From NCBI GenBank assembly GCA_963779615.1, contig CAVZZA010000003.1, forward strand, positions 1,139,781 to 1,203,780: a DNA stretch of 64,000 nt, read 5' to 3'. The notes beneath the pieces are model-generated. The model had not been told where the DNA came from. It ran no database searches and saw nothing but the letters and a program-made list of their open reading frames with translations. Shown here piece after piece: positions 1-64,000 of the stretch (position 1 is the first letter of the stretch; every line of letters starts with the position of its first letter). This stretch comes from an uncultured Nitrososphaeraceae archaeon. Its GTDB lineage: Archaea > Thermoproteota > Nitrososphaeria > Nitrososphaerales > Nitrososphaeraceae. The position numbers and the translations under genes are program-made.

Positions 1-134
1 AAACAAATTTTTTCTCAATTCATACGGGCAGTCTCTATGCCCCTCCTCACCCTTTCAGAAATACCGGTTTCATTTCACATCCGTTGATAGTCTTTTAAAA
101 ATGATACATTTAGCGATGATCATTACTTTTATTG

Positions 135-474
135 TTAGACGGTCAAATTCAAAATAGCCTGGGCTATGTCACCCTTGGTGTCGGTTAGGGCAGAAACAGC
201 TTTTTCTTTAGACACATTAGACTGTTGCATCACTAAAATAACATCCTCATCCTTAAATGAGGGTACAGAATCTATTGCTTTCCTCGATTTCGGTAGCAAC
301 AATTTGAAATATGGTGCTATCCTTTCCCTTCATTTCTACAACCTGAGGTTTTTTTAGAAATATCTCTTTAGTATCGGTTCTTATAATGACTTCTTCGACC
401 GAGCTTAAATCCTTCATATCAAGACCCATCCGGTCAAGCATCCTCCTCATATCCCTATTGCCTGAGCGCATCAT
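135..474 (-). CDS. nac: Nascent polypeptide-associated complex protein (aNAC), one frameshift near 280
   Basis: N-terminal MRRMLDRMGLDMKDLSSVEEVIIRT NAC domain; a shifted frame continues as UBA-like KDEDVILVMQQSNVSKEKAVSALTDTKGDIAQAILNL to a stop at 135-137. Confidence 0.9.
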
Positions 475-482
475 AGGAATCC

Positions 483-1019
483 CTATGCGCTTCTACTTTT
501 TATTCCTTCTCTAATTTTCACCCCCACACCCCTTAAAAGAGACCTGTCATGGTTTTCTAGCCTTGTGTTGTAATATGAGAAAGGGAATAATGAGCGCCCC
601 ACAGCCAAAACATGATTATCCTTGGGGTGTATTATTGCCACATCTGAGCCATTTTTGACATTATTTCCACATTTATACACATGCTTGACAAATAAGGATC
701 TCCCTTCTGAAACAAATGGGATAGCATCATCAACAGGAATTATGCAATTGGGTGTAAAGTTTTCATTTTTCAAAAAAAGGTCTGCTCCGTGAATTGTCAA
801 TGCAATACCACCATCTGTTCTGAAGGTCCCAATCAATTTCCCATTAGAACTAAAACTCTTTATCTTACCGGTTTTTTTTGAGTAGTCAATTCCCATATCC
901 TTTGGCAAAACAGAACTTATTTCCCGGCCAAAAAGAAAATTAACATGTGCTGAGATTTTCTGAAATGGATCTATCAATAGTTTTTTTTTCAAAGATTGTT
1001 TCATGTGTATTGAATACAA
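483..1019 (-). CDS. PUA-domain RNA-binding protein (archaeosine TGT C-terminal-like)
   Basis: PUA-like PFVSEGRSLFVKHV...VLAVGRS...GVGVKIREG. Confidence 0.75.
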   Translation of the reverse strand: MYSIHMKQSLKKKLLIDPFQKISAHVNFLFGREISSVLPKDMGIDYSKKTGKIKSFSSNGKLIGTFRTDGGIALTIHGADLFLKNENFTPNCIIPVDDAIPFVSEGRSLFVKHVYKCGNNVKNGSDVAIIHPKDNHVLAVGRSLFPFSYYNTRLENHDRSLLRGVGVKIREGIKSRSA

Positions 1020-1114
1020 CTATAAGAATTATCAGCACAAAAACGGGTTCTGTTGAAACGACAAAACTGGGGGAAATAGAAAATACTAATAAATTACTAT
1101 TTAAATAAAGAAGC

Positions 1115-1663
<549 letters not shown>

Positions 1664-1670
1664 ATAAAAA

Positions 1671-2276
1671 ATGCCAAGAAAAAAATACGGTTTGTGTTTT
1701 TACCTGATGGCTAAGAAAACATGTTGGACAGAGGTTGCGGTACTTAGAATAGGCCACAGGCTTGTCAGAGATGACAGGACAACAACACATGCGATACTGG
1801 TGTCAAGGGCTTTTGGGAGTACCGCTATGTATATGACTGATGTGGATGAGGAAATAAAAAACACAATCAACAAGGTAAACAATTCATGGGGAGGGTTAAA
1901 TGAATTTAATCTCAAGATAATCGATGACTGGAAGGACTTGGTTAAGGAATGGAAAAAAAACGAAGGCAAAGTCATCCACCTGACCATGTATGGGCTCCAA
2001 ATTAACAAGGTAATTGAGGAGGTTAAATCGCTAGAGCAGAAAATTTTGGTGATAATCGGGGCTGAAAAGGTTCCAAAGGAAATTTATTTTTTGGCAGACT
2101 ATAACATATCCATAGGAAATCAGCCCCACTCAGAAATAGCAGCGCTGGCTGTCTTTCTGGACAGGTTATTTGAGGGCAAACAATTTGACAAAAGGTTTTC
2201 TGACGGAAAGATGAAAATCATTCCTGCAGAAAAAGGAAAAAATGTGATTCGAATGGAAAGCAAAAAAGACGATTAA
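1671..2276 (+). CDS. trm56: tRNA (cytidine56-2'-O)-methyltransferase aTrm56
   Basis: VLRIGHRLVRDDRTTTH, HLTMYG, GAEKVP, GNQPHSEIAALAVFLDRL SPOUT motifs; true start may be slightly downstream. Confidence 0.92.
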   Translation: MPRKKYGLCFYLMAKKTCWTEVAVLRIGHRLVRDDRTTTHAILVSRAFGSTAMYMTDVDEEIKNTINKVNNSWGGLNEFNLKIIDDWKDLVKEWKKNEGKVIHLTMYGLQINKVIEEVKSLEQKILVIIGAEKVPKEIYFLADYNISIGNQPHSEIAALAVFLDRLFEGKQFDKRFSDGKMKIIPAEKGKNVIRMESKKDD

Positions 2277-2323
2277 TAATCACACTTGTGAGAACAACCT
2301 TAAAAGACATCCTCCGATAAAAA

Positions 2324-3451
2324 TCAGGTCAAAAGTAGGCCAAGTTTGGATAAGCCTATAGCCTTTTTTATCTCCATGGCGATTCGCCGTCCCATACTCA
2401 CAGAACTATCATACAACAGGTCAGAATATGGAGAGCCAGAAACATACAGGTTCGTGCCTGCAACAATCCGGGCGGAAAATTCAAACGCAGTAAAATTGGC
2501 ATTGCTGTCATATACACCCTCTATGCAAAAGGGTCCAGGCATACCCGGAGGAACAAGTTTACTGGCAGCGCTGACAAACTTTTCGCCAATAGAATAAACC
2601 TCAGGCAACAACGATTCCCTCAGTACGATGGGAGAATTACCCACTACGGTATACGAAGGCACCAAATTGGATGATAGTTGATATTTTGCTGGAATTCTCC
2701 CTATCCCATCAATATCAGTTTCATAACGCCTGTCAACACCCAATAACTCCAATTCATTTTCAATAGGGGAATAAAAGAATTGCAAATAAACAGGAACGCC
2801 ATTGGCATATCTTTGTATAAAAAGCTGCTCCTCTGAATCAATAACGTTGGACTCTACAAGTCTTTGAGATTGCTCCTCAAAACTTTTCCTATCAGTAACC
2901 AAAAAGTAACCCTTGCCACCGGCGGCTCCATGCAATTTAACAATGCACAATCCGTCAATATCATTTTTGGATAGCACCTGTTTGGGGGTTGACAATGAGG
3001 ATTCATCCATTAATCGTTGTTTTAACAGCCTGTCAGCCTCCCACCGTAAAATCCACTTATTTCCAAAAATCGGTATTTTGATTTTTTCAAGACTGTCCAC
3101 AGATATTGAAGACACTAGCGTCCCATGGGGTATCAAAATTGGATTATGCGCATCGATCAGGTTTTTTTGAAATTCAGGCTTTAGCATTTCCTGAAAATTG
3201 TTTAACACAACCAGTTTATCAATAAATTTAAACCTTTTGTAAAGGGAGACTCTTTTTTCTTCACAAATCAACAAAGTTTGAAATCCCTCATCTTTAGCCC
3301 CCTTTAGAACTTGCAGAGAGCAGTGCGACCCGAGTGTCATTATGCACCGAGGATTTGCAGGATTTGAATGGTTTTCGGTATCTTTAGTATCAACAGCGGC
3401 AGCGGCAGAAGGAGCAGCAGTCATATAACAGATATAGTATTGAAAAATCAC
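2324..3451 (-). CDS. purP: PurP-family FAICAR synthetase (formate-dependent)
   Basis: TLGSHCSLQVLKGAKDEGF, GAAGGKGYF, LRESLL, FEFSARIVAGTN. Confidence 0.9.
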   Translation of the reverse strand: MIFQYYICYMTAAPSAAAAVDTKDTENHSNPANPRCIMTLGSHCSLQVLKGAKDEGFQTLLICEEKRVSLYKRFKFIDKLVVLNNFQEMLKPEFQKNLIDAHNPILIPHGTLVSSISVDSLEKIKIPIFGNKWILRWEADRLLKQRLMDESSLSTPKQVLSKNDIDGLCIVKLHGAAGGKGYFLVTDRKSFEEQSQRLVESNVIDSEEQLFIQRYANGVPVYLQFFYSPIENELELLGVDRRYETDIDGIGRIPAKYQLSSNLVPSYTVVGNSPIVLRESLLPEVYSIGEKFVSAASKLVPPGMPGPFCIEGVYDSNANFTAFEFSARIVAGTNLYVSGSPYSDLLYDSSVSMGRRIAMEIKKAIGLSKLGLLLT

Positions 3452-3733
3452 CAGATTAAAGTTTTATTAAGGAATTTTGATAGCGGCGGTCACCACACAG
3501 CCACTACACTAAAAAAAGACTCAGGAACGGATGCGAATCAGCATAGAATCTGTCTTTCAAACCATCATCTGAACACAATAGGCAAGACGGATCATCACAA
3601 TTTTAGATTACTGGAAACCAAAACAACAAGGTAACAAAAATAAAATAAAGGCATTTTTGAAAATAACAGATAACCCTATTAAAAAAATTGATTTATTATG
3701 TTGGTTAAATAAATACTTTATACCGTAGTTATC

Positions 3734-4294
3734 ATGTTTGAGAAAGATCACATAATCATCAACAGTGAACTGATTTACAATGGTCCAGTAAGGCTAAGGC
3801 TAGACACTTTTAAAGCTAAAGGAAAAACTTTTAGAAAAGAGGTAGTGGAACATAATGCATCTGTAGGCATAATCCCGGTAATAAATAAAGATGAAATCGT
3901 GTTAATAAAACAATACAGGCATGCGGTAAACGAATACCTGATTGAGATACCTGCTGGCAAAATAGAGAACAAGGAGAAACCAATAGAAGCTGCAAAAAGG
4001 GAGTTGGAGGAGGAAACGGGATTTAGGGGGGATTTGACTCCCTTGACTCAATGCTATCTAGCGCCAAGTTATGACACAGAGCTTATGCATTTTTTCATCG
4101 CAAAAAACATCCACAGGACAGACAGTTCACAAATAATGGATGATGATGAAAACATTTCAAGCATGATTGTAAAGATAGATGACGCACTGCAGTATTGTTT
4201 TAATGGAGGCATAAGGGACTGTAAAACGATATCAGCAATACTACTCTATTACATGTCATTTTTTAAATTAAACAGGCAAACTGCTCAAAAGTAA
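3734..4294 (+). CDS. NUDIX hydrolase (ADP-ribose pyrophosphatase-like)
   Basis: Nudix box GKIENKEKPIEAAKRELEEETG; QYRH...EIPAG. Confidence 0.9.
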   Translation: MFEKDHIIINSELIYNGPVRLRLDTFKAKGKTFRKEVVEHNASVGIIPVINKDEIVLIKQYRHAVNEYLIEIPAGKIENKEKPIEAAKRELEEETGFRGDLTPLTQCYLAPSYDTELMHFFIAKNIHRTDSSQIMDDDENISSMIVKIDDALQYCFNGGIRDCKTISAILLYYMSFFKLNRQTAQK

Positions 4295-5540
4295 TTGTCA
4301 TGTATGTAATTAACAATATCCTGTAACGCAGGGGGATCGTTGTAATAATTTTCAAGATATAAAAATGCAAACAGATTTGCAAAGCACAGTTTTTCCTCAT
4401 TTGTAAAGTTTAGCAAATGACCAAACAAAAATGCAGAGTCCCACGAGTCCCCGGCGCCGCTTACAATATCAATCTTGGATGGTGAGATTGAATTCACAAA
4501 CACGGTGTTTTCACCATCGGACCAAACAGAGCCCATAACGGTATGGACGCATACATCAATTTCAAAAAAATTAGCCAGAAACAGTGCGGATTTGCCAAGG
4601 TTGAGCGGTGTTGCCGGGTTTAAGCATACCGCTGTTAGAAACAAGGCATACCTTCGGTTTTTGGGAGAGCGCAAATTATTTGAATGCATTCGTTTTCGTT
4701 TACGCTTAGGAAATCAATTAATTTTGAGTTGTTTTTTAAATCCTTGACAAATTCTAGCCTCCTTTCGCTTATATCAGCAGGGTCTAAGAAATGCAATGAA
4801 TTTTTAGAATTTTCAAAAACATATTTCAACAAATCGGTTCCCCGTAAATTTGACGCCCAGTTTGTCAAAACCACACCAGACGAGGAACTTAAAATCGACA
4901 GCATGTCACCATCACCATCACCATCAGCATGTTCAATCAATTCCGGTCCAAAGTTACGGTTATCGCCAACATCACTTAACATAACATTTGAAACAGAGAA
5001 TGAGGAATTGGAGAATTCAAAAATAGTCGTTAATCCATGCTTTCCGTTTTTAATGTGCAGGTTTATTCGCGAGCCAAATTTTTTAAAAACGGTGTTCAGA
5101 ACAGAGCAACCAACTTCATCCGCAACTGTAAAGAGATCAACTTTTGCGCCTAGCCTTGCAAGGCAATATGCGACATTAACAGCATTGCCCCCTTTTATGT
5201 CAACACTTTCAATGCCACGAATGCTACCACCCCCCACACCAATTTTTTTGTCTATGGCATCTGTCAAATTTTTCATGTTGGAAATGTGGATAACCCTATC
5301 AATAAAAAAATCTGGCAGAACGGTTATTTTAATACCTGCTCCGGATTTAGATTTCACAATCTCATTTAATTTGTAATAAATGCCTTTAAAAACGGGAGCA
5401 ACATCAGATGGCGAGGAAAAAAGTTGATTGTCACTGCCTTCCCCATCTTTATTTGAATACTCTTTGTCAAGACAAACATGATAATTATCATTGTTGTTGT
5501 TTTTTGAATTGCGATCATTCCCAGAATAATATGTTTCCAA
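4285..5540 (-). CDS. PfkB/ribokinase-family kinase, frameshift near 4650-4690
   Basis: GGNAVNVAYCLARLG and NENE in ORF 4635-5540; SGAGDSWDSAFL in ORF 4285-4689. Confidence 0.85.
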
Positions 5541-5729
5541 ACTGTAAACTCATGAAACCCATTGTTAATATACATAATATTTTTTTATACACACACACTC
5601 GGGTTAATGCAATAGACCTAATGGATGTTAAAAAATGAATCAAAAAAACCAAAATCAAAAAAACACAAAACAAAAAAAATCAAAATAAATAGAAAATGGG
5701 CAATAAATGGTTAACGGTATTTGGGCAGG

Positions 5730-7426
<1,697 letters not shown>

Positions 7427-7557
7427 CCATATCACCTATTAGAATACTATAATTTTTAGAAAGCCCCTTTTATAGTTTTCATAATTATTTGCAAAAATGT
7501 CGGTTACACGGTCACTGCTATTGAAAAAAATTTAACAGAGCAAACCAATAATTTTTT

Positions 7558-7972
7558 ATGGATTTCAAAATTTACCCACACGCGAAAAAGGAAAGGAAAA
7601 CAACAGTCAAACAAAACCAAACAACAAGTTTCCTCTGGGAGGGGGAAAATGTTTTTTCGACCCCATCCATGATTTCAGAAATGGAGGAAACCTGCAGACT
7701 GCTATTAAAAGAGCAATTCCTCAACAATAGCGTTGAGTTTGATTCTGTTGGAACTTTGGTGGACATAAAACACCTCGCTGCAACACCTGTAGGGGCAGAA
7801 ATAACGCTATACGCGGAAATAATCAGTGTAGGCGATAGCAGAATATTATTTAAAGTATCAGCAAAGGACAAAGTGGAGATTGATCGGTGAGGGAAACCAT
7901 GAGAGATTTATCATCAACATTCCAAGGTTCAAGGAAAGATTCAGCAAAAAAGTGGAAAAATTAAAAGAATAA
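7558..7972 (+). CDS. Hot-dog thioesterase (FlK-like), frameshift near 7880
   Basis: VFSTPSMISEMEETC, SVGTLVDIKHLAATPVG; a shifted frame gives IGEGNHERFIINIPRFKERF. Confidence 0.85.
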
Positions 7973-8022
7973 AGCACTAGATTTTGCATAAATGTGCTTT
8001 AAATCAACAATCATCCCACCGG

Positions 8023-8913
8023 TCAGTGAAAAAACGAATCCACCATAAATGCAATAAATAACGCGGCAAGGTAAGGACTGCTGAATTTAAAAACAAGCCA
8101 GGAAGTCTTCTCACTGGGTTTTATTAATAACCACAAAGATAGGATCATCATAACGACACCGAAAACAGCGGCAGTCATCAAGTAGATAAGGCCAAATTGA
8201 TTAAAGAAGAAAGGTATAACACTAAAAACCACCATCATCAATGTGGTTATAGCAATTATTCTCACGGACTTTATTTCGCTTGATACTACAGGCAGCATTG
8301 GAACTTTGGCCTTTTTATAGTCTTCTTTTACATGCAAAGCTAGACTCCAAATATGCGTAGGGATCCAGAAAAAGACCAGGCCGGCCATTACAAAGCCTAT
8401 TTCTATGTTTTGAAAAGTCACTGCAACATAACCAATGAGGGCAGGCGCACCCCCCGAAAAACCACCCAAAATGATGTTGTATTGACTGGTTCTTTTAAGC
8501 CATTTGCTGTACACTATGATGTTATCAAACAGGCCAAAAGCCATTAGCAAAAATGCCCATATGTTTATAAACCATGAAAAAATTAGCGAAATTGCAGCTA
8601 ACACAAGCCCAAATGCAAGTGCATTTTTGGGCGATATTCGTCCTGATGGAATGGGGCGATCTTTTGTCCTATCCATAATGGCGTCTATATCCCTATCATT
8701 ATATCCGGTAAGGGTATCTGCAGCGGCAGAACCAGCAGCAACTCCACCCAATAGCAGAATCCATGTTGTCAAACTGATCGGAATGTCAAATAACCATGAC
8801 GCAGATATAGCTGCCCCAAAAGCTGTGAAAACCAGCAGATACCAAATTTTTGGTTTCGTAAGTTCATAATAATTTTTAATTTGGTCACCAACTGTTTTCC
8901 TCTCTAAAACCAA
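8023..8913 (-). CDS. ctaB: Protoheme IX farnesyltransferase (heme O synthase)
   Basis: ELTKPKI, DRDIDAIMDRTKDRPIPSGRI, WIPTHIWSLA, DYKKAKVPMLP. Confidence 0.95.
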   Translation of the reverse strand: MVLERKTVGDQIKNYYELTKPKIWYLLVFTAFGAAISASWLFDIPISLTTWILLLGGVAAGSAAADTLTGYNDRDIDAIMDRTKDRPIPSGRISPKNALAFGLVLAAISLIFSWFINIWAFLLMAFGLFDNIIVYSKWLKRTSQYNIILGGFSGGAPALIGYVAVTFQNIEIGFVMAGLVFFWIPTHIWSLALHVKEDYKKAKVPMLPVVSSEIKSVRIIAITTLMMVVFSVIPFFFNQFGLIYLMTAAVFGVVMMILSLWLLIKPSEKTSWLVFKFSSPYLAALFIAFMVDSFFH

Positions 8914-8979
8914 ATATACTACTAACCTACCACAATACGTTAATTAAAATAGTTATTTATATCTTGACAGAGCCCTTTT

Positions 8980-9441
8980 TTATTTTGAGATGGGATTTGA
9001 AATCAACTCCCTAGAAGTTTTTCTCATCTCAATAAATGTCTCAGTTTTTTGCACCCCTTCAATGCGTCCAACCTTTTCTGAAATGATTTGGTGCATCTCA
9101 TCAAGCGAGCGAGCAGTCATTGTAACCAGTACATCAAACCTCCCGGTAACCTCGGCTACCTCCCTAACCTCGGGTATTTTAAAAAGCTCATTTAGGACAT
9201 TATCCCGGAGTTTTGAATCCATAGTTATTCCGGTAAGGGCCTTTACATTAAACCCTAAAGCTTCGTCATTTATTATGATTGTAAACTTCTTGATGAGTCC
9301 TCTCTTAACTAGTCGTTTAATCCTGCTGTATACAACAGAAGAGTTAATGTTAATTTTTTTTGAAAGCCTGGGAACAGAGATACTTGCGTCTTTTGATAGT
9401 TCTCGCAATATCTTGAGATCAAGATCATCTATTCTGCCCAT
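8980..9441 (-). CDS. Lrp/AsnC transcriptional regulator
   Basis: IDDLDLKILRELSKDA HTH; VTGRFD in the RAM domain. Confidence 0.93.
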   Translation of the reverse strand: MGRIDDLDLKILRELSKDASISVPRLSKKININSSVVYSRIKRLVKRGLIKKFTIIINDEALGFNVKALTGITMDSKLRDNVLNELFKIPEVREVAEVTGRFDVLVTMTARSLDEMHQIISEKVGRIEGVQKTETFIEMRKTSRELISNPISK

Positions 9442-9538
9442 GAAATTTCAAATATACTAAATTTTCGTGGTTAATAAATGTATTATTTTCATTTTTTTTA
9501 TTTATTTTTATAAAGTTTATTGAATTTTGAAAAAAAGA

Positions 9539-10620
9539 TTACATAATGTTTTTTGTTTTCAACAGTTCGGCTAATAGTACAGCTCCTTTCGCAGAACCCA
9601 TTTTTTCATTGTGGGTTAAAAGAACATATTTTATCCCATTTTCAAATACTGAATCCTTTCTTAATCTGCCCACAACAGTAGTCATGCCATCATTAACTTC
9701 CCTGTCAATACGGGGTTGGGGCCGAGTGGGATCATCATTAACCAAAATGTAATCTTTGGGAGCAGAGGGAAGAGCCTTTATTGAAACATTTTCTGAAAAC
9801 TTTATCATTTGTTTTGCAACAGATTCAGGATCAGCTTTTGTGGATGTCTCAACAAAAACTACCTCTGTATGACCATCAGATACCGGTACCTCGTGCAGGT
9901 GCAGCTAACCTTGATCTCATCAGAAATAATCTCTCCCGGTTGATCACTATATCTTCCAAGAATCTTTTTGGTTTCTATCTGAACCTTTTCCTCTTCCTTT
10001 GGGATATACGGTATTACGTTATCCAAAATATCAAGAGCCGCGACACCCGGGGAGCGTCCAGCACCAGATAAAGCCTGCATGGAGGTCATTAGAACACTTT
10101 TTATGCCAAAATTAGCCATTATTGGCTTTAGAGTTATAGCCAACCCTGTGGTAGTGCAGTTTGGCAAAGGGGCAATAAATCCCTGCCATTTGCGTTCCTT
10201 TTTTTGTTTATTCAGCAATTCTATATGATCGTCATTTATTCCAGGAATAAGAATAGGGACATCATTTTCATATCTGAAGGCAGCAGCAGTACTAATAACG
10301 GGAACTTGGGTTGCTAACTTGGGTTCGATTATTTGAGCGGCATCAGACTCGACAGCAGTAAAAATTAGATCAAAATCCTTGGGGTTGATATCATCTAACT
10401 TGGATATAACAGTATCACGTATATACTCTGGAATCTGTTCACGGTTATGCCATTTTAAAATGCCTGAGTGGGGATCGCGTATAGCATCGATATATCTTTT
10501 TCCAGTGGATCTGTCGGAAGAAACAACATGAGTTAAATTAAACCAAGGATGTTTGTTAAGCGCAACAACAAATTCTTGGCCAACAGCTCCGGTAGAGCCA
10601 ATTAGTGCAACCTTTAACAC
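9539..10620 (-). CDS. asd: Aspartate-semialdehyde dehydrogenase, frameshifted near 9810-9890
   Basis: GSTGAVGQEF, PNCTTTG, QALSGAG, YIPKEEEK, PQPRIDR, HNEKMGSAKGA. Confidence 0.93.
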
Positions 10621-10722
10621 ACTATAAGCAAATTTAAAACATTTAATAATCCTTTTCAAATCAATGCCAATACAAAACTAAAATAATTGCGAAATAAATA
10701 AAAAGTCAAGTCAAAGCAACAA

Positions 10723-11829
10723 ATGGTGAAAAAAAACGAATTGAATTTTTTTAACTGTCATCATGGGGGAATCCATTCGGTAAAAAATCACAATCTAGTT
10801 AAAATCGACTTTAGTTCCAATATCAACCCTTTAGGCATCTCAAAAATGGTAATAAAATCCCTTATGGAAAACATAAACTTATCACATATTTATCCGGACC
10901 CAGGCTGTATAGAATTAAAAAAGGACATTTTAAAGCATTTACACAGCAACATTGTTGAAATCGATCAAATAGTTACCGGCAATGGCGCAACCGAATTGAT
11001 TCACTACTTTGCATCCACATTTGTGAAAAAAAAAGTTATCATACCATCTCCGACCTTTTGTGAATACGAGCTTGCATCTAGAAGAAATAGTGCTAAAGTC
11101 ATTCATTCTCAAGTCAAGGAGGATTTTCAAATAGATCCAGAATTCATAGTAAAAAATGGCAACAATCCAAACAGCGGGATAACCACAATTTTTTTATGCA
11201 ATCCCAATAACCCCACAGGAAAAGATTCAAAAAAACAGGTAGTTGAAATTTTAGAAAAAATTAACGATAAAATTACAATACTAATAGACGAATCATATGT
11301 CGAATTCCTAAATGACATGGATCATAAAAGGCATAATTTTTTTATCAATTTAATCAAAGAATATAACAATGTGGTAATCCTTCGATCGCTTACCAAAACT
11401 TGTGGCTTGGCAGGACTTAGAATAGGATATGCGGCATCAAGCAAAAAATTAATCGAGAAAATAAACAACAAAGTAATTGCATGGAATGTAAATGGATTAG
11501 CTCAAATTGCGGCAAGAGAAGCATTGAAAGACAAAAATTACTTAAAATCTGCAAAAAGAATAATTGAAATTGAAAGGAGAAGAAGCTTCAACAGGCTGAA
11601 AAAAAATAACAAGTTACGACCTATCAGCACTGACGTAAATTTTTATTTGATTGAAATCCTAAACAATAAAAACTCAACCGAAATAACAGACGAGATATTA
11701 AATAAAAACAATTTGCTGGTAAGGGACTGCAAAACTTTTACAGGAATGAACGACAAATTTATCAGAGTTGCAATAAAAACACCCAAAGAGAACAACAAGT
11801 TATTCAAAGCTCTGGAAAAGGCCTCATGA
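10723..11829 (+). CDS. cobD: L-threonine-O-3-phosphate decarboxylase (cobalamin pathway)
   Basis: HHGG, DFSSNINPLG, NPNNPTG, DESY, RSLTKTCGLAGLRIGY PLP motif; cob operon context. Confidence 0.85.
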   Translation: MVKKNELNFFNCHHGGIHSVKNHNLVKIDFSSNINPLGISKMVIKSLMENINLSHIYPDPGCIELKKDILKHLHSNIVEIDQIVTGNGATELIHYFASTFVKKKVIIPSPTFCEYELASRRNSAKVIHSQVKEDFQIDPEFIVKNGNNPNSGITTIFLCNPNNPTGKDSKKQVVEILEKINDKITILIDESYVEFLNDMDHKRHNFFINLIKEYNNVVILRSLTKTCGLAGLRIGYAASSKKLIEKINNKVIAWNVNGLAQIAAREALKDKNYLKSAKRIIEIERRRSFNRLKKNNKLRPISTDVNFYLIEILNNKNSTEITDEILNKNNLLVRDCKTFTGMNDKFIRVAIKTPKENNKLFKALEKAS

Positions 11830-12722
11830 ATTCAAAAATTCTAATGATCCAGGGAACATCATCTGGCGCAGGTAAAAGTCTGATGGTGACAGCGCTTTGC
11901 AGGATTCTATCAGACAAAGGCTACAAAGTTGCACCGTTTAAGTCACAGAACATGTCATCATTTATCTTTCATGTCAACAACACAAATAAAATAATAGCTC
12001 AAGCACAAGCAGTGCAAGCATTAGGGGCCAGAACAGTGCCAGATGTCAGAATGAATCCCATATTGTTAAAACCCATAGGCAACTATGAAAGTGAAGTATA
12101 TGTATATGGAGAGTTTCTCTCAAAAATGAATGCTCAGGAATACTATACAAATTTTGTTCTAAAAAAGGGATTCAAGTTGGTTTTAGAAGCATTCAAAAGC
12201 TTAAGGAAAGAAAATGACATAATCATATTAGAAGGTGCTGGATCACCAGCTGAAATCAACATTCAAAAATATGACATAGCAAATATGCTTTTAGCTAAAA
12301 AAGTGAATACACCCGTACTTTTGGTTGCGGACATTGAAAGAGGTGGGTGCTTTGCAAGCATATTGGGAACAATTTTACTATTGAAACCAAAATACAGGAA
12401 CTTAATAAAAGGACTCATAATTAACAAGTTTCTTGGGGACAAACACATTTTATTGCCCGCAGTAAAAAGAATCGAATCGGATACAAAGAAACCGGTACTT
12501 GGCATCATCCCTAAAATAGATCACATCATTCCGTCTGAAGATTCCCTAGATGGCGGGGGTGGCCACACAAAAAATAACAGCAAAAACAATCAAAATAAAA
12601 ATAAAAATAATATAGGCTACATTGAAGGTTCAGAAATAATCGACAAAGAGATAAATAAAGTTTCTAAAACAATAGGATCTGCATTAAACGTAGGGTATAT
12701 CTTAAGCAAACTTTTAAAATGA
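11826..12722 (+). CDS. cobQ: Cobyric acid synthase (ATPase/synthetase domain only)
   Basis: QGTSSGAGKS, PFKSQNMS, MNPILLKP, EGAGSPAEIN, DIERGG, EDSLD; ends without a GATase domain. Confidence 0.9.
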   Translation: MNSKILMIQGTSSGAGKSLMVTALCRILSDKGYKVAPFKSQNMSSFIFHVNNTNKIIAQAQAVQALGARTVPDVRMNPILLKPIGNYESEVYVYGEFLSKMNAQEYYTNFVLKKGFKLVLEAFKSLRKENDIIILEGAGSPAEINIQKYDIANMLLAKKVNTPVLLVADIERGGCFASILGTILLLKPKYRNLIKGLIINKFLGDKHILLPAVKRIESDTKKPVLGIIPKIDHIIPSEDSLDGGGGHTKNNSKNNQNKNKNNIGYIEGSEIIDKEINKVSKTIGSALNVGYILSKLLK

Positions 12723-12734
12723 ATTTGAATAGCA

Positions 12735-13727
12735 ATGGAGTTAATACTACAAGAGATTATTTTGATAATATGTTTTTCAATTTCCATGGATTATTTGCTT
12801 GGGGAACCACCAAAAAGCATTCATCCTGTTGTGTGGATTGGCAAAATCATCAGTTTTTTTACATGCCAGATAAAAAAAAGAAACAACAAAGAGAACAACA
12901 TACTCTCTGAAAAAACTTGGGGGTCCATTCTAGCAGTATCTTTGATAACAACAATAGGAACAACAACTTACCTAATAACATTGCAAGCATTTTACATGTT
13001 AGGAACAATAGCATTTGTTTTACTATCAACATTTATCCTAAAATCAATGTTTTCGATAAAATCCATGGATAAACACATTATTGATATTCTAGTCGATATT
13101 GAAAAAAACGATATTGAAAAAGCCCGCAATGATCTAGCAAAAATTGTGAGCAGGGACACAAAAACATTATCCAAAGAAAAAATATTGTCTGCCTGCATAG
13201 AATGCACATCTGAAAGTTTCGTGGACGGAATTTTGTCCCCATTGTTTTACTATGGAATATTGAACATACCAGGGGCAACGATATTCAGGGTTGTGAATAC
13301 CCTTGATTCAATGATAGGATATAAAGATAAATATCATAAAGATATCGGATGGATGTCTGCCAAAATGGATACAATAATGAATTTAATACCCGCGAGAATA
13401 TCAATAGTTTTTTTAGTCACGTCATCACTGATTCTCAATCTAGATTGGAAAAACGCTATTTCAACATGTAAAAAATATGGAAGAAGCACAGAAAGCTTGA
13501 ATGCAGGAATACCCATGTCGGTCATTGCAGGGGCATTAAGGATTCAACTGGAAAAGGTAAATCATTACAGGCTAGGAGACATGCTAGAACCGATAACCAT
13601 AGCAAAATGCAGAATAACATTGAAAATAACAAAGATTGCTACTTTCATGTTTATAATTAGTTTTTTATTTCCAATTACTGTTTTTTTAAACAGTATTAAC
13701 TGGTGGTCAATATTTTTTGGTTTTTAA
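12735..13727 (+). CDS. cbiB: Adenosylcobinamide-phosphate synthase
   Basis: GEPP...HPVVWIG, IVSRDT, ESFVDG, NTLDSMIGYK, DTIMNLIPAR, NAGIP. Confidence 0.92.
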   Translation: MELILQEIILIICFSISMDYLLGEPPKSIHPVVWIGKIISFFTCQIKKRNNKENNILSEKTWGSILAVSLITTIGTTTYLITLQAFYMLGTIAFVLLSTFILKSMFSIKSMDKHIIDILVDIEKNDIEKARNDLAKIVSRDTKTLSKEKILSACIECTSESFVDGILSPLFYYGILNIPGATIFRVVNTLDSMIGYKDKYHKDIGWMSAKMDTIMNLIPARISIVFLVTSSLILNLDWKNAISTCKKYGRSTESLNAGIPMSVIAGALRIQLEKVNHYRLGDMLEPITIAKCRITLKITKIATFMFIISFLFPITVFLNSINWWSIFFGF

Positions 13728-14472
13728 GCCACTAATTGGATTGATTTCATTTTTAACAATAATACCAGTAGCCAACAAACTCCCCAATGATGATTATGGT
13801 TTAGAGAACATATCCAGACATATGTATCTTTTTCCGCTAATAGGATTAATCATTGGAATAACAAACATCCCAATAGCAATTATTTCATTTTATTTTTTAA
13901 ATCATTTGATATCAGGGCTTTTAATAACAATTTTTCTTATAATCATCACAGGTGTACATCACACAGATGCACTTGCTGATTTTGCAGATGGAATAATGGT
14001 AAAAGGAAACATTGAAAAAAAATACAAAGTAATTCACGATCCAATGATAGGCTCTGCAGGGGTTGTGGCAATTTCATCATATCTTTTAGGAATGACTGTA
14101 GCAATTTCATCATTTACGGGGGCAGAAAGATTGGTTGTCTCGCTTGTAATATCAGAGATTACCGCAAAATACACAATGGTATTACAGGCTTTTCTTTCCG
14201 AATCAGCTTGGGAAGGCCACAGCTCCCTTTTTACAAAAAACATGAAATCCAAAAAGAAAATCATCACCGCTACAGTTGTGGCAGTGGTCTTGATGATAGT
14301 AATAGGACAGAGCATTCACTTATTATTACAGGTTTTTATCACAGGCATAATTTGTTGTATTGTGATAATATACATCGCTAAAAAAAGTTTTGGAGGGGTT
14401 ACAGGGGATGTAATGGGTGCAACAAATGAAATAGTCAGGTTGTGTTGTTTGATATCAACAACACCAACATAA
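13717..14472 (+). CDS. cobS: Cobalamin synthase (adenosylcobinamide-GDP ribazoletransferase)
   Basis: FLTIIP, TGVHHTDALADFADG, DPMIGSAG, GGVTGDVMGATNE. Confidence 0.93.
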   Translation: MVFKPLIGLISFLTIIPVANKLPNDDYGLENISRHMYLFPLIGLIIGITNIPIAIISFYFLNHLISGLLITIFLIIITGVHHTDALADFADGIMVKGNIEKKYKVIHDPMIGSAGVVAISSYLLGMTVAISSFTGAERLVVSLVISEITAKYTMVLQAFLSESAWEGHSSLFTKNMKSKKKIITATVVAVVLMIVIGQSIHLLLQVFITGIICCIVIIYIAKKSFGGVTGDVMGATNEIVRLCCLISTTPT

Positions 14473-14970
14473 CGCATGACAATGCAAATCATCACTACCA
14501 TAAATAACCACGTCTGTGATAATGCATTGTAATTTTATCTGATTCAATCGTAAGAATATGAGGGGTCGGCTTCTACCGTCTTACCCACTGTATCGGCTTT
14601 TTTATGCCATCACGAACATTGAATCTATTTATAGGATTATTATATGCGTGTGTATATCATAATTGAACAATAAAAAAAGTATAACGACAGTGCCTCTTTC
14701 AATTATTATACTTGTGCTCGTGAAAATTATTTTACCAGGCGCAACCATAATCTGACAAAAATGCAATTGTTGTTCATAGTGCAAAGCACTAAAAATAAGA
14801 TAAAACTGTCATATCCCATTCTGATTTTATCATAACAGTGATGATTGGGATCTTGATTGAGGGTTAATCCGAGTTTCAATCATTGGTATAGATTGTAACG
14901 GTTTAGGCATAATCTAATGTTTTATATTTTTGAAGAAATATTGTCAGACATACAATGTGTGTGAATATTA

Positions 14971-15360
14971 TTGGCTAGTTCTAGTAATTTTGCAATAGAA
15001 AAAGGCAAAAGCGAAAATGCAATCAATTGGATAAGGGAATTCAACATAAAAAACAACAACAAATCATTCAAGATATCTGTTTCAAAATATCCCTTAAGTA
15101 CTTTAAACTTTGGATCTTTTGATCTTGTTGAATGGCAGGGAGATTGGTCCATAGCCAGAAATGTGTTCAAAAGGGTTAGCGCAAAATTAAATATCAAGGC
15201 CATTGAATCAGGCTATCACAAAAAAGGCAACATTCTAGAGGCCTTTCTAGGAATGAGTAAAGAATATGGGAAAGTGTATAGCGGCGGCAAATTTATTGGC
15301 ACTGTAACATTTGCCAAAAGATCTGGAAGGTGGATTGCGGAAAAAGAAAAACGGATATAA
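14971..15360 (+). CDS. Hypothetical protein
   Basis: 129-aa ORF with protein-like composition; no motif recognised. Confidence 0.6.
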   Translation: MASSSNFAIEKGKSENAINWIREFNIKNNNKSFKISVSKYPLSTLNFGSFDLVEWQGDWSIARNVFKRVSAKLNIKAIESGYHKKGNILEAFLGMSKEYGKVYSGGKFIGTVTFAKRSGRWIAEKEKRI

Positions 15361-15405
15361 AATTCACGGTGAGCAAACCATGACTTGAGTGTCCTTATGC
15401 AGGTT

Positions 15406-15864
15406 TTAACCAGACACCTGGATTCCCTCATCAGTGATTATAATGTCTTTATTGTTTGAATCAATGCGGTCATGCATAATCCATTTACCAGATGGCAACA
15501 CTATGTAATTTTGTGTGACTACCAGTTTTTGGTTTTCTTCAACATAGAACGTCCCACTCACTAGTAAAGTCCTTTTATCCAGTATTCTAGATTCAAACAC
15601 TATTTCTCCGCTTTCTTCGGTTATTACAACATGGTCAGGGACATCTCTTTTTTTTATCAGGTCGGCATCACAAAACGTGCATCTATTTTCATTCACTTCA
15701 ACTATGGCCTTATTGCGGTTATTGGTAATCTTTGCTGAAATTAATGGCACATCATCATCACCACCATTTTTTTTATCCAAGGCAAATAACAGTTTATCAT
15801 AAAACTTGATTTTTTTAGGGCTGTTTGAAATAAAATTATTTCCTATCAAGAGTGTATACTCCAT
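15406..15864 (-). CDS. Hypothetical protein (beta-rich)
   Basis: 152-aa ORF with ATG start; no motif recognised. Confidence 0.6.
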   Translation of the reverse strand: MEYTLLIGNNFISNSPKKIKFYDKLLFALDKKNGGDDDVPLISAKITNNRNKAIVEVNENRCTFCDADLIKKRDVPDHVVITEESGEIVFESRILDKRTLLVSGTFYVEENQKLVVTQNYIVLPSGKWIMHDRIDSNNKDIIITDEGIQVSG

Positions 15865-15973
15865 ATTTTAATTTATTCTTGCCTTTTGTATCTATTTTAT
15901 CCTTCTTTTTCTTTTTCTTTTTCTTTCTATCTCAAACTATAACTTTAAAAACGCTTTTGAATGTGAGAAAAAC

Positions 15974-16903
15974 ATGACATTGGGCTATAAAACAGTTGGT
16001 ATTGTTGGGCTTGGCAAGATGGGAGGCAGCATTACTGAACGATTACTAAATCGCGGTACAAAAATCAACATGTATAACAGAGATAAAACAAAGTTGAAGG
16101 TTTTTGAAAACATGGGAGCAAAGTCTTTTGACAATGTATGCGCACTAGCTGATGAAAGTGATTTTGTTATGACATGTGTTACTAATTTTGAGTCTCTAAA
16201 GGATGTATTGTTTAACAAGCAAGGAATAGCAGAAAGCACTAATGGTGAGTTGATTGTCGCAGACTGTACAACTATCACCCCAAGCCAATCATGCTATTGC
16301 TCAAAACGGCTAAAGGAAAAAAACGGCACAAAATTATTAAGTGCGCCAGTAATGGGAGGTCCATCTGATGCAAAAAATGGAGAATTGATTTCAATCATAT
16401 CAGGGGACAAAAAATCATATGAAAAAACGCGCAGTGTGTTTAACAAAATATCCAAACATGTATTTTACGTGGGAGAGGATAACGGCATCTCCAATTCAAT
16501 AAAACTGGCATTAAACCTCAACCTAGCCGTAATTTCCTTAGCATTTTCTGAAGGAATTGTTTTGGCAACTCACTCAGGCATAGACCCAGAAGCTTATCTA
16601 AAGATTTTCAACCTTACAAAACTCAAAACAGGAATTAGCGAAAACAAGGGTCAAAAAATGATAAAAAACGATTTCTCGCCATCGTTTTTTTTAAAAAATA
16701 TGCTCAAAGATTTAGATTTGGTCATGGAAACCTCTCAATCGCTGCAGATATCCTTGCCTGTTACCAGCCTAACACAACAATTATTCAGGGCGGCCAATAA
16801 TTGCAATGATAAAAAAAACAAAGACTACTCAGCCATATTTCAATTTCTTGATGAATTGAACGGACCTGCTCGATTGCATAAAATCAAAACATATAACACA
16901 TAA
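15974..16903 (+). CDS. Beta-hydroxyacid dehydrogenase (3-hydroxyisobutyrate dehydrogenase family)
   Basis: GIVGLGKMG, APVMGG, catalytic IKLALN, FSPSFFLKNMLKDL. Confidence 0.9.
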   Translation: MTLGYKTVGIVGLGKMGGSITERLLNRGTKINMYNRDKTKLKVFENMGAKSFDNVCALADESDFVMTCVTNFESLKDVLFNKQGIAESTNGELIVADCTTITPSQSCYCSKRLKEKNGTKLLSAPVMGGPSDAKNGELISIISGDKKSYEKTRSVFNKISKHVFYVGEDNGISNSIKLALNLNLAVISLAFSEGIVLATHSGIDPEAYLKIFNLTKLKTGISENKGQKMIKNDFSPSFFLKNMLKDLDLVMETSQSLQISLPVTSLTQQLFRAANNCNDKKNKDYSAIFQFLDELNGPARLHKIKTYNT

Positions 16904-17248
16904 AATTATTTTTTGTTTTTACAAGACATAGTCAATATCCCGAATTAAAAACAATAGCATCAATTCTTATTGTATAATCATTATTGCTATCTTGCAGGGC
17001 ATAAAAGGGCACAACAAGGATCAGGGATAGATAAATCCCTGTAAGGTATCAAACTACATGGATTGCATATAAAGTATTACTTAAAAAGAGAACTATAAAC
17101 ATGGATTAGAGTAATTTGATTTTACCGTCATAAAAATTTTTGGGCGCACATTATGGCTAAACAACAAAAGCAACAACAAAACCACCAGGCAACTTTTTGC
17201 ACTGCAACTGGTGAGGGAATTCAGTAACCCTATCAATTATTTTGACCC

Positions 17249-17737
17249 TTGTCGGGCCTTAAATTAAAAGTATATTTTTATACTTTTAGAATGTTTAGCA
17301 TTATAATGGTTCAAGCTGTTGTTTCTTTCAAAAGCGGCGGGGTTGCTTTTATACTGGCATTTTTCTTTGGTTTAGTTTTTTTTAATGGTGTAGGCCACAT
17401 GTTCATTGGAAAAGTAAGAAGGGGTGTTGGAATCATGATTCTTGGATGGTTTATCAATTCTCTAGCTTTTGTTTTTCTGCTTAATTCTCTTGTTAGTCTG
17501 CCTTTTATGCAATATTATAATTCGTACAATAGCAATAACCAGTATAACTTTAACAATGATCCTTTTTTCCCCCAAAGCAACGATTATAACAATGATCCTT
17601 CTCAGTCTTTCTCACACTTTGCCCTTTTCGGTTTGGTTTATTTTCTTTATTTGCTGATTCAAGCAGCTGATGCCAATCGTTTGGCCAAAAAATTTAATCA
17701 GCATCTTGACAAAACTGGAGAGTTGTTATGGTATTAG
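17249..17737 (+). CDS. Membrane protein (TM2/NINE-like), start probably 17306
   Basis: KSGGVAFILAFFFG...GVGHMFIGKVRRGVGIMI pattern, Asn-rich loop, C-terminal TM helix. Confidence 0.6.
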   Translation: MSGLKLKVYFYTFRMFSIIMVQAVVSFKSGGVAFILAFFFGLVFFNGVGHMFIGKVRRGVGIMILGWFINSLAFVFLLNSLVSLPFMQYYNSYNSNNQYNFNNDPFFPQSNDYNNDPSQSFSHFALFGLVYFLYLLIQAADANRLAKKFNQHLDKTGELLWY

Positions 17738-17926
17738 TTTAATAATTCATATACATTTTTTTCCTTTGTACAACTGTTTTATGGGCGGAGCTAATGTATT
17801 TTATAACACATTGAGCGACATTTGATAAAACAATTCTAAAATTGAATTAATTGGAAGAATTATTATTATAAATGTAGATGAAATATTCAACGTAGTGCAT
17901 AAAAGGAAAAAATAAAAAATTATAAT

Positions 17927-18247
17927 ATGTCTTTTGACGAATGCATCATTACAAAAAAAACCAAAGTGCCACTGTATGCTCTAAGTGCGTTTTCGATATT
18001 AATTGTTGTTAGCTTGACTCTGGCTTCAGGCATAAATATCGACAAATCTTTCGCAGACAAAGTTTCTTTGTTACCATTAAACTCAACAAGTTCTCAACTA
18101 AATAAGGATATGGCTCAATTTTATTCCTGTATAGAGGAATCTGTGGAAAATAGTGAAATTGATGGAGAGCCACATTATTTTAAGGAGGAGCCAACAAAAA
18201 CCGAGGTAGCTTTATGCTATAACGATGCGGTTGCAGACAAAAAATAA
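17927..18247 (+). CDS. Hypothetical exported protein
   Basis: Hydrophobic N-terminus, two C-terminal Cys, upstream TATA-like ttataaa. Confidence 0.55.
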   Translation: MSFDECIITKKTKVPLYALSAFSILIVVSLTLASGINIDKSFADKVSLLPLNSTSSQLNKDMAQFYSCIEESVENSEIDGEPHYFKEEPTKTEVALCYNDAVADKK

Positions 18248-18342
18248 CACAGTACATATTCACGCAATCCATGTTTTTTATTTATAATCCCTCCAGATTC
18301 TTAATCCAGACTGTATTTTGAAATTAGGAAACTATATATCTT

Positions 18343-18885
18343 TTGGTCGCTAAATTAAACAATACCTTTATGCGAAAAGATGTCGATACTGAAGATCCTT
18401 TTATAAAAATTGCATCTTTGATAGGCGGAGACGAGTATAATCAGGTTTCAAAGGCACTGCTGAAAGCTGAAGATTCTACTGATGAGGAAATAGCAATTGC
18501 AACAGGCCTCCGGATAAACATTATCCGCAAGGTTTTATATGATTTATTTGGCAAAGCATTGATAACAGGTATACGGGTAAAGGACGAGAAAAAAGGCTGG
18601 TTTGTATACAGATGGCGGGCTAAAAGAGACAACGTGGACAACTTTATTGATAATCAAAAAAAGAAAATATTAGAAAGATTAGAAAGTCGGTTGGAGTACG
18701 AAGAATCATCAGAATTTTATCATTGCGGAAACCAAAAATGTGACAGAATCAAATTTGATTATGCGATAGAATTATTTTTCAAATGCCCTGCATGTAATGA
18801 GCCGTTAAACATGGTCGACAACAGCCAACTAAAAGATGCGCTAAGGTTTAAAATCGAACAGCTTGGTGCAGATTCCTCAAAATAA
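18343..18885 (+). CDS. tfe: Transcription factor E (TFIIE alpha)
   Basis: TDEEIA...IRKVLYDL wHTH, GWFVYRW, Zn ribbon YHC...FKCPAC. Confidence 0.95.
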   Translation: MVAKLNNTFMRKDVDTEDPFIKIASLIGGDEYNQVSKALLKAEDSTDEEIAIATGLRINIIRKVLYDLFGKALITGIRVKDEKKGWFVYRWRAKRDNVDNFIDNQKKKILERLESRLEYEESSEFYHCGNQKCDRIKFDYAIELFFKCPACNEPLNMVDNSQLKDALRFKIEQLGADSSK

Positions 18886-18893
18886 CTATATAT

Positions 18894-19574
18894 TCATTTA
18901 GCTGTTTTTTTGGCATTGTTGTAATAAACTACTACTTCCCCATTGTTTTTTTTAAGTACTTTCGACAAATCTAGTTTTACACATTTTCTTATGTCATCAA
19001 AGCCTTTTCCCTCTATCAGGGTTATTGCGTCTCTCCCCCCAATTATCAGTGGAGAAATAGTAACTATCAGCTTATCAAAGAGATTATTTTTAATGATTGA
19101 CCAGTTTATCTCCCCCCCACCTTCAACCAGTATTTTTTTAACCCCAAATTCTGTTTCTAACTGCCTTAACGCCCTATCCAAATCCACTTTTTTTCCGCGC
19201 TCCCCTGAAACAATTATTTTCAAGCTTTGCCCTCTCAATAGAGCCAATTTATTTTTAGGAGCGCCTTTTGTTACTACCAAAATTGTTTCGACATCTTTTG
19301 CAGTCTTTACAATTTGTGATTCAATTGGAATTCTTGCAGTGCTATCTATAATTATGCGTGTTGGATTTTTTTTTATTTTTGCACGCCTTATAAATCGAAT
19401 ATTCAAAAGAGGATCGTCTTTCAATACTGTGGATATTCCCACCAAAATTCCATCCACATCGCTTCTTAGCCTGTGGACCCTTTTAAGGTCGGACAGAGAA
19501 GAGATTCTCGAGTCCCCTCCCCTTGTGGACAATTTTCCATCTACACTGATTGCAGCGTTTATTATAACAATCAA
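18894..19574 (-). CDS. arfC: 2,5-diamino-6-ribosylamino-4(3H)-pyrimidinone 5'-phosphate reductase (RibD C-terminal family)
   Basis: AAISVDGK, VHRLR, DDPLL, LVEGGG; riboflavin cluster. Confidence 0.9.
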   Translation of the reverse strand: MIVIINAAISVDGKLSTRGGDSRISSLSDLKRVHRLRSDVDGILVGISTVLKDDPLLNIRFIRRAKIKKNPTRIIIDSTARIPIESQIVKTAKDVETILVVTKGAPKNKLALLRGQSLKIIVSGERGKKVDLDRALRQLETEFGVKKILVEGGGEINWSIIKNNLFDKLIVTISPLIIGGRDAITLIEGKGFDDIRKCVKLDLSKVLKKNNGEVVVYYNNAKKTAK

Positions 19575-19589
19575 TATAAACCAGCAGCA

Positions 19590-20957
19590 CTAATTTATCC
19601 GGCATTTCTCATGAACGAACTTTCCATCGATCATTATTGCTTTTATTGCCCTTTCTGAGCACCTATGAATTATTGACATGTATGGATCATGCATTGGGTA
19701 AATGTCAATATCATATTCATCAATGAAAATTAAGTCTGCCCGGTATCCTTTATCTATGCACCCTATATTGCGGCAGAATATTTTCCCACCGTTAACCGTG
19801 GCCATTTTGAGTACCATTTTTGCGTCCAGAAACGAAATATTTTTCTCATATGCCCTTTGGCTCTTTATAAGAAAATCCATCTCTCTGAAGACATCCGGGG
19901 AATTTAACATAATGTTGTCGGTCCCTATAGCTATGATGAATCCTCGTCTCAACATCTCCCTTAGCGGAACAAAACCAGTGCCCAATACACCATTTGATCT
20001 AGGGCATATTACAATGCCTTTATTGGCAGAATGAAGCAGATCAAGATCATGCGTCGTTGGATTTGTTACATGGATGTATACATCCGGTTCCAATGTAAAT
20101 ATAGTTCTTTCCACCTCTGTCTTTCCGGTGTTTTTCAATGACTGTTCAACTGTCTGTGTAGATTCTGCGGCGTGTATTGCAAGTATTGGTTTTTCTTTTT
20201 TACTTTGCGTATCTTGTTTGTTTTTTTCATGGATTATCTTTTTATAAATTGCTAATATTTCATCATCACATTCATTGGCGCCGCTTATTCCAAAGCCACT
20301 GCATGAGTTTAATATCTCTCTACCTCTTTTAAAAACTTCGTTTTCAGCCAGTTCGCCAGTTTTTTTTACTCTGGTATTTGCAGGTGTGCTACTATTGTTA
20401 TTATCATCATTATCCATCATTACCGTATTTTTATTGATGATATTCTTATGAAAAGTGTTAAAGTCCATTCTTCCTAAAATAATACTTTTTATGGGAATGT
20501 CTTTTATCGCCGCTATTAGCAAATTCACCCCATACAAGTCGCCTTCCCTAAAATCAACAAACGTTGTGATCCCTTTGTTTAGCATAGATATCGCAGCATT
20601 TTTCATGAATTGTTTTAATTGATGAGGTTCGGTTTTTTCCAATATTGTTTTTTTTATGCTGTGATTCGGGTTAACTCTCGCATCCAGGTCTGCATTTGAC
20701 AGTATATCCTTTCCTATGGCATCGCCTATGTGGGTATGCGAGTTTACCAAACCAGGGATAACCACATATCCTCCGGCATCAAGAGTGCTTGTTCTTTTAC
20801 CGCTTACAAGTTGTGAATAATATTTACTATCTGTTATATCTGAATTTTGCCCTGCTTTTTCTATAATGCCATAATTGTCTATAACTATAATGCCGTTTTT
20901 TATTATTTGTAATTCGTTACCATACAAAATAGTAGCGTTTTTTATGATTTTGGTCAA
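19590..20957 (-). CDS. Metal-dependent amidohydrolase
   Basis: PGLVNSHTH, IHAAE, IHVT, CPRSN, IGTDN, ADL motifs. Confidence 0.88.
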   Translation of the reverse strand: MTKIIKNATILYGNELQIIKNGIIVIDNYGIIEKAGQNSDITDSKYYSQLVSGKRTSTLDAGGYVVIPGLVNSHTHIGDAIGKDILSNADLDARVNPNHSIKKTILEKTEPHQLKQFMKNAAISMLNKGITTFVDFREGDLYGVNLLIAAIKDIPIKSIILGRMDFNTFHKNIINKNTVMMDNDDNNNSSTPANTRVKKTGELAENEVFKRGREILNSCSGFGISGANECDDEILAIYKKIIHEKNKQDTQSKKEKPILAIHAAESTQTVEQSLKNTGKTEVERTIFTLEPDVYIHVTNPTTHDLDLLHSANKGIVICPRSNGVLGTGFVPLREMLRRGFIIAIGTDNIMLNSPDVFREMDFLIKSQRAYEKNISFLDAKMVLKMATVNGGKIFCRNIGCIDKGYRADLIFIDEYDIDIYPMHDPYMSIIHRCSERAIKAIMIDGKFVHEKCRIN

Positions 20958-20963
20958 GATAAT

Positions 20964-21748
20964 TCATAAACATTGATTATTGTGCCGTTTTTTCCTAAAT
21001 TCTCTTATTATGCCAAGCGATTTGGTCGCCAATTCAGCTGCTTTTCTCCCTGTTTCTCCATTACCAATTCCACAGTTTAGTTTTATTTTTGTTAGTTTGG
21101 CTAGCGAATCAACAATTTCTTTAACTCTTTCTACTGCCATATTCTTTTTTGCAAGCACCATAAAGTTATCTCCGCCTAGAAAAAACGACAAGCTTTCTTC
21201 TTTCATGAAGATGTCTGAAATCTTTGAGTATAGTTTTACAATCAAATTTGTTGTTTCATAGGATGACAAATTTTTGGTTATTGCTGTTGAATCATTAATG
21301 TCGATATGAAGAATTTTGATATCGCTATTGCGTGCTTCCGTTTGCAAACTAATTTTTTTTTTACCTGTGTTGACATGTCCTCTTTGTTTGCGTAAATAGC
21401 AGGTGCAACTAAATACTCTTTTTTGTTTTTCATTAAATGCGCCTTTTTATTAGACTTTAATGGTGTTTCATCAATTCCTATAGTCATTGACAATTTTACT
21501 TTATCATATTTTTTTGAAAGGTCGTCATAAATTCTTCCGTGTTCGCCCACATTAATCTGATTTGTAATGGCAATAAATTCATCAAGCCTATTTGAAAAAA
21601 CCAACCCGTTTTTACGGGAAAATGATTCTTGTAAATCGGCATATATCTTTGACTGCAATATTTGCAGACTGTGTTCCCTGTCACTCCCTAGGCTTAATGT
21701 CCATGGACCATAACCTTCTAATTTAATTACTGTTGTTTGACAAGTCAT
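20964..21748 (-). CDS. gch3: GTP cyclohydrolase III, frameshifted near 21350
   Basis: GYGPWTLSLGSDREHSLQILQ, RLDEFIAITN; HIDIND and FLGGDNFM in the second fragment. Confidence 0.9.
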
Positions 21749-21749
21749 T

Positions 21750-22211
21750 TTAATCAATTATTTTTGTTTCTTTATTTTTTAGTCTATTTTTTTTAAGATC
21801 TTTTAATTTGTTAACCATAGAAATAGCGGTATTAATGGAATGATGAGACACAGGTATTATTCTTGCTTCAGCTTGCTCCATACTCATTTCTGGTCCAGTG
21901 ATACCCAGTGCTACAGGTTTGCCATATTTTAACGAAAGATCACCCAAAAGTCTGGCTGTATTATTTGCTATTACTTTATCATGACCTGTCTCCCCTTTTA
22001 CTACTGCGCCCAATGTTACCATGGCATCAATATTTTTTTTCTTTAACATCTCTTCCACTATTAGCGGCATGTCAAATACCCCAGGAACAAAGCAGACATA
22101 CATAACCTTTATTGACAGGTCTTGAGCATATTTTTTTGCTTCATTTAGCATCGACAATGTTATTTCGTTGTTAAAGTCGGCTACCACTATCCCTATTTTT
22201 ATTTTAATCAT
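21750..22211 (-). CDS. ribH: 6,7-dimethyl-8-ribityllumazine synthase
   Basis: GIVVADFN, VPGVFDMP, TLGAVVKGETGHD, KPVALGITGP. Confidence 0.93.
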   Translation of the reverse strand: MIKIKIGIVVADFNNEITLSMLNEAKKYAQDLSIKVMYVCFVPGVFDMPLIVEEMLKKKNIDAMVTLGAVVKGETGHDKVIANNTARLLGDLSLKYGKPVALGITGPEMSMEQAEARIIPVSHHSINTAISMVNKLKDLKKNRLKNKETKIID

Positions 22212-22920
22212 ATGTTGACATTTTTTGCATAAGCCATCAGATCTTTTGAGTCAAGTATAACAATGTTGTTGTCTTTGGCATATTTACAGGCATCTGTGTA
22301 AGATAATGCTTTATAGTTATTAGGATCTAGCATTTCACATATTGCGGTTACATTTGCAATATTTGCAATTTTTGTAAGGAAAACAGACATCTCTGTATGG
22401 CCCATTCTTTCATTAAGAAGTCCTTTTGAGGCTATTAAAATAGGCACATGACCGGGTGTTACTAAAGTTATTTTGAAATTCTTCAATCATCATTATTTTA
22501 TTGCCATCTTCTTCTGATTGCAATTCTTTACAAATCGCGGCTAGTGATGAAATTGTTAACGCTCGGTCATAATCTGTTATTCCAGTGTATGTGTTGACAT
22601 GATTCATTGTAATTGAAAAAGAGGGTTTATCCCCATAAGGCGAGGTATCTTTGGTTATTGATGAAATAGATTGATTGGACTTCCCAAAAATTTTTAAAAC
22701 ATCGTACATGTAGGGCAATCCCAGTTTTAAAGAAAGTTCTTTTGAAATCGCGGTGCAAATCAACCCTCCTGCGTCTTTCCTCATAATCTGAAATGTGCCT
22801 GGGCAAAATATTTTCGGCAGAAACAACCATATCAATTTCGTTTTCTCTATCTCGCATCATCATGAATTAGAACAAAATTCCCATTTCTTAACGCTGTAAC
22901 TGCCTCAGATATTTTTGTCA
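22208..22920 (-). CDS. ribB: 3,4-dihydroxy-2-butanone 4-phosphate synthase, several frameshifts
   Basis: Fragments FVLIHDD / DRENEIDM / RKDAGGLICTAI...TGITDYDRALTI / TPGHV...RMGHTE...ICEML. Confidence 0.9.
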
Positions 22921-22944
22921 ACTGTATTTTTTTCTCATTTATTG

Positions 22945-23610
22945 TTAATATAGTTTACTATTTTTTTTGTTATTACCAATATTTTGGTAGATTTTTGAAA
23001 CATACCTTGCAAGTATATCAACCTCCACATTTACGAAATCGCCTTCCTTTTTAATACCTAATGTGGTGTTTTCTAGTGTATGGGGTATTAAAGCGATTTC
23101 CATTTTGTTTTTTGTTGTCTTTACCACGGTCAGACTTATTCCATCTATTGTAATTGATCCCTTTTGGGCAATAAGGTGTAATATGCTTTGGTCTGCAATT
23201 TCGATTATGATTCTGCTCCCTTTGCTGTTTTTTTCAATGCCCGCTATTTTTCCAATACAATCAACATGCCCAAGAATAAAATGCCCCTCCAGCCTGTCCC
23301 CCACTTTTAAACTTCGCTCTATGTTCACTTTGTCTCCTTTTTTTATATAAGAAAAACAGGTTTTTTCAATGGTTTCATCAATGATTTGAAAAGTAGCAAG
23401 GCTTCCATTTAGTTGCGCAATCGTTAAACAAACTCCATTTATTGCAATGCTATCGCCGATTTTTAGGTTTTTTAATTTTTCCATATTTATTGTTATTTCC
23501 GTGTGATGTCCATTTTTATTGTCGGTTCGGGTTTTGTTGTTTTTGTTCGCGTCAGGGGTTTTTTTTACCTCTTCTATTTTTACTAGATCCTCTATAATTC
23601 CAGTAAACAT
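22945..23610 (-). CDS. ribE: Riboflavin synthase (bacterial-type alpha chain)
   Basis: MFTGII, GDSIAINGVCLT, VNIERS, GHFILGHVD, KGSITIDGISLT. Confidence 0.95.
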   Translation of the reverse strand: MFTGIIEDLVKIEEVKKTPDANKNNKTRTDNKNGHHTEITINMEKLKNLKIGDSIAINGVCLTIAQLNGSLATFQIIDETIEKTCFSYIKKGDKVNIERSLKVGDRLEGHFILGHVDCIGKIAGIEKNSKGSRIIIEIADQSILHLIAQKGSITIDGISLTVVKTTKNKMEIALIPHTLENTTLGIKKEGDFVNVEVDILARYVSKIYQNIGNNKKNSKLY

Positions 23611-23689
23611 TGTGTGTTATTTGACAAATATGCAACATAATATAATATAATGCTGAATGCTTTACAACAGATTACAAAAATAGGGTTTT

Positions 23690-24595
23690 TCACTGATTGG
23701 CAGATTCCAGGATTCTTTTTGCTTGTTTGTAATGCACTGCATCTATCATTTTTCCCTCCAAATTTATTGCACCGGTCTTGTTGTTGCTGCTGCTGTTTTT
23801 TCAATGACAGACTCATCTAGAGATGAAACTACCTTTTTTGCCCATTGTATATCTTGTGCTGAAGGGTAAAAAACTTTATGTACATAGTCAATTTGAGTAG
23901 GGTGAATTACGCACTTTCCGGTGTACCCCAATTTTCTTCCCAATACCAAATCCTTTTTCAAGCCATCAACATCACCAATATTTTGCCAAATAGAGTCAAT
24001 CGAATCTACCCCTGCCGCCCTCGCATCAACAGGGACTTTTGCCCTGCCATACATGTAACCTGTCAAGATGTCCTCCTCATTGCTATCAATTTTCATGTCA
24101 TATAAAAAGTCAAAGATTCCAAACACAAGGGATGAAATTCGTTGATCAGATTTTGCTATTGAATAGGCATTTACCACCCCCAATGAAGATTCAATTGACG
24201 GAATTAGTTTTACAGAGTTGTCTGGAATATTATTTTCTTTCTCCAGGATTTTTATTGTATCGGATAGCCTGGCAACCTGGTGTTCAGTTTCTACTTTGGG
24301 TATTACCACAGCATCAATTCCCTGTGTTGTAATTTTTTTTAAATCTTCCGCAGCTAATCCCGATTCCGGGGCATTGATTCTTACAGAAACTAGACTCTTC
24401 TTTTTTGACTCTTCTTCCGTTTTATTGATTTCTTGCAATGTGTTGTTCACCAGCATCCTTGCAGTTTCCTTTTCAGCTATTGGGACAGAATCCTCTAAAT
24501 CAAAACAAATTATATCGGAGTCTATCGTCTTGGATTTCTCTAAAAACCTGTGAGTTATTTCCAGGTATGAAAATTAAACTTCTCGAGCGGCCCAC
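23690..24595 (-). CDS. CitE / malyl-CoA lyase-like protein (HpcH/HpaI family), frameshifts at both ends
   Basis: RSLIFIPGN and DLEDSVP upstream of the called ORF; VRINA, IPKVE, IES, GKCVIHPTQI; shifted tail GAINLEGKMIDAVH. Confidence 0.88.
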
Positions 24596-24621
24596 GTTTA
24601 AAGTCCAGAGTACAAAAAAAA

Positions 24622-25674
24622 TTAAAGTTTTTGGGGAGTTGTCATGATTTTGCCTATTTGTTCAGCGCCTGCCATCATAACATGGCCCTCAACCATGTTT
24701 GAAAACGGCAAAGTTGTGCTCATCAATGGCTTTAACTTCCCCTTACTGGTCCAATAGATTACCTGTTCCAAATCCGCTTTTGTTCCCTGTGTAGAACCCA
24801 GAAGGTTAGTTCCCTTAAAGAACAGAAATCTCAAATCAATTGTAGAGTCATATCCGGTGGTGGCTCCTGTGGCAACCAATGTCCCGCCCATCTTCAATAA
24901 TGATACTTCCTGTGGAAACACATTTTTTCCAATGTGCTCAAACACTACATCAACTCCACCATCTTTTTTTGTCATGTCCCTCACTTTTTTATACCAATCG
25001 GGTTCTCTATGGTTTACTACGCCATCCGCACCGAGTTCCAAGCATTTATCCATTTTCTGCTGGTTTCCAGCCGTCGCAATCACGTTGCAATTATACAGTT
25101 TAGCTATTTGGATACCCACCATTCCAACTCCGCTAGTTCCACCCATAATGAGAACCGACTGGCCCGGTTTAATCTTGGCTCTGCCAACAAGCATATGCCA
25201 TGCAGTCATCCCCACCATAGACATTGCGGAAGCATCATCAAATGACACATTTTCTGGGAGGAGAGCAACGTTAACTTCTGGCAAATGGGTGTATTGGGCA
25301 AATCCGCCCCATAGAGGCCCAGTTTGAAATCCCCATATCATCCTATATTTACAATCATATTCCCTGCCAGAAGTACACAATTCGCATATTCTACAACTCA
25401 TGTTTGAGTGGGACACCACCCTGTCCCCAACTTTAAACTTGGTAACATCCTCACCAACTTCAACAACATTTCCCGCAACATCGCTACCGGAAATATGTGG
25501 AAGGGGTGTTTTTACAGGATCCCCCCATATTGCCCACAAATCATTATAGTTGTATGCAGACGACTCCACCTTTATTAAAACCTCATTGGGTTTTATTTTC
25601 GGTACATCTATGTCTTCAATTTTTACTACCTTAGTAGGGTCTTTGTTATACTCTCTAAATACAGCTGCCTTCAT
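24622..25674 (-). CDS. Zn-binding MDR oxidoreductase (alcohol dehydrogenase/enoyl reductase-like)
   Basis: MKAAVF, NYNDLW, GSDVAG, structural Zn CRICELC...C, GGTSGVG. Confidence 0.9.
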   Translation of the reverse strand: MKAAVFREYNKDPTKVVKIEDIDVPKIKPNEVLIKVESSAYNYNDLWAIWGDPVKTPLPHISGSDVAGNVVEVGEDVTKFKVGDRVVSHSNMSCRICELCTSGREYDCKYRMIWGFQTGPLWGGFAQYTHLPEVNVALLPENVSFDDASAMSMVGMTAWHMLVGRAKIKPGQSVLIMGGTSGVGMVGIQIAKLYNCNVIATAGNQQKMDKCLELGADGVVNHREPDWYKKVRDMTKKDGGVDVVFEHIGKNVFPQEVSLLKMGGTLVATGATTGYDSTIDLRFLFFKGTNLLGSTQGTKADLEQVIYWTSKGKLKPLMSTTLPFSNMVEGHVMMAGAEQIGKIMTTPQKL

Positions 25675-25766
25675 GAAAAAAAGTAAATTTAAAACCTTAA
25701 TATAGTTAACTCCAAGGGAGACCACCAATAAAAAAATTAAACCAACAAACGGCTCTTGTGCATTCC

Positions 25767-26060
25767 CTACAATCTATTTATTTTAAAGTCCCTTTTTGGT
25801 TGTTGTATACTCAATAGAATCTGTTTTAGTTCATGGTCGGTCAGGGCTCTATTCAGTCTTCCACTTGTAGCCGCATTTATCAAATAGTTTTCCACAGCTG
25901 ATGCAAGATCAGGTTTTACCATTTTTACGTTAGCAAGTCTCTGCCTTGCCTCTGAATCCAATAGCATCGCCAATGCCTTTTGCTTTACTGCCTCAGCTTC
26001 AGCCTGTTGTTGTTTTCTTCGCTCTTCGTCAGATGGCTGTTGTGTGTGAGGACTGGACAT
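25767..26060 (-). CDS. PDCD5/TFAR19-family DNA-binding protein
   Basis: LDSEARQRLANVKMVKPDLASAVENYLI; usual position downstream of rps19e. Confidence 0.92.
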   Translation of the reverse strand: MSSPHTQQPSDEERRKQQQAEAEAVKQKALAMLLDSEARQRLANVKMVKPDLASAVENYLINAATSGRLNRALTDHELKQILLSIQQPKRDFKINRL

Positions 26061-26072
26061 TTTTAAACCCCC

Positions 26073-26525
26073 TTATGCATATCTTTCCAAATTCACGTTA
26101 TCTTTGCAAACTTCTTTGAATATTTCTGTGGCCATCCTATCCACCCTTTTCATGCCGTCATTTGAAATCATCCTCCCATTGCTTTTTTTATCAATGTATC
26201 CGGCGGATTCCAGCTGCTGAAGTGCCTTTCTTATTATTGCACCGCCTGCATCCTTATGATGGTCCAAATTGTAACTAATTCTTTTCCTACCGCCATAATA
26301 GCTTTTCAAGTCGGAAATTCCGATAGGGCCGTGCAAATAGACTTTTCTTACTAGGGATGCACACCGTGTGTACCACCAATCCCTATTCTGAGGCATTTTC
26401 TCCGCATGGGTTCCTGTTTTGACAAAATATGACCATTCTGGCGGATTTATTTTCTTGTCTTTTTTAAGATGATCGGATAATTTTGATATCAAATCTTCTG
26501 CGGGTACGTCAAAAATTTTAGCCAT
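26073..26525 (-). CDS. rps19e: 30S ribosomal protein S19e
   Basis: PEWSYFVKTG, WWYTRCASLVRKVY, IIRKALQQLE. Confidence 0.97.
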   Translation of the reverse strand: MAKIFDVPAEDLISKLSDHLKKDKKINPPEWSYFVKTGTHAEKMPQNRDWWYTRCASLVRKVYLHGPIGISDLKSYYGGRKRISYNLDHHKDAGGAIIRKALQQLESAGYIDKKSNGRMISNDGMKRVDRMATEIFKEVCKDNVNLERYA

Positions 26526-26610
26526 TTGATTATTACAAATCTAATCCATTGAATTTCCCTTATAAATCCTTATACTTTAAGTTTTTATCAAAACTCGTTA
26601 TAAGATAGTG

Positions 26611-26919
26611 TCAAGTTTCCGCTTTTGCTTTTATTACTTTTCTATATGTATGGCCGCATATTTCACAGGTTATTCTCAAGGCCTTCACCCTTGATCTGCC
26701 TATTCGTATCCTAGAGTTTTTTCCCGGAACAATAAACTTTTTGCAATTTTTGCAAAAAAGGATTTTGTATTCGAATGGTATCTTTAACCTATATTTTGTA
26801 ATAATTTTTTTAGCCGTGTTGATGTGATCATCCAGAAAAAAATCCTGGGTGTATAAAGCAGTGTGAATTAAATTGCTAACGCTCTGCAAAGCTAATTGTT
26901 TTTTACTATTTTTCTTCAT
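26611..26919 (-). CDS. rnp4: RNase P protein Rpp21
   Basis: FCKNC...PGKNSRIRI...CEICG..R. Confidence 0.88.
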   Translation of the reverse strand: MKKNSKKQLALQSVSNLIHTALYTQDFFLDDHINTAKKIITKYRLKIPFEYKILFCKNCKKFIVPGKNSRIRIGRSRVKALRITCEICGHTYRKVIKAKAET

Positions 26920-26978
26920 TTAAAAAGTTATGATTTTATTGCCATTAGAACCTATAATAACTTTAAATAATAAACAAA

Positions 26979-27687
26979 GTGTATTTTTACTTAAATCATT
27001 TGCTAAATTTGGTCATTGCAGATACAGCATTAGAGACAATGCCGACTAAAATGTTTCAGCACCCATCCTTGAAAAAAATTCGAGACAGCGGAAAGAAACC
27101 TGCCGAAATATTGCTCGATAGGACATTTCATCATTTTGCCATTTTGTCAAGCAATTTGAAGGATGATTATAAAAGAGGAAGGCCCGACATATTGCACATC
27201 AGTCTATTAAACGCCCTAGCTACACCATTGTTTAAAAACAATCATCTCAAAGTTTTTGTTCATACCATGAACAACCAGGTGATTAACATAGGGGGTAATC
27301 TTAGGCTTCCAAAGTCATACTCCCGCTTTGAGGGATTGATGCTGGATCTGATTAAACACAAAAAAGTAGTTTCAAAGGACGGATGCCTGCTTTTGGAATT
27401 AAAGGATAACCAAAGTTTTTCGGATCTGATTCAAAAACACATTAGACCTGATGTTGTTGTTGGCCTTTCAACCAACGGGGTTTTAAAAAACTTTGAGTAT
27501 GTTTGTAATGAGTTATTCCGGTTTGAAAACCCTTGTATTGTTATTGGAGGCTTTCCCAAAGGGCATTTCTCGACAGAGATAGAATCGCATTTTGGAGAAA
27601 AAATATTCGATTTCCGATCTAAAACTAGAGGCACATATTGTAATATCACGATTGTTGTATGAGTTTGAAAAAATAAACTATTCTTAA
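26979..27687 (+). CDS. nep1: 16S rRNA pseudouridine N1-methyltransferase Nep1, C-terminal frameshift
   Basis: RGRPDILH, RLPKSYSRFEGLM, IGGFPKGHF; shifted tail YSISDLKLEAHIVISRLLYEFE. Confidence 0.92.
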
Positions 27688-27715
27688 TTCAAAAATTGAA
27701 AATGTGGTTTAACTG

Positions 27716-27838
27716 TTACCTAGCTTTTCTTGCTGCAGAGGCTAGCGCATAAATCAAACCTATGGTTAAACCTGTTGCTAAAGGAATCCACACCCCAAAT
27801 GCTTCTGGATTTATTACAATTTGTAGAAATTGCATCAT
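27716..27838 (-). CDS. 40-aa single-TM small protein (not in the ORF track)
   Basis: MMQFLQIVINPEAFGVWIPLATGLTIGLIYALASAARKAR; TTATATA box about 30 nt upstream. Confidence 0.55.
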   Translation of the reverse strand: MMQFLQIVINPEAFGVWIPLATGLTIGLIYALASAARKAR

Positions 27839-28058
27839 AATTAAAGGTAAATGGACAGGGGTGTATATAAGTTTTGTAATTCAAAAATTCAATTTTTTTT
27901 TAACAATCAGTAGGATAAATATAGGGTAGGTTACACCCCTTCTGGTACAACATTAAATTTTTTTCCTCATTACGTATGTGTTTTGCGCACGAAAATGCAA
28001 CATGGAAAATGATGAACAATTATTTTACTTTAAATTACCCATAGGTGGAGAGTCATAT

Positions 28059-28337
28059 ATGAAAATGCAGAAGGAATTTCGAAAGTTTTGTCCCAAATGT
28101 AAAACTCATACTATTCAATCTGTGTCCATTTATAAAAAGGGTAAAGACAGGAAAGGCGCACAGGGTGCATTACGTCACGCTGAGGATAAAAAAGGCTATG
28201 GTGGTCAAAAGTTTCCGGAACTGAAGAGAACTGCAAAAACTACCAAAAAAATAACGCTAAAATACAGTTGTAAAATATGTCAGCGTAAAACAATGAAAGA
28301 AGGCAGAAGAATGAGAAAGTTGGAAATACAAGCATAA
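28059..28337 (+). CDS. rpl44e: 50S ribosomal protein L44e
   Basis: FCPKCKTH, GYGGQKFP, AKTTKK, CKIC. Confidence 0.96.
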   Translation: MKMQKEFRKFCPKCKTHTIQSVSIYKKGKDRKGAQGALRHAEDKKGYGGQKFPELKRTAKTTKKITLKYSCKICQRKTMKEGRRMRKLEIQA

Positions 28338-28367
28338 TTATAATCAATAAAAAAGTGTATTTACATA

Positions 28368-28566
28368 ATGAAAAAACACAATATAATGATACCAAAGCCC
28401 CGTAGCAACTTTGTTAAAGTAGAATGTGACAACTGTCAAAATACAATGATTTTATACACGTACAGGTACAAAAACCATAAAATGCCACTCATGTGATGCC
28501 GACTTGGTTGTAAACACTGGAGGCCAAGCCAAAATATCGGGTAAAATTGTAGAGACAATGGATTAA
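28368..28566 (+). CDS. rps27e: 30S ribosomal protein S27e, frameshift near 28465 (not in the ORF track)
   Basis: PKPRSNFVKVECDNC then IKCHSCDADLVVNTGGQAKI; follows rpl44e. Confidence 0.92.
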
Positions 28567-28579
28567 CTAATCTCACATC

Positions 28580-29293
28580 CTATTGAATGTATTTGTTGAT
28601 ATGATTTTTTTTGCTAGTTGAGTTCTCTAGAAATTTTTCTGCGATTTTCAAATCCTCAAACGTATTTGCATTGCAGGCTAATTCACTATAATTCATAATT
28701 CTGTACTCTTCTGCTATCAGGTTGATTTTTTCATGTCTGCCGATATCAATTTTAGAAATATCTATCACAGATATGCCAGAATAGCAACAGTTTTTCTTAT
28801 CAAGGACAAATTCGTATGATGGCGTCATGCCGTGACTCTTGATGAACTCCTTTTCTAAAATTATCGTGAGGCAGGGTTTTTCTTGATTTGTGTCTATTAT
28901 CTGCTTTATTATCACGGGTGAAATTAAAGGGATATCTATCGGAAGAAACAGTATTTTTTTTATATCTTTATTTTTTACGCATTTTGCGCATTTAAAAAAC
29001 TTTATTACTTTCAGGTAATCTTCAGAATACCCTTTACCTGATGTCTCCAATACGGTTATTTTGTCCAAAAAAGTTGACGTTATGAATTCTTTGGTTTTTT
29101 GTGTATTGTTACTAACTGCGGCAAATATCTGTTCAAATTTGTTTGTTTGTGTTAAGGCATCGATTAAATATTCAATTAACGGTTTATCCCTTATTTTTAC
29201 AAGGGGTTTTTCTATTTTGTGGCCCATGGCGGATTTTATACGTGTTCCTTTACCACCACACATCAAAACGCAATACACCATATCACCATGCAT
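28580..29293 (-). CDS. cobY: Adenosylcobinamide-phosphate guanylyltransferase (CobY-like NTP transferase)
   Basis: MCGGKGTR, EKPLV, TSGKGYSED, IDIPL, NANTFEDL. Confidence 0.8.
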   Translation of the reverse strand: MHGDMVYCVLMCGGKGTRIKSAMGHKIEKPLVKIRDKPLIEYLIDALTQTNKFEQIFAAVSNNTQKTKEFITSTFLDKITVLETSGKGYSEDYLKVIKFFKCAKCVKNKDIKKILFLPIDIPLISPVIIKQIIDTNQEKPCLTIILEKEFIKSHGMTPSYEFVLDKKNCCYSGISVIDISKIDIGRHEKINLIAEEYRIMNYSELACNANTFEDLKIAEKFLENSTSKKNHINKYIQ

Positions 29294-29769
29294 TAATTTG
29301 TGGCAACACCGTATTACTGCATCTATTTAAAAAAATTGCCCTTCTTATATTTTTTGGTTGACAATAGGTTCTGCCGATTTTCTGCGGCCCAATTCGGTTG
29401 TTGGTTGTTGATTTTCAGTTTGCAGGTGGTCGATAAAAAAAATTGAGACAGGATGTTAAAGCTACCGGCCCACAATTCAAGTTGTGACTTTAAGGTATCC
29501 ATGCATTCGGTTATTGAATCACATCAAAAAGCATTATGAACTTTTTTCCTGATGTCTTGATTATGGATCCGCATGGGTTTAACCATCACGCCTTTAAGGC
29601 TAAAATGAATTACATAGATATTCAGAATTGTTCTTTGTCCTGTTTATGTCGATGTACAAGTCATTTGACGGAATATGCAGATAAAATGGCAGGCAAACCA
29701 TGTTTGAGAAGGCATTCATAAATTCTATTAGAATATATCAAGTTAAACCTAGTTGTCAAAACAACAACA

Positions 29770-30630
29770 ATGACGGGCACAGAAGCGGGAGACAATCAAA
29801 GGTATAAAAAAACTCTAAGGTACCTCATTGTCTTTCTGTTTTCTAGCGCGGTATTTACGAGCCTAATCATAATGTTGTCGGATGAGGCGGAAAGGCACTC
29901 TATTACCATAACTACACTAAACATTGCAGCAGCAGTTGCAACTGGTTTAGGCATGATATCCATTTACAGATACAGATTAAATGGAAGTCATGGCAAGTCA
30001 TATTTATTTTTAACACTTGGCATTACACTGTGGTTTTGCGCAGACTTAAATTTACTATATTTGTATTTTGTTGATGGTGTAACAGAACAAAAACAAATTT
30101 CCATATCAGACATATTTTGGCTAGGTGGGTATGCGTTTCTTTCACTACATTTAATATCTGTGATAAGAACGATACTCATAAAAAACATATCAAAAACAAT
30201 TACAATCATTGTAATTTTTGTGATTAGTTTCATGATTGTCAATTTGGTTCAATCCGCATCATACAATTTGCTCATAAACAATGCTGAAAGAGACAGGGTC
30301 TACAGTGAATTTGGAATGGCTAATTTAATAATTACCATCATGTACCCCATTTTGGACTTGAGCCTAATAGTTCCATCAATAATAATACTTGTGAATTTAT
30401 ACCATGAGTACCAACACTCAATACCGTGGGTTCTTTCGTCATTATCGCTGCTAACCAATGCAATAGCAGACAATGGATATGTTGGTGATTTTATCAGAGG
30501 CGCACCAAGTTTCTGGACATGGGACTTGTTTTACATCAATGACTTCATAATCATGGCTGCGGCATTATACTGGTTTAACAGGTTCCATATTTCAGATTAT
30601 TTAAAGGGAAATAAAGTAAAGAATGAATAA
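29770..30630 (+). CDS. Multi-pass membrane protein resembling a standalone sensor input domain
   Basis: About 8 TM segments; SISDIFWLGGY, YPILDL, IADN patterns; no cytoplasmic output domain. Confidence 0.65.
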   Translation: MTGTEAGDNQRYKKTLRYLIVFLFSSAVFTSLIIMLSDEAERHSITITTLNIAAAVATGLGMISIYRYRLNGSHGKSYLFLTLGITLWFCADLNLLYLYFVDGVTEQKQISISDIFWLGGYAFLSLHLISVIRTILIKNISKTITIIVIFVISFMIVNLVQSASYNLLINNAERDRVYSEFGMANLIITIMYPILDLSLIVPSIIILVNLYHEYQHSIPWVLSSLSLLTNAIADNGYVGDFIRGAPSFWTWDLFYINDFIIMAAALYWFNRFHISDYLKGNKVKNE

Positions 30631-30704
30631 AGCAGAATTTCAGCCATTTTGGCATCAATGGCAAAGGCGAATTAGTTTAGTCATTTTGAAGCTGATTAAA
30701 TAGC

Positions 30705-30899
30705 CTATTTGCCTCGTTCATCGTCGTCTTCTCGTTCATCGTCGTCTTCTCGTTCATCGTCGTCTTCTCGTTCATCGTCGTCTTGTTCCAAATCCTCCAA
30801 TTCATGAGTTTCATCCCTGATTTCTTCTCTTTCTGGCTCCTCGATTTCTTCTCTTTCTGGCTCCTCGATTTCTTCTCTTTCTGGCTCCCTGTCGCCCAT
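30705..30899 (-). CDS. Small, extremely acidic repeat protein
   Basis: About 3 EEPEREEI units then (DDDERE)x4; TTAAATA box about 22-28 nt upstream of the ATG. Confidence 0.55.
   Translation of the reverse strand: MGDREPEREEIEEPEREEIEEPEREEIRDETHELEDLEQDDDEREDDDEREDDDEREDDDERGK
30713..30888. repeat. Two tandem arrays: 18 bp x4 (30713-30784) and 24 bp x~3 (30819-30888)
   Basis: Units ctcgttcatcgtcgtctt and gatttcttctctttctggctcctc. Confidence 0.95.
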
Positions 30900-31677
30900 A
30901 ATTGTCGATTATTGACGATATTATTTAAGTATAAACACCCACGTGAAACAATTGAATTGACAATAACACAATTAACTGAATTTAATAATTTGATCAGCCT
31001 GAATGACATGTTAAAAGTATGATGTGTTATAGAATATCGTAACAATGTGACTTGGTGTGTTGCTACCATCACCATGGGAAGGATTAGCGTCACACCTAGT
31101 CCATCATAACTGGTTTAGATTATTGGACACCACATCCCAAAAAAATTCCAATCAGGTTACTAAAAAAACATACTATTGGCTACAGCATTTTTGAAAGATC
31201 TGACAGATTCAGGAAATGCATTATGTTTTGGTTTGTTGTGAAACATATATACGCATATCTGATTGGTTTGTTGTTTAGGACCCCCACATATGGCCTTTCG
31301 GGATGCTGTTGACAATTTAGATCAACCAATCAATCACATAAATAATTGAATCAAAAACTAAATTCACCATTACTCAAAATCTAGCTATGCTCATTTGCGC
31401 CATCGGAAATCTTTAGAGTAATAGGTTGTTGTATGAATGCACTTGACTCGGCCAAAACCATAATCAATATTCAGAATTTCAACTATTACCCAAACTAGCA
31501 GCATCACATTCCATGTGTTTTGGGTAACAATACCACCACTTTTGGAGAAAAACAAATTGTGCTTTAAAAAACTATTTCAAAAAACAAAAAAAACAATGCA
31601 CAGTTGCCACCGGGCATCCATATAAGCGGATAAGAACCAAATAGTGTTTTTTTCAATTGCAACGCATTTTTGTCAAA

Positions 31678-32386
31678 TTATGAAATGTGCGTTCCGTTAA
31701 TTTTGAGCCAATCTTTTTTTTCAGAATAATCAAACATATGATCCTCTACCAATTTCCAAAATTTTGGAGAATGGTTTTTTTCCACAAGATGGCCCATTTC
31801 ATGCAAAACCACATATTCAATCACACCAATGGGAGCTTTTACCAAATTAACATTTAAATTAACTGTTCCTTTAAAGGTAGCGCTACCCCACCTGCTTTTT
31901 AGGTTTTTTATCAGTATCTTTTTGGGCCTAACATTTAACAAAACAGAATATTTTTCCACAAATAGATTAAAAATTGCAAGAGCTACGCTGAATAACCATT
32001 TCTCATATATTGTTTTAACACTGCTTTTTTTTACATGGACAGTAAACGCGTCATTTGAAAACTCTAAAAAGTCGCTTTTTTCACCCTTAGCGACTTTTAG
32101 GATGCAATTTCTTCCCATATAAGGCAAAGTGGTGTTGTTTTTTGTACTCGGGAAGCATAATTTCGGGGTTTTTTCCATCATTTTCCTTTATTTTTTTGAG
32201 TATCCACTCTGCCTTATTTTTTACCATTGATTCTATGTCTTTTCTTGATTTTGAAAATGGAGTTCTTATCAAAACCTCATCGAACTTAACTATAATTTCA
32301 CTTGTTTTTCTCCTCCTAGTTTGTATAATCTTAAATCCTATCTCGTTGTTCTTGTAAACAATTTTATGTTTCTGCGTAATGGACAA
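31678..32386 (-). CDS. YgjP/DUF45 (M48-like) metal-dependent hydrolase, frameshifted
   Basis: RRRKTS...KAEWI in the first fragment; KSRWGS, YVVLHEMGHLVEKNHSPKFW in the second. Confidence 0.88.
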
Positions 32387-32648
32387 AGTTTCGGCCTTTT
32401 TTCCTTTTTCTTTTTTTAAAGTTGTTTTCAGGTCAAATCCTCACTTGATTTCCCGGGATTAGTATAGAGGCACAGTACAAATACACCCTTGTAAACAATA
32501 GCTTCATAATTATAAAAAATTTATAAACACAGTTTTAATCAGGGCACAGCCAAAACTAATAATCGGAATACGGCAAAACAACACAATAAATCATAAAAAA
32601 AACCCACGTGCTTTATTTATACCATTATCACCAATTAATACAAAGGAC

Positions 32649-33947
32649 ATGTCGCCTACGCCCTCTTTTTCACCACCATATAACAACAATGACAAAATTG
32701 AAAACGTTTTGGTATTGCAAGGTGGAGGATCGCTTGGTGCTTTTGGTTGTGGAGTAATCAAAGGACTTGCAAAAAACAACATAAAGCTGGATATTATCGC
32801 AGGCACCTCAATAGGCGGCATAAACGCTGCAATAATCGCAGGAAGCAAGGACGAAAAACACCCAGAACACCTGCTGGAGCAATTCTGGCTTGAACTATCA
32901 GACAGTTTTATAGATATGGAAAAGTCACCATTTGGCTTTCATTCTCAATTTGTTGAACAGACACTATCTCCACATCCGTTTAACCCCTACTCTTCACCAT
33001 TATCACCATCAGGATACAAGGAAAATCACTTAACAGCAACAGATAAAAAACATCGTCAAAAAATCAGGAACATCCAGTCTTTTTATAGCTCAGCTATGTT
33101 CGGAAATGACAAGTTCTTTAAACCCCGATGGACATATAAAAATGCGTTATCTGACCCCGACTATTTTCACCCGACAAAGTGGACCTACATGTATGATCAT
33201 TCACCTTTGGTCAAAACTCTGGAAAAGTATATTGACTATGACAAACTGCAGCCAGGTGGAAATCCAAATACACGCTTAATCTTAACAGCAGTAAACATTT
33301 TAACTGCAGAACCACTGACATTTGACAGCTCCAAACAGCAGATCACCCCAAAACACATTCTTGCGACATCTTCATACCCCCTCTATAATTTTCAATGGGT
33401 TGAGGTTGAAGAAGGTGTGTATGCGTGGGATGGGAGTTTATTAAGCAACACCCCATTGCGAGAGGTCTTGGAAGCATCCCCAATAAAAAACAAAAGGATA
33501 TTTCTGGTAGAAAACTATCCAAAAAACATTGATACCCTTCCGCAGAGCATCCCTGAGGTGTATCACAGAGCCAGAGACATAATATTTTCAGACAAGACAG
33601 AACACAATATAAAAATGTCCAAGGTGATTACAAAATATTTACGCTATATAGACGATTTATACCAAATAATAGAAAAGTTCGCTGATACGTCAAAGATTGA
33701 AAGGAAGCAATTAAAAAAAATTCAGTCAATGTATAAAAAATACAAACAAGAGCACGGAGCTGAAATCAAAGACATATTCTATGTCACTCGTGACGAGACT
33801 AACCCCCACATATTTGAGAATGCAGATTTTTACCCAGAATCAATCAAAAGCTCGATTGAGGAGGGCGAAACGAAGACAAACATGGTCATAAGAAAAAGAA
33901 AGATTCCCAACAACAGGGCAAACAATAATACAAAGATGCACAAATGA
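32649..33947 (+). CDS. Patatin-like phospholipase
   Basis: LQGGGSLGAF, GTSIG, WDGS. Confidence 0.9.
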   Translation: MSPTPSFSPPYNNNDKIENVLVLQGGGSLGAFGCGVIKGLAKNNIKLDIIAGTSIGGINAAIIAGSKDEKHPEHLLEQFWLELSDSFIDMEKSPFGFHSQFVEQTLSPHPFNPYSSPLSPSGYKENHLTATDKKHRQKIRNIQSFYSSAMFGNDKFFKPRWTYKNALSDPDYFHPTKWTYMYDHSPLVKTLEKYIDYDKLQPGGNPNTRLILTAVNILTAEPLTFDSSKQQITPKHILATSSYPLYNFQWVEVEEGVYAWDGSLLSNTPLREVLEASPIKNKRIFLVENYPKNIDTLPQSIPEVYHRARDIIFSDKTEHNIKMSKVITKYLRYIDDLYQIIEKFADTSKIERKQLKKIQSMYKKYKQEHGAEIKDIFYVTRDETNPHIFENADFYPESIKSSIEEGETKTNMVIRKRKIPNNRANNNTKMHK

Positions 33948-34429
33948 AACACTGCGGAGTTCAACAGTAAAAAAACAAACCTGGAGTGTCCAAAACATTT
34001 GTTTATGAACAACAACACAACAGGCCACGTCTTTCACCACGGTCATCACGCTAGCAGGACACAGATACAATTTCACTCCATTTCCGCATCCAAAACAATA
34101 AAAAAAAGCACTTTTATCCATACAATGCTTTACAGCATATTGGCCTTACAAAACGGTGATAATAATTCATCCTTTGACGCAAACAATTTTGATAGCACAA
34201 TACAAATATTTGAGCAAAGCATTCAAGAATCAAAGGACCGACACTGGCCAATATCATGTTATTGTTGGTTGGTTTCATGGAGATGAACTCCTGTTACCGC
34301 ATGCAAATTATACTCACGGGGTTTGCTTGTTTAATTATTTAGTAACTAAATAGCGCATGTTTCCTTTTTCCAGCCAATTTTTTTTTCAAATGCCTATCCA
34401 TAAACATGATCTCAAATTATAAATATTTT

Positions 34430-36440
34430 TTATGTGTAATCAAATAATGTCTTTTGATATGGCAATTTTTTATCATTTGTTTTGGATAGATTAGAGACTT
34501 TTATGCCCAGTTTACGTACAGAGGTAAACTTGCCCTCGCCAAATACACTATTCTCCACACCATCAAGTTGAAACTTTTCTAACAGCGGCTCCAACACACC
34601 AACAATACTCTCCTTATTACCATGATAGGTAGAAAGCGTTGTTTCCCTTGTTTCTACTGTAAAATCTGACCTCATTAGTTTAATGCCAACAGTTTTAAAC
34701 CCATATCCCCTTCTTTGGGTTCTTTCGTAAATATCGTCAACCAATTCATTCAAAAGGAACTCCAATATCACCTTCTTGTCTTTAGTTGGTTTCTGCAGTG
34801 TTTCCTCAACACTCAGAGACAAGTTATCCTCCCTTGGCAACACGGGTTCGTTGTCCTCACCATTAGCTACGTGCCACATCCACAATCCATTCTTTTTACC
34901 AAACCTATCAGTCAGTCTCTGCACATCACACTTTGCCAACTGTCCAATAGTGTTGATTCCCATTTCCTTCAAAACTTGATTAGTTTTTATCCCAATGCCC
35001 GCAATTCTATCCACCTCCAAGGGATCTAAAAACCGTAGCAAATCATCAGAACAAACAACGGTCAGCCCATCTGGTTTCTTGAAATCAGACGCAATTTTTG
35101 CAGCGGACTTTGAAGGGGCAACACCTATCGAGCACAAAAGACCATCGCATTGCGCTTTTATTGAATTTTTTATTTGAAGAGCATACCCCTCAACTGCAGA
35201 AGGCATGTGTGTTATTTCGCCTCCGATTGCTTTTTTCTTTTCTTTCATCTGTGTCCTGACACGATTGTGAATTTTGTATCACAGGCTGTTGTTGTTGCAA
35301 GAATTTGTTTGTACAATCAATATATGCCTCATCGATGCTTGCCTTTTCCAAGACATCGGCATATTCTTCCAATAACGCCATTACTTTGTCAGATATTTGG
35401 CCATAATACTGCTTGTCTACAGGCTTTAAAATAAGATCAGGGCACAGTTCTTTAGCCTTCAGTAAAGATATGGCAGATCTGACACCGTGTTTTCTAGCTT
35501 CGTATGAGCAAGACGCTACCGCACCCCTTGTTATACTGCCATCTTTTTCAGGCGTCATTATCACAGCATGGGGTTTACCTTTGAGGGACGGGTCCCTAAT
35601 TTCTTCGCATGTGGGAAAAAATGCGTTCATGTCAATGTGCATTATCATTCTTCCTGTCCAAGGAAATGATGGTGGCGGGATTTGAGAATCAATGCATTTT
35701 TTTTCCGGCAAATCCAATAACTTTAGAATATGGTTCAGTCTGGAGGGAGTATCCACAACTATAACTGCAAACTCCAGTGATTTTTTTTCACCGGTGCTTG
35801 TTGAAAAAAGTTCTTTCTCTTTTTGTTTTACCAGTTTAATCCAATCATCTTCATTGTTACTTTTTTTAGATGCACTATCGGCAATATTAAGAAAAATAAA
35901 ATCAGAGGTAACTGCAGGATAATAGGACTTTGATCCCGCATCAGACCAGACGAAAGAAGATTTGAACTTTCTTAGAATGTTATAGGTCAAATCTTGATGC
36001 CACAAGGATTGGCCAAATTCAAAAACTACATGGTATCCATGATATGTGCATTCGTTTGACATATTTTCAATCCATTCTCTTCCCCCCTCCATTAAAGACA
36101 TTGTCCTTGGTGGAGACACCACAACACACAGAGTCTTGTCTTTAAGGGGCCTGAAAAGTTCTAAAAACTCACCAGTGCTTTGCATGTTGCCCGCATACCT
36201 TTTCTCTACGGCATATTGAGGCACCTTTAAAGTAAAACGAAAGTCATCAGAAGTCTCCTCCGACCATTTATGTATAGCTGCCGAACTTGGCAGAAATTGA
36301 CTATTACCCATATCCAAGTGAACAAAATTAAGAATTTTGGAATAGTAAGAAAGGAAAAACCTTGAATCCAAATCAACAGGATAAAAGCCTTTAGCCCAAT
36401 GTTGGTTTCTCCATCCAGAGCAGCCAATATAATATTTCAA
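34430..36440 (-). CDS. dinB: DUF72-like domain fused to Y-family DNA polymerase IV (DinB/Dpo4), frameshift near 35250
   Basis: N-terminal IGCSGW...W...FYP (DUF72); HIDMNAFF, SYEARKHGV, SIDEAYID; second fragment KIASDFKKPDG, GIGIKT; C-terminal PIP box QKTLFDY. Confidence 0.9.
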
Positions 36441-36933
36441 GTCTTGCCTATATCCCTCACTATCTTTTACCTAATCAGGGTTTCCCCTAGGCATATCACA
36501 TTATTCCACACATTATTCCACAGCAGCAAAATACCTCAAATCCATAAGATGGGACTTTAGCCAAGCACTTTGACATGCATTAATCATATACCAACATGCA
36601 ATTTACTTTTAGAGTATAAATACGGTAGAATGATAATAATAACCGTATTATCGCTAATCACAAATCAGAACAAACGCCATGTTAAACCGGAAAGGCAACG
36701 AATAATCGTCATTAGATGCAGCTGATAAATTTTTAACGACACCTATCAAATTGCCATTTATACCGCAATCATATTACCATGTTAAAAATAAAAAAAGGCA
36801 CAATAGGCGACTGGATTTGTTCCGAAGTGGGTATTCCAATAACAGACATGGCGATTGATGTAATAATATCATTGTGCGCTCTTATCGATATCCAGAAAAC
36901 GTTACAACATTAAAACATTGATTAAAGGAATGG

Positions 36934-36968
36934 GTAAGCCAATCAAAATAGTGTTTTGATTGGCTTAC
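36934..36968. terminator. Perfect 15-bp inverted repeat with a 5-nt loop, downstream of the 37006 gene
   Basis: GTAAGCCAATCAAAA-tagtg-TTTTGATTGGCTTAC; the terminator role is inferred. Confidence 0.5.
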
Positions 36969-37005
36969 TATGATGCCGACTACTATTTTACTACTGCTGC
37001 TAAGG

Positions 37006-37695
37006 CTACTGTCCTACGACATTAATGGTATCATATGTGGAGACTGATGTGTCAGAACTGTCGCTGCTGTCGCTGCTGTCGCTGCTGTCGCTGCTGTCGC
37101 TGCTGTCGCTGCTGTCAACGCCGCCATTGCATGATATCTTCACAGTTATGTCATTATCTCCCAAAGCCATGAGATGGTACGCACTGGTATACGTAAATGT
37201 CCATGTTGAATAATCACCTTGACTGCGTGGCGTTACTACGGAATAAGGATGAATGTCATTCCAGTCTGCGGATACCTGACAATCAGTATTTGGGGTGTCT
37301 GTTGATGTTCCAGAAATAGTCAATTGTCCAACAGGAACAATCGCGCCATCGGCCGGCGAAGTAATGGCTACATCCAATTCTGCAGGTTGTTCTCCGCTTC
37401 CTGATTCGCCAATGGTTTGGGATTCAGGAACGGTGTCGGATTCTGTGGGCGCACCGGTATTAGGCAAGACTGAATCGCCACTGTGTGCAGGGTCGGTGAA
37501 TGAAGAATCCCGCTCAATCTCGGGGGCTGGAGGTGGGGCGGGTTTTTTAATAGAGTTACCCGTTACATGGGGTATGCCGGCTGTGTTAGTTTGTGAAAAA
37601 GCATTACTAGAAATAATTGAAGGTATAATGGCAACCAATGTTGTCAACATTGCAATTACTAGAATATTTTTGGTTGTTATTGTCATATAATACAA
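37006..37695 (-). CDS. Secreted/surface protein with an Ig-like domain and DSS repeats
   Basis: Signal peptide, Pro/Ser/Thr-rich linker, VAITSPADG...ISGTSTD...C...WTF...ITVKISC, (DSS)x7. Confidence 0.7.
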   Translation of the reverse strand: MYYMTITTKNILVIAMLTTLVAIIPSIISSNAFSQTNTAGIPHVTGNSIKKPAPPPAPEIERDSSFTDPAHSGDSVLPNTGAPTESDTVPESQTIGESGSGEQPAELDVAITSPADGAIVPVGQLTISGTSTDTPNTDCQVSADWNDIHPYSVVTPRSQGDYSTWTFTYTSAYHLMALGDNDITVKISCNGGVDSSDSSDSSDSSDSSDSSDSSDTSVSTYDTINVVGQ

Positions 37696-38081
37696 TATGA
37701 ATTTTGAGTATATATAAACTAGTAGAGAGCCATACGGATATAGAGATATTAACAGTTATGAACCCTCCATTACATTTTACATATATCGGAAGACAATACC
37801 CATTAAAACAACATACAAATTAACTTAAAATATGACCATATCAACGAATTTGCAGACGAAAATTCACCACATGGCACCATTAAATCTTAAGTTCAATTGA
37901 TACATCCAGATGGGGTTGGTTTAGTTTGTTCTGAATGCTTGTTGAAAAATGGTTGCAATTATGGTATGTACCATATTGGTCATAACCCATAGAATTGATC
38001 TGCAATAATTGAACTACGATAGCCATCTGTTATGAGGAGACTATCATATTTTTATATTATATTAAACAAGATTATTTTAAC

Positions 38082-38255
38082 ATGAATGAAAATGCAGATG
38101 AACAAAAAAAGGATATTGACGATGTTGAGAATTCAGAGGAACTAAAAAAAGAGATGCTAAAACCCATTGTCAAGTCAAAATCTGAAACAGACAAGGAGCT
38201 GCAAGATTTGGAAGTGGAAACAACGGCCGGTGGGAGTGGCGGTGGCGGTGGCTAA
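38082..38255 (+). CDS. 57-aa acidic peptide with a Gly-rich C-terminus (not in the ORF track)
   Basis: MNENADEQKKDIDDVENSEELKKEMLKPIVKSKSETDKELQDLEVETTAGGSGGGGG; TATA-like tttatat about 25 nt upstream, T-tract downstream. Confidence 0.6.
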   Translation: MNENADEQKKDIDDVENSEELKKEMLKPIVKSKSETDKELQDLEVETTAGGSGGGGG

Positions 38256-38444
38256 ACACTATTTTTTTACATCATCATCAAGATCTCCAAACCTCCAAAC
38301 AGATTTTCAACAATGATGCATCCTTTTATGGATGACTTTAGGTATATGAATATAACAACCGAAGGCTATCTCGAATCATTTTTGGGTTGTTCTATAAATA
38401 CCAGCATTTAATAAATATTATTATTAATTTTTCACATCCAAACG

Positions 38445-38897
38445 TTAAAAATATCTTGCCAATATGTCATTTAGGTCATTTCCCATAGTTTCGTTAGATC
38501 TCTTTTCAGCAGCAGCAGCAGCACTACTACCGTCATCATCCAGGCGTTGATTTTCTTTTTTTACAAAGTTATCAATGACTTTATCCATTTCAGATAAACC
38601 AGTTATTGCTTTTGTCAATCTATTTGATAAAAAGAATATTGTAGATAACATATAGTTGATTTTATCACTTTCAAATTCCAGCTTGGTTGAAGGGGGAAAT
38701 GCAGCGTCCAGGCATCCCCTTAACTCCTTTCCTGCTTCTTCAAAACAATTGGTATCACCATTGCAATCTTGTAACTTTTTTGTCCAATTGGTTAGACATT
38801 TTGATACATTCGATGAATATTCGGTCAATATAAAATTAATTAGAGATGATAATATAAATTGATTTTTGCGGCCTTCTTTTGGTTTTGTTATTGTCAT
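38445..38897 (-). CDS. Hypothetical helical protein with four Cys
   Basis: 150-aa ORF with Cx10Cx5Cx10C. Confidence 0.55.
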   Translation of the reverse strand: MTITKPKEGRKNQFILSSLINFILTEYSSNVSKCLTNWTKKLQDCNGDTNCFEEAGKELRGCLDAAFPPSTKLEFESDKINYMLSTIFFLSNRLTKAITGLSEMDKVIDNFVKKENQRLDDDGSSAAAAAEKRSNETMGNDLNDILARYF

Positions 38898-39301
38898 AGA
38901 TTGAATTTATGGGCATAAATCTACAATATCAAATTTATGGATGTTTCGATGTTTCTTATTGTAACTCATGTTCATATTTCTAAAACGAGCGATTGTGGTG
39001 CTAAATGATAACGGATTTTTGAAGGTTTCCCATAACGTTGCATTAGATCAAAACATAATTTATTGCATTAGAGTCCATATTTTGATCGTCGTCTGTTTAT
39101 CAGGCATTCCTAATCTTTCACATTATTTGAATATTGATTGAGGGTTGGTACCTTGTAATGATAATGTGTCTGATGGATTATCTACATGAATACCAACAAT
39201 CCATCTACATTATAATTACCAAGGCATGTGCAATTGAAAAAGATACAGCACTATAGTGTTTGACATTGTTGAAATTCAGACTGTAAAGAAGATAAAAGAA
39301 T

Positions 39302-39763
39302 TTATTTTTTACCCAATTTTAAATCATCTTTGTAATTAATCTTTGGAAACAATTCTCTTTTTAGGATATCTCTTTCGATTGAGACTCTTCCAGGGCCAGA
39401 TATAAGCAAGCTTACTCCAATAGCCAAAAGCAAGAGCTCGAGTTCGTATCCACCAACAAAACCCTTTGTTATCTTTGCTGATAGTATGGCACCACTCATT
39501 TCGATTATAAATAAAACAGAGGCTATTCGAGTTGCTATTCCCAATATCAATGCAGAACCACCTATCACTTCTAAAAGTGCTATAGGCAAGGCTAGTTCTG
39601 GTGGAAGCCCCAGAGAGCCAAAAAACCCTTGGGTTTTATCCATGCCTTCAAATTTTGGAAGGCCATGCATTATGAAAGCAATTCCTGCCATTATCCTTAT
39701 GGGCAAGGGTGCGTATGAGGCGATTGTGGTAATACTCAACAGAAGGGTATTACATAACACCAT
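39302..39763 (-). CDS. DoxX-family membrane protein
   Basis: RIMAGIAFIMHGLPK, EVIGG...LGIATR, GGYE, GPGRVSIE. Confidence 0.92.
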   Translation of the reverse strand: MVLCNTLLLSITTIASYAPLPIRIMAGIAFIMHGLPKFEGMDKTQGFFGSLGLPPELALPIALLEVIGGSALILGIATRIASVLFIIEMSGAILSAKITKGFVGGYELELLLLAIGVSLLISGPGRVSIERDILKRELFPKINYKDDLKLGKK

Positions 39764-39909
39764 TTTTAACTGTTTGACTTTTTATAAAATTTATAGTATA
39801 ATCAAATAAATTAATAAATATCTCATATAATATTATAAAAAAATAAAAAAACTAGCTATTGTGCATAAAGACAGTCCATATTTTTATAGTATGTTTATTA
39901 GTAAAAGTT

Positions 39910-40194
39910 ATGAGTAAAAATTCCAGTTTTACATCAACACAAAAAATACCCCAGGAGGCTACCAACCTAAACAAGTTAACAAAGGTTTATTCAGGCTATG
40001 TAGAGATTGAATCATTTAAAAACTCTGACACCCATAAAGGATATTTCTGCTATAATTGCATTTACTTTATGGAACCAAATCATTGCGCGATAGTTACAGA
40101 TGAAGGTCAGGATATTTATGGCAATGTGTCCAATGCAATCGAACCATATGCAGTATGCTCCCTATGGACTCCAAATGAAAAGGAGATTAAATAG
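39910..40194 (+). CDS. HiPIP-like 4-Cys Fe-S protein, copy 1
   Basis: CYNCIYF.EP.HCAIV...G...IEPYAVCSLWTP resembles the HiPIP pattern CxxCxxF...C.[IV]V.G.I.P.GWC. Confidence 0.55.
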   Translation: MSKNSSFTSTQKIPQEATNLNKLTKVYSGYVEIESFKNSDTHKGYFCYNCIYFMEPNHCAIVTDEGQDIYGNVSNAIEPYAVCSLWTPNEKEIK

Positions 40195-40208
40195 GAGATA
40201 GAACAAAA

Positions 40209-40515
40209 ATGTCGGATAAAAATATAATTGAAAAAGCCGCAGACGTTGTAGGAAACGTTACAAAATTCCAAAAACAAACTAAACTGAAGGCAGGCTACCT
40301 TGAACGTGAAGAGTTCAAAGACTCTGATCTTCATGCTGGTTTCTTTTGTTATAATTGCATATATTGGGTTGATTCCATGGGAGGAAAATGCATGATTGTC
40401 GACAACAATGGTCCGGATGTATTTGGCAATGTTTCAGAAGTAATTGCAGACTCACGGTTGTTGCAACGGGTATGAACCCAATCACGACAAACTGGACAAC
40501 AAAAGTAAATCTTAG
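40209..40515 (+). CDS. HiPIP-like 4-Cys Fe-S protein, copy 2, frameshift near 40449
   Basis: FKDSDLHAGFFCYNCIYW...KCMIV...GNVSEVIA; shifted frame continues THGCCNGYEPN; paralog of the upstream gene. Confidence 0.55.
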
Positions 40516-40749
40516 TTACAAATACAATAAAACATAAAAACCATCCTCTTTAATTTTTCTTTTTTTGCAGTAGTTTTATTATTTTGAAAATCTATTTCCC
40601 TCACGGTTTTTTCCTGATATGTGATTGTCTTTTGGCAATTGTGTCTACTGGTTTTTATGCTTTCATGTCTCAATTCTGATCTTTTAGGGTTAATCTTCAG
40701 GTTTCAAGTTGACAAAATTATTTTTATACCATCATATATTAAAAATGGT

Positions 40750-41079
40750 ATGAGATCTTTATTTTGGATTTTACCAATATTCCTGATTCCATCAGCGTTA
40801 GCATATCCTACAGCAACAGCTCAAAACATGACAAACACAACCGGAAATGGCACCGAGTCAGGCGGGATGTCCTCAGAGTCGGTAGAGAGTGCACAATCCA
40901 ACACAACGGGCGGAACTGCAACAAACACAACCGGAAATGGCACCGAGTCAGGCGGGATGTCCTCAGAGTCGGTAGAGAGTGCACAATCCAACACAACGGG
41001 CGGAACTGCAACAAACACAACCGGAAATGGCACCGAGTCAGGCGGGATGTCCTCAGAGTCGGTAGAGAGTGCACAATGA
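40750..41079 (+). CDS. Small secreted Thr/Ser/Gly-rich repeat protein
   Basis: Signal peptide MRSLFWILPIFLIPSALA followed by 30-aa repeats with N-x-T sequons. Confidence 0.7.
   Translation: MRSLFWILPIFLIPSALAYPTATAQNMTNTTGNGTESGGMSSESVESAQSNTTGGTATNTTGNGTESGGMSSESVESAQSNTTGGTATNTTGNGTESGGMSSESVESAQ
40831..41077 (+). repeat. Perfect 90-bp tandem repeat x2.7
   Basis: Identical units starting at 40831, 40921 and 41011. Confidence 0.95.
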
Positions 41080-41366
41080 TCTACCTTTTTTATTAATTTT
41101 ATTGTAAAACCAAAATGGATTTTTATAGTTTAAGGAAGTAGGACAATAATTGCCAGTGAGAAAAATTTAAAATGATTTTGGGTTTCCCCATGTATGATTG
41201 CATTTGGTACAACGGAAGAATTGTGTATCAGGTTCGTCAGCCGAGTCTGTTTGCACTATCCACCAAAAGCTTATCTGCCAATCATTTACTTGCCTTGAGA
41301 TTTTCATCGATGATTTATTGCGCAAGAAATTAATTTCACAAACCAAATATGTTATCTAAAAGATAA

Positions 41367-41984
41367 ATGAATAATTTATACCCTATAGATTATCTGTCCC
41401 AAAAGGATCTCAAGTTAGCCTCGATTATAAAGTCTATTGGCGATTATGCGATAAAAATGCATAGTGATCCTTTTGAATCTTTAATACAATCAATAATTTA
41501 TCAACAGCTATCAGGAAAGGCTGCAAATGCAATTTACAAAAGGTTTTTGGAGCACTATAGAGGTATAATACCTACACCACAACAAATTATTTTGACTCCT
41601 GATGAAATTTTAAGAGCTAAAATAGGATTATCATTTAAGAAGATAGAATACATAAAGGACTTATCTTCAAGAATTTCCGATGGAAGATTGAACCTGCCCC
41701 TGTTGTCTGGAATGACAGATGATGAAATCATATCAGAACTAATTAAAGTAAAGGGTATTGGGAGATGGACCGCAGAAATGTTTCTGATTTTTTGTTTAGG
41801 AAGAGAAGATGTGATACCCATTGGAGACTTGGGTATAAGGAAAGCAATACAAATATTATATAATTTGCCTCAACTTCCTACACCTTCATCCATGTTGATC
41901 ATATCCCTATCTTGGAAACCCTACAGGAGCATAGCCACTTGGTATTTATGGAAGTCACTTGACAATTTTGGCCCTATGGGCTAA
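41367..41984 (+). CDS. alkA: DNA-3-methyladenine glycosylase II (AlkA/HhH-GPD)
   Basis: DPFESLIQSIIYQQLS, VKGIGRWTAEMFLIF, GDLGIRK, WKPYRS. Confidence 0.93.
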   Translation: MNNLYPIDYLSQKDLKLASIIKSIGDYAIKMHSDPFESLIQSIIYQQLSGKAANAIYKRFLEHYRGIIPTPQQIILTPDEILRAKIGLSFKKIEYIKDLSSRISDGRLNLPLLSGMTDDEIISELIKVKGIGRWTAEMFLIFCLGREDVIPIGDLGIRKAIQILYNLPQLPTPSSMLIISLSWKPYRSIATWYLWKSLDNFGPMG

Positions 41985-42643
41985 TGAAAAGAATATAAGC
42001 CAAAAAAAACAATCAGCCATTCATACCTTTTTGACATCTTTTAGTGGGTTGCCAGTTTCAGGTACAGAGAATACAGTAACCAAGGCAAATTCCATTTAGT
42101 AATTTATCATAGCATTTTTTTCTACATCATTGTTCTCAAATAATCGTAAAAAACGGTTATTGTAGAAGACCCGATGGATGTGATTCAAAATGATGGAATC
42201 CACCATTACAGCAATAACAAAGCATAGCCTTCTCTAAAACCAATAACAAATGTTTACAGACTTAATTTTTCAAACAATAATTTGTTTTCTAACCTAACAT
42301 TCACCTTCTGCCTCACCAACTGTGTCTTCATTAAAATTCCCATCTGGTAGAACAAACTTGGCGCTCTTTTTGTACATCAAATCTATGTGATTTGCCAATT
42401 GGCACATTCTTCCAATAAAGATCGTTTATTTTAAAGACGAAACCTCAAATGCCAACTGTATTGGATTAAGCTTCACAGATAGGTTTACTTTACTTGTTTG
42501 TCAAAACGAATAAATTTTTTGTTTTTAGCAACACAGCACATGATGATATCTATTTTTATGTCCTTTAATTGGTTACATTTTGATTAACCGTAAGCATTCG
42601 TTGTATTGACACACTCATACCCAAATTAATGCCATTGCGTTAG

Positions 42644-43360
42644 CTATAAATCACACAAGTCTTTAAAACTTTTCCAATTGGAATTATCAGTGTCGTTCCA
42701 TTTTTCAAAAAAAACAACATCCTGTAAATCTAGCCTTTTTAACCATTGATATTTTTCCAAATCAGGCGCCTCATTGAATTTATCCACATATCCTAAACAA
42801 AGGTATGCAATTGGCTTTATGTGATTTGGCAAACCTAAAACACTAGTTAAATCAGAATTATCCAATATACTTACCCAACCAACACCTATGTCTTCAACTC
42901 GTGCAGCCAACCAAAGATTTTGAATGGCACAGCAAACACTGTAAATTCCCGCCTCCTCGATTGTCATCCTCCCAATCACAAAAGGCCCAAATCTATCGTG
43001 ATCATATGTTACGCAAATATTAAGGTCAGACTCTAATATGCCCTCTAACTTTAAATTACAATATTTTTCTTGCCTTTCTTTGTCTTCTTTTAAAAAATCG
43101 ATTGACTTCAGCCTCTCCTTTAAAAATGAATCCTTAACCTTTAACCGAGTTTCTTTGTCCTTTATCAATATAAAATTCCATGGTTGGGAGAATCCAACTG
43201 ATGGGGCGTGATGAGCAGCCTTTAGGATATTGTAAACTATTTTATCATCGATGCTTTTATTCAAAAACCGTTTTCGAACGTCCCGCCTTGAGTAAATAAC
43301 ACTGTAAAAAATCTCTTTTTCCAGCTCATTGAATTTCTTATCATGAACGTAATCGGCCAC
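42644..43360 (-). CDS. bluB: 5,6-dimethylbenzimidazole synthase
   Basis: RRDVR, APSVGFSQPW, Y..LKLEGI, SVCCAIQNLWLAAR.E.IGVGWVSI. Confidence 0.93.
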   Translation of the reverse strand: MADYVHDKKFNELEKEIFYSVIYSRRDVRKRFLNKSIDDKIVYNILKAAHHAPSVGFSQPWNFILIKDKETRLKVKDSFLKERLKSIDFLKEDKERQEKYCNLKLEGILESDLNICVTYDHDRFGPFVIGRMTIEEAGIYSVCCAIQNLWLAARVEDIGVGWVSILDNSDLTSVLGLPNHIKPIAYLCLGYVDKFNEAPDLEKYQWLKRLDLQDVVFFEKWNDTDNSNWKSFKDLCDL

Positions 43361-44355
43361 ATAATCTTAAAAAGTAATCATCAATTTCAATTTTGTTTTT
43401 AAATTAGTTTACTTTTACTTTTACTTGTAATTTTATAATAACATAGAGTAACCCATTTTCAGGTAAAGGTTTGAGATTAACATATCTAGTGCAATTCAAA
43501 TCCATGCATGGTTTGAATATAAAAAAGAGAATCACAATAATCACTTTCAAGATGGTTTTGAAAATATGCATGGATTAAAAATCATTGCGTTGAAATTGAG
43601 TTGGTATGAAGATCAGTACCGCTTTGTGTATTCTACGAATGTATCAGGAGCTTTATATCGTTATTATGCTAACTTTATTTTGCTAAGAAAAAACCCAAAA
43701 CTGTGTCTTTGCTAAACAGCGGCAAGAAACATGTAGGGTAACTGCTAATGTACTCTGGTTTATTTACCGAAAAAAGATGGAAGAAGAAATTTTTCTATCT
43801 TTTTTCCGGTTATTCTTTTCAATGGCAACAATTATCGATTTGTAGTAGTAACATTTACGTTAATTCCCATACAGTGAAACTTGGTTTGTTCTGATATTTT
43901 GCAAAGCCAATGCATGAAATATATGTACTTAACACATACCAATTTACCATCATTTGTGGGTTTGCATTGGGCACTATTGCCGACGATCCACTAATTTGTA
44001 AGATGATTGAAAGAGGAGAAAGACCAGAAAAATTGATAAAAGTAGCCGATAGTATTTCAGATTTATGGTCGAAATAGGACCAATTTCTTCCTCTTAATAA
44101 CCCAAAATCATCCACATCTCATGAAAAAAATAAGTTATTGTCTGTAGTGATACTCTCTGGAGATAACTAAGCAATAGTATTACATACAAAAGACATAACC
44201 TTGGTGTGACAATATGCATACCAAATCATCCGAATAACAAACAACAAGTTAAAAATATAAGGATATTTGTTATGATATATTTATGAAAATAAGTAATCTT
44301 ATTGAGAAAAATTATTTCATTATGATGAATTGACTACTACACCAAAAAAATGAAA

Positions 44356-44901
44356 TCATAGATCTTCCATCAGGGAAATATAATTGTCAACACTTCTGTC
44401 TAACAGGGTAATGTCAGTTTTCTCAATTAGTTTTTCTACTTCTAATGGGTTTTTGAGGGAGTATTCTGAAACTTCAATTCCTCTTTTTCTGATTATTACC
44501 TCCGAGTCCAATAGCCTTTTTAAGTTCCAGGATGTGGTTGATGGGGCTCTATTGATATGAGAGACTAGCTCATTAAATGTGCAGGATTTTCTTTCAATTA
44601 GTTTTAGAATTATTTCTTTTGTTGTTCTTATCTTTAAATACCCTAAAATTATTGTTTCTTCTGAGGGAGTAGATGCAGGATAATAGCGAGTAATGTTGCT
44701 GTTTTCTGTTCGTATAACTTTGATAGTCGAACGTTTTTCCAAAGTGGCAAGATGGTGCGATAATGTTCCATTATTTAAATTGGTTATTCGCAATAATTCC
44801 CTATATCTTATTCCAGGCGAAAGATTAATAATTTTCAATAAAAAACTCTTTTTATTTTCTTTTTCTAATTTGCCCAAATCCAATATTTCTTTGTGACTCA
44901 T
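44356..44901 (-). CDS. Double winged-HTH transcriptional regulator
   Basis: PGIRYRELLRITNLNNGTLSHHLATLE and TFNELVSHINRAPSTTSWNLKRL; overlaps the upstream gene by ATGA. Confidence 0.85.
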   Translation of the reverse strand: MSHKEILDLGKLEKENKKSFLLKIINLSPGIRYRELLRITNLNNGTLSHHLATLEKRSTIKVIRTENSNITRYYPASTPSEETIILGYLKIRTTKEIILKLIERKSCTFNELVSHINRAPSTTSWNLKRLLDSEVIIRKRGIEVSEYSLKNPLEVEKLIEKTDITLLDRSVDNYISLMEDL

Positions 44902-45308
44902 TTTCTCTCAACCCTAATTACTCCAGCAGCAAACAAAGATACCATAAGGAGCAACAATATATGTGGTAGCTCGACCTCAATATAAGGTATATGATAATCT
45001 CCAAGAATATCGCTTGCTTGTAGCAAATATAGAAATTCTACAATCAACAGTATGCTAAAGCTTAATGAAGTTAGCAAAACTCTTTTGCTTTTTGTCTTTT
45101 TAAATGAAAGGATGGAGATAACGGTTAGAAACAAGGCAATGTCAAAACTTATGAGGTGAATAGCAATATGATAGATCATTCCAGGATGGAACAAATGGGG
45201 AACTAGCACGGGATAAACAATAATAGAAGTGAAGGAAATTGACAGTACTAAGAAAAGGTTGGTTTTGTTATTTAAAAAATCTTGAATGTGTCCTAAAATA
45301 GCCACCAT
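44898..45308 (-). CDS. His/Met-rich 4-TM membrane protein (candidate metal sensor)
   Basis: Four hydrophobic segments; PHLFHPGMIYHIAIH loop, YH and ELPH; paralog at 56077. Confidence 0.75.
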   Translation of the reverse strand: MVAILGHIQDFLNNKTNLFLVLSISFTSIIVYPVLVPHLFHPGMIYHIAIHLISFDIALFLTVISILSFKKTKSKRVLLTSLSFSILLIVEFLYLLQASDILGDYHIPYIEVELPHILLLLMVSLFAAGVIRVERK

Positions 45309-45600
45309 TATTCTTACTGTTCTTTATCATCCCTTTTTAGCAATGACTATAATAATTGAAAAAGTTACATAAAAGGCAATTGGTACAATAACAAAATAAA
45401 GAATCAGAATGCGTACACAAACAGATTAGCTAAATTAATAAAAATCAAAATAATTAGAGTGCAATAACTGCATATTTGCAAAGGCATTGTTGACAAAAAT
45501 TTAAATTTTAATATCATATGATCTAACAATAAAAAAAATATGATGATAGTGATTGCATATGTTTTCTACATATTGCTACTGCTTTGTTGTCGCAATCCCA

Positions 45601-46263
45601 TTATTTGTTTAAAGTCGAGTTTTCAGATGTGTTTGACACACCTAACCTAGATTGTATGTCCACATTTGGTAAATATGGTTCAGGAAATCCCAATCGTGGT
45701 TCAGGGCAACCAAATCCTCCTACCAAAGCTTTTCTTACAACATCCTGTGAGATTTGGACTGTGGAATTGTCAGATTTTGTTGCCTCTCCACCAGCCGGAT
45801 TGCAAGCAAATGTTTGATCAAAGCTTGTTCCGTTAATATCACCAAAAATCCTGTAACTGTATGTAGTTGCAATGGTTGGATAGAATGTTTTAGATTCGTA
45901 TGATCCAAGTTCTCCAAAGGCAGGCTCCAAATCAGAGGTCATGTTTTTATCCCCGGCGGATATTTCCACTTTCAAGGAGTTTTCCAGCCCCGTTATTGGC
46001 TGCGTTCCATTGGCTTGGGAATTGGTCGGGTCGGTGGCGTTTGGCCAAATACCCCTAAAATCAACACCCGTTTTATCATCAACAGATGCCGGTTCATTTA
46101 GCGAGCCTATCACAAACAAGTAGTCTTTACCATTTATTGTATACAATGCCTTTTGATGTGCAAGAGCAATCTGGCTATTAAGAGATAATAGCAGTATTGC
46201 AGCTGCAGCAATTGTGCCAAACATTAATAGATTCTGTCTTCTACGATTATTTTTAATTCGCAT
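45601..46263 (-). CDS. Secreted protein with predicted mature N-terminal His (paralog A)
   Basis: RRR-containing signal ending ALA|HQ; NEP, LEPAFGELGSY, YPT, two Cys. Confidence 0.8.
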   Translation of the reverse strand: MRIKNNRRRQNLLMFGTIAAAAILLLSLNSQIALAHQKALYTINGKDYLFVIGSLNEPASVDDKTGVDFRGIWPNATDPTNSQANGTQPITGLENSLKVEISAGDKNMTSDLEPAFGELGSYESKTFYPTIATTYSYRIFGDINGTSFDQTFACNPAGGEATKSDNSTVQISQDVVRKALVGGFGCPEPRLGFPEPYLPNVDIQSRLGVSNTSENSTLNK

Positions 46264-46316
46264 AAATTGTGTATTACCTTCATTATTGAAATAAATAATT
46301 TTTTTTATAATTTTTT

Positions 46317-46339
46317 TGGTGTATTCGTAGAATAAAACA
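46317..46339 (-). promoter_or_regulatory. Semi-palindromic operator upstream of the paralog A TATA box
   Basis: TGTTTTATTC-TAC-GAATACACCA, then 7 nt, then TATAAAA. Confidence 0.65.
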
Positions 46340-46877
46340 AGAGGCTATTTATTAAGATAATTTTCAAATAATTTTATAAACATGGCAAATCAGAAAAATT
46401 AAAAAAATCCATTATTGCGGATAACGCTTTATCCTGTTAATAATCCAGAGGTCCCATTTCACCAAATATCTTGATTGTTTGGTATAACATTCTACAAAAA
46501 GTTTTACCCATTGGTAACTGCATTAGTTAGAATTTCTTTTTCTATTTGGAAAATAGTGTGTGATTATTTACCCCAATCCTTCACAGATTTACATGAGTCC
46601 AAAGAGATGGATTACCCACAATAAGTCGATTTGAAACTAAATATAACAATCATCATAATTACCCTTGTTGAGATCCCATTCCTCTGTTCCTTTCAAATAT
46701 CTCCATCGTGCTTTCGGCTGTGGTTTACTTTTTTAATGGATAGACATTTCCATAGATAACCAGGCAGATATAACATAGTTGTAATTTAAAATTATTTTAA
46801 AAAATATTTCTTAAACTATTCAAATAATTAATCATGGTTGAACTAAAAACAATAGATCAAAATAATGAATCCAAAAT

Positions 46878-46900
46878 TACATTGTTCGATGTTTAAACAA
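46878..46900 (+). promoter_or_regulatory. Weaker operator copy upstream of the paralog B TATA box
   Basis: TACATTGTTC-GAT-GTTTAAACAA, then 7 nt, then TAAATAT. Confidence 0.4.
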
Positions 46901-46937
46901 CATTGGTTAAATATTTAAGCAAACAATATACATAACA

Positions 46938-47570
46938 ATGTCATATAAAACACATCTAAGATTTGCAACTTCTTTTTTCCTTATATCCGCGTTTATTACT
47001 GCACCTCTTATTCAAACATCTTTTGCTCATCAAATATCATTATACACAATAAAAGACAAAAACCATTTATTTGAAGTGGAATGGGCTAACGAACCGGTAG
47101 CTGTAGATGATAAAACAAATGTTCAATTTACAGCTCTCTTTCCAAACGCTACGGACCCGACCAACCCTGAAGCTGATGGAACGCAGCCAATAACGGGGCT
47201 GGAAAACTCCTTGAAAGTGGAAATATCCGCCGGGGATAAAAACATGACCTCTGATTTGGAGCCTGCCTTTGGAGAACTTGGATCATACGAATCTAAAACA
47301 TTCTATCCGACCATTGCAACTACATACAGTTTTAGGATTTTTGGTGATATTAACGGAACAAGCTTTGATCAAACATTTGCTTGCAATCCAATTCTTGGTG
47401 AAAATTCACCACCTGACAATTCCACAGTCCAAATCTCACAGGATGTTGTAAGAAAAGCTTTGATTGGCGGTTTGGAGTGTCCTGAAGATAGGACAGGCTT
47501 TCCTGAACCATATGTACCCCAAAATGATTTAGCTCAAGCATTAAACAATGCAACAACACCTAAACAATAA
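46938..47570 (+). CDS. Secreted protein with predicted mature N-terminal His (paralog B)
   Basis: Signal ending SFA|HQ; NEP; core nearly identical to paralog A. Confidence 0.8.
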   Translation: MSYKTHLRFATSFFLISAFITAPLIQTSFAHQISLYTIKDKNHLFEVEWANEPVAVDDKTNVQFTALFPNATDPTNPEADGTQPITGLENSLKVEISAGDKNMTSDLEPAFGELGSYESKTFYPTIATTYSFRIFGDINGTSFDQTFACNPILGENSPPDNSTVQISQDVVRKALIGGLECPEDRTGFPEPYVPQNDLAQALNNATTPKQ

Positions 47571-47719
47571 AATCAATTTTTTTTAAATCGAATAGTTTTA
47601 TAATGAATGATTTTGTTCATGTATATAACTTTCAATTTATTTTATCCTTTAAGAAATTTCAATTCATCTTGTTATCTAGTGAAAGATATTGATTTTTGTT
47701 GAGCATGTATGGTTATGTA

Positions 47720-47742
47720 TTGTTAATTCGGGATTTGTACAA
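47720..47742 (+). promoter_or_regulatory. Operator upstream of the copC TATA box
   Basis: TTGTTAATTC-GGG-ATTTGTACAA, then 7 nt, then TATTAAT. Confidence 0.6.
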
Positions 47743-47777
47743 TAATGATTATTAATATTATCATATAACAATGGAGT

Positions 47778-48546
47778 GTGAGAATTTTTAAACCTCTTTT
47801 TTTTCTAATTTTTTATACTATAGGGATAAGTATATTTATTTTGCCTGTGTATGGACATGCTAATCCCACTGTCTTAAATCCAAAACCAAACCAAACATTT
47901 GACATTAACGGTCAAGCAGTGCCTGATAAAATATCGATTACTTTTTCAGAAAGGCCCGAAATAAAAGCCAGCAATATCAAGGTAACTGACTCAAAAAATA
48001 CAAGAGTGGATAACAACGATTTAAAGACTTTGAGCAGTGATGACAGAACACTTTCAGTTTCTTTGGGTAAATCAAAAATAATACCCGGAATATATACGGT
48101 AAACTGGATAGTCTTGTCAAAGGATGATGGACACATTACAAAAGGGATCCTATGTTTTCTCAATAACTGAAAATAACAAACAAAGTGATAATCAAGCAAC
48201 AAACAACAAATGCACTGCCAAAATATTCGAAAAATCTTACAACTGAAAACATAATTTATGAAGTTCGGTATTTCTCCCGTTTCAAGCGGGACAAAACACG
48301 TTTAATTTAACAGCTTTATACAACAATGGCACTTCTGTTAAAAATATCAATAATGTGTATTTAGAGTTTAACAATCCAACTAAAAATATTGGTCCAATTG
48401 TTGATGTAATGAACAAAACGTCACCAGGAAACTATTCATCCACTGGTAACTTTTTAAGCCAAACTGGAGATTGGGAGATTAAGATAATTGTGCAGAGAAC
48501 AGGAGAATACGACATTAACCAAAAACTCGATATAAACATAAAATAA
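47778..48546 (+). CDS. copC: CopC copper-binding protein with a C-terminal YtkA/FixH-like domain, frameshifted
   Basis: VYG|HANP His1, ITFSE, GIYTVNWIVLSKDDGHITKG; distal fragment GNYSSTGNFLSQTGDWEIKIIVQR. Confidence 0.85.
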
Positions 48547-48604
48547 TTCTCCATTTTATTCATTATTTTAATAATTCGAAAGAACACAATATAAACAATA
48601 GACC

Positions 48605-50054
48605 ATGATAAATACCAATTAAGCTTTTAGGTGTTATTTTATTAATAACTTCAATAATCAATGGCATACTTCAAATCCCAAATACGGCATTTGCTCAACA
48701 GGAATTTAACAATTCAGGAACAACTGAATCAGTGACTTCCAATTATGACGCAATAATTAAATCCATTTTAATTATATCGCAGGTGTCAATTTTGGGAATA
48801 ACATTCAATCATGTCATTTTTCAAAAAATTATGAGAAGGAAAAATAATCAGATGGTGATGGAGGAAAGGATTATAACATAACGCAATAATCAATTATTGA
48901 AAAGATTTACTGTCATTTTAGCACTTTGCTGCATAACCATAATAATTGCTTCTACAGGCATAATGTTAATTCAATCCTATGAGCTTTCACAAAATCTGTC
49001 CCAAGATCTGTTTTCTGCGTTCTCCATATTGTATACAACATCAGTGGGTCAGGTTTGGACGATAAGAATCATTACCTCTTTAATGATAACAGCATTGGTT
49101 TTTTCCCATTATATTGATTAAAAGGAACGCAATAAAGAAAAAGATTAAGGGCAATTCAACCCAACAGCATGGAGACAAAATTTCCAATACTATTGCCATA
49201 TTACTTCTCATTAGGGATTATTGTCGTTTCTTCGATAAATCTATTTTCCAACAGCATGTTAAGTCATAGCAATAGTTTGTCACCTTTAGCGGTATCAGTT
49301 GATTGGATTCATTTTATGTCAGTATCCATTTGGATTGGAGGTTTATTCTACCTGTCATCCATTTTTTTAAAAAGCATAAAATTATCCTATAAATGAATCT
49401 GCCAAAAGTATAGATGATGATGAAAGCGACATTAAAAATAGTATATTAAACACTCATCAAATTTCTTTTATCGTTAATGTGTTTTTCATTTATTGCCATT
49501 TCATCACTTTGCATAATCGGAACAACCGGATTGTATATGAGCTTGATCCATTTACAAAGATTAGATGCAATATTTACTACTTTATATGGTCAAATACTAA
49601 TCATAAAACTCAGTTTAGCTTTCACAGTGATTTTTCTGGGCAGGCACAATCAGCTTAAAATACAAAAGTATGCCGCAATCACATCAAAAGTCATAATAGG
49701 AAGCAGCATCAATAATGACGATCAAAAAGCCTTTTCAGGTCACAACAAAAAAATAGTCTGTTTTCTTTAATTCAATGACATAGATCCCTAAAAATAGAAT
49801 CACTAATGGGAATTTCCGTTCTTATTGTAGCATCTTTTCTTTCAGTAACCTCCCCACCTTCCCTGGAAACATCAAATCCAGATTCTAATCTCAACAACAA
49901 TACTAATTTAACAAATAATGCAAAAAAGGAATAAATGTAGACTTTACTATAATGGTAATAATTTTGTCAATCATTATAATAATTTTTGGCATTGATTAAC
50001 TTTAGAAAAAACAGGCAACAAATAAAGGAAATATTTCCACCCTTTTCCAGGTGA
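48605..50054 (+). CDS. copD: CopD-family copper transport membrane protein, heavily fragmented
   Basis: Fragments TSVGQVWTIR / SH...DWIHFMSVSIWIGGL / GTTGLY...TLYGQILIIK / KIES; many frameshifts, so errors or a pseudogene. Confidence 0.75.
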
Positions 50055-50290
50055 CTATTTTTTAGCAAACAGGCCCATTATAATCACAATGAGGCAAGAT
50101 TGCTGAATTTGATTATAATTGGATTAATTAATAATGTTGTTAAAGTTTTTTTCACATCGTTTTTCCTTCCATGTTTAAAGAAGTTAATTTAACATGATTG
50201 CAAAATAAATAAAAAAATTAAAATTATTTGTCTCAGCAAGAAAGTTATAATCATTGGATTTTGTACAAATATTCAGGAAAAAAAAGAAGA

Positions 50291-51765
50291 CTAAAGGACA
50301 GGAATGACAGCTAATTTTACATTACTGCCATCTATCCATGAGATCGCCATTATCCTATCTGAACCCGTGGTATATGGATAATGCTTTGTTATATCACCTG
50401 ATACAAAGTTACCATTTTTAATCAAATGTCCATTCTTATCCACAACAGCTAAATGTATTGTACCATCTCCAACAAAGCTGAAATCTTCTTCATAGGTAGA
50501 GCTTTTCTTCAATCCTTCAGAGTTTACAAAAACAATCCATGAATTACCATATTTATCTGTTTTAAGGTATTGGGTTGTAGGCGGAATCCATTGTTCTGAA
50601 AGCAGGTGAATGGGCAGAGGTTTGTTAAATGTTAATCCTTTGTCACCAGAAGTCGTATAATAGAATCCAGGGCCATTTGGAGCAAACTCACTTCCCGTAA
50701 ACCAAGCAATATGAAGGGTTCCATCCTTATCAAAATCCATGCCAGGTCCGGAATCAGGGCATCCATTCATGAACCATTTATCGTTTCCCACACGAGAAGG
50801 AGTGGAGAAATTTTCAGCTTTTCCATTATCAGTGGAATGGTAAACTGTAATGTCCCTAATTACGGTTTGATTCTGACCATCTTCCAGCAAAAACGGAGTT
50901 TTGGTGCTATTATCATTCAAATCAAGAGATTTGTTTTGAAAAGCAGATCTGGAGGTAACGTATAGCTCATCATCAGGACCAAATTTTATGACCGTAGCAC
51001 AACATTGGCATGCTGAATGATCAGCAATGGAACTGTTAGAGAAAGTCTTGCCTCCATCTTGGGAGCTTACAACTCTAACTACAGTGGGATGTACCAGACA
51101 CATCTTTTTCCAGGTCATAATCAAGATTAAGGTAGGATATGTAAACTTTGTCATCGGGTGTTACTGCTATGTAGGGATATGATTGTTCCCCCTTTGGGTC
51201 ATTTGGTGCAGGGTTTATTGCAGGTTGGAATGTAGATCCCCCATCTAGTGATCGAGCATATTGCAAGGTTACCTGGCCATATGGGTACTTTACCGGATCG
51301 CTGTGGTCGGCTTTGTACCATACTACATGTATGTCATTTTTAGGCCCTATCCCCAAGGCAGGGGCACTCCATTGTTCATCTATGGCAATAGAATCTTTGA
51401 CATCGTTAACTCTGACAGGATTAGAATACGTTTTACCAAAATCAATGGATTTTTGTAGATACAAATTCCCACCACTGCTTTCGTTTTTGAAGTAGATAAC
51501 ATAAATTGCATTTGTTTTAGGATCAATACCTACTGCAGGCGTAGTTGCGTTTTTAAAAGTGTTGAATATTGTATTGTTCAAGCTTTTATCAATGATTGAC
51601 TTCATACTAGTATTATTATTACTGGTAATGTCATTTGATAACGAAACAGTAGAGTTTGAAGCAAAAGATAGGTGTTGTTGCTGCTGATTGAATTTGACTC
51701 ATACTGCCGATAAAAAAAAACACGATAGCAAGAATTCCTAAAATTTTGTATTTACCAGTAAACAT
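50291..51765 (-). CDS. Secreted BNR/Asp-box (sialidase-like) beta-propeller with CxCC and GCP motifs, two frameshifts
   Basis: Asp boxes SIDFGKTY, SLDGGSTF, SQDGGKTF, STDNG, SGDKGLTF; ADHSACQCC and WFMNGCPDSGP; signal peptide from ATG 51765. Confidence 0.82.
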
Positions 51766-51804
51766 TGTTTATGGTAATAGTTATTTTAGCATTTATAGCA
51801 TTTC

Positions 51805-51827
51805 TTGTACAATTATAGAATCCAACC
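51805..51827 (-). promoter_or_regulatory. Operator upstream of the propeller gene TATA box
   Basis: GGTTGGATTC-TAT-AATTGTACAA, then 7 nt, then TATAAAT, ATG about 26 nt further. Confidence 0.6.
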
Positions 51828-51844
51828 ATTTGACAGATTAAAAA

Positions 51845-52627
51845 TTAAATCGGAATCAGCGGCTGTGTATTGTTAGGTATATAGCTTGTTATTAGAGCAA
51901 GCTGACCCGTCAAAAGTATGACTCCGATAACTATCAATATGGCTCCGCTTATTCTGTTGATCCATGGCATCCACTTTCTGATTCGCTGGAAAAAAGAGAT
52001 GAATCTTTCTATTACCAATGCAGAGACAAAAAAAGGTATTGCCAAACCCAGTGCATAGAATGATAAAAGCTGAATACCGGTCCAAATAGAAGTGCTTGTC
52101 GCTGCAATTGTCAATATTCCTGCAAGAATTGGACCAATACAAGGAGTCCAACCAGCTCCAAAACTCATTCCAACTACAAAGGAACCTACCTGGCTTGTCG
52201 GTTTATTTTTCATTTTAAAACCTAATTGCCTTTCTAAAATTGGTATTGTAAACAAGCCAGTTAGGTGGATTCCAAAGGTTATTAAAAGTGCCCCCCCTAT
52301 TCTGGCTATCCATATGCTATAGTCGTAAAACACACTCCCAATTGTTGTAGTGGAGATTCCAAGAAGAATAAACACCACGGAAAATCCTAATATAAACATT
52401 GTTGTTCTTAACAAAAGCTTGCTCCTGATTTTTTTTCTATTTTCTCGCTCCTGCTGAATTTGTCTTTTCTCCCCTACCGGGTTGTTTCGGTTAAAAGAGG
52501 AAAAATCTCCCAAACTTGTTCCAGTTACAAAAGCTAGAAAACTTGGAATTAGAGGCAATACACACGGTGATAAAAAACTCAACAAACCCCCAATAAAGGC
52601 AAGAGGGAATCCAATATTGTATGTCAA
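51845..52627 (-). CDS. ccdA: CcdA/DsbD-type transmembrane electron transporter
   Basis: SFLSPCVLPLIP and WTPCIGPIL. Confidence 0.93.
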   Translation of the reverse strand: MTYNIGFPLAFIGGLLSFLSPCVLPLIPSFLAFVTGTSLGDFSSFNRNNPVGEKRQIQQERENRKKIRSKLLLRTTMFILGFSVVFILLGISTTTIGSVFYDYSIWIARIGGALLITFGIHLTGLFTIPILERQLGFKMKNKPTSQVGSFVVGMSFGAGWTPCIGPILAGILTIAATSTSIWTGIQLLSFYALGLAIPFFVSALVIERFISFFQRIRKWMPWINRISGAILIVIGVILLTGQLALITSYIPNNTQPLIPI

Positions 52628-53271
52628 AGATGCTTGAGGTGACGAATTGATAGTTGTTGTTTCTGTTGGCTTACCATCCGCAACAGAAGAAGAATTGCCA
52701 TTTTGTAGATTGGGCTATCGAATTTATATGAGCACTGATTGCAGGAGATTGCGCTGGTAATAAAATTCTCAATATTGACAGTATTCCCTTCTATAGGACC
52801 TCTCCACCTATAAACAACCTGGCCATCTTTGTCTATTAAAAAGGATTCGGGAACTCCTATGGTTTTAAACGCCCTGGCAAAATTGTTGTTTGGGTCAAAT
52901 AAAATTGGATATGTCATATTTAGTTTATTTGTAAAGGAAGTTATCATGGATTCTGATCCTCTCCTGTCTATGGAAACACCTACTACGTCTACACCATATT
53001 TGTTGAGGTCCTGATATATTTTCTCCAATATTGGAATTTCTTCTCTACATGGTTGGCACCATGTGGCCCATAAATTCAACAATGTCAGATTATTCTTTTT
53101 GTAAATTGATTCAAGGGAAACAATTTTTTTTGTTTCTAAATCAATGCTTGAATATTTTGGAGCTAAAGGAAAACCATCAGTTTTTTGAGAAAAGGCATCA
53201 TTTTGATAGCAGATGGTCAATACTATTACCAATAAAGACATTATACAAACGCTTTTGAAGATATTTACCAT
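52624..53271 (-). CDS. TlpA/ResA-like exported thioredoxin
   Basis: NLWATWCQPCREEIP, GVPESFLIDKDG; N-terminal anchor; C-terminus may be frameshifted. Confidence 0.9.
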   Translation of the reverse strand: MVNIFKSVCIMSLLVIVLTICYQNDAFSQKTDGFPLAPKYSSIDLETKKIVSLESIYKKNNLTLLNLWATWCQPCREEIPILEKIYQDLNKYGVDVVGVSIDRRGSESMITSFTNKLNMTYPILFDPNNNFARAFKTIGVPESFLIDKDGQVVYRWRGPIEGNTVNIENFITSAISCNQCSYKFDSPIYKMAILLLLRMVSQQKQQLSIRHLKHL

Positions 53272-53315
53272 AAAAATATTATAATTTTATTTGGCTTTAG
53301 TAAATATTAACTTTA

Positions 53316-53338
53316 TAGTTCATTCAACGAATTTACAA
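53316..53338 (-). promoter_or_regulatory. Operator upstream of tlpA-ccdA
   Basis: TTGTAAATTC-GTT-GAATGAACTA followed 6-7 nt later by a TAATATT box. Confidence 0.65.
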
Positions 53339-54082
53339 TTTCAAGACTAGCATGGTGCATAAATATGCCATATTGATAGATTTGTTTCGGATTAAATAGC
53401 CAAAAAGATGTTGGGTATTATCCATTTGTAAAAAGGGAATGGCGGTAGTTGTTGTTTATATAACCAAAGCCACATTTTGATGAATTGCATCTGAAAGAGG
53501 TACCACCATTAACTGTGGATATGACTTCAGGTGATATGGAAAACGATATTTCCACAATCATTTCCCTGGCCACCTTATCACGGCTGACAAACGTCTTTGA
53601 CGTATTCCTTTGGGTTATTGTTTGGCTAATCCCGATAGCAACTTTTACCTTTTGGATATATTATAGTCTCTTCACTTTTGGGCAAGGTATTCAAAAGGTA
53701 TTTACATTTTTATAAATCATAAACCATATAATGGTTTGAGAAACCGACATCAACTCTTTTACATTCTTAATTTTATGCATATCGCTCATTTTACAAGGGT
53801 TATCTTTTTTAAACCATTCGGCCAGTGCCGTAATATTTGATACAGAGGAACTTTCTGTAAAAATGGATATTTTATTCCTTATGTTTTGTTTAACCTTGTT
53901 TTACCTCTTGTGACAGCCATCATCTCCAATGCTAATGTTGTTACATAGAATATGCACTATCACCTTATCCTTCCCATTATTCATTTACATATTTCCTATA
54001 TCTGGATTGTAAAAAATAGATAAAATTTTGACATAAGTGTAACCATACACCAACCCATCTATGCATTGAATAGGTCGTTATC

Positions 54083-54720
54083 TCATTGCTTTGTAGTAGT
54101 GAAAGAGTCTTTCGTGAATCCATGCATTAGCGAATTAACATTCCCGTGAATTGGCTGCCCATTAAAGTGTTGTTCTACTTGTTCATTATTTACATTAAGA
54201 TTGATTGTATTGTATTTGTTAATATCCAAACTCGAAGTTACATTGCCCCATTTAATTTTACCATGTTCCATAACATCTATTAATCCAGTTATTTTTGTTG
54301 AGCCACTTGAAGGTAATTGTAAATTAGTTTCGTTTGACCTAAAATTTACAAAACTCATATCATGACGGTTTGTACCATCAAAATGAACCATCGTAATTTT
54401 TGTATTAAAGTCTGTAATGTTCCCACCAATTACTTCCAAATTCCAATGTCCCCCTAGCGTGTAACTTGTTTGATTATTTGCTGGAAATGTGATGTTGTTT
54501 TCTGGGGATGTTGATTGATTGCATGCCTTTTATTACTAACGAATTTATCATACCGCTGGCAGAGAATGTATTAATACCACCTATATTATTGGTATTTTCT
54601 GATTCAAGACCAGATGCCGGCAAGGATTGTGCATTTACCTCAAAAGCAGTAGATGGATAATGGCAGAAGTAATAACAAGAAGGTCCCTAATGTTAGGGAT
54701 ATTTTACCTGAAAATTTCAT
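54083..54720 (-). CDS. Secreted hypothetical protein, frameshifted
   Basis: Signal peptide from ATG 54720; FSASGMINSL; YTLGGHWNLEV...MVHFDGTNRHDM. Confidence 0.6.
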
Positions 54721-54755
54721 ATATACAATGTGATAATATTGCCATATAACTTTTG

Positions 54756-54778
54756 TAGTACAAACATAGTTACACTAC
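54756..54778 (-). promoter_or_regulatory. Operator-like site upstream of the 54720 gene TATA box
   Basis: GTAGTGTAAC-TAT-GTTTGTACTA, then 7 nt, then TATATGG. Confidence 0.45.
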
Positions 54779-55649
54779 AGTACCATAATCCAATAAAAAA
54801 GAATTGTAATTGTTCACAAACTCATATCATTGAAAGAGAATTCAACCAATTACAAAACTCATTTAGTATATTATTTGACTACGTATTTGCCGAAAATATC
54901 ATACTGAGTAATTAAGTCTAATGTGTCCTAACTGTATCATCCATTAAAATTAATAATTCAAGAAAAAAATTTATGAGATAATCCCAGATTAAAAATCACA
55001 AAGATAACAGAGCTGAAAAAAATTGTATATCATATCATAATTAAAACATACACAAAACAACATCAAGAGCAAATTCTAAGTCCCTACATAGAAAGCATAA
55101 CATTTCCAAAGATAGACATTACAACACAGTAATTTTTTTATCAATTTTTATACATATCTGTAAATACTGCATTTCCAAAACTACCTCTTTACCTTATTCA
55201 GCCCAATCTTCAAATTAATTAATGTCCCAAAAGTCAGAATACACGATTAAAATGATCACTAAGAAGAAAAAAATTATTGTTTTTTAAGCTATCTGTCTTT
55301 TTTAGTCGGTTTTTAAAAGAGTACTCAATTATTTTAATCACTTAAAATACCCTATTTAGGATTGAAAGCACATAAATAATAATTACTTGATAGGAATAAA
55401 TCAATAGTACCCTTTCTGTAATTAGGTTGTTAAATAATCATTGAGGGAGAAAGATGGCGCCCTTTTTAATAGAGTACATTAGCAAGATGCATCATCTATA
55501 ATCATCCTTCAATGACAGTATTTTCGTCAGAATATGACCATTTGCAGGCTGGTTGTTCTTTATGCCTCACTACCCTATTGCTGGGCAAGCACTTTTGCAT
55601 TGTATTGCAAGCCGCAAATACTTTTACAATATTTTAAATAAAAAGGTTT

Positions 55650-55674
55650 TTGGTTCATTCTTAGAATGAACCAA
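55650..55674. promoter_or_regulatory. Perfect palindromic copy of the operator, with no intact adjacent gene
   Basis: TTGGTTCATTCT-T-AGAATGAACCAA; 20/25 identical to 46316-46340. Confidence 0.6.
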
Positions 55675-56076
55675 TTGAAGTTATTTTAGTTTGACATTAT
55701 TTATTATTAATGATTGATTAAGATTAAAATAATGACTCATATATTGTGCAATTGGATTTAATTTGGCAGACAATTCAAATTACTGATCCATAAAATTGGT
55801 AATGCATAAAGGTTTTTTGACCATGGCATTTATGAAAGTGGTAGGACTTATGAGGATCAGTTGAATCAGGGTACAAAAACTATAAAGAGTTAGGCAGATG
55901 ACGTAGTTAGTGGTTATGTAAATGGTAATGATGGGTTTATCAACTTCTATTGTTTAAATAGTTTTTATGATGCCTTGCCCGACATGTTTGTTTGTGAATT
56001 TTATACTGTCAATGTTTTAATTGTGTTTTTATTTTAGGAATGTACCAATCGCTTTTTAAGTTACTTTTCCGATGAA

Positions 56077-56514
56077 ATGTTATTGCTTAAAAAGGACAGC
56101 AATATCAGCTATTATGAGTACTTTCAGGTTTTCCTCAGCAATAAAACTAATCTCTTTTTGGTGTTATCCTTAGTATTCATATCCATTATTGCTTATCCGT
56201 TAATTTTACCTCACATGAATCATCCATCAATGATTTACCATATTGGAGTTCACATAGTCAGTTTTGATGTGGCATTATTTTTAACTTTTATTTCAGTTTT
56301 ATCGTTTAAAAAGACCAAAAGCAAAAAGGTTTTACTTACATCGTTAAGTTTTGGCATACTATTAGTTGTAGAATTTTTATATCTGTTGCAATCAAGTGAC
56401 GTTCTAGGAGAATATCATTTACCATATATTGGAATAGAAGTACCGCACATTCTGTTATTGTTTATGCTCGTTTTCTTTGCTGCCGGAGTAATAAAGGTCG
56501 AAAAAAGATCATAA
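56077..56514 (+). CDS. His/Met-rich 4-TM membrane protein, paralog of 44898-45308
   Basis: NKTNLFLVLS, PHMNHPSMIYHIGVH, FKKTKSK, EVPHILLL shared with the first copy. Confidence 0.8.
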   Translation: MLLLKKDSNISYYEYFQVFLSNKTNLFLVLSLVFISIIAYPLILPHMNHPSMIYHIGVHIVSFDVALFLTFISVLSFKKTKSKKVLLTSLSFGILLVVEFLYLLQSSDVLGEYHLPYIGIEVPHILLLFMLVFFAAGVIKVEKRS

Positions 56515-56760
56515 TAGCCAAGGAAGAAGCAGAAAGAGAATTACCATTATCTAATTCTAATACAAGGAGAAAAAACATAAAGAGCAGAATATTGGAAACA
56601 ACGATTTTTCAAATACAATAAGAGACCCCATTGGAAACTAAACTTAATAATGGAACTTGTTTACGTACTTTTTAGAAACATTAGAAATAATCATCAATTA
56701 AAGCAAGGAAACAAAGCACCAACTGCCCAAACTGTTTTTAATAGTGTCCGGTAAATCCAA
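56515..56760 (+). pseudogene. Decayed wHTH regulator remnant
   Basis: Fragments KSRIL..., TKLNNGT, LETLE, SSIK resemble the 44356 regulator, with stops and indels. Confidence 0.55.
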
Positions 56761-57070
56761 ATATAGTATTATTTAAAAAACAACACAATAAACGTGGTTC
56801 TGTTCTCCTAAGAAAAAAAATACATTCTTTTGTTGGATATACCGGTTTTTTACAAGCAAAATATAGTGTTTGTATCTACGGTTCAAAAAATATTAATTTA
56901 ACAAACTTCTGTTTTCAATCCGGATAAACGGTATACCATCTCCGGGTGTTCAAAAAGATAATCCGCCATAACAATGATGGGGGCATTTTGTGATGGGTAC
57001 ACCAATTTTTTCTGGTAACTAAAAAGCTATGTTTATACAGAGTATTTTTCAACAAAATCACCCGTTTTCT

Positions 57071-57741
57071 GGCGCTGTTAACTTAAGCATTTACCACTTC
57101 CTTGTTATGCATATTTACAAATAGTTTCAACCAATTCTTTACATTATAGAGATTACATCTTTTCTTTCCACATGGAAAGTAATCGTCAAATCCTTCGATT
57201 CTATCCTTAATATATTGCACAGTTCTCTCTATGAGACCCTTCTCATATGGGAAATGAATGTGGTGCTCCAGTTTTAGGGATTTACATGCTTGCGGATACC
57301 ATGTAGATCTGTTGATACTGATTGTTTGCCATATTCTTCAACTATGTCAAGCATAAAACGTTCTGCTACGAAAATATTTCTCGCCTTGGATATTTTTGTG
57401 CGAAGAATTGCTTGGGTTTTAGGCTCAATAGCAATCCACAGCCAAAAGAATTCAGAACATATCTTGATTTGTGTTTCATCAATGATAAACTGTGATACCA
57501 TCTTTCTATTTGACGACATCTTTTGAGGCTTGCACTTTTGAATCCAGTTCCAGACTAGAACGTGGCTTCTCTTAACAATATGCAAAAATGATAATGCTTT
57601 GGCAACATTTCTAAATGATAAACCAAGAAAGTACAAATACAAACCATGACCAATATGCTCTGAAGGTGTTCTGTTTCTTTTACTACACACATGAGAGATA
57701 AAGCATCTTCAAGTTATATCATTTTCTTAAGTTAAAGAACC
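57071..57741 (-). mobile_element. IS6-family insertion sequence; transposase 57083-57690 with a frameshift near 57305
   Basis: LYFLGLSFR, SHVLVWNWIQK, IDETQIK, WLWIAIEP, VSTD, TWYPQAC, IERTVQYIKDR; terminal IRs GGCGCTGTTAACTTAAG and GGTTCT-TTAACTTAAG. Confidence 0.9.
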
Positions 57742-57990
57742 TCAAAGCACTATCTTTTTTTATAAGGATTGCCAAGAGAAGCAATAATACCGCGAAAAAG
57801 AATGGATAAAGAAGGCGAGATTCACAACATACGTAATCTGCATACGTCTTTTGATTATCATCATCTCTTTATCCTTGCCAATATCCAGTGTTTTAGCAAA
57901 AGACTTTCATTTATTTGCCATATTTTATATCGGGATTGTCCTTCAACTTTGAACAAAATAGTTAAAAACAGGGAAAAGAATTCTCTGTTA

Positions 57991-58845
57991 ATGAAACAAT
58001 TAACCATAACATTATTTCTGATTTTTATCCTACCTTTTTCTTACTTAATAGACTCCCACTCATCACATGCTCAAAAGTTAACAGCAACGTCAGTAATGAC
58101 CTTGGCCAGCGTTAGTAGTAATAGCACGGGCGTAAGTACTCACACAATAGAAAATAAGACGGTTAACTACTATGGCAACACCACAGGATATCTAGCATAT
58201 CCATCCCTAAATCAAAGTAATCAGGTAGAAAAACTTCCAGCAGTGGTGATGATTCACGAGAACAAAGGATTGAATGATTTTATCAAAGACTCAGCAAATA
58301 TTCTTGCTAAAAGCGGGTATGTTGTTCTGGCCGTTGATCTATTTAACGGGGAAATATCAACCGACCAGGATCGCTCAAGGGAATTAACATCCACGATAAG
58401 AGAAAACCCCAACATTGCCATAGAAAACATGAAATCTGCTGTAAGTTATCTTGGCTCTCTTGATAACGTTAACGCCTCTAGAATCGCATCTTTAGGATGG
58501 TGTTTTGGTGGCGGCCAGTCACTACAACTTGCACTCAATAGCAATGACCACCCTCTTTCTGCTACAATAATTTACTATGGAGTTCCATTAACAAATGACA
58601 CTAAGGCGCTTTCCAACATAAAATGGCCAGTATTAGGGATATTTGGCGATAAAGACATGGCAATACCTGTTGATACGGTAAAACAATTTCAACAAGCGTT
58701 AACTGAGCTTGGCATACAAAATGAAATTTATATTTACCCTGGTGTTGGGCATGCATTTGCAAATCCATCTAATCCTAACCATGCTCCAAATGAGACCGCC
58801 GACTCATGGAAAAAGACACTAAATTTCCTAAACAAATATGTTTAA
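57991..58845 (+). CDS. Exported dienelactone hydrolase-family protein
   Basis: AVVMIHE, GWCFGG, FGDKD, GHAF; signal peptide from ATG 57991. Confidence 0.9.
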   Translation: MKQLTITLFLIFILPFSYLIDSHSSHAQKLTATSVMTLASVSSNSTGVSTHTIENKTVNYYGNTTGYLAYPSLNQSNQVEKLPAVVMIHENKGLNDFIKDSANILAKSGYVVLAVDLFNGEISTDQDRSRELTSTIRENPNIAIENMKSAVSYLGSLDNVNASRIASLGWCFGGGQSLQLALNSNDHPLSATIIYYGVPLTNDTKALSNIKWPVLGIFGDKDMAIPVDTVKQFQQALTELGIQNEIYIYPGVGHAFANPSNPNHAPNETADSWKKTLNFLNKYV

Positions 58846-59421
58846 CACAACTATAAAATGGAATTAAAAATACGGATTGAAGCACAGTCAACAAAAACAT
58901 CCCTGTGGCAGGCCAAGACCTCATCTTTTTTATAGGCATATGCAGTAAACCAACAACCAAATTAGTTACTTTATTTTTTCACAATTAATTTAGAAAAATA
59001 TATGAAACATGCGAGGTTTTCTACATAATAGAATATCAGGACATTACACAAATGCCTTATATCCCTTTTAGATAATTCTTAAAGTTAAGCCATCCGTTCC
59101 CCTCTATTTGCCCTATGCTGACGGAACTGCATGTGTATTTAATATGGCACTAATCCAAAAATTGCCTCTATCATTTACCGGTTAAAAACCCTTTCTCTTC
59201 TCAGTTTTCATTTGGGCTTTTTAATCCTTCACCATGCAGTTTACAAATAGATTGGGCAAATTAACTACATGATTTAGTTTAATTTCCTTCTTCTATATCG
59301 CAATAATCATCAAAGCATCTTCTGGCATTTCTTTGGTATACTGCTTCTAAATAGTTCCCTAAATGATACTCTTCTCATGTCTTTACCCAAAAAAATAAAC
59401 CTTTAATACATAAAATTTGTT

Positions 59422-60640
59422 ATGGCTTTCGGTTCAAAGAACGTGGCAAAAGATGATTTTTTGTCTCACCCAAATGACAACACTTATTTCAAGATTCATT
59501 CTGTTAAAACCGAACACTATTTTAAAGATATAGTCATTTCCAATAACCATCCAATCAGAGAAACCGTATTTCGTAAAAGTGAAGGCTTGCCGATAAAATT
59601 GCCTATAGAAAGTTTTTTTGTTCTAGCAATCGAATGCAAACATAAAGTATTTCATGAGTTTAAAATTCCAATTGAGTCCACAATTCAATGGAGAATTGCA
59701 AATGGCGTAAAAGATGGAGTTTTCAAACATGGTTATGGGGTGGATACAAAATATTCGGATAATGACGAGTAATGATTGTGTTATTTATTGCTTTCCTAAA
59801 GATGGGATTGAAAAAAATTCCAAAGTCAAAGAAGTACCAATTTTAATTAAAATCAAGCCTAATAAAAAAAACAACGAATATAAAAATTCCACCATAAGAA
59901 ATTCAGTTGACATCAACAACATCGGCGTCTGTGATTACGAGCATGAGTCTCTTTTGAGTTTGTCTCTAAAACAAAAAGAGGGCCTTCTAAACAAAATGCT
60001 TTATGAGATTTCGTCTACAGTAAAAGAGATGACGCAAGAAAGAAGAATAGAGAATCTTTTAAATCCAACAGATGGGGCTGATGAAAACAATTGCGAATCA
60101 AATTTTATATACAGATACCAAGTTAAGGATAATAAGAAAATTTATTCTATTTTTAGAAGTGTTCCTAGTTGCAAATACTGCAACGTAAGTTTGTCATTAA
60201 ATGAAGAATATGAATCACATCCAATTACACATGAACCAAAAATAGATATCAAAACGAATCGGTTTTTTACTTCAGAACACATAAAAGTTTCCAACAACCA
60301 TCATCACATGAAAAATATCGGTAAAATTAAAGGATGCTCCATCCTATTTGATATAAAAAGTAATTACAATGGTATTTACAGGTTCAGAATCATTAATTCA
60401 CCCACCATAAAGACTTTCCAAACTTTTTGGGCATCTACCGCAGGTTCGTTTCCATGTGGAAATAGTGATAACTGTGTAATCTACTACTCTCCCCTAGAGA
60501 AGGAATTGTCTAAATCGCCTGTTACCTTATCTTTATTTGAAAAAAAGATCTTTGTTGACTCCACCTATGACGAGGAGCCACCTCATCTCACAGACCAAAA
60601 GAGGATTTGGCTCTTAAGAAGAATTACTATGGGTGGATGA
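59422..60640 (+). CDS. Hypothetical protein(s), probably one frameshifted gene with an internal duplication and a Zn-finger-like motif
   Basis: Overlapping ORFs 59422-59772 and 59714-60640; repeated SNNH and CVIY motifs; CKYC...H...H. Confidence 0.5.
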
Positions 60641-61263
60641 ATGCGACACCAATATCTTGTCAACTATGCTTTGATATGATTTGATTGGAAATATGTTTAT
60701 CATAGGTCCCACAATCTTTTGGGCATTGGATAATAACATCAGTAATTTTCTATTAAAAGAAGAAGATTAAGAATCGTTGTTGTTCATACATGTATAGCTG
60801 TTACTATACAGTAAAAATGTGTGGAAAACATATGGGTCTATTGTATCCACATAGAACTCAACAACTAATAAAATAACATTTTTCGAATATCGGATATCCT
60901 AATTTATCCTATCTGCATCTCATGCAATTGAAAGGCGAGTGAAGGATAATGAAGTAAAAATAGCAAAGCAATATTTTTTTTCTGCAACAGTTTATTTGCC
61001 ACGCTATAAAAAACAAAATAAAAAAGGATATACATACTATGGATAATTCATTCCATATGGATACTAGAGACCCATATCATTATTCGCTGTACGAACCAAC
61101 ATACTAAATGGACAGATAACACAATAACATTAACCATCACCCATACAAGGCTGAAATAAGAAAGAGGCTTTAGGAAAAGTATTCATTTTTCGCACATTAA
61201 TCAATATTACCACCCACAATATAACAGAATGTTAAAATAAACATATGGGTATAATAATACCAT

Positions 61264-62265
61264 ATGGGTTTAAACAGTCCTGTTGATCCTCCTAACCCTA
61301 AATGGTATTTAGAAAAATTATCATTATTTAGTTTAAGCCTAGATGAGGTTGACGAAGGCATTATAAAGCTGCTATACCACTTTATTTTAGCAGACCATCT
61401 GTCTGTATACCAATTATTCAAGGCAGAGAAATTGGGGAATGGGAAACTCCACTACAAAAGCACTCACAAGGCATTTCAGAGGCTTGTGGGCCTAAATCTT
61501 GTAGAAAGAATAGAATTAGATGACGATATACAACTTTCAGAAAAAGAATTGACAAGAAGCCCAAATTATTACAAATTATCTGAGGAAGGGCTGTTCACCC
61601 TATACGTAAAAAACAAAACATACTTTCCACATCCTACCATAATCAAAGCAAATGGAGGAAAACTAAAGTTAAAATTAGTTGATCTATCAAAGAATTTTTT
61701 ATTAAGATACAGAAAATATGAGTTATATAGGCATTGTTTGTATCCATGGATAGAACATAACACAATTGCCAGTTGTAGTCCCAAATTTGCTAAAACGATA
61801 AATGGATTATTGAGTGATATGTGTATACACATGGAGAAAATTCTAAGATATTTTCAAATAAACATATTTTCTCTCAAATATTATAAAGAGATGAATGTTT
61901 TAGAAGAAGGAATAGGTGCATGGGAAAAAGACGACAAAATACCTTTTTTGACTCGCCTTGAAAAAATCGATAATTTTGGAAAAAAAGTAAAAGAGAATAA
62001 AGTTGGTGGAAAAAAGATGTCTTTGCCACCACCAACACTCACTCTTAAACAAAGAGAAATTACAGGACAGATATCAGAAGCGATACTTGAGGAAGCAAAA
62101 TCGTTTAGTCTCAAACCGCTGTACTATCGGGCCATATTCGCTCTAGTAATCGGAAATATAGAAGACGAGGACAAAAAAATATTAGAAAATGATACAAAAT
62201 TTAAGAGGATATTGGATGAGGTGAATATGCAATTTAAGAACAATTATGGCGCACTAAAACAATAA
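61264..62265 (+). CDS. Hypothetical protein with an N-terminal wHTH-like region
   Basis: LSVYQL...YKSTHKAFQRLVGLNLVE...YYKLSEEG. Confidence 0.6.
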   Translation: MGLNSPVDPPNPKWYLEKLSLFSLSLDEVDEGIIKLLYHFILADHLSVYQLFKAEKLGNGKLHYKSTHKAFQRLVGLNLVERIELDDDIQLSEKELTRSPNYYKLSEEGLFTLYVKNKTYFPHPTIIKANGGKLKLKLVDLSKNFLLRYRKYELYRHCLYPWIEHNTIASCSPKFAKTINGLLSDMCIHMEKILRYFQINIFSLKYYKEMNVLEEGIGAWEKDDKIPFLTRLEKIDNFGKKVKENKVGGKKMSLPPPTLTLKQREITGQISEAILEEAKSFSLKPLYYRAIFALVIGNIEDEDKKILENDTKFKRILDEVNMQFKNNYGALKQ

Positions 62266-62962
62266 TGACACAACACTCATATCAGCAGTTATTATTTTTG
62301 TGATCGTATTGTAACATTGTGTTGAAACTAACACCTATGCTACACAACTCTCCATAACTAATCATCCCTGATTACAAGGAGAGACAGATTCAAGCAACAA
62401 TTCATATCTTTTGTGCAAAAACCTGGCTTTGCATAGTTAAACATCACCTTTTTTAAGGATCTATAAACAGAATTACCCAATGAGGCACATGGCTTGATGT
62501 GCATTTCTTCCATACACACATAGAAGGTTATCATCACATGCTTTGGGATTAGTCCTTGACATGCTGCTTTACAATTTCAGTGAGTCATTTTCTCAAAGGT
62601 GGAGGAAATATTCAAAACAAAAGTAGGTTATTCTGTGGAGAAAAAGGAAATATGGACACAGATGGATATAATAGACGAGATTGCAATTTCAATCATCAAA
62701 AGAATACTTGATAAAGAAATGCATTGGCAACCAATTCAAAACATGGTGAAAGAAAGAGATGGTTATGATTTACCTTGCCAGAAACTGCTTGATATAATGG
62801 TGTAATACGACAAAAATAATTCATGAATAACTAGGTACGCAACAAAGTAGACCTTTTCCTCTAATCACATATTTTAGGAAATACATTTGTGGTCACACTA
62901 TCTGGATATAAAATGATGTTGTTTTAAAATTTAAAATATTTAGCCACATTACAAAAATAGAA

Positions 62963-63769
62963 GTGAACAAAAAGGCTAAAGTAATTATAGTTTTACTTTT
63001 TATCGTTGTGATTATCCCTGCTGTTATTTATTTTACATCCCCACTAAACAGGATAGTTTGCGCTCACACATTTTCTAATGACAGTTCAGCTTCATTATTA
63101 GGCATTATAGAAGAATATAGGGGGGAACTAAATTTAATAAAAAGCAATGTTGACTCCAACTTTACCTTATCCAAACTTCATGTGCATAATGTTTTAGATC
63201 AGGGTTACGTATCCCGTATTGCAAACCAGATTTACCCTTCAGAATCCCGCGATAATGGGGATTTGACAAAATCTTTTCAAGACCTGAATGTGCTGTTTTT
63301 TGGCATTACCGGGGCGGATAAAAATTCTGCTTCTGTTGATAAAATCAAGGCAGAAACAGATAACATTGATTCTATATTGGATAATTGCAAAAAGTTATTT
63401 ATTGACGCTCATTTAAACAGCAACAATACTTTTAATGCGCTGACAATAAAAAATCTTCTTGACTCGTCATTGAGGTTTTATGAGTATGGAATAAACAAGG
63501 ATTCAAACGGAAACGTTGTATCTGTAAAAAATTATGTTTATTATCAAACTGCCCTTGAAATCGCAAACAGATCCAGTCACCTATTAAACCAAATGGACAT
63601 AAACCAGTTTCAAAATGATGGTACAAAGGCGAATCTTTTTAAAGACTTGCAGAAAAATGTAAATGTTTATGAAAACTACATAAAAAATACCGAAAATTAT
63701 AACAAAATCATGGTTTTGTTGCATATGAACATCCACCCGAGCCTCATAAAGTTATTCAATTTAAAATAA
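62963..63769 (+). CDS. Membrane-anchored/exported helical hypothetical protein
   Basis: N-terminal TM segment; HVH, YQTA and C-terminal HMNIHP motifs. Confidence 0.6.
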   Translation: MNKKAKVIIVLLFIVVIIPAVIYFTSPLNRIVCAHTFSNDSSASLLGIIEEYRGELNLIKSNVDSNFTLSKLHVHNVLDQGYVSRIANQIYPSESRDNGDLTKSFQDLNVLFFGITGADKNSASVDKIKAETDNIDSILDNCKKLFIDAHLNSNNTFNALTIKNLLDSSLRFYEYGINKDSNGNVVSVKNYVYYQTALEIANRSSHLLNQMDINQFQNDGTKANLFKDLQKNVNVYENYIKNTENYNKIMVLLHMNIHPSLIKLFNLK

Positions 63770-64000
63770 CTTTTAATGAGTTCTATATTAATCATTTTGA
63801 TTATTCAATGTGATGTGTTCCTGTTTTGTTTAAAGAAAATCAATGCCTTATCATGAAATTATTATTTGTTTTTGACAATTCCTAAATAATGGTATCATTT
63901 GCAATTGTAAACAAATATGGATTAATGAGTTTTTCCCATGATCATCAATTTCTTTTCATGGGATTCAATTTTGTTTTTATGGATAGTGAGATTTTTTACT

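Follow-up and report, generated by a model that had tools for sequence, protein, structure and literature searches.

The window analysed here is a stretch of 64,000 nucleotides from an uncultured Nitrososphaeraceae archaeon. It carries a small membrane protein gene that runs directly into a gene for a winged-helix regulator on the same strand, a second copy of the membrane gene near 56 kb, and genes for exported, CopC/D-type and DsbD-type proteins. The relevant features are as follows.

44356..44901, minus strand: regulator gene, 181 aa, with two tandem winged-helix domains and a conserved C-terminal helix
44898..44901, minus strand: ATGA overlap of the membrane-gene stop TGA and the regulator ATG, read from the sequence
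44898..45308, minus strand: membrane protein gene (ORF), 136 aa
45369..45387, minus strand: promoter element consisting of TGTACCAAT, 3 nt and a TATA-like box, 60 nt upstream of the membrane-gene ATG; putative operator
45601..46263, minus strand: exported protein, function unknown, in the cop cluster upstream of the pair; no Pfam family
46938..47570, plus strand: exported-protein paralog, 74% identical and transcribed divergently
47727..47744, plus strand: full-length match to a published motif with 2 mismatches, 33 nt upstream of the CopC start at 47778
47778..49874, plus strand: CopC, a YtkA-like piece and CopD (Pfam CopC and CopD; tblastn with the 933-aa fusion of locus L012)
51845..53271, minus strand: DsbD-type membrane protein and thioredoxin/Redoxin protein (Pfam)
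56041..56059, plus strand: the same promoter element before the paralogous membrane gene, 17 nt before its ATG
56077..56514, plus strand: paralog of the membrane gene, encoding 145 aa (71% identity over 130 aa)
56515..56760, plus strand: decayed regulator remnant with stops in every frame (three-frame translation, tblastn, DNA alignment of both loci)

The membrane gene indeed overlaps the start of the regulator gene, as the first-pass annotation had stated, with the TGA stop of the one and the ATG start of the other sharing the sequence ATGA. In the regulator, Pfam recognizes HTH_HVO_0163_N (PF24266) at residues 22-80 with 37.8 bits, above the gathering cut-off of 31, and an HTH_5/ArsR domain at residues 97-136 with 40.1 bits. 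The AF2 model (pLDDT 78.6) agrees with two winged helix-turn-helix (wHTH) domains, and each of them superposes in Foldseek on single ArsR/SmtB wHTH domains with TMt of about 0.65-0.78. We found 308 regulator homologs, and nearly all of those listed carry a precomputed PF24266 label. The protein is an HVO_0163-type tandem double-wHTH protein.

The ligand sets of ArsR/SmtB metalloregulators are an alpha3N Cys pair or an alpha5 Asp/His/His/Glu set. Neither an alpha3N Cys pair nor an alpha5 set was found in the regulator when it was compared with 25 homologs (57-91% identity): the only Cys, C107, is present in 18/25 without any conserved Cys pair, and conserved His residues are confined to position 115 and, within the first recognition helix, positions 49/50. 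The ArsR metalloregulator model NF033788 gave 36.1 bits against a cut-off of 55. These results agree with the earlier description of the regulator as two wHTH repeats with no obvious metal-binding domain. Each wHTH resembles those of CzrA, SmtB, CadC and BigR, but the window regulator differs from these proteins in carrying two wHTH in one chain instead of forming a homodimer, and in lacking their ligand set. Both recognition helices are invariant across the 25 homologs. The C-terminal helix (residues 165-181) is conserved as well, with L167, D168, Y174, S176 and L181 invariant, yet it was modelled at pLDDT < 50, as is usual for segments that become ordered on a partner.

The membrane protein is predicted to consist of a short N-terminal helix and four transmembrane (TM) helices (hydropathy; AF2 mean pLDDT 80.6, helices at 15-38, 45-72, 75-99 and 113-135). 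The motifs PHxxHPxMIYHIxxH, a Glu in TM3 (VEFLY), YH and E-x-P-H, which had been described as common to both paralogs, are present in both window sequences. By the positive-inside rule, the segment KKTKSKR and the C-terminal RVERK would face the cytoplasm, which would place H38, H41, H47, H51, E91, E113 and H116 all on the outer face or in the outer leaflet. This predicted topology, based on hydropathy and charge, is consistent with the earlier proposal that the ligands lie on one face of the membrane, and it leaves a very small cytoplasmic surface: some 14 residues at the N-terminus, a loop of 7 and a tail of 5.

The search for membrane protein homologs gave 140 close and 131 representative distant sequences, and the labelled close ones belong to Nitrosocosmicus/Nitrososphaeraceae. 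Conservation was counted in 42 diverse relatives with 22-43% identity. The core residues are largely retained (H51 in 41/42, H47 in 35/42, H116 in 31/42, H38 and H41 each in 29/42, E113 in 33/42 and E91 in 31/42), so that this part of the proposed metal site stood in the homologs. The remaining part did not: position M44 is Met in 11/42 and His in 12/42, and the His of 'YH' (H106) is retained in 4/42 only; the Met and this His are no family features. No Pfam family, SdpI included, matched the membrane protein at E ≤ 0.01, and the NCBIfam scan gave nothing above chance. A Foldseek search of the model against the PDB returned no match with E < 0.6 and TM-scores of at most 0.45, hence no fold was assigned. 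Kinship with CopD was rejected, since hhalign of the family profile against the intact L012 CopC-CopD fusion gave a probability of 0.2%.

According to Pfam, neither protein contains a kinase, receiver or other signalling domain; HisKA/HATPase_c and receiver domains are absent from both, and a HisKA_7TM match was only at chance level (E 0.097). A fused membrane protein-regulator form was not present among the 131 representative matches, all of which are 54-175 aa long. Both results speak for the kinase-free character that had been ascribed to the pair. They also set it apart from CopRS/CusRS, with which it would share the proposed job of sensing extracytoplasmic copper at the membrane and controlling cop genes, but not the histidine kinase, ATPase or receiver domain.

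The same gene order had been claimed to recur at 56077-56760. This was not the case: the paralogous membrane gene is kept, and no regulator ORF lies downstream of it, only about 200 nt of stop-ridden regulator 5' sequence after which the similarity is lost, so there is no second intact pair. An hmmsearch of all ORFs with the membrane-family profile revealed no further family members in the 64-kb window besides the two copies. An IS-type transposase fragment (57274-57690) lies near the second locus. As far as the pair, its motifs and their recurrence are concerned, the first-pass annotation was thus partly confirmed.

To compare gene order, we fetched 29 Nitrosocosmicus-type loci. Regulator-coding sequence directly follows the membrane gene in 26/29 of them, as single ORFs of 167-195 aa in 24 and in two frames in the other two (L028, L029); of the remaining three, L010 and L026 lack the regulator, and the contig end truncates L027. 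The ATGA junction was found in 27/27 cases examined, that is, in the 26 regulator-bearing loci and in the first locus of the window. The genomic surroundings vary. In 10/29 loci (clade A) the pair has syntenic housekeeping neighbours (dUTPase, amidohydrolase, GNAT, bPH/SHOCT) and metal genes are absent, and these loci still keep the His cluster, the ATGA junction and the promoter box. Other contexts include ZnuA/ABC-3 in L008 and creatininase with cupin in L004 and L009. Exported proteins and CopC/D adjoin the membrane gene in 7 loci including the window, and 6 fetched loci have homologs of the exported protein at 45601..46263 beside the pair. The regulator tree has two deep clades, one of which contains all 6 copCD-linked loci, the window among them (support 100/99). 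The recurrence of the pairing, the ATGA junction and the promoter motif over 29 independent loci is more than would be expected by chance, and supports the view that the two genes form a conserved, translationally coupled unit.

The promoter box, TGTACCAAT followed by 3-4 nt and TTTTAA/TTTAT, is exact in 25/28 assessable promoters, namely in 23/26 loci and in both window copies; of the remaining three promoters, one differs by 1 mismatch, and those of L008 and L010 have diverged. The DNA flanking the box is otherwise unalignable among the loci. In the 64-kb window, the exact TGTACCAAT box occurs twice, both times before membrane genes, and it was not found before the exported-protein genes. 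Its position 17 nt before the ATG of the paralog suggests that the paralog transcript is probably near-leaderless. The invariance of both recognition helices is consistent with an invariant target box. The box also sits at the expected BRE position, so an alternative TFB, not the paired regulator, could read it. Ammonia-oxidising archaea (AOA) have many TFBs. Induction of a TFB has been reported in biofilm (PMC12448741).

The TGTACCAAT box is the 3' part of the motif TTCSGSMTTTGWACYANT, which has 12 occurrences before genes of Nitrososphaera viennensis induced under copper limitation (PMC7785015). Membership in this regulon was judged by the TTCSGSMTTTGWACYANT motif lying about 35-70 nt upstream of a start codon, where we counted the 3' part for the membrane genes and the full motif for copC. 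The (T)TGTACCAAT 3' part precedes both window membrane genes, with the 5' half of the motif degenerate there. The copC motif is the sole match in the window at ≤ 2 mismatches; since 0.33 were expected and 27/100 shuffles gave at least one, it is not significant alone. Upstream of copCD in L012, L017, L019 and L021 there was no match at ≤ 2 mismatches to the first 14 motif positions, and among the copC/copCD genes scanned only that of the window has the full motif.

The gene neighbourhood, too, resembles that in N. viennensis. The N. viennensis cluster induced under copper limitation includes genes of the DsbD-type and thioredoxin/Redoxin kinds (PMC7785015), and the window matches the N. viennensis region in its exported proteins, CopC/D, DsbD, Redoxin and a sialidase-like gene. 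The CopD part in the window is spread over three reading frames, as tblastn with the L012 fusion, which is intact at 933 aa, showed. In N. viennensis, the hypothetical gene NVIE_014290 and the ArsR gene NVIE_014280, presumed to be co-transcribed, are induced about 6-fold under copper limitation (log2FC 2.72 and 2.47), and the adjoining CopC/D, exported protein and second CopC/D genes show log2FC of 2.68, 2.80 and 2.20, respectively (PMC7785015). The sequence given upstream of NVIE_014290 (Dataset S1) reads TTTGTACCAAT, 3 nt and a TATA-like run (PMC7785015). Like the window pair, NVIE_014290/NVIE_014280 thus comprises a hypothetical gene followed by an ArsR-family regulator beside CopC/D fusions and exported proteins, with TTTGTACCAAT directly before the TATA-like run. 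It belongs to another genus and is likened to the window pair by synteny and promoter, not by protein sequence; from synteny and promoter identity only, we infer that the two pairs are orthologous. The study gives the N. viennensis pair no function, and the supplement only suggests that NVIE_014280 might be a repressor (PMC7785015). NVIE_014290 has been named a putative cation channel protein (PMC12448741), which implies a membrane protein. The pair is also induced in biofilm (PMC12448741), so that the signal need not be copper itself. The first-pass annotation had linked the pair to copper through its Cu-type ligands, and this link is supported by the identity of the box with the 3' part of the copper-limitation motif and by the induction of the syntenic N. 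viennensis pair under copper limitation (PMC7785015).

Relatives of the pair exist outside the AOA. With tblastn, full-length regulator homologs were found on 40 haloarchaeal plasmid/secondary-chromosome records (23-31% identity, 84-95% coverage, E down to 3e-15); they score 78-120 bits on PF24266 and are homologous over the full length, C-terminal helix included. A hypothetical gene of 95-109 aa for a small multi-TM protein lies immediately upstream on the same strand in 8/9 haloarchaeal regions examined, with spacings from a 4-nt overlap to a 68-nt gap. The co-occurrence of the regulator with a small membrane-protein gene extends from the Nitrosocosmicus-type loci to haloarchaea. One of the haloarchaeal partners belongs to DUF7471 (1.2e-29), which like DUF7521 is a Pfam family of unknown function. 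The window membrane protein matched neither family (gathering cut-off 27 bits), distant family members reached at most 23.7 (DUF7521) and 20.2 (DUF7471) bits, and in the Atlas the DUF7521 and DUF7471 clusters appeared only as leads at 0.79-0.82. A profile of 8 haloarchaeal partners aligned with the window family over TM2-TM4 (76 columns) with an hhalign probability of 78% and E 1.7e-5, scores of a kind that TM profiles inflate. Unlike the window pair, the haloarchaeal pairs stand beside flavin-transferase and thrombospondin-repeat genes and not beside cop genes, and their partners have three TM helices without TM1 and the His cluster. Since they lack the cluster, the pairing as such does not depend on it; judged from these sequences, the pairing would predate the proposed metal site and be independent of it.

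Two bacterial systems invite comparison. In Bacillus subtilis, the polytopic membrane protein SdpI and the ArsR-type autorepressor SdpR are encoded in one operon and work without a kinase: when loaded with its signal, a peptide toxin, SdpI holds SdpR at the membrane and the operon is induced. The window pair likewise combines a membrane protein and an ArsR-type regulator in one operon with no kinase, but it belongs to other families (the SdpR model NF033789 gave 24.3 bits on the regulator against a cut-off of 100, and there was no SdpI Pfam match), SdpR has a single wHTH and forms dimers, its operon has the opposite gene order, and the SdpI signal is a peptide toxin. In the YcnK-YcnJ-YcnI system of the same species, scarcity of copper induces a CopC-CopD fusion importer whose gene, as in the window, is accompanied by those of a dedicated regulator and of a copper-binding protein outside the cytoplasm. 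In contrast to the window regulator, YcnK is soluble, has its own copper-binding domain and lacks a small membrane partner, and the families of the two systems are unrelated.

With the interpretation of a kinase-free sensing pair thus partly supported, we tentatively read the two genes as a kinase-free signalling module, bicistronic and autoregulated, that belongs to the copper-limitation regulon of soil AOA, a reading to which we give slightly less than an even chance. The regulator would read the asymmetric box as a monomer, with one wHTH per half-site, and would thereby control its own operon and copC/D-type genes. The membrane protein would sense extracytoplasmic copper status via the outer-leaflet residues H38, H41, H47, H51, E91, E113 and H116, and its state would be passed to the regulator by direct contact at the short, very basic cytoplasmic face, probably through the conserved acidic/hydrophobic C-terminal helix of the regulator. 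Such contact would hold the regulator at the membrane or release it, as SdpI does with SdpR, and the regulator could be either a repressor freed from DNA under copper limitation or an activator. Binding between the proteins, metal binding and contact of the regulator with the motif are steps that we infer. The complex prediction from a 24-row alignment of the membrane protein and a 25-row alignment of the regulator scored 0.00 in both runs, which, run without controls, speaks neither for nor against binding.

The membrane protein could instead be a regulated effector, i.e. a small cation channel or a copper-handling part of CopC/D uptake, while the regulator senses alone or via another partner and is merely co-transcribed with it, like many ArsR-type repressors with their transporter. 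The label of NVIE_014290 as a putative cation channel protein (PMC12448741) fits such a role, as do the minimal cytoplasmic surface and the position of the membrane gene, which in 7 loci including the window adjoins exported proteins and CopC/D; an outward His/Glu cluster would equally fit a site that captures metal or lets it pass. However, the pairing and the ATGA junction are kept in the 10 clade-A loci that have no metal gene nearby, and the pairing is kept in haloarchaea, where the partners lack the cluster. Furthermore, the protein is similar neither to CopD (probability 0.2%) nor to any transporter family and has no PDB match with E < 0.6, and no ligand site is conserved in the regulator itself. 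We regard an effector role as rather unlikely.

The variety of contexts raises another question, namely whether the pair is a general archaeal sensor of envelope, redox or membrane state whose copper response in AOA is indirect, for example through arrest of the electron transport chain or through the biofilm state, with the His residues serving structure, protonation or another ligand. The haloarchaeal pairs beside FAD:protein FMN transferase, thrombospondin-repeat protein, PepSY and Dyp peroxidase, the varied Nitrosocosmicus contexts (L008, L004, L009 and clade A) and the biofilm induction of the N. viennensis genes would all agree with this, and so would the Haloferax TM-protein/regulator pair HVO_B0192/B0193, likened to ours by description only, which responds to cell-division and quorum regulators. 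Against it, the promoter box is part of a motif defined on genes chosen for their copper link, no feature of the Nitrososphaerota family is better conserved than the His/Glu cluster (H51 in 41/42, H47 in 35/42), and all copCD-linked loci fall into a single regulator clade; we consider such a general role unlikely. The window is AT-rich and contains several frameshifted genes, and adjacency and motifs might in principle have arisen by chance or from ORF calling in such DNA. The 140 close and 131 representative distant membrane-protein homologs, the 308 regulator homologs, the confident AF2 folds of both proteins and the gene order, junction and promoter conserved over 29 loci rule this out for practical purposes.

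In the literature on HVO_0163, DUF7521/DUF7471/DUF5985/DUF8036, NVIE_014290/NVIE_014280, HVO_B0192/B0193, Nitrosocosmicus copper regulators and archaeal ArsR-membrane-protein sequestration, we found no functional study of the pair. The sensing of copper and the regulation of cop genes in ammonia-oxidising archaea are stated as an open question in the N. viennensis study (PMC7785015), and the copper-limitation motif published there has no known reader. The pair is a concrete candidate for this role, consisting of a transcription factor and a possible membrane sensor, and, because its own promoter carries the motif and copC/D adjoins it, it makes the question directly testable. The haloarchaeal link, in turn, suggests a general, undescribed kinase-free coupling of membrane sensing to transcription in archaea. 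It is conceivable, although we hold it to be doubtful, that the pair represents a widespread archaeal device in which a small polytopic membrane protein reads a cue from outside the cytoplasm and directly controls a monomeric double-wHTH factor on an asymmetric two-part operator, and that in soil AOA this device is the master switch of the copper-limitation regulon. If so, the cue in soil AOA would be Cu(II) at the outer-leaflet His/Glu cluster, the regulon would comprise copC/D, exported proteins, multicopper oxidases and DsbD, and haloarchaea would read other cues with the same chassis and other sensor heads.

The membrane protein gene and the regulator gene form an operon that is conserved and translationally coupled:

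44356-44901, minus strand: regulator gene, an ORF of 181 aa
44898-45308, minus strand: membrane protein gene, an ORF of 136 aa

As the first-pass annotation had described, the two genes overlap in an ATGA, with the TGA stop of the membrane gene falling inside the ATG of the regulator. Species-representative genomes were scanned, which gave 29 loci, all from Nitrosocosmicus or Nitrososphaeraceae, with two or three copies in several of the genomes. In the co-occurrence check proposed earlier, regulator-coding sequence follows the membrane gene directly in 26 of the 29 loci, and the junction was ATGA in 27 of 27 cases (these 26 loci and the first locus of the window). In the three exceptions, the regulator is absent (loci L010 and L026) or the contig stops within the membrane gene (L027). 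We conclude that the pair is a real, conserved module.

The suggestion that the same gene order recurs in the window holds for the membrane gene and, for the regulator, only as a remnant, because the DNA 3' of the paralog aligns to about the first 200 nt of the regulator with stops in every frame and then diverges; this sequence is not a gene.

56077-56514, plus strand: paralogous membrane gene, 71% identical to the first copy
57274-57690, minus strand: IS240-type DDE transposase fragment, adjoining the decayed regulator remnant (56515-57270)

At the comparison loci L004, L007 and L011, transposase genes likewise flank the pair, so some copies of the module are located in unstable regions.

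Pfam and NCBIfam scans assigned the 136-aa membrane protein to no family. Its 140 close homologs (56-98% identity) belong, where labelled, to Nitrosocosmicus/Nitrososphaeraceae. An exhaustive profile search gave 131 representative relatives, all of 54-175 aa, so that no fusion to a kinase or a DNA-binding domain appeared among them, and a broader profile search over a word index counted 2133 clusters. The AlphaFold2 model (24 homologs, mean pLDDT 80.6) comprises four long helices (15-38, 45-72, 75-99 and 113-135), preceded by a short one at the N-terminus. From hydropathy and charge, the KKTKSKR loop would be cytoplasmic together with RVERK at the C-terminus, and the PHLFHPG loop would be outside together with the acidic loop 100-113; with this topology, H38, H41, H47, H51, E91, E113 and H116 would lie in the outer leaflet or at the outer face. 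Among 42 diverse family members (22-43% identity), the His/Glu core of the ligand set proposed earlier was retained (H51 in 41, H47 in 35, E113 in 33, H116 and E91 in 31 each, H38 and H41 in 29 each), whereas M44 was Met in just 11 and the His of the 'YH' motif persisted in just 4.

The regulator consists of two winged-helix domains, HTH_HVO_0163_N at residues 22-80 (Pfam, 37.8 bits, cut-off 31) and an ArsR-type HTH_5 at 97-136, and its model (pLDDT 78.6) likewise has two wHTH units, with further helices after them. A conserved Cys pair or ArsR-type ligand set was not found in it, in agreement with the earlier description of two wHTH repeats and no obvious metal-binding domain. Foldseek matched the model to single ArsR/SmtB domains (BigR, CzrA, PagR, SmtB; TMt about 0.7). 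There are 308 homologs, and both recognition helices were without variation across 25 of them; the last 17 residues are strongly conserved yet modelled with low confidence.

Haloarchaea also have full-length regulator homologs, found on 40 records of plasmids or secondary chromosomes (23-31% identity, E down to 3e-15). An annotated hypothetical gene of 95-109 aa lies directly upstream on the same strand in eight of the nine regions examined (L034 has no small upstream gene). These partner proteins have three TM helices, and the one from Halobacterium belongs to DUF7471 (1.2e-29). In hhalign, their profile matched TM2-TM4 of the window family with a probability of 78% and an E of 1.7e-5; they lack TM1 and the His cluster. 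Distant Nitrososphaerota members gave repeated, sub-threshold matches to DUF7521 and DUF7471, and the Atlas leads point to the same families. A possible parallel is the Haloferax pair HVO_B0192/B0193, a TM protein and a regulator; the two genes share a single mRNA of about 1,077 nt, and the pair responds to other regulators (PMC8406309 and bioRxiv 10.1101/2025.11.10.687552). A recurrent gene trio runs convergent to the haloarchaeal pair in regions L031, L035, L036 and L038; it encodes an FAD:protein FMN transferase, a ~180-aa hypothetical protein and a protein with thrombospondin type 3 repeats, and L030 has the transferase alone. Other neighbours are PepSY (L033) and a Dyp-type peroxidase (L037).

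Upstream of the membrane genes, only TGTACCAAT, 3-4 nt and TTTTAA/TTTAT could be aligned. The exact 9-mer TGTACCAAT precedes the membrane gene in 23 of the 26 loci with upstream DNA and in both window copies, which are its only two sites in the window; L015 has one mismatch, and the box has diverged at L008 and L010. At L008 (617-4407), the paralogous pair adjoins a ZnuA/ABC-3 metal-uptake transporter and a MacB/FtsX permease. A TTG start lies ~25 nt beyond the TATA-like element in most loci, which suggests leaderless transcripts. The box is probably the operator of the regulator, and the operon would then be autoregulated; alternatively, a specialised TFB reads it as a BRE.

The link to copper comes from Nitrososphaera viennensis. 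In Reyes et al. 2020 (PMC7785015), the motif TTCSGSMTTTGWACYANT occurs 12 times before genes induced by Cu limitation, and its 3' part is the box of the window and its relatives. The hypothetical gene NVIE_014290 carries the motif (log2FC 2.72 under Cu limitation) and is presumed to be co-transcribed with the ArsR gene NVIE_014280 (2.47); their neighbours are two CopC/D genes (2.68 and 2.20) and an exported protein (2.80). As in the window, the upstream sequence of NVIE_014290 printed in Dataset S1 has TTTGTACCAAT and, after 3 nt, a TATA-like run. These published transcriptomics strengthen the first-pass reading of a metal-sensing pair, which is partly supported. With up to two mismatches, the full motif has one match in the window (47727-47744, 33 nt before copC), which is not significant alone.

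Judged from sequence, the window neighbourhood is equivalent to the N. viennensis Cu-limitation locus, a cluster that includes a putative sialidase:

45601-46263, minus strand: exported protein
46938-47570, plus strand: exported protein, divergent paralog of the preceding one
47778-49874, plus strand: CopC, YtkA-like piece and CopD, reading frame broken
50294-51641, minus strand: sialidase/BNR-like gene, split by a frameshift near 51090
51845-53271: DsbD and Redoxin

The exported proteins share 74% identity and a long central block that is almost the same in both, and their DNA forms an inverted repeat of 467 nt (45700-46166/47020-47486, 84% complementary), which suggests gene conversion. Both start with A-H-Q once the predicted signal peptide is removed, so they could conceivably have an N-terminal His copper site; no Pfam family was found for them, and the Atlas yielded just a YtkA lead (0.89). 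On the plus strand, the CopD sequence that comes after CopC (47799-48158) and the YtkA-like piece (48277-48543) is broken into pieces over three different frames (48681-49160, 49136-49381, 49474-49671 and 49779-49874), whereas the L012 homolog is a single 933-aa ORF with a different domain order; the window region is either a pseudogene or affected by assembly indel errors. The sialidase-like gene shares 72-77% identity with a 527-aa ORF of L029, whose own BNR_2 match is weak. An ORF at 40621-41096 (plus strand) contains three near-identical tandem copies of a ~32-aa Thr/Gly/Ser-rich unit (NTTGNGTESGGMSSESVESAQS...) and probably encodes a surface protein. Six fetched loci and the window have exported-protein and/or CopC/D genes close to the pair, and all of these loci fall into one of the two deep clades of the regulator tree (100/99); the ten loci of the other have a conserved housekeeping neighbourhood. 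Further contexts of the pair are ZnuA/ABC-3 (L008) and Redoxin-DsbD (L011).

NVIE_014290 is labelled a putative cation channel protein and is induced in biofilm (PMC12448741). In the main rival explanation, which we regard as rather unlikely, the membrane protein does no sensing but is a regulated component for copper or cations. A second rival, slightly less probable, is a general envelope or redox module whose copper response is only indirect. No functional study of the pair was found in the literature searched.

The observed base of our model is the coupled, conserved operon, the double-wHTH regulator without its own metal site, the invariant promoter box, which the published Cu-limitation motif also contains, and the cop-cluster neighbourhood. 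The best explanation, to which we give a little under an even chance, is a membrane protein that senses copper status and controls the box-binding regulator, with contact, metal binding and DNA binding as predictions. The regulator would bind as a monomer to the asymmetric box, each half-site being taken by one wHTH; the membrane protein would report extracytoplasmic copper via its outer His/Glu cluster, and its basic cytoplasmic face would hold or release the regulator, perhaps via the conserved C-terminal helix of the latter. The pair would thus work in the manner of SdpI/SdpR, in which a membrane protein holds its regulator at the membrane, but it is not a member of that family in Pfam and NCBIfam scans. 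The pair would represent a membrane-protein-coupled one-component regulator.

Follow-up and report, generated by a model that had tools for sequence, protein, structure and literature searches.

How does an ammonia-oxidising archaeon, here one carrying an archaeal-type amoA, organise its genes for copper uptake, and is the gene block at 44356-56760 of the 64,000-nucleotide stretch analysed (the window) a new system of this kind? A copper-uptake cluster with a common promoter signal is genuine in this archaeon. It is not novel as a system, since it matches a cluster already found to be induced by copper starvation in a related soil archaeon, published in 2020. The first-pass annotation had proposed an undescribed copper-acquisition regulon; its gene content is recovered in full, and the word undescribed has to be withdrawn.

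Gene content and the published counterpart

The ORF list and profile searches place the following genes in the block.

44356..44901, minus strand, two-domain winged-helix (ArsR-like) regulator (Pfam HTH_5, HTH_HVO_0163_N and MarR; homologues named ArsR/wHTH regulator)
44898..45349, minus strand, 4-helix His-rich membrane protein, copy 1 (ORF list, homologue lengths)
45601..46263, minus strand, sec1, exported beta-sandwich with N-terminal His after the signal peptide (ORF list, alignment)
46938..47570, plus strand, sec2, exported beta-sandwich with N-terminal His, sec1 paralog (alignment, model)
47778..48546, plus strand, CopC domain with YtkA-like C-terminal domain (Pfam, relatives' ORFs)
48605..50040, plus strand, CopD membrane protein (Pfam, relatives' ORFs)
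50291..51765, minus strand, exported BNR-like beta-propeller (Pfam, relatives' ORFs)
51845..52627, minus strand, CcdA/DsbD_TM-type membrane thiol-disulfide transporter (PF02683, 56.3 bits)
52624..53271, minus strand, TlpA/ResA-like exported thioredoxin, WCQPC (profile searches)
54083..54720, minus strand, third secreted protein, of no recognised family (ORF list, relative's ORF)
56077..56514, plus strand, membrane protein copy 2, intact, 145 aa (ORF list)

The regulator matches HTH_5 at 40.1 bits (cutoff 22) as well as an HVO_0163-type N-terminal HTH, and therefore has two wHTH domains; its start overlaps the membrane-protein stop by 4 nt. The membrane protein, previously called His/Met-rich, is indeed His-rich (seven His, no Cys) but has only three Met. 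Read from the ATG at 45308, copy 1 encodes 136 aa, and because close homologues are longer (146-148 aa) its true start probably lies near 45349, out of frame through 1-nt indels. A second, partly decayed sensor/regulator pair had also been described, of which the membrane protein stands, whereas the regulator is a marginal remnant at best: no significant wHTH gene follows copy 2 (best tblastn E 0.08-1.3), where a colinear LNNGT...SSIKARK stretch lies at ~56637-56720. The promoters of the two copies are 78% similar across 46 nt.

The two secreted paralogs, sec1 and sec2, are 73% identical. All 22 sequences of their family have both the His immediately after the signal peptide (H31) and E52; an AF2 model of the protein is a beta-sandwich (pLDDT 84.7), and the family has no sequence match in Pfam or PDB. 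Recognition of this unnamed beta-sandwich family, with its invariant post-signal-peptide His, is added here. The CopC domain (47778-48170) scores 46.6 bits against a cutoff of 23.3 and retains the VYG-H...DDGH residues, the CopD pieces (48897-49770) score 39.1 bits against 32.1, and the propeller carries an invariant CxCC (CQCC here, in the ORF 50291-51605) plus a fourth Cys.

Reyes et al. 2020 (PMC7785015) report a gene set of Nitrososphaera viennensis that is induced by copper limitation, with mRNA of the equivalent genes up 2.7- to 16-fold (log2 1.4-4.0) when copper is withheld. In supplement file 3 of that paper, the log2 fold changes are 2.47 for an ArsR regulator and 2.72 for the adjacent hypothetical protein co-transcribed with it, 2.68 and 2.20 for CopC/D, 2.80 and 2.64 for exported proteins, 2.78 for DsbD and 3.98 for a 'sialidase'. 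The cluster, a copper-uptake model and a promoter motif, TTCSGSMTTTGWACYANT, are all present in that report. The block is thus very probably this archaeon's copy of the copper-acquisition cluster that soil ammonia oxidisers induce under copper limitation, and the earlier proposal of a single module agrees both with this induction and with the promoter motif that links the genes of the block.

Could the block instead be a copper-resistance or envelope-redox/biofilm module, with the induction seen in the relative being indirect? CopC and CopD were first described from resistance operons, DsbD/TlpA systems carry out general envelope-thiol repair, and the copC-copD region of a Nitrosocosmicus strain is upregulated in biofilms (PMC12448741, 2025); two nitrification inhibitors likewise upregulate this region. 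However, it is a Cu-selective chelator withholding copper that induces the equivalent genes (PMC7785015), the block has no CopA/CopB-type partner, and in Bacillus a CopC-CopD-YtkA protein with an N-terminal-His partner aids copper-limited growth (10.1101/2025.05.23.655588), all of which makes a role other than uptake very improbable.

Conservation and the shared operator

The source names that homologues carry indicate Candidatus Nitrosocosmicus. The uptake cluster recurs in relatives, as the synteny check suggested earlier now indicates: among 10 loci fetched from 7 genomes of the genus, the same genes are clustered in 6 loci from 5 genomes, while the remaining 4 hold the secreted-protein gene only (two) or a small subset only (two). 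ORFs intact in the genus are 256-258 aa for CopC-YtkA, 493-549 aa for CopD, 505-506 aa for the propeller and 520-537 aa for fused TlpA-CcdA. In other genera and families, the membrane protein with wHTH, a His1 protein and a CopC-CopD-YtkA fusion occur together in loci. Two genomes from another genus of the same family (G179 and G191) have the order wHTH, membrane protein, CopCD, exported protein, CopCD, which is that of NVIE_014280, 014290, 014300, NVIE_1457 and 014310 (PMC7785015), orthology being assigned from gene order, domain content and the annotation words of that paper. TTCGGGATTTGTACCATA, with one mismatch to the published consensus, precedes CopCD.

All module genes are headed by one operator, TTC-N3-NWWT-GWAC, whose full form is the palindrome GTACATTC-N3-GAATGTAC. 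It lies 7-9 nt upstream of TATA, the location of the TFB-recognition element, and as judged from sequence it is the same element as the N. viennensis motif given in PMC7785015. Position weight matrix (PWM) scores and other evidence for the sites are as follows.

43629..43651, plus strand, site with TATA-like TTTATA, orphan promoter (13.4 bits)
45376..45398, minus strand, weak site TTT TGT TATT GTAC of the membrane-protein/wHTH operon promoter, 8 nt upstream of TTTTAT (9.2 bits)
46312..46334, minus strand, sec1 site ATTCTACGAATACAC, exact ATTC-N3-GAAT (9.7 bits)
46883..46905, plus strand, sec2 site (16.4 bits)
47725..47747, plus strand, CopC-YtkA site (PWM), closer than any other in the window to the published N. 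viennensis consensus (2 mismatches)
51800..51822, minus strand, propeller site (21.5 bits)
53311..53333, minus strand, TlpA-CcdA site (22.1 bits)
55646..55668, no strand assigned, perfect 8-3-8 palindrome GTTCATTC-N3-GAATGAAC, flanked on either side by TATA-like elements
56030..56052, plus strand, weak site of membrane-protein copy 2 (11.8 bits)

Six promoters had been said to share the motif at a near-fixed distance from TATA. The sharing holds for six strong sites of 13.4-22.1 bits (43629+, 46883+, 47725+, 51822-, 53333- and 55668-), but the count was too low, as weaker sites precede sec1 and both membrane-protein genes; the spacing also holds, with 7-9 nt between GWAC and the TATA-like element in 8 of 10 tabulated sites. 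The orphan site at 43629 has no ORF of at least 60 aa downstream on its strand. The PWM was built solely from 34 sites of relatives, giving TTCGATGATTGTACAAGAA plus TATA. A whole-genome scan at 13 bits or more returned 34 hits, so that 0.14 are expected in the 13.5 kb block where six occur, a test that is partly independent only, because the motif regex choosing the training sites derived from the window. At 16.4 bits or more, 4 of 8 genomic hits fall within the block. Outside it, a multicopper oxidase has motif sites nearby too, a point of agreement with N. viennensis. Loci from outside the genus (230,445 bp) gave 33 hits of at least 14 bits against 1.7 expected, 11 of them less than 300 nt upstream of recognised module genes. 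That further genera and families of the order share the core module and its motif is another addition of this work.

Which protein acts at the operator? The cluster's own wHTH protein has a roughly even chance of being the motif-binding factor. The competing view, that a real motif is bound by a regulator from elsewhere, such as a CopR/S-like two-component system or a dedicated TFB, while the wHTH and membrane proteins have another role, for example a cation channel with its own regulator, is a serious contender that falls somewhat short of even. Reyes et al. suggest an upregulated two-component pair as the regulator (PMC7785015), Dreer et al. label NVIE_014290 a putative cation channel (PMC12448741), the wHTH protein lacks Cys and any evident metal site, and a literature search found, within the library covered, no test of the regulator's binding at the motif. 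Against this stands the order of the pair, which is also new here: in 10 of 10 loci, drawn from 5 families, the wHTH gene comes immediately after that of the membrane protein, and the pair usually sits beside CopCD and a His1 gene. Moreover, the membrane-protein family is present in 98 of 201 genomes of the order, and 4 of 5 genomes that lack it also gave no CopD match. The motif is found at the membrane-protein/wHTH promoter in relatives, though weaker in this genome, and a palindromic operator fits a winged-helix dimer or a two-domain protein.

Origin of the frame breaks

Five ORFs of the block are not intact, a feature absent from the first-pass annotation. CopC-YtkA, a single ORF in relatives, changes frame near 48147; CopD is in four pieces (frames +3, +2, +1, +3); the propeller shifts frame twice, near 51089 and within the stretch encoding the signal peptide; TlpA and CcdA, fused in some relatives, lie in different frames; and the gene for the third secreted protein (188 aa in a relative) keeps an ORF at 54083-54439, with its signal-peptide part out of frame. 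Sequencing or assembly indels, rather than gene decay, are most likely the cause, because breaks also affect housekeeping genes outside the block (split in that part of the window are the thermosome, GTP cyclohydrolase III, DHBP synthase, DinB and a YgjP-like gene). Compared with contigs of 2 other runs, the window shows a 1-nt indel at 48147; compared with those of 3 runs, it does so at 45293 and 45320. Over the wHTH and sec genes the contigs listed have no gaps, except one sec2 contig with 3 gaps that extends into the upstream spacer.

Is the cluster nevertheless truly decaying, with copper import left to a lone CopD elsewhere in the genome (C3:1020124-1020453)? The block has at least 10 frame breaks in 12.4 kb, a density several times that of the remaining ~44 kb of the window (at least 5 clear cases). 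At least 3 frame changes are in CopD, and of the 8 break regions in the block just 3 contain long homopolymers. The second copy of the regulator has been lost, next to an IS6 transposase fragment, and in G029, a closed genome of the genus, one membrane-protein/wHTH copy is likewise interrupted by stops. Real decay, for which CopD is the foremost candidate, is improbable all the same: similar breaks affect essential single-function genes in the window, the extra bases at three break points are absent from contigs of two or three other runs, the fragments of CopD are spaced as in the intact orthologue and show no large deletions, and the promoters and motifs of the block are all intact. The genome is in 5 contigs, yet its completeness score is no higher than 92.5%, a further point against decay.

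Proposed mechanism and comparison with known systems

Under low copper, the two-domain wHTH protein would act at the operator, including that of its own promoter. In the 4-helix membrane protein, the conserved group of His residues is predicted to face outward by the positive-inside rule, and it is conceivable, if rather doubtful, that this group supplies the copper signal. The exported His1 proteins and CopC would bind Cu(II) through N-terminal amine, imidazole and carboxylate and hand it to CopD, which would import it, along the lines suggested for B. subtilis YcnI/YcnJ. CcdA would give electrons to TlpA, keeping the cysteines of partner proteins reduced, with the propeller CxCC as one candidate partner. 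We infer this stepwise scheme of sensing, capture, reduction or hand-on, and import, as do the published accounts.

The thiol branch resembles CcdA/DsbD-TlpA pairs (ResA, ScsB/ScsC-type) in its CcdA-type transmembrane domain with two Cys and its CxxC thioredoxin with signal sequence, adjacent or, in relatives, fused. Scores are far under the NCBIfam equivalog cutoffs for TlpA, ResA and DsbD, and the copper link is by co-regulation only.

Of the 19 PDB chains that best match the His1 model on re-alignment, 17 are periplasmic copper-binding proteins (P19/FetP/FtrA/HftA or H. pylori CrdA), with Z of 7.7-9.1, values below about 9 being what the tool calls common. These extracytoplasmic beta-sandwiches act alongside membrane permeases; 111-117 of about 150-158 residues align, at 6-9% identity. 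They are not known to bind copper through an N-terminal His.

The B. subtilis ycnKJI operon (10.1101/2025.05.23.655588) also combines a regulator gene with a CopC-CopD-YtkA importer, a fused form that occurs in other AOA families. In position and chemistry the His1 proteins resemble YcnI beside YcnJ: both are small extracytoplasmic beta-sandwiches that begin, once mature, with a His and have a carboxylate close by (H31/E52 here, His27/Glu50 in YcnI), and distant archaeal members share its C-terminal membrane anchor. In contrast, none of 22 His1 members matches DUF1775 at E up to 1, the conserved YcnI Trp has no evident counterpart, the regulator type differs, and the archaeal module adds TlpA-CcdA and the Cys-rich propeller.

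Relative to N. viennensis as described in PMC7785015, CopC-YtkA and CopD are separate genes here rather than CopC/D fusions, TlpA is present (CcdA-fused in some relatives), and the His1 and membrane proteins are duplicated. The left half of the operator is GAAT/GATT in this genus, where the N. viennensis consensus has MTTT, and full palindromes are common. Common to both are an ArsR-type regulator paired with a small hypothetical membrane protein, CopC/CopD, exported proteins, a DsbD-family protein, a 'sialidase' propeller and an operator core, TTC-N7-GWAC, near the start codon.

Gene content of the copper cluster and its reading frames

Ammonia-oxidising archaea (AOA) rely on copper enzymes. 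The window, in which the copper gene cluster (the block) occupies positions 44356-56760, forms the terminal 64 kb of contig C3 of a 3.17 Mb genome that carries archaeal amoA (E 1.6e-117). Every gene that the first-pass annotation had listed at the block was found there by ORF listing together with Pfam and NCBIfam scans.

Genes of the block and its immediate flank, in window coordinates with strand
44356-44901, minus: two-domain winged-helix (wHTH) regulator (ORF, Pfam/NCBIfam)
44898-45308, minus: small membrane protein of no known family, its stop overlapping the regulator start
45601-46263, minus, and 46938-47570, plus: exported paralogs sec1 and sec2, 73% identity
47778-48170: CopC (PF04234)
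48897-49770: CopD pieces (PF05425)
50291-51605, minus: BNR-like propeller with CQCC
51845-52627, minus: CcdA (PF02683)
52624-53271, minus: TlpA/ResA-like thioredoxin with WCQPC
54083-54439, minus: third secreted protein
56077-56514, plus: membrane protein, second copy
57274-57690, minus: IS6 transposase fragment, immediately past the block

An Rfam search across window 43000-58000 returned nothing at E ≤ 1. Behind the second membrane-protein copy lies a short stretch colinear with the wHTH protein (~56637-56720), and the search for a wHTH remnant at this place gave nothing significant (best E 0.08-1.3). Cobalamin-related genes upstream of the block (aminotransferase, CbiA/CobQ-like, CobD and CobS, window 10723-14472), together with BluB (42644-43360), are without motif sites and without evident connection to it.

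Same-genus relatives encode CopC with its C-terminal domain (256-258 aa), CopD (493-549 aa), the propeller (505-506 aa) and, in some of them only, a TlpA-CcdA fusion (520-537 aa) as single ORFs, and aligning these intact proteins onto the window located the points at which its reading frames break. The CopC-YtkA frame changes near 48147, CopD is split over four pieces in frames +3, +2, +1 and +3, the propeller has one shift near 51089 and another in the signal-peptide region, TlpA and CcdA do not share a frame, and the N-terminus of the third secreted gene is in another frame. Is the block, then, a set of genes in decay? Real decay, of CopD above all, would fit the crowding of breaks in the block, which has at least 10 in 12.4 kb against at least 5 clear cases in ~44 kb over the rest of the window, as well as the presence of long homopolymers at only 3 of 8 junction regions inside the block; this count, with 1 of 4 outside, rules out homopolymers as the cause of most breaks. 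However, the same defect divides housekeeping genes elsewhere in the window, each into two overlapping or adjacent ORFs, namely thermosome (5730-7435), GTP cyclohydrolase III (20964-21757), DHBP synthase (22208-22835), a YgjP-like gene (31678-32386) and DinB (34430-36440). Moreover, in contigs from other public sequencing runs, which derive from related strains (90-99% alike), 1-nt indels relative to the window occur at 48147, seen in 2 runs, as well as at 45293 and 45320, seen in 3. For these two reasons the breaks are most likely assembly indels, and real gene decay appears improbable.

Among the contigs listed, those over the wHTH and exported-protein genes are gap-free except for one sec2 contig, which has 3 gaps and extends into the upstream spacer; parts of the block without contig cover are uninformative on indels. 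No run contained more than one quarter of the sampled words, so none is usable as reads of the window's own strain. Indel errors seem to be numerous in the assembly and may also account for a completeness score of 92.5% despite only 5 contigs. In a closed same-genus genome (G029), one membrane-protein/wHTH copy (locus L017, C1:90499-91499 region) is also cut by stops and frame changes, and is either a decaying copy or the product of errors in that assembly too.

Placement of a shared promoter motif

Within the window, exact copies of ATTC-N3-GAAT number 7 where 2.6 are expected, and 4 of them are intergenic within the block; a spacing of N4 was rejected, with 1 match against 2.7 expected. The element is clearer in the relatives' loci, where it reads TTC-N3-NWWT-GWAC, has the consensus TTCGATGATTGTACAAGAA and stands 7-9 nt upstream of a TATA-like box. 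Site picking by a regular expression and a TATA filter gave 35 sites, one of which was dropped as dissimilar, and the other 34, all from outside the window, went into a motif matrix (PWM). Eight of the 34 have the complete palindrome GTACATTC-N3-GAATGTAC and lie between divergent genes. When the window's own genome was scanned with this PWM, the block held 3 of 5 matches at or above 20 bits, 4 of 8 at or above 16.4 bits and 6 of 34 at or above 13 bits, the last against 0.14 expected; a cutoff of 12 bits reaches noise, with 65 matches in the genome and 61 in a shuffled genome. Scores are lower for the sites ahead of the two membrane-protein operons, at 9.2 and 11.8 bits, and ahead of sec1, at 9.7 bits; a poor match of 4.2 bits is all that precedes the third secreted gene. 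The scan confirms, and slightly extends, the earlier observation that six promoters share a motif whose distance from TATA is nearly constant.

The motif sites lie 45-71 nt from the starts and abut the position of the TFB-recognition element. Binding of a factor at this place could serve either to recruit the basal machinery or to block it. Across 230 kb of loci from other genera and families, 33 PWM matches reach 14 bits against 1.7 expected, and 11 of the 33 are directly upstream of recognised module genes; these loci were picked for carrying module genes, so the figure describes enrichment near the module and not a genome-wide rate.

At locus L030 (C1:630156, 632540/632552, 633450 and C1:635189-635509), a second group of motif sites adjoins a multicopper oxidase, several exported proteins of unassigned family, a dCache-domain protein and another IS6 transposase fragment. 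Identity of this fragment to the one at window 57274-57690 is 76% across its first 75 residues and drops to 50% across the 54 that follow. At window 43629-44350 (plus strand), a motif and TATA promoter precedes ~700 nt without an ORF of at least 60 aa on the same strand; in relatives, a comparable site is followed after 230-440 nt by a second site and a propeller paralog, a gene absent here.

Downstream of the palindromic promoter at 55668(-), a region of ~600 nt (window 55086-55674, minus strand) likewise contains no ORF of at least 60 aa. It has a lone 32-aa ORF, of which the paralog's version is broken by a 2-nt indel, and a second motif-like site at 55487(-). Two further copies lie in the same genome: C1:630138-630760 (plus strand) shows 82% identity along ~610 nt, with 89% in the first 290 nt, and C3:6641-6812 shows 75% along 170 nt. 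Its conservation is within its own genome only: similarity in relatives is confined to the promoter part, and an Rfam match is absent. The region may represent a copper-regulated non-coding transcript or a duplication remnant.

A candidate sensor-regulator pair, exported His1 proteins and a putative copper importer

The wHTH protein scores 40.1 bits against PF01022 (HTH_5; cutoff 22) and 36.1 bits against the metalloregulator model NF033788, below its cutoff of 55. It shares the winged-helix type with ArsR/SmtB proteins but lacks the metalloregulator subfamily score and a recognisable Cys/His metal motif; across 20 sequences the family has no Cys, and its sole invariant His is H50. The membrane-protein family occurs in 98 of 201 genomes of the order, and a CopD match is also absent in 4 of 5 genomes that lack it. 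Ten loci around membrane-protein matches were chosen for contig size and family spread; in all of them the next gene is the wHTH gene, accompanied in the locus by a His1 gene (a family of exported proteins with His right after the signal peptide, to which sec1 and sec2 belong) in 7 and by CopCD in 5. A core module of membrane protein plus wHTH, His1 protein and CopC-CopD-YtkA is seen again in loci of other genera and three further families.

Conserved membrane-protein residues form P-H-x2-H-P-x-M-x2-H-x3-H where helix 1 ends and helix 2 begins, and E-x-E-x-P-H ahead of helix 4. Because Lys and Arg are concentrated in the 70-76 loop and the C-terminus, the positive-inside rule would place both His clusters outside, an arrangement that would suit an extracytoplasmic metal site. 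Matches to the structural model (best Z 9.1; ORAI, ZnT3 and Mrp subunits) are within helical-bundle noise. The small membrane protein is labelled a putative cation channel by Dreer et al. (PMC12448741), a reading that matches at this level neither support nor oppose. For the wHTH protein, the chance of being the operator-binding factor appears about even; it is rather unlikely that the membrane protein would supply the copper signal. A literature search of the searchable library found no test of the wHTH regulator or of the His1 family.

All 22 sequences of the His1 family carry His31, the residue following the signal-peptide A-x-A, and Glu52; distant members add a coiled coil and a C-terminal membrane anchor. 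The family has no Pfam match, none of the 22 matches DUF1775 at E ≤ 1, and nothing among PDB sequences falls below E 0.29. An AF2 model predicts a beta-sandwich (pLDDT 84.7), for which Foldseek returned nothing at E ≤ 0.001. Among the best 19 chains on re-alignment, 17 are periplasmic copper-binding proteins (P19/FetP/FtrA/HftA and CrdA; Z 7.7-9.1 over 111-117 residues), and Z is 5.4-5.9 for CopC and for the CopC-like domain in YcnJ; these fold scores are suggestive only. An hhalign comparison with CopC-YtkA gave a probability of 0.5%, and Atlas offered Filamin and YtkA-like clusters at 0.89-0.90 as leads only.

CopC scores 46.6 bits against PF04234 (cutoff 23.3). The residues of its predicted Cu(II) site, VYG-H and DDGH, do not vary among 5 orthologues and are retained in the window. 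CopD scores 39.1 bits against PF05425 (cutoff 32.1), in four frames here and intact in relatives. A C-terminal domain after CopC, or after CopD in fusions, gives weak YtkA-like matches, with E from 2e-4 to 3e-3 and none reaching the cutoff, in all 3 proteins examined; on these matches the archaeal importer has the YcnJ architecture CopC-CopD-YtkA. In other AOA families, CopC-CopD-YtkA proteins of ~990 aa (L036:7285-10275, minus strand; L037:10631-13609, plus strand) bear an extra C-terminal beta-propeller of Vgb_lyase/SGL/NHL type, unlike the separate BNR-like propeller of this genus. Capture of Cu(II) by the His1 proteins and CopC, with transfer to CopD, is a proposal that could go either way.

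CcdA scores 56.3 bits against PF02683 (cutoff 27.1), with its two membrane-embedded Cys in SPCVLP and TPCIGP of the translation. The thioredoxin exceeds the AhpC-TSA/Redoxin cutoffs and contains WCQPC, yet is best called TlpA-like on sequence, as it falls below the TlpA (69.9 vs 230) and ResA (91.7 vs 170) equivalog cutoffs. The 'sialidase' label of the propeller is nominal, with 18.0 bits in the window and 21.7 bits in the intact orthologue against a PF13088 cutoff of 31.4. Its CxCC, a fourth Cys and one His are invariant in 8 of 8 orthologues and paralogs, and a role as TlpA-CcdA client or as Cu(I) site is plausible. Tentatively, and at somewhat less than even chances, CcdA-TlpA might keep the thiols of copper-handling partners reduced.

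Relation to known copper systems

The first-pass annotation described the block as an undescribed copper-acquisition regulon. The observation is sound and the functional reading reasonable, but the cluster, a copper-uptake model and the motif are already in Reyes et al. 2020 (PMC7785015), and the block belongs to this published kind of copper system. In Nitrososphaera viennensis under copper limitation, 15 genes of a 25-gene cluster around two copC/D genes were upregulated, with log2 fold changes of 2.68 and 2.20 for CopC/D, 2.78 for DsbD, 3.98 for a 'sialidase', 4.23 for a small hypothetical gene, 2.64, 2.80 and 1.44 for exported proteins, and 2.47 for an ArsR regulator 'presumably co-transcribed' with a hypothetical protein (2.72). 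The same set of ArsR regulator and adjacent hypothetical, CopC/D, exported proteins, DsbD and 'sialidase' is present in the block. In G179 and G191, genomes of another genus of the family, the order wHTH, membrane protein, CopCD, exported His1 protein, CopCD equals the published locus-tag order.

The published motif, TTCSGSMTTTGWACYANT, has 12 occurrences at -35 to -70 from start codons and is also found near multicopper oxidases (PMC7785015), as motif sites are here at C1:630-633 kb. TTC-N7-GWAC is common to it and to the genus-level motif. Its best match in the window is the CopC promoter (47727, 2 mismatches, 51 nt from the start); matches with up to 4 mismatches are noise (34, against 16-31 in 20 shuffles). 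In G179/G191, CopCD is preceded by TTCGGGATTTGTACCATA, 1 mismatch from the published consensus.

The closest homologues of the window's proteins carry Candidatus Nitrosocosmicus source names. In biofilms, according to Dreer et al. 2025 (PMC12448741), the copC-copD region is upregulated both in a Nitrosocosmicus strain and in N. viennensis. Contigs of a soil metatranscriptome (run X17, 90-99% alike) overlap the wHTH, membrane-protein, sec1, sec2, CopC-YtkA, CopD, propeller, CcdA and third secreted genes (window 44402-54774). The overlap would fit transcription of these genes by related strains in soil, and it shows no regulation.

Gene content, the shared operator with its placement, and conservation were observed in this analysis; induction under copper limitation was observed by others in the relative N. 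viennensis (PMC7785015). Reyes et al. state that cop gene regulation 'remains an open question'. A joint reading, which we hold to be somewhat doubtful, combines two parts. A previously uncharacterised pair, the 4-helix His-cluster protein and the translationally coupled two-domain wHTH, would act as a membrane-coupled copper sensor-regulator and control an order-wide AOA copper regulon via GTACATTC-N3-GAATGTAC beside BRE/TATA, and the His1 family would be an independent archaeal YcnI analogue, a Cu(II) chaperone that uses its N-terminal His and Glu to feed CopC-CopD.

A recent preprint (10.1101/2025.05.23.655588) describes Bacillus subtilis YcnI as a membrane-anchored protein that binds Cu(II) via N-terminal His, Glu and Trp and exchanges it with the CopC domain of its neighbour YcnJ. 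The His1 proteins resemble YcnI in having His as first mature residue together with a carboxylate, in a predicted extracytoplasmic beta-sandwich encoded beside CopC-CopD-YtkA; YcnI is a DUF1775 member, whereas by sequence the His1 proteins are not. This likeness supports the view that the His1 proteins may work like YcnI in the same genomic and chemical niche, as distinct from family membership. Exported proteins of unknown function are among the genes most induced under copper limitation (PMC7785015), and the comparison gives them a concrete, testable role. It also picks out one regulator candidate for direct testing, and extends the published motif and core module from the one Nitrososphaera species of that account to several genera and families.

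Follow-up and report, generated by a model that had tools for sequence, protein, structure and literature searches.

A conserved control element of copper-uptake genes, seven bases from the TATA box, in an uncultured Nitrososphaeraceae archaeon

The window analysed here, a 64,000-nucleotide stretch from an uncultured Nitrososphaeraceae archaeon (GCA_963779615.1 CAVZZA010000003.1:1139781-1203780), carries a cluster of copper-uptake genes. At one side of the cluster, on the minus strand, lie a candidate regulator of 181 aa, in which Pfam recognizes tandem winged-helix domains (44356..44901), and a 136-aa membrane protein with four predicted helices, mem136 (44898..45308), whose stop codon overlaps the regulator start; the two genes are co-transcribed. 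These are followed by the exported protein unk220 (220 aa, 45601..46263, minus strand), which has no Pfam or NCBIfam match, a 210-aa paralog (46938-47570), CopC (47778-48170) with CopD fragments that extend to about 49900, and a BNR/sialidase-like propeller gene in a broken frame (50291 to about 51766). Next come a TlpA-like redoxin (52624-53271) and DsbD (51845-52627), assigned by Pfam on the minus strand (51845..53271), which form a single fused frame of 487-544 aa in relatives. Further along lie an exported protein in a broken frame (54083 to about 54720), a structured non-coding unit (55428..55621, minus strand) and a membrane-protein paralog (56077-56514). The coding parts of this region are present in soil RNA-library contigs, in two runs.

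The preliminary description had proposed that seven 23-nucleotide strings upstream of these genes constitute a shared operator, and all seven are present with their positions and strands correctly given. We scored them with a 30-nt model (16-nt core, 7-nt gap and TATA box) that was trained on 51 sites from other genomes only and applied with a composite-score cut of 14. The site before the BNR propeller gene (51805..51827, minus strand) has a composite score of 25.2 and that before CopC/CopD (47720..47742, plus strand) a score of 24.0, while the perfect palindrome at 55651..55673 (gap and TATA box at 55637-55650) acts toward the minus strand, scoring 21.4 in that direction versus 2.1 toward the plus strand. 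The site before the 210-aa paralog (46878..46900, plus strand; core 11.9, composite 18.9) has positional orthologs at loci L047, L100 and L101 of relatives. The unk220 site (46317..46339, minus strand; gap and TATA box at 46303-46316), of the palindromic subclass, scores 17.2, with 8.1 from its TATA part at the expected offset of 0, and has same-position orthologs in L099, L102 and L103.

The remaining two strings score lower. The palindromic-class site before TlpA/DsbD (53316..53338, minus strand) is weak, with a core score of 8.6, a TATA part of 2.6 and a composite of 11.1, below the cut; fused TlpA-DsbD orthologs in genomes G015, G041 and G045 have better sites upstream. The site before the broken-frame exported protein (54756..54778, minus strand) is borderline (core 7.3, TATA part 7.8, composite 15.1), has AAC in place of TTC, and gains no support from promoters of homologs, where the core occurs in 3 of 29 versus 0.7 in shuffled sequences. 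Two weaker half-sites had also been suggested. The one at 45380-45402 proved, in the register 45381..45403 (minus strand, gap and TATA box at 45367-45380), to be a real site before the membrane-protein/regulator operon and among the best conserved of all, with a composite score of 21.7 and a TATA part of 7.8 at offset 0, and it is the sole conserved upstream block in 17 aligned loci. The other, at 57935, scores 7.2, lies inside an ORF (57769-58845) and is not supported. Missed at first were the site before the membrane-protein paralog (56025..56047, plus strand, composite 18.3) and a palindromic-class site, TTGTGTATTC-TAC-GAATGTATCA (43624..43646, plus strand), which is followed by a unit that lacks a conserved ORF. 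The 43624 site is possibly a genuine element: it reaches 16.4-16.7 bits with a matrix built from the seven original strings, its core and composite scores in the relatives' model are 11.9 and 12.7 with a weak TATA part at offset 0, and a paralogous copy of its promoter part lies at C1:632523-632567. The predicted copper-acquisition regulon in the window is made up of CopC/D, two exported proteins with no assigned function, the BNR propeller, probably TlpA-DsbD, the membrane-protein/regulator operon, the membrane-protein paralog and the structured RNA-like unit.

One rival reading is that AT-rich promoters resemble one another by chance. In favor of this view, the matrix from the original seven strings shows no enrichment at cuts of 12-14 bits, and under leave-one-out two of its own members fail (46878 at 2.7 bits and 54756 at -0.6 bits), so that it is weaker evidence than the model from relatives; the 16-nt core alone is likewise barely enriched at cuts of 10-14 bits. 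The 30-nt model, however, finds 18 matches of at least 14 in the 3.17-Mb genome, with 8 of these between 45367 and 56061 of the window where 0.06 would be expected if they were evenly spread (P ~7e-16). Intergenic matches of at least 16 number 10 versus 1.5 +/- 1.3 across 30 simulations with a third-order Markov model, the highest of which gave 5, and those of at least 18 number 8 versus 0.6, which places most sites above AT-rich background. Chance resemblance is extremely improbable, given the agreement among this independent model, the de novo search, the clustering, the cross-species footprints and a published motif. For the site set as a whole it is refuted, whereas 53316, 54756 and 43624, each considered alone, could still be chance matches.

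The distance to the TATA box was analyzed by learning the gap and TATA part from relatives and scoring it at offsets from -4 to +5. Offset 0, corresponding to the 7-nt gap of the preliminary description, is the score peak in 9 of 11 site orientations, including all seven original sites; compared with 1.89 million random intergenic positions, seven of the offset-0 orientations rank within the top 0.04-0.5%, and 53316 ranks at 2.5%. Positions +7 to +12 read T-T-W-T-A-A, with 40-50 of 67 sites agreeing at five of the six positions and the W position divided between A (29) and T (31). The 7-nt gap is conserved across species: counted from the TATA box, the TTGTAC end comes exactly 7 nt upstream and the conserved core occupies the interval 8-15 nt upstream, and the genes are mostly leaderless. 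The repeated sequence is a real conserved control element of copper-uptake genes, as had been claimed, and its fixed distance directly upstream of BRE/TATA fits an archaeal upstream activating site.

The same cis-regulatory element is found well beyond this genome, among ammonia-oxidising archaea. De novo expectation maximization on upstream regions of relatives, begun with no prior matrix, retrieved the motif in four gene families. Directed toward the gene and with one mismatch at most, the core is present in 14 of 16 mem136 promoters, 22 of 31 CopC promoters, 26 of 31 unk220 promoters and 16 of 25 promoters of BNR paralogs (14-26 real occurrences versus 0.5-1.1 in shuffled promoters), and in most of the relatives' CopC and unk220 promoters it starts 50-56 nt before the ATG. 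Of 24 genus genomes, 22 contain the membrane-protein/regulator operon, and the membrane protein itself is found in 80 of 91 family genomes, a tally that takes in the unpublished G116 and G078. In other genera, the site before the operon scores at least 14.7 in 17 of 20 loci. Two genomes of another family, G202 and G178, carry the site before the operon, and in a third family (G038) the regulator gene and the unk220-CopC genes flank the site, which is aimed at the latter. By these comparisons, the element accompanies an operon of the His/Met-rich membrane protein and a 44356-type regulator in the genus, in the family and in three further families of the order, and it provides a signature by which copper-acquisition genes of uncultured ammonia oxidisers can be predicted.

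The architecture of the element differs from the 10-3-10 semi-palindrome originally described. The alignments of relatives define the conserved unit as an asymmetric 16-mer, TTCGA-N3-TTGTAC(A/C)A, with a fixed direction. As first described, the element would be an inverted repeat bound by a symmetric homodimer, and some sites do look this way: 55651 is a perfect palindrome, 46317 and 53316 are complementary at 8/10 and 7/10 arm positions, and one site of Nitrososphaera viennensis, NVIE_1444, is nearly a perfect palindrome as printed. There is also a dyad-symmetric subclass with ATTC-N3-GAAT (7 of 51 sites in relatives; here 46317, 53316, 55651 and 43624), in which 3.7 of 7 outer positions match versus 1.8 in the remaining sites. 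Across the 51 non-redundant sites of relatives, however, no dyad excess was found, the outer 7 arm positions giving 2.08 matches within sites and 2.04 between sites (permutation p = 0.36). Left-arm positions 1-7 contain almost no information (0.01-0.28 bits each), the supposed spacer carries a conserved G-A at positions 11-12 (0.65-0.8 bits), and the orientation relative to the TATA box is fixed. As a general architecture the semi-palindrome thus fails, and a symmetric operator for a homodimer is very unlikely, the conserved unit being asymmetric and directional and the candidate regulator a single chain with two different winged-helix domains. The palindromic subclass could be a property of a second factor.

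A motif with the same core has in fact been published. Using MEME, Reyes et al. 2020 (PMC7785015) described TTCSGSMTTTGWACYANT before genes induced by copper limitation in N. viennensis, 35-70 nt ahead of the start codon, and the strings printed in their Dataset S1 have the same core, several with the same 7-nt gap, and align with the window sites. The 47720 site matches TTCSGSMTTTGWACYANT at 16 of 18 positions (2 mismatches), and the other window sites match the core TTC-N5-TTG-N-AC-N-A and differ at the S positions; at up to two mismatches the printed consensus finds just one window site, because the spacer is A/T-rich in this other, AT-rich genus. The 23-mers of the window end 28-54 nt before start codons, in keeping with the published distance. 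Locus L229 of genome G118 reproduces the printed promoter strings letter for letter, and behind these strings lie orthologs of the regulator (41% identity, behind the NVIE_014290 string), the membrane protein, unk220 (55% identity, behind the NVIE_1457 string) and CopC. The log2 changes of these orthologs under copper limitation are +2.47 for the regulator (NVIE_014280), +2.72 for the membrane protein, +2.80 for unk220 and +2.68/+2.20 for CopC, and other motif-bearing genes of N. viennensis rise as well (PMC7785015). Shared with the Reyes motif are the core, the start-codon distance and a gene set of CopC/D, the exported protein before CopC/D, a sialidase-like/DsbD operon and a hypothetical-protein/ArsR operon. 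Their main text never uses 'palindrom', 'TATA' or 'inverted repeat', and it ties the motif to no other genus (PMC7785015). Measured against that source, the present result confirms a motif published in a related species and adds its constant 7-nt distance to the TATA box, its asymmetry and its occurrence across family and order. A one-species MEME motif thereby becomes a defined promoter architecture of core, direction, 7-nt gap and TATA box, conserved order-wide, which comes with a short target-gene list, one leading candidate for the regulator and a putative sensor in the membrane.

The 44356 winged-helix protein, already nominated in the preliminary description, is that leading candidate, since the site lies before its own operon in every lineage examined. 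Pfam assigns an HVO_0163_N HTH to residues 22-80 and HTH_5/ArsR to residues 97-136, the latter at 40.1 bits against a cut-off of 22, which places the second domain in the ArsR/SmtB winged-helix fold. With the AF2 model (pLDDT 80), Foldseek retrieves tandem winged-helix proteins and single ArsR/SmtB domains; one domain matches CzrA, CadC and SmtB with TMt of 0.63-0.71, and BigR also superposes. Full-length matches have low TM-scores (0.23-0.41), which makes it uncertain how the two domains sit relative to each other. SarS (PDB 1p4x), second among the Foldseek matches, likewise has two winged-helix domains per polypeptide, although it is bacterial and the match is distant (TM-score 0.33/0.25, 14% identity); SarS acts as an intramolecular dimer. 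Unlike ArsR/SmtB proteins, the regulator has two winged helices per chain and stays below the cut-off of the NCBIfam metalloregulator model NF033788 (36.1 bits versus 55). The invariant columns of its alignment (A1) include no Cys and a single His, H50 of the first recognition helix; no conserved Cys/His cluster able to sense copper was found there, and the sequence does not point to a particular metal-binding site. Classic ArsR/SmtB members are released by metal excess, whereas the genes here would rise on metal lack, as the N. viennensis orthologs do. The membrane protein, which matches no family in Pfam or NCBIfam (model pLDDT 71), is invariant at P37, H38, H41, P42, M44, H47, H51, E91, Q97, E113 and H116 (alignment A2), including the His/Met cluster PHxxHPxMxxHIxxH.

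We infer, with somewhat better than even confidence, that the element is an upstream activating site read under copper limitation by the autoregulated 44356 regulator as candidate binder. Because this regulator combines two different winged-helix domains in a single chain, a monomer could read two unlike half-elements; one domain would bind each half, about one helical turn apart, and a palindromic site would consist of two overlapping units of this kind, one on each strand. Seated next to the BRE, the regulator would assist the recruitment of TFB/TBP to the promoter under copper scarcity, and in this way would also increase its own synthesis. A site so close to the BRE could just as well obstruct TFB, and induction under limitation also fits a copper-loaded repressor. 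Negative control through the same element and regulator, in which a copper-loaded or membrane-partner-controlled regulator would hinder TFB/TBP in copper-replete cells and leave when copper is scarce, is somewhat unlikely. The single-domain structural neighbours CzrA, CadC, BigR and SmtB are repressors, the Pfam and NCBIfam matches point to an ArsR-type HTH, operons that encode their own repressor are common, and de-repression would explain the literature induction equally well. The supplement of Reyes et al. also raises NVIE_014280 as a possible repressor, for down-regulated genes (PMC7785015). Against this stand the lack of evident conserved metal ligands in the sequence and the geometry of the sites, which never overlap the TATA box or start and hold the exact 7-nt distance in otherwise unalignable promoters; such a distance argues for protein-protein contact, whereas steric blocking needs no exact distance.

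It is also conceivable, though quite unlikely, that the element is real and has another reader, which could be a paralogous tandem winged-helix protein, a different wHTH protein or a TFB paralog specialised for an extended promoter element. A paralog of the same two-domain make-up does exist in this genome (L180:13002-13562, C1:621 kb), in a second metal island with sites, and the genome contains further wHTH genes. The 44356-type regulator, however, is the only one to accompany the site in genus, family and order alike, and with a BRE length of about 7 nt the core lies past the usual BRE contact.

In its position immediately upstream of the BRE and its strict spacing, the element resembles the archaeal upstream activating sites of Ptr2 in Methanocaldococcus and TFB-RF1 in Pyrococcus; the candidate protein here is a tandem winged helix rather than Lrp-like, and its activator role is putative. 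Eukaryotic copper-response elements, which have a GTAC core, are bound by the SBP-domain factors CRR1 and SPL7 and are induced under copper lack, offer an analogy only: the GTAC core (within TTGTACAA) and induction by copper lack are common to both, and the proteins and promoter machinery are unrelated. The Sulfolobus regulators CopT/CopR, mentioned in PMC7785015, are archaeal copper-linked transcription factors as well, but they answer copper excess and control copA-type export genes, and Pfam reports no TRASH-type domain in the 44356 protein.

The 55651 palindrome appears, from sequence and predicted folding, to drive a multi-copy structured non-coding unit. The unit has no frame-conserved ORF and an Rfam search with it returned nothing; all copies fold into the same hairpin (terminal, at 55436-55516), and of 34 genus genomes, 6 give matches to covariance model R1 and carry 1-6 copies apiece. 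An extended version of the activation reading would posit an order-wide copper-scarcity switch, in which a single-chain tandem winged-helix activator works on the asymmetric BRE-abutting element, the co-translated four-helix membrane protein is the copper sensor, and the multi-copy structured RNAs of a subclade, behind palindromic sites, belong to the regulon. This full combination is unlikely, but if it were true the structured RNAs could mediate copper-sparing down-regulation of other genes, as the analogous down-regulators RyhB (iron) and miR398 (copper, in plants) do. Elsewhere in the same genome, the palindrome has a paralogous unit at C1:630113-630761.

All seven 23-mers that the preliminary description had read as a shared 10-3-10 semi-palindromic operator are present in the window (at 46317, 46878, 47720, 51805, 53316, 54756 and 55651), and after each of them, toward the nearest gene, come 7 nt and then an A/T-rich box. 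The source genome comprises 3.17 Mb in five contigs, with 36% G+C. The surrounding genes encode a candidate regulator of 181 aa with two winged-helix domains (44356-44901, minus strand), a membrane protein of 136 aa whose stop overlaps the start of the regulator (44898-45308, minus), and two exported proteins without a known family that are paralogs of each other, namely the 220-aa protein called unk220 here (45601-46263, minus) and its partner (46938-47570, plus). CopC begins at 47778 and is followed by CopD fragments, and beyond these lie a BNR/sialidase-like propeller (50291 to about 51766, minus), DsbD with a TlpA-like redoxin (51845-53271, minus), a further exported protein (54083 to about 54720, minus; the 54083 protein) and a paralog of the membrane protein (56077-56514, plus). 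At the border of the cluster, a fragment at 57274-57690 (minus) gives a weak match to DDE transposases of the IS240 type.

The frames of CopD, the BNR propeller and the 54083 protein are broken (48170-49900, 51075-51766, 52700-52760 and 54440-54720). Contigs of close strains from soil RNA libraries carry indels of 1-4 nt at 48555, 49386, 51609/51611, 52708, 52755/6, 54523, 54598 and 54603, and because these coincide with or adjoin the breaks, they suggest assembly errors rather than pseudogenes. TlpA and DsbD are two overlapping ORFs in the window, and in relatives (loci L112-L119) they form a single fused frame of 487-544 aa; the fusion lies directly behind a BNR gene in five of these eight loci, an arrangement comparable to the sialidase-DsbD operon of Nitrososphaera viennensis.

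The motif was already known, and the observation in the window is real and conserved. Reyes et al. (2020, ISME J, PMC7785015) applied MEME to the upstream regions of N. viennensis genes induced by copper limitation and reported the motif TTCSGSMTTTGWACYANT, with 12 occurrences 35-70 nt 5' of start codons. The genes that carry it include CopC/D, the exported proteins adjoining CopC/D, a sialidase-like/DsbD operon and NVIE_014290, which is co-transcribed with the ArsR-type regulator NVIE_014280 (PMC7785015). The upstream strings in their Dataset S1 have a core identical to that of the window sites, and the string for NVIE_1444, TGGTTCATTC-GTA-GAATAAACCA, is almost the perfect palindrome found at 55651. 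By our own reading, 16 of the 18 consensus positions agree at site 47720, leaving 2 mismatches. The terms "palindrom", "TATA", "inverted repeat" and "Nitrosocosmicus" are absent from the main text of Reyes et al., and the sole use of "palindromic" in the supplements concerns another, down-regulated motif (PMC7785015). A literature search for the consensus string returned Reyes et al. alone, no mention of a motif or of ArsR was found in the available text of a 2026 N. viennensis transcriptome paper, and a listing of the literature on copper-responsive regulators and their promoter sites in ammonia-oxidising archaea yielded no further relevant paper. Used as a genome search pattern with up to two mismatches, the printed consensus gave 13 matches, only one of them a window site, and it was rejected for this purpose, being too GC-bound for this genome. 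By our reading, three of the 13 matches resemble tRNA T-arms.

Evidence from a matrix built on the seven window sites themselves is circular and weak. In leave-one-out scoring site 46878 received 2.7 bits and site 54756 -0.6 bits; the matrix gave nine intergenic matches at 18 bits or more, five of them training sites, versus 0.7 +/- 1.0 in simulations, and intergenic enrichment was absent at 12-14 bits. Evidence independent of the window was therefore used, from relatives; the genus, which may be Nitrosocosmicus, is AT-rich (27-37% G+C at the loci concerned). When the 220 nt upstream of the membrane-protein/regulator operon were aligned for 17 loci, one alignable block emerged besides the surroundings of the start codon, TTT-N3-NTTGTACCAAT-N4-TTTTTAA. 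De novo expectation maximization (EM) on upstream regions of relatives, with no prior matrix, recovered the motif in four gene families, those of the membrane protein, CopC, unk220 and the BNR paralogs. The core, TTC-N5-TTG-N-AC-N-A, was then counted in promoters of relatives, allowing one mismatch, directed toward the gene and within 200 nt, and compared with shuffled sequences. It occurs in 14 of 16 membrane protein promoters (shuffle mean 0.5), 22 of 31 for CopC (0.98), 26 of 31 for unk220 (1.08) and 16 of 25 for BNR (0.64), and core matches on the opposite strand at CopC and unk220 reflect the divergent arrangement of these genes. The counts were 1 of 9 for TlpA (shuffle mean 0.26) and 3 of 29 for homologs of the 54083 protein (0.7). 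EM found no site in the nine TlpA upstream regions, where the starts had been placed wrongly, the orthologs being longer, fused proteins, or in the 29 sequences of distant 54083-protein homologs, where it picked up coding sequence instead.

A 30-nt composite model of core, gap and TATA was derived from 87 sites of relatives with up to two mismatches, reduced to 67 by removing those at least 80% alike; the 51 sites with at most one mismatch formed the training set, in which no window site was involved. Across the whole genome and both strands this model gives 18 matches of at least 14 bits, and eight of these fall between window positions 45367 and 56061, where 0.06 would be expected if matches were evenly spread (P ~7e-16). 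Intergenic matches number 10 at 16 bits or more, 8 at 18 and 5 at 20, versus 1.5, 0.6 and 0.17 in thirty third-order Markov simulations, and coding sequence shows no excess. The composite scores are 25.2 for site 51805, 24.0 for 47720, 21.4 for 55651 in the minus orientation, 18.9 for 46878, 17.2 for 46317 and 15.1 for 54756 (7.3 for its core only), while 53316, at 11.1, falls below the cut. A site missing from the preliminary description was found at 56025 (18.3). Of the two places described there as weaker half-sites, 45381 proved to be a strong site (21.7), and 57935, which lies within an ORF and scores 7.2, was rejected.

The proposed 7-nt spacing to a TATA box was upheld against the AT-rich background. 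In the 67 sites of relatives, the consensus over positions +7 to +12 after the 23-mer is T-T-W-T-A-A, with the consensus base in 40-50 sites at five positions and W being A in 29 and T in 31, and the three positions 5' of this box are G+C-enriched. The gap and TATA part was scored alone at offsets -4 to +5 and compared with 1.89 million random intergenic positions. The score peaks at offset 0 in 9 of 11 site orientations, including all seven sites of the preliminary description, and seven orientations rank in the top 0.04-0.5% of the random positions; site 53316 lies at the 2.5% level, 56025 scores better at offset -2, and for 55651 in the plus orientation no box was found over these offsets. 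Most promoters of CopC and unk220 have a core that starts 50-56 nt 5' of the ATG, so that the TATA box begins at a distance of about 27-33 nt from the start codon. From this distance we infer that the transcripts would be leaderless or nearly so. In RNA-library run X2, one contig leaves the genome sequence a few bases 5' of the unk220 start codon (about 46265-46271) and passes directly into adapter-like letters, which faintly hints that a transcript ends near this codon.

The semi-palindrome itself did not hold in general. The information sits at positions 8-12 (TTCGA) and 16-23 (TTGTAC-A/C-A), positions 1-7 contribute 0.01-0.28 bits each, and the supposed spacer is in part conserved: of 67 sites, 37 have G at position 11 and 57 have A at position 12. 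For the outer seven positions, complementarity was 2.08 within sites versus 2.04 between sites (permutation p = 0.36, n = 51). The only dyad-symmetric sites are those with GAAT at positions 14-17, which account for 7 of the 51 sites in relatives (3.7 of 7 outer matches) and, in the window, for 46317, 53316, 55651 and 43624. Because the information is uneven and an excess of dyads is absent outside the GAAT subclass, the generic element is an asymmetric, directional two-part unit, and the palindrome is a property of the subclass only. The palindromes can be read as two asymmetric units overlapping on opposite strands, a reading that would explain why Reyes et al. scored some genes as having the motif twice or on the opposite strand (PMC7785015). 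A dyad centred on the 8-bp palindrome TTGTACAA was also considered and rejected, as the TCGAA mirror is absent 3' of the core.

The element and its genes extend well beyond the genus. The membrane-protein/regulator pair is present in 22 of 24 genomes of the genus, and the membrane protein in 80 of 91 genomes and 17 of 18 genera of the family (a tally that includes the unpublished genomes G116 and G078, which support no other statement made here). In other genera of the family a site scoring at least 14.7 precedes the operon in 17 of 20 loci (locus L206 of G116 left out), and two of the remaining three have a degenerate copy at the equivalent position. At the level of the order, occurrences of the exact pattern TTCGANNNTTGTACMA were compared with those of its reversed control, and six loci were inspected. 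Pattern and control counts were 23 and 2 in nine genomes of this genus, 13 and 6 in 35 genomes of other genera of the family, 30 and 4 in 44 genomes of family f13, 7 and 0 in 10 genomes of family f9, and 1 and 3 in 33 genomes of family f10. In loci of f13 (genomes G202 and G178), f15 (G038) and f9 (G032) the pattern precedes homologs of the membrane-protein/regulator operon, CopC/D and unk220; in G038, where the regulator gene flanks it on one side and the unk220-CopC genes on the other, it is directed toward the latter.

In the 181-aa protein, residues 22-80 match an HVO_0163-type HTH and residues 97-136 an ArsR-type HTH, and its AF2 model (18 sequences, pLDDT 80) consists of two winged helices followed by a disordered tail. 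With the whole chain, Foldseek returned YceH-like, SarS, SelB and ESCRT-II tandem winged-helix proteins at low TM-scores, and with one domain it returned ArsR/SmtB repressors. The protein scores under the cut-off of the NCBIfam metalloregulator model, and its alignment contains no conserved Cys and only one invariant His. The membrane protein has four predicted helices (pLDDT 71) and the invariant residues P37, H38, H41, P42, M44, H47, H51, E91, Q97, E113 and H116 (alignment A2), and its family (44898-45308 and 56077-56514) has no match in Pfam or NCBIfam. An invariant PHxxHPxMxxHIxxH cluster and coupling to the regulator run throughout the family. The membrane protein is a candidate copper sensor or carrier. 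The predicted complex of the two proteins scored 0.01 against a mark of 0.32, which is neutral as to binding. Locus L229 of genome G118 contains the promoter strings printed by Reyes et al. letter for letter (PMC7785015), and behind them lie homologs of the regulator (41% identity), the membrane protein (41%), unk220 (55%) and CopC. Judged by these homologs, the window regulator is therefore the ortholog of NVIE_014280, its membrane partner that of NVIE_014290, and unk220 that of NVIE_1457; under copper limitation these N. viennensis genes changed by +2.47, +2.72 and +2.80 (log2), respectively (PMC7785015).

A directional conserved element abuts the BRE/TATA of a set of copper genes, including the operon of one particular regulator, and the orthologous genes rise under copper scarcity in N. 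viennensis (PMC7785015). The tandem winged-helix protein could contact TTCGA through one domain and TTGTAC, centred about 10 bp away, through its other domain, and once bound would activate through contact with TFB/TBP; the signal may arrive through the His/Met-rich membrane partner. A serious rival is a copper-dependent repressor acting at the BRE, directly beside the element. Contact rather than steric blocking is favoured, because the exact spacing is kept in promoters that are otherwise dissimilar. Also a serious rival is a different binder, such as the paralogous two-domain regulator at 621 kb of contig C1. An activator site, which the preliminary description had assigned to a dimeric regulator, with the neighbouring winged-helix protein as putative binder, is a plausible interpretation and is better founded now.

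The top match of the composite model in the genome (26.0) precedes a 585-aa exported propeller at C1:611960, another precedes an exported protein at C1:654.7 kb, and further matches lie at C5:149243, C1:630158 and C1:632521. What looks like a second metal island spans C1:608-660 kb (loci L180, L001 and L181); besides several sites, among them the top match just named, it contains the paralogous tandem winged-helix regulator, a multicopper oxidase, two CbtA genes and a GSDH-plastocyanin fusion.

Downstream of the perfect palindrome at 55651, read toward the minus strand, come the 7-nt gap, a TATA box and a stretch of about 190 nt in which no ORF is conserved in frame. This apparently non-coding unit (55428-55621, minus) has a small 5' hairpin and a long terminal hairpin at 55436-55516, ATTGAAGGA...GATGAT...ATCATC...TCCTTCAAT, with TAATGTACT in the loop. 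The unit recurs at C1:630113-630761, with 81% identity over 650 nt, and a third copy, which is degenerate, lies at C3:6641-6812; five close relatives have one to six copies each; the palindromic site heads every aligned copy except the degenerate one. RNAalifold gave 16 pairs for the hairpin, four with a double change, and a slightly unfavourable covariation term (+0.31), so that sequence conservation dominates the signal, covariation is thin, and an RNA structure is no more than suggested. A covariance model of the hairpin found 17 matches in 6 of 34 genomes of the genus, with one to six copies each and five matches outside the training set; Rfam gave no match at E <= 0.1 over 43000-58500. 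The unit is a candidate small RNA of the regulon. Among the RNA runs, two soil libraries alone contain 6-7% of the words, and their contigs do not cover 54708-56575, which is neutral as to expression of the unit. Contigs of these two libraries with at least 92% likeness match coding parts of several genes, namely those for the regulator, its membrane partner, the two paralogous exported proteins, CopC/D, DsbD, the propeller and the 54083 protein; such contigs carry information on neither strand nor start nor level. Another pair of palindromic sites, at window 43624-43900 (plus) and C1:632523-632567, has only the promoter part in common (87% over 45 nt), and 3' of each site lies an ORF-less stretch that ends in a strong hairpin and a T-run.
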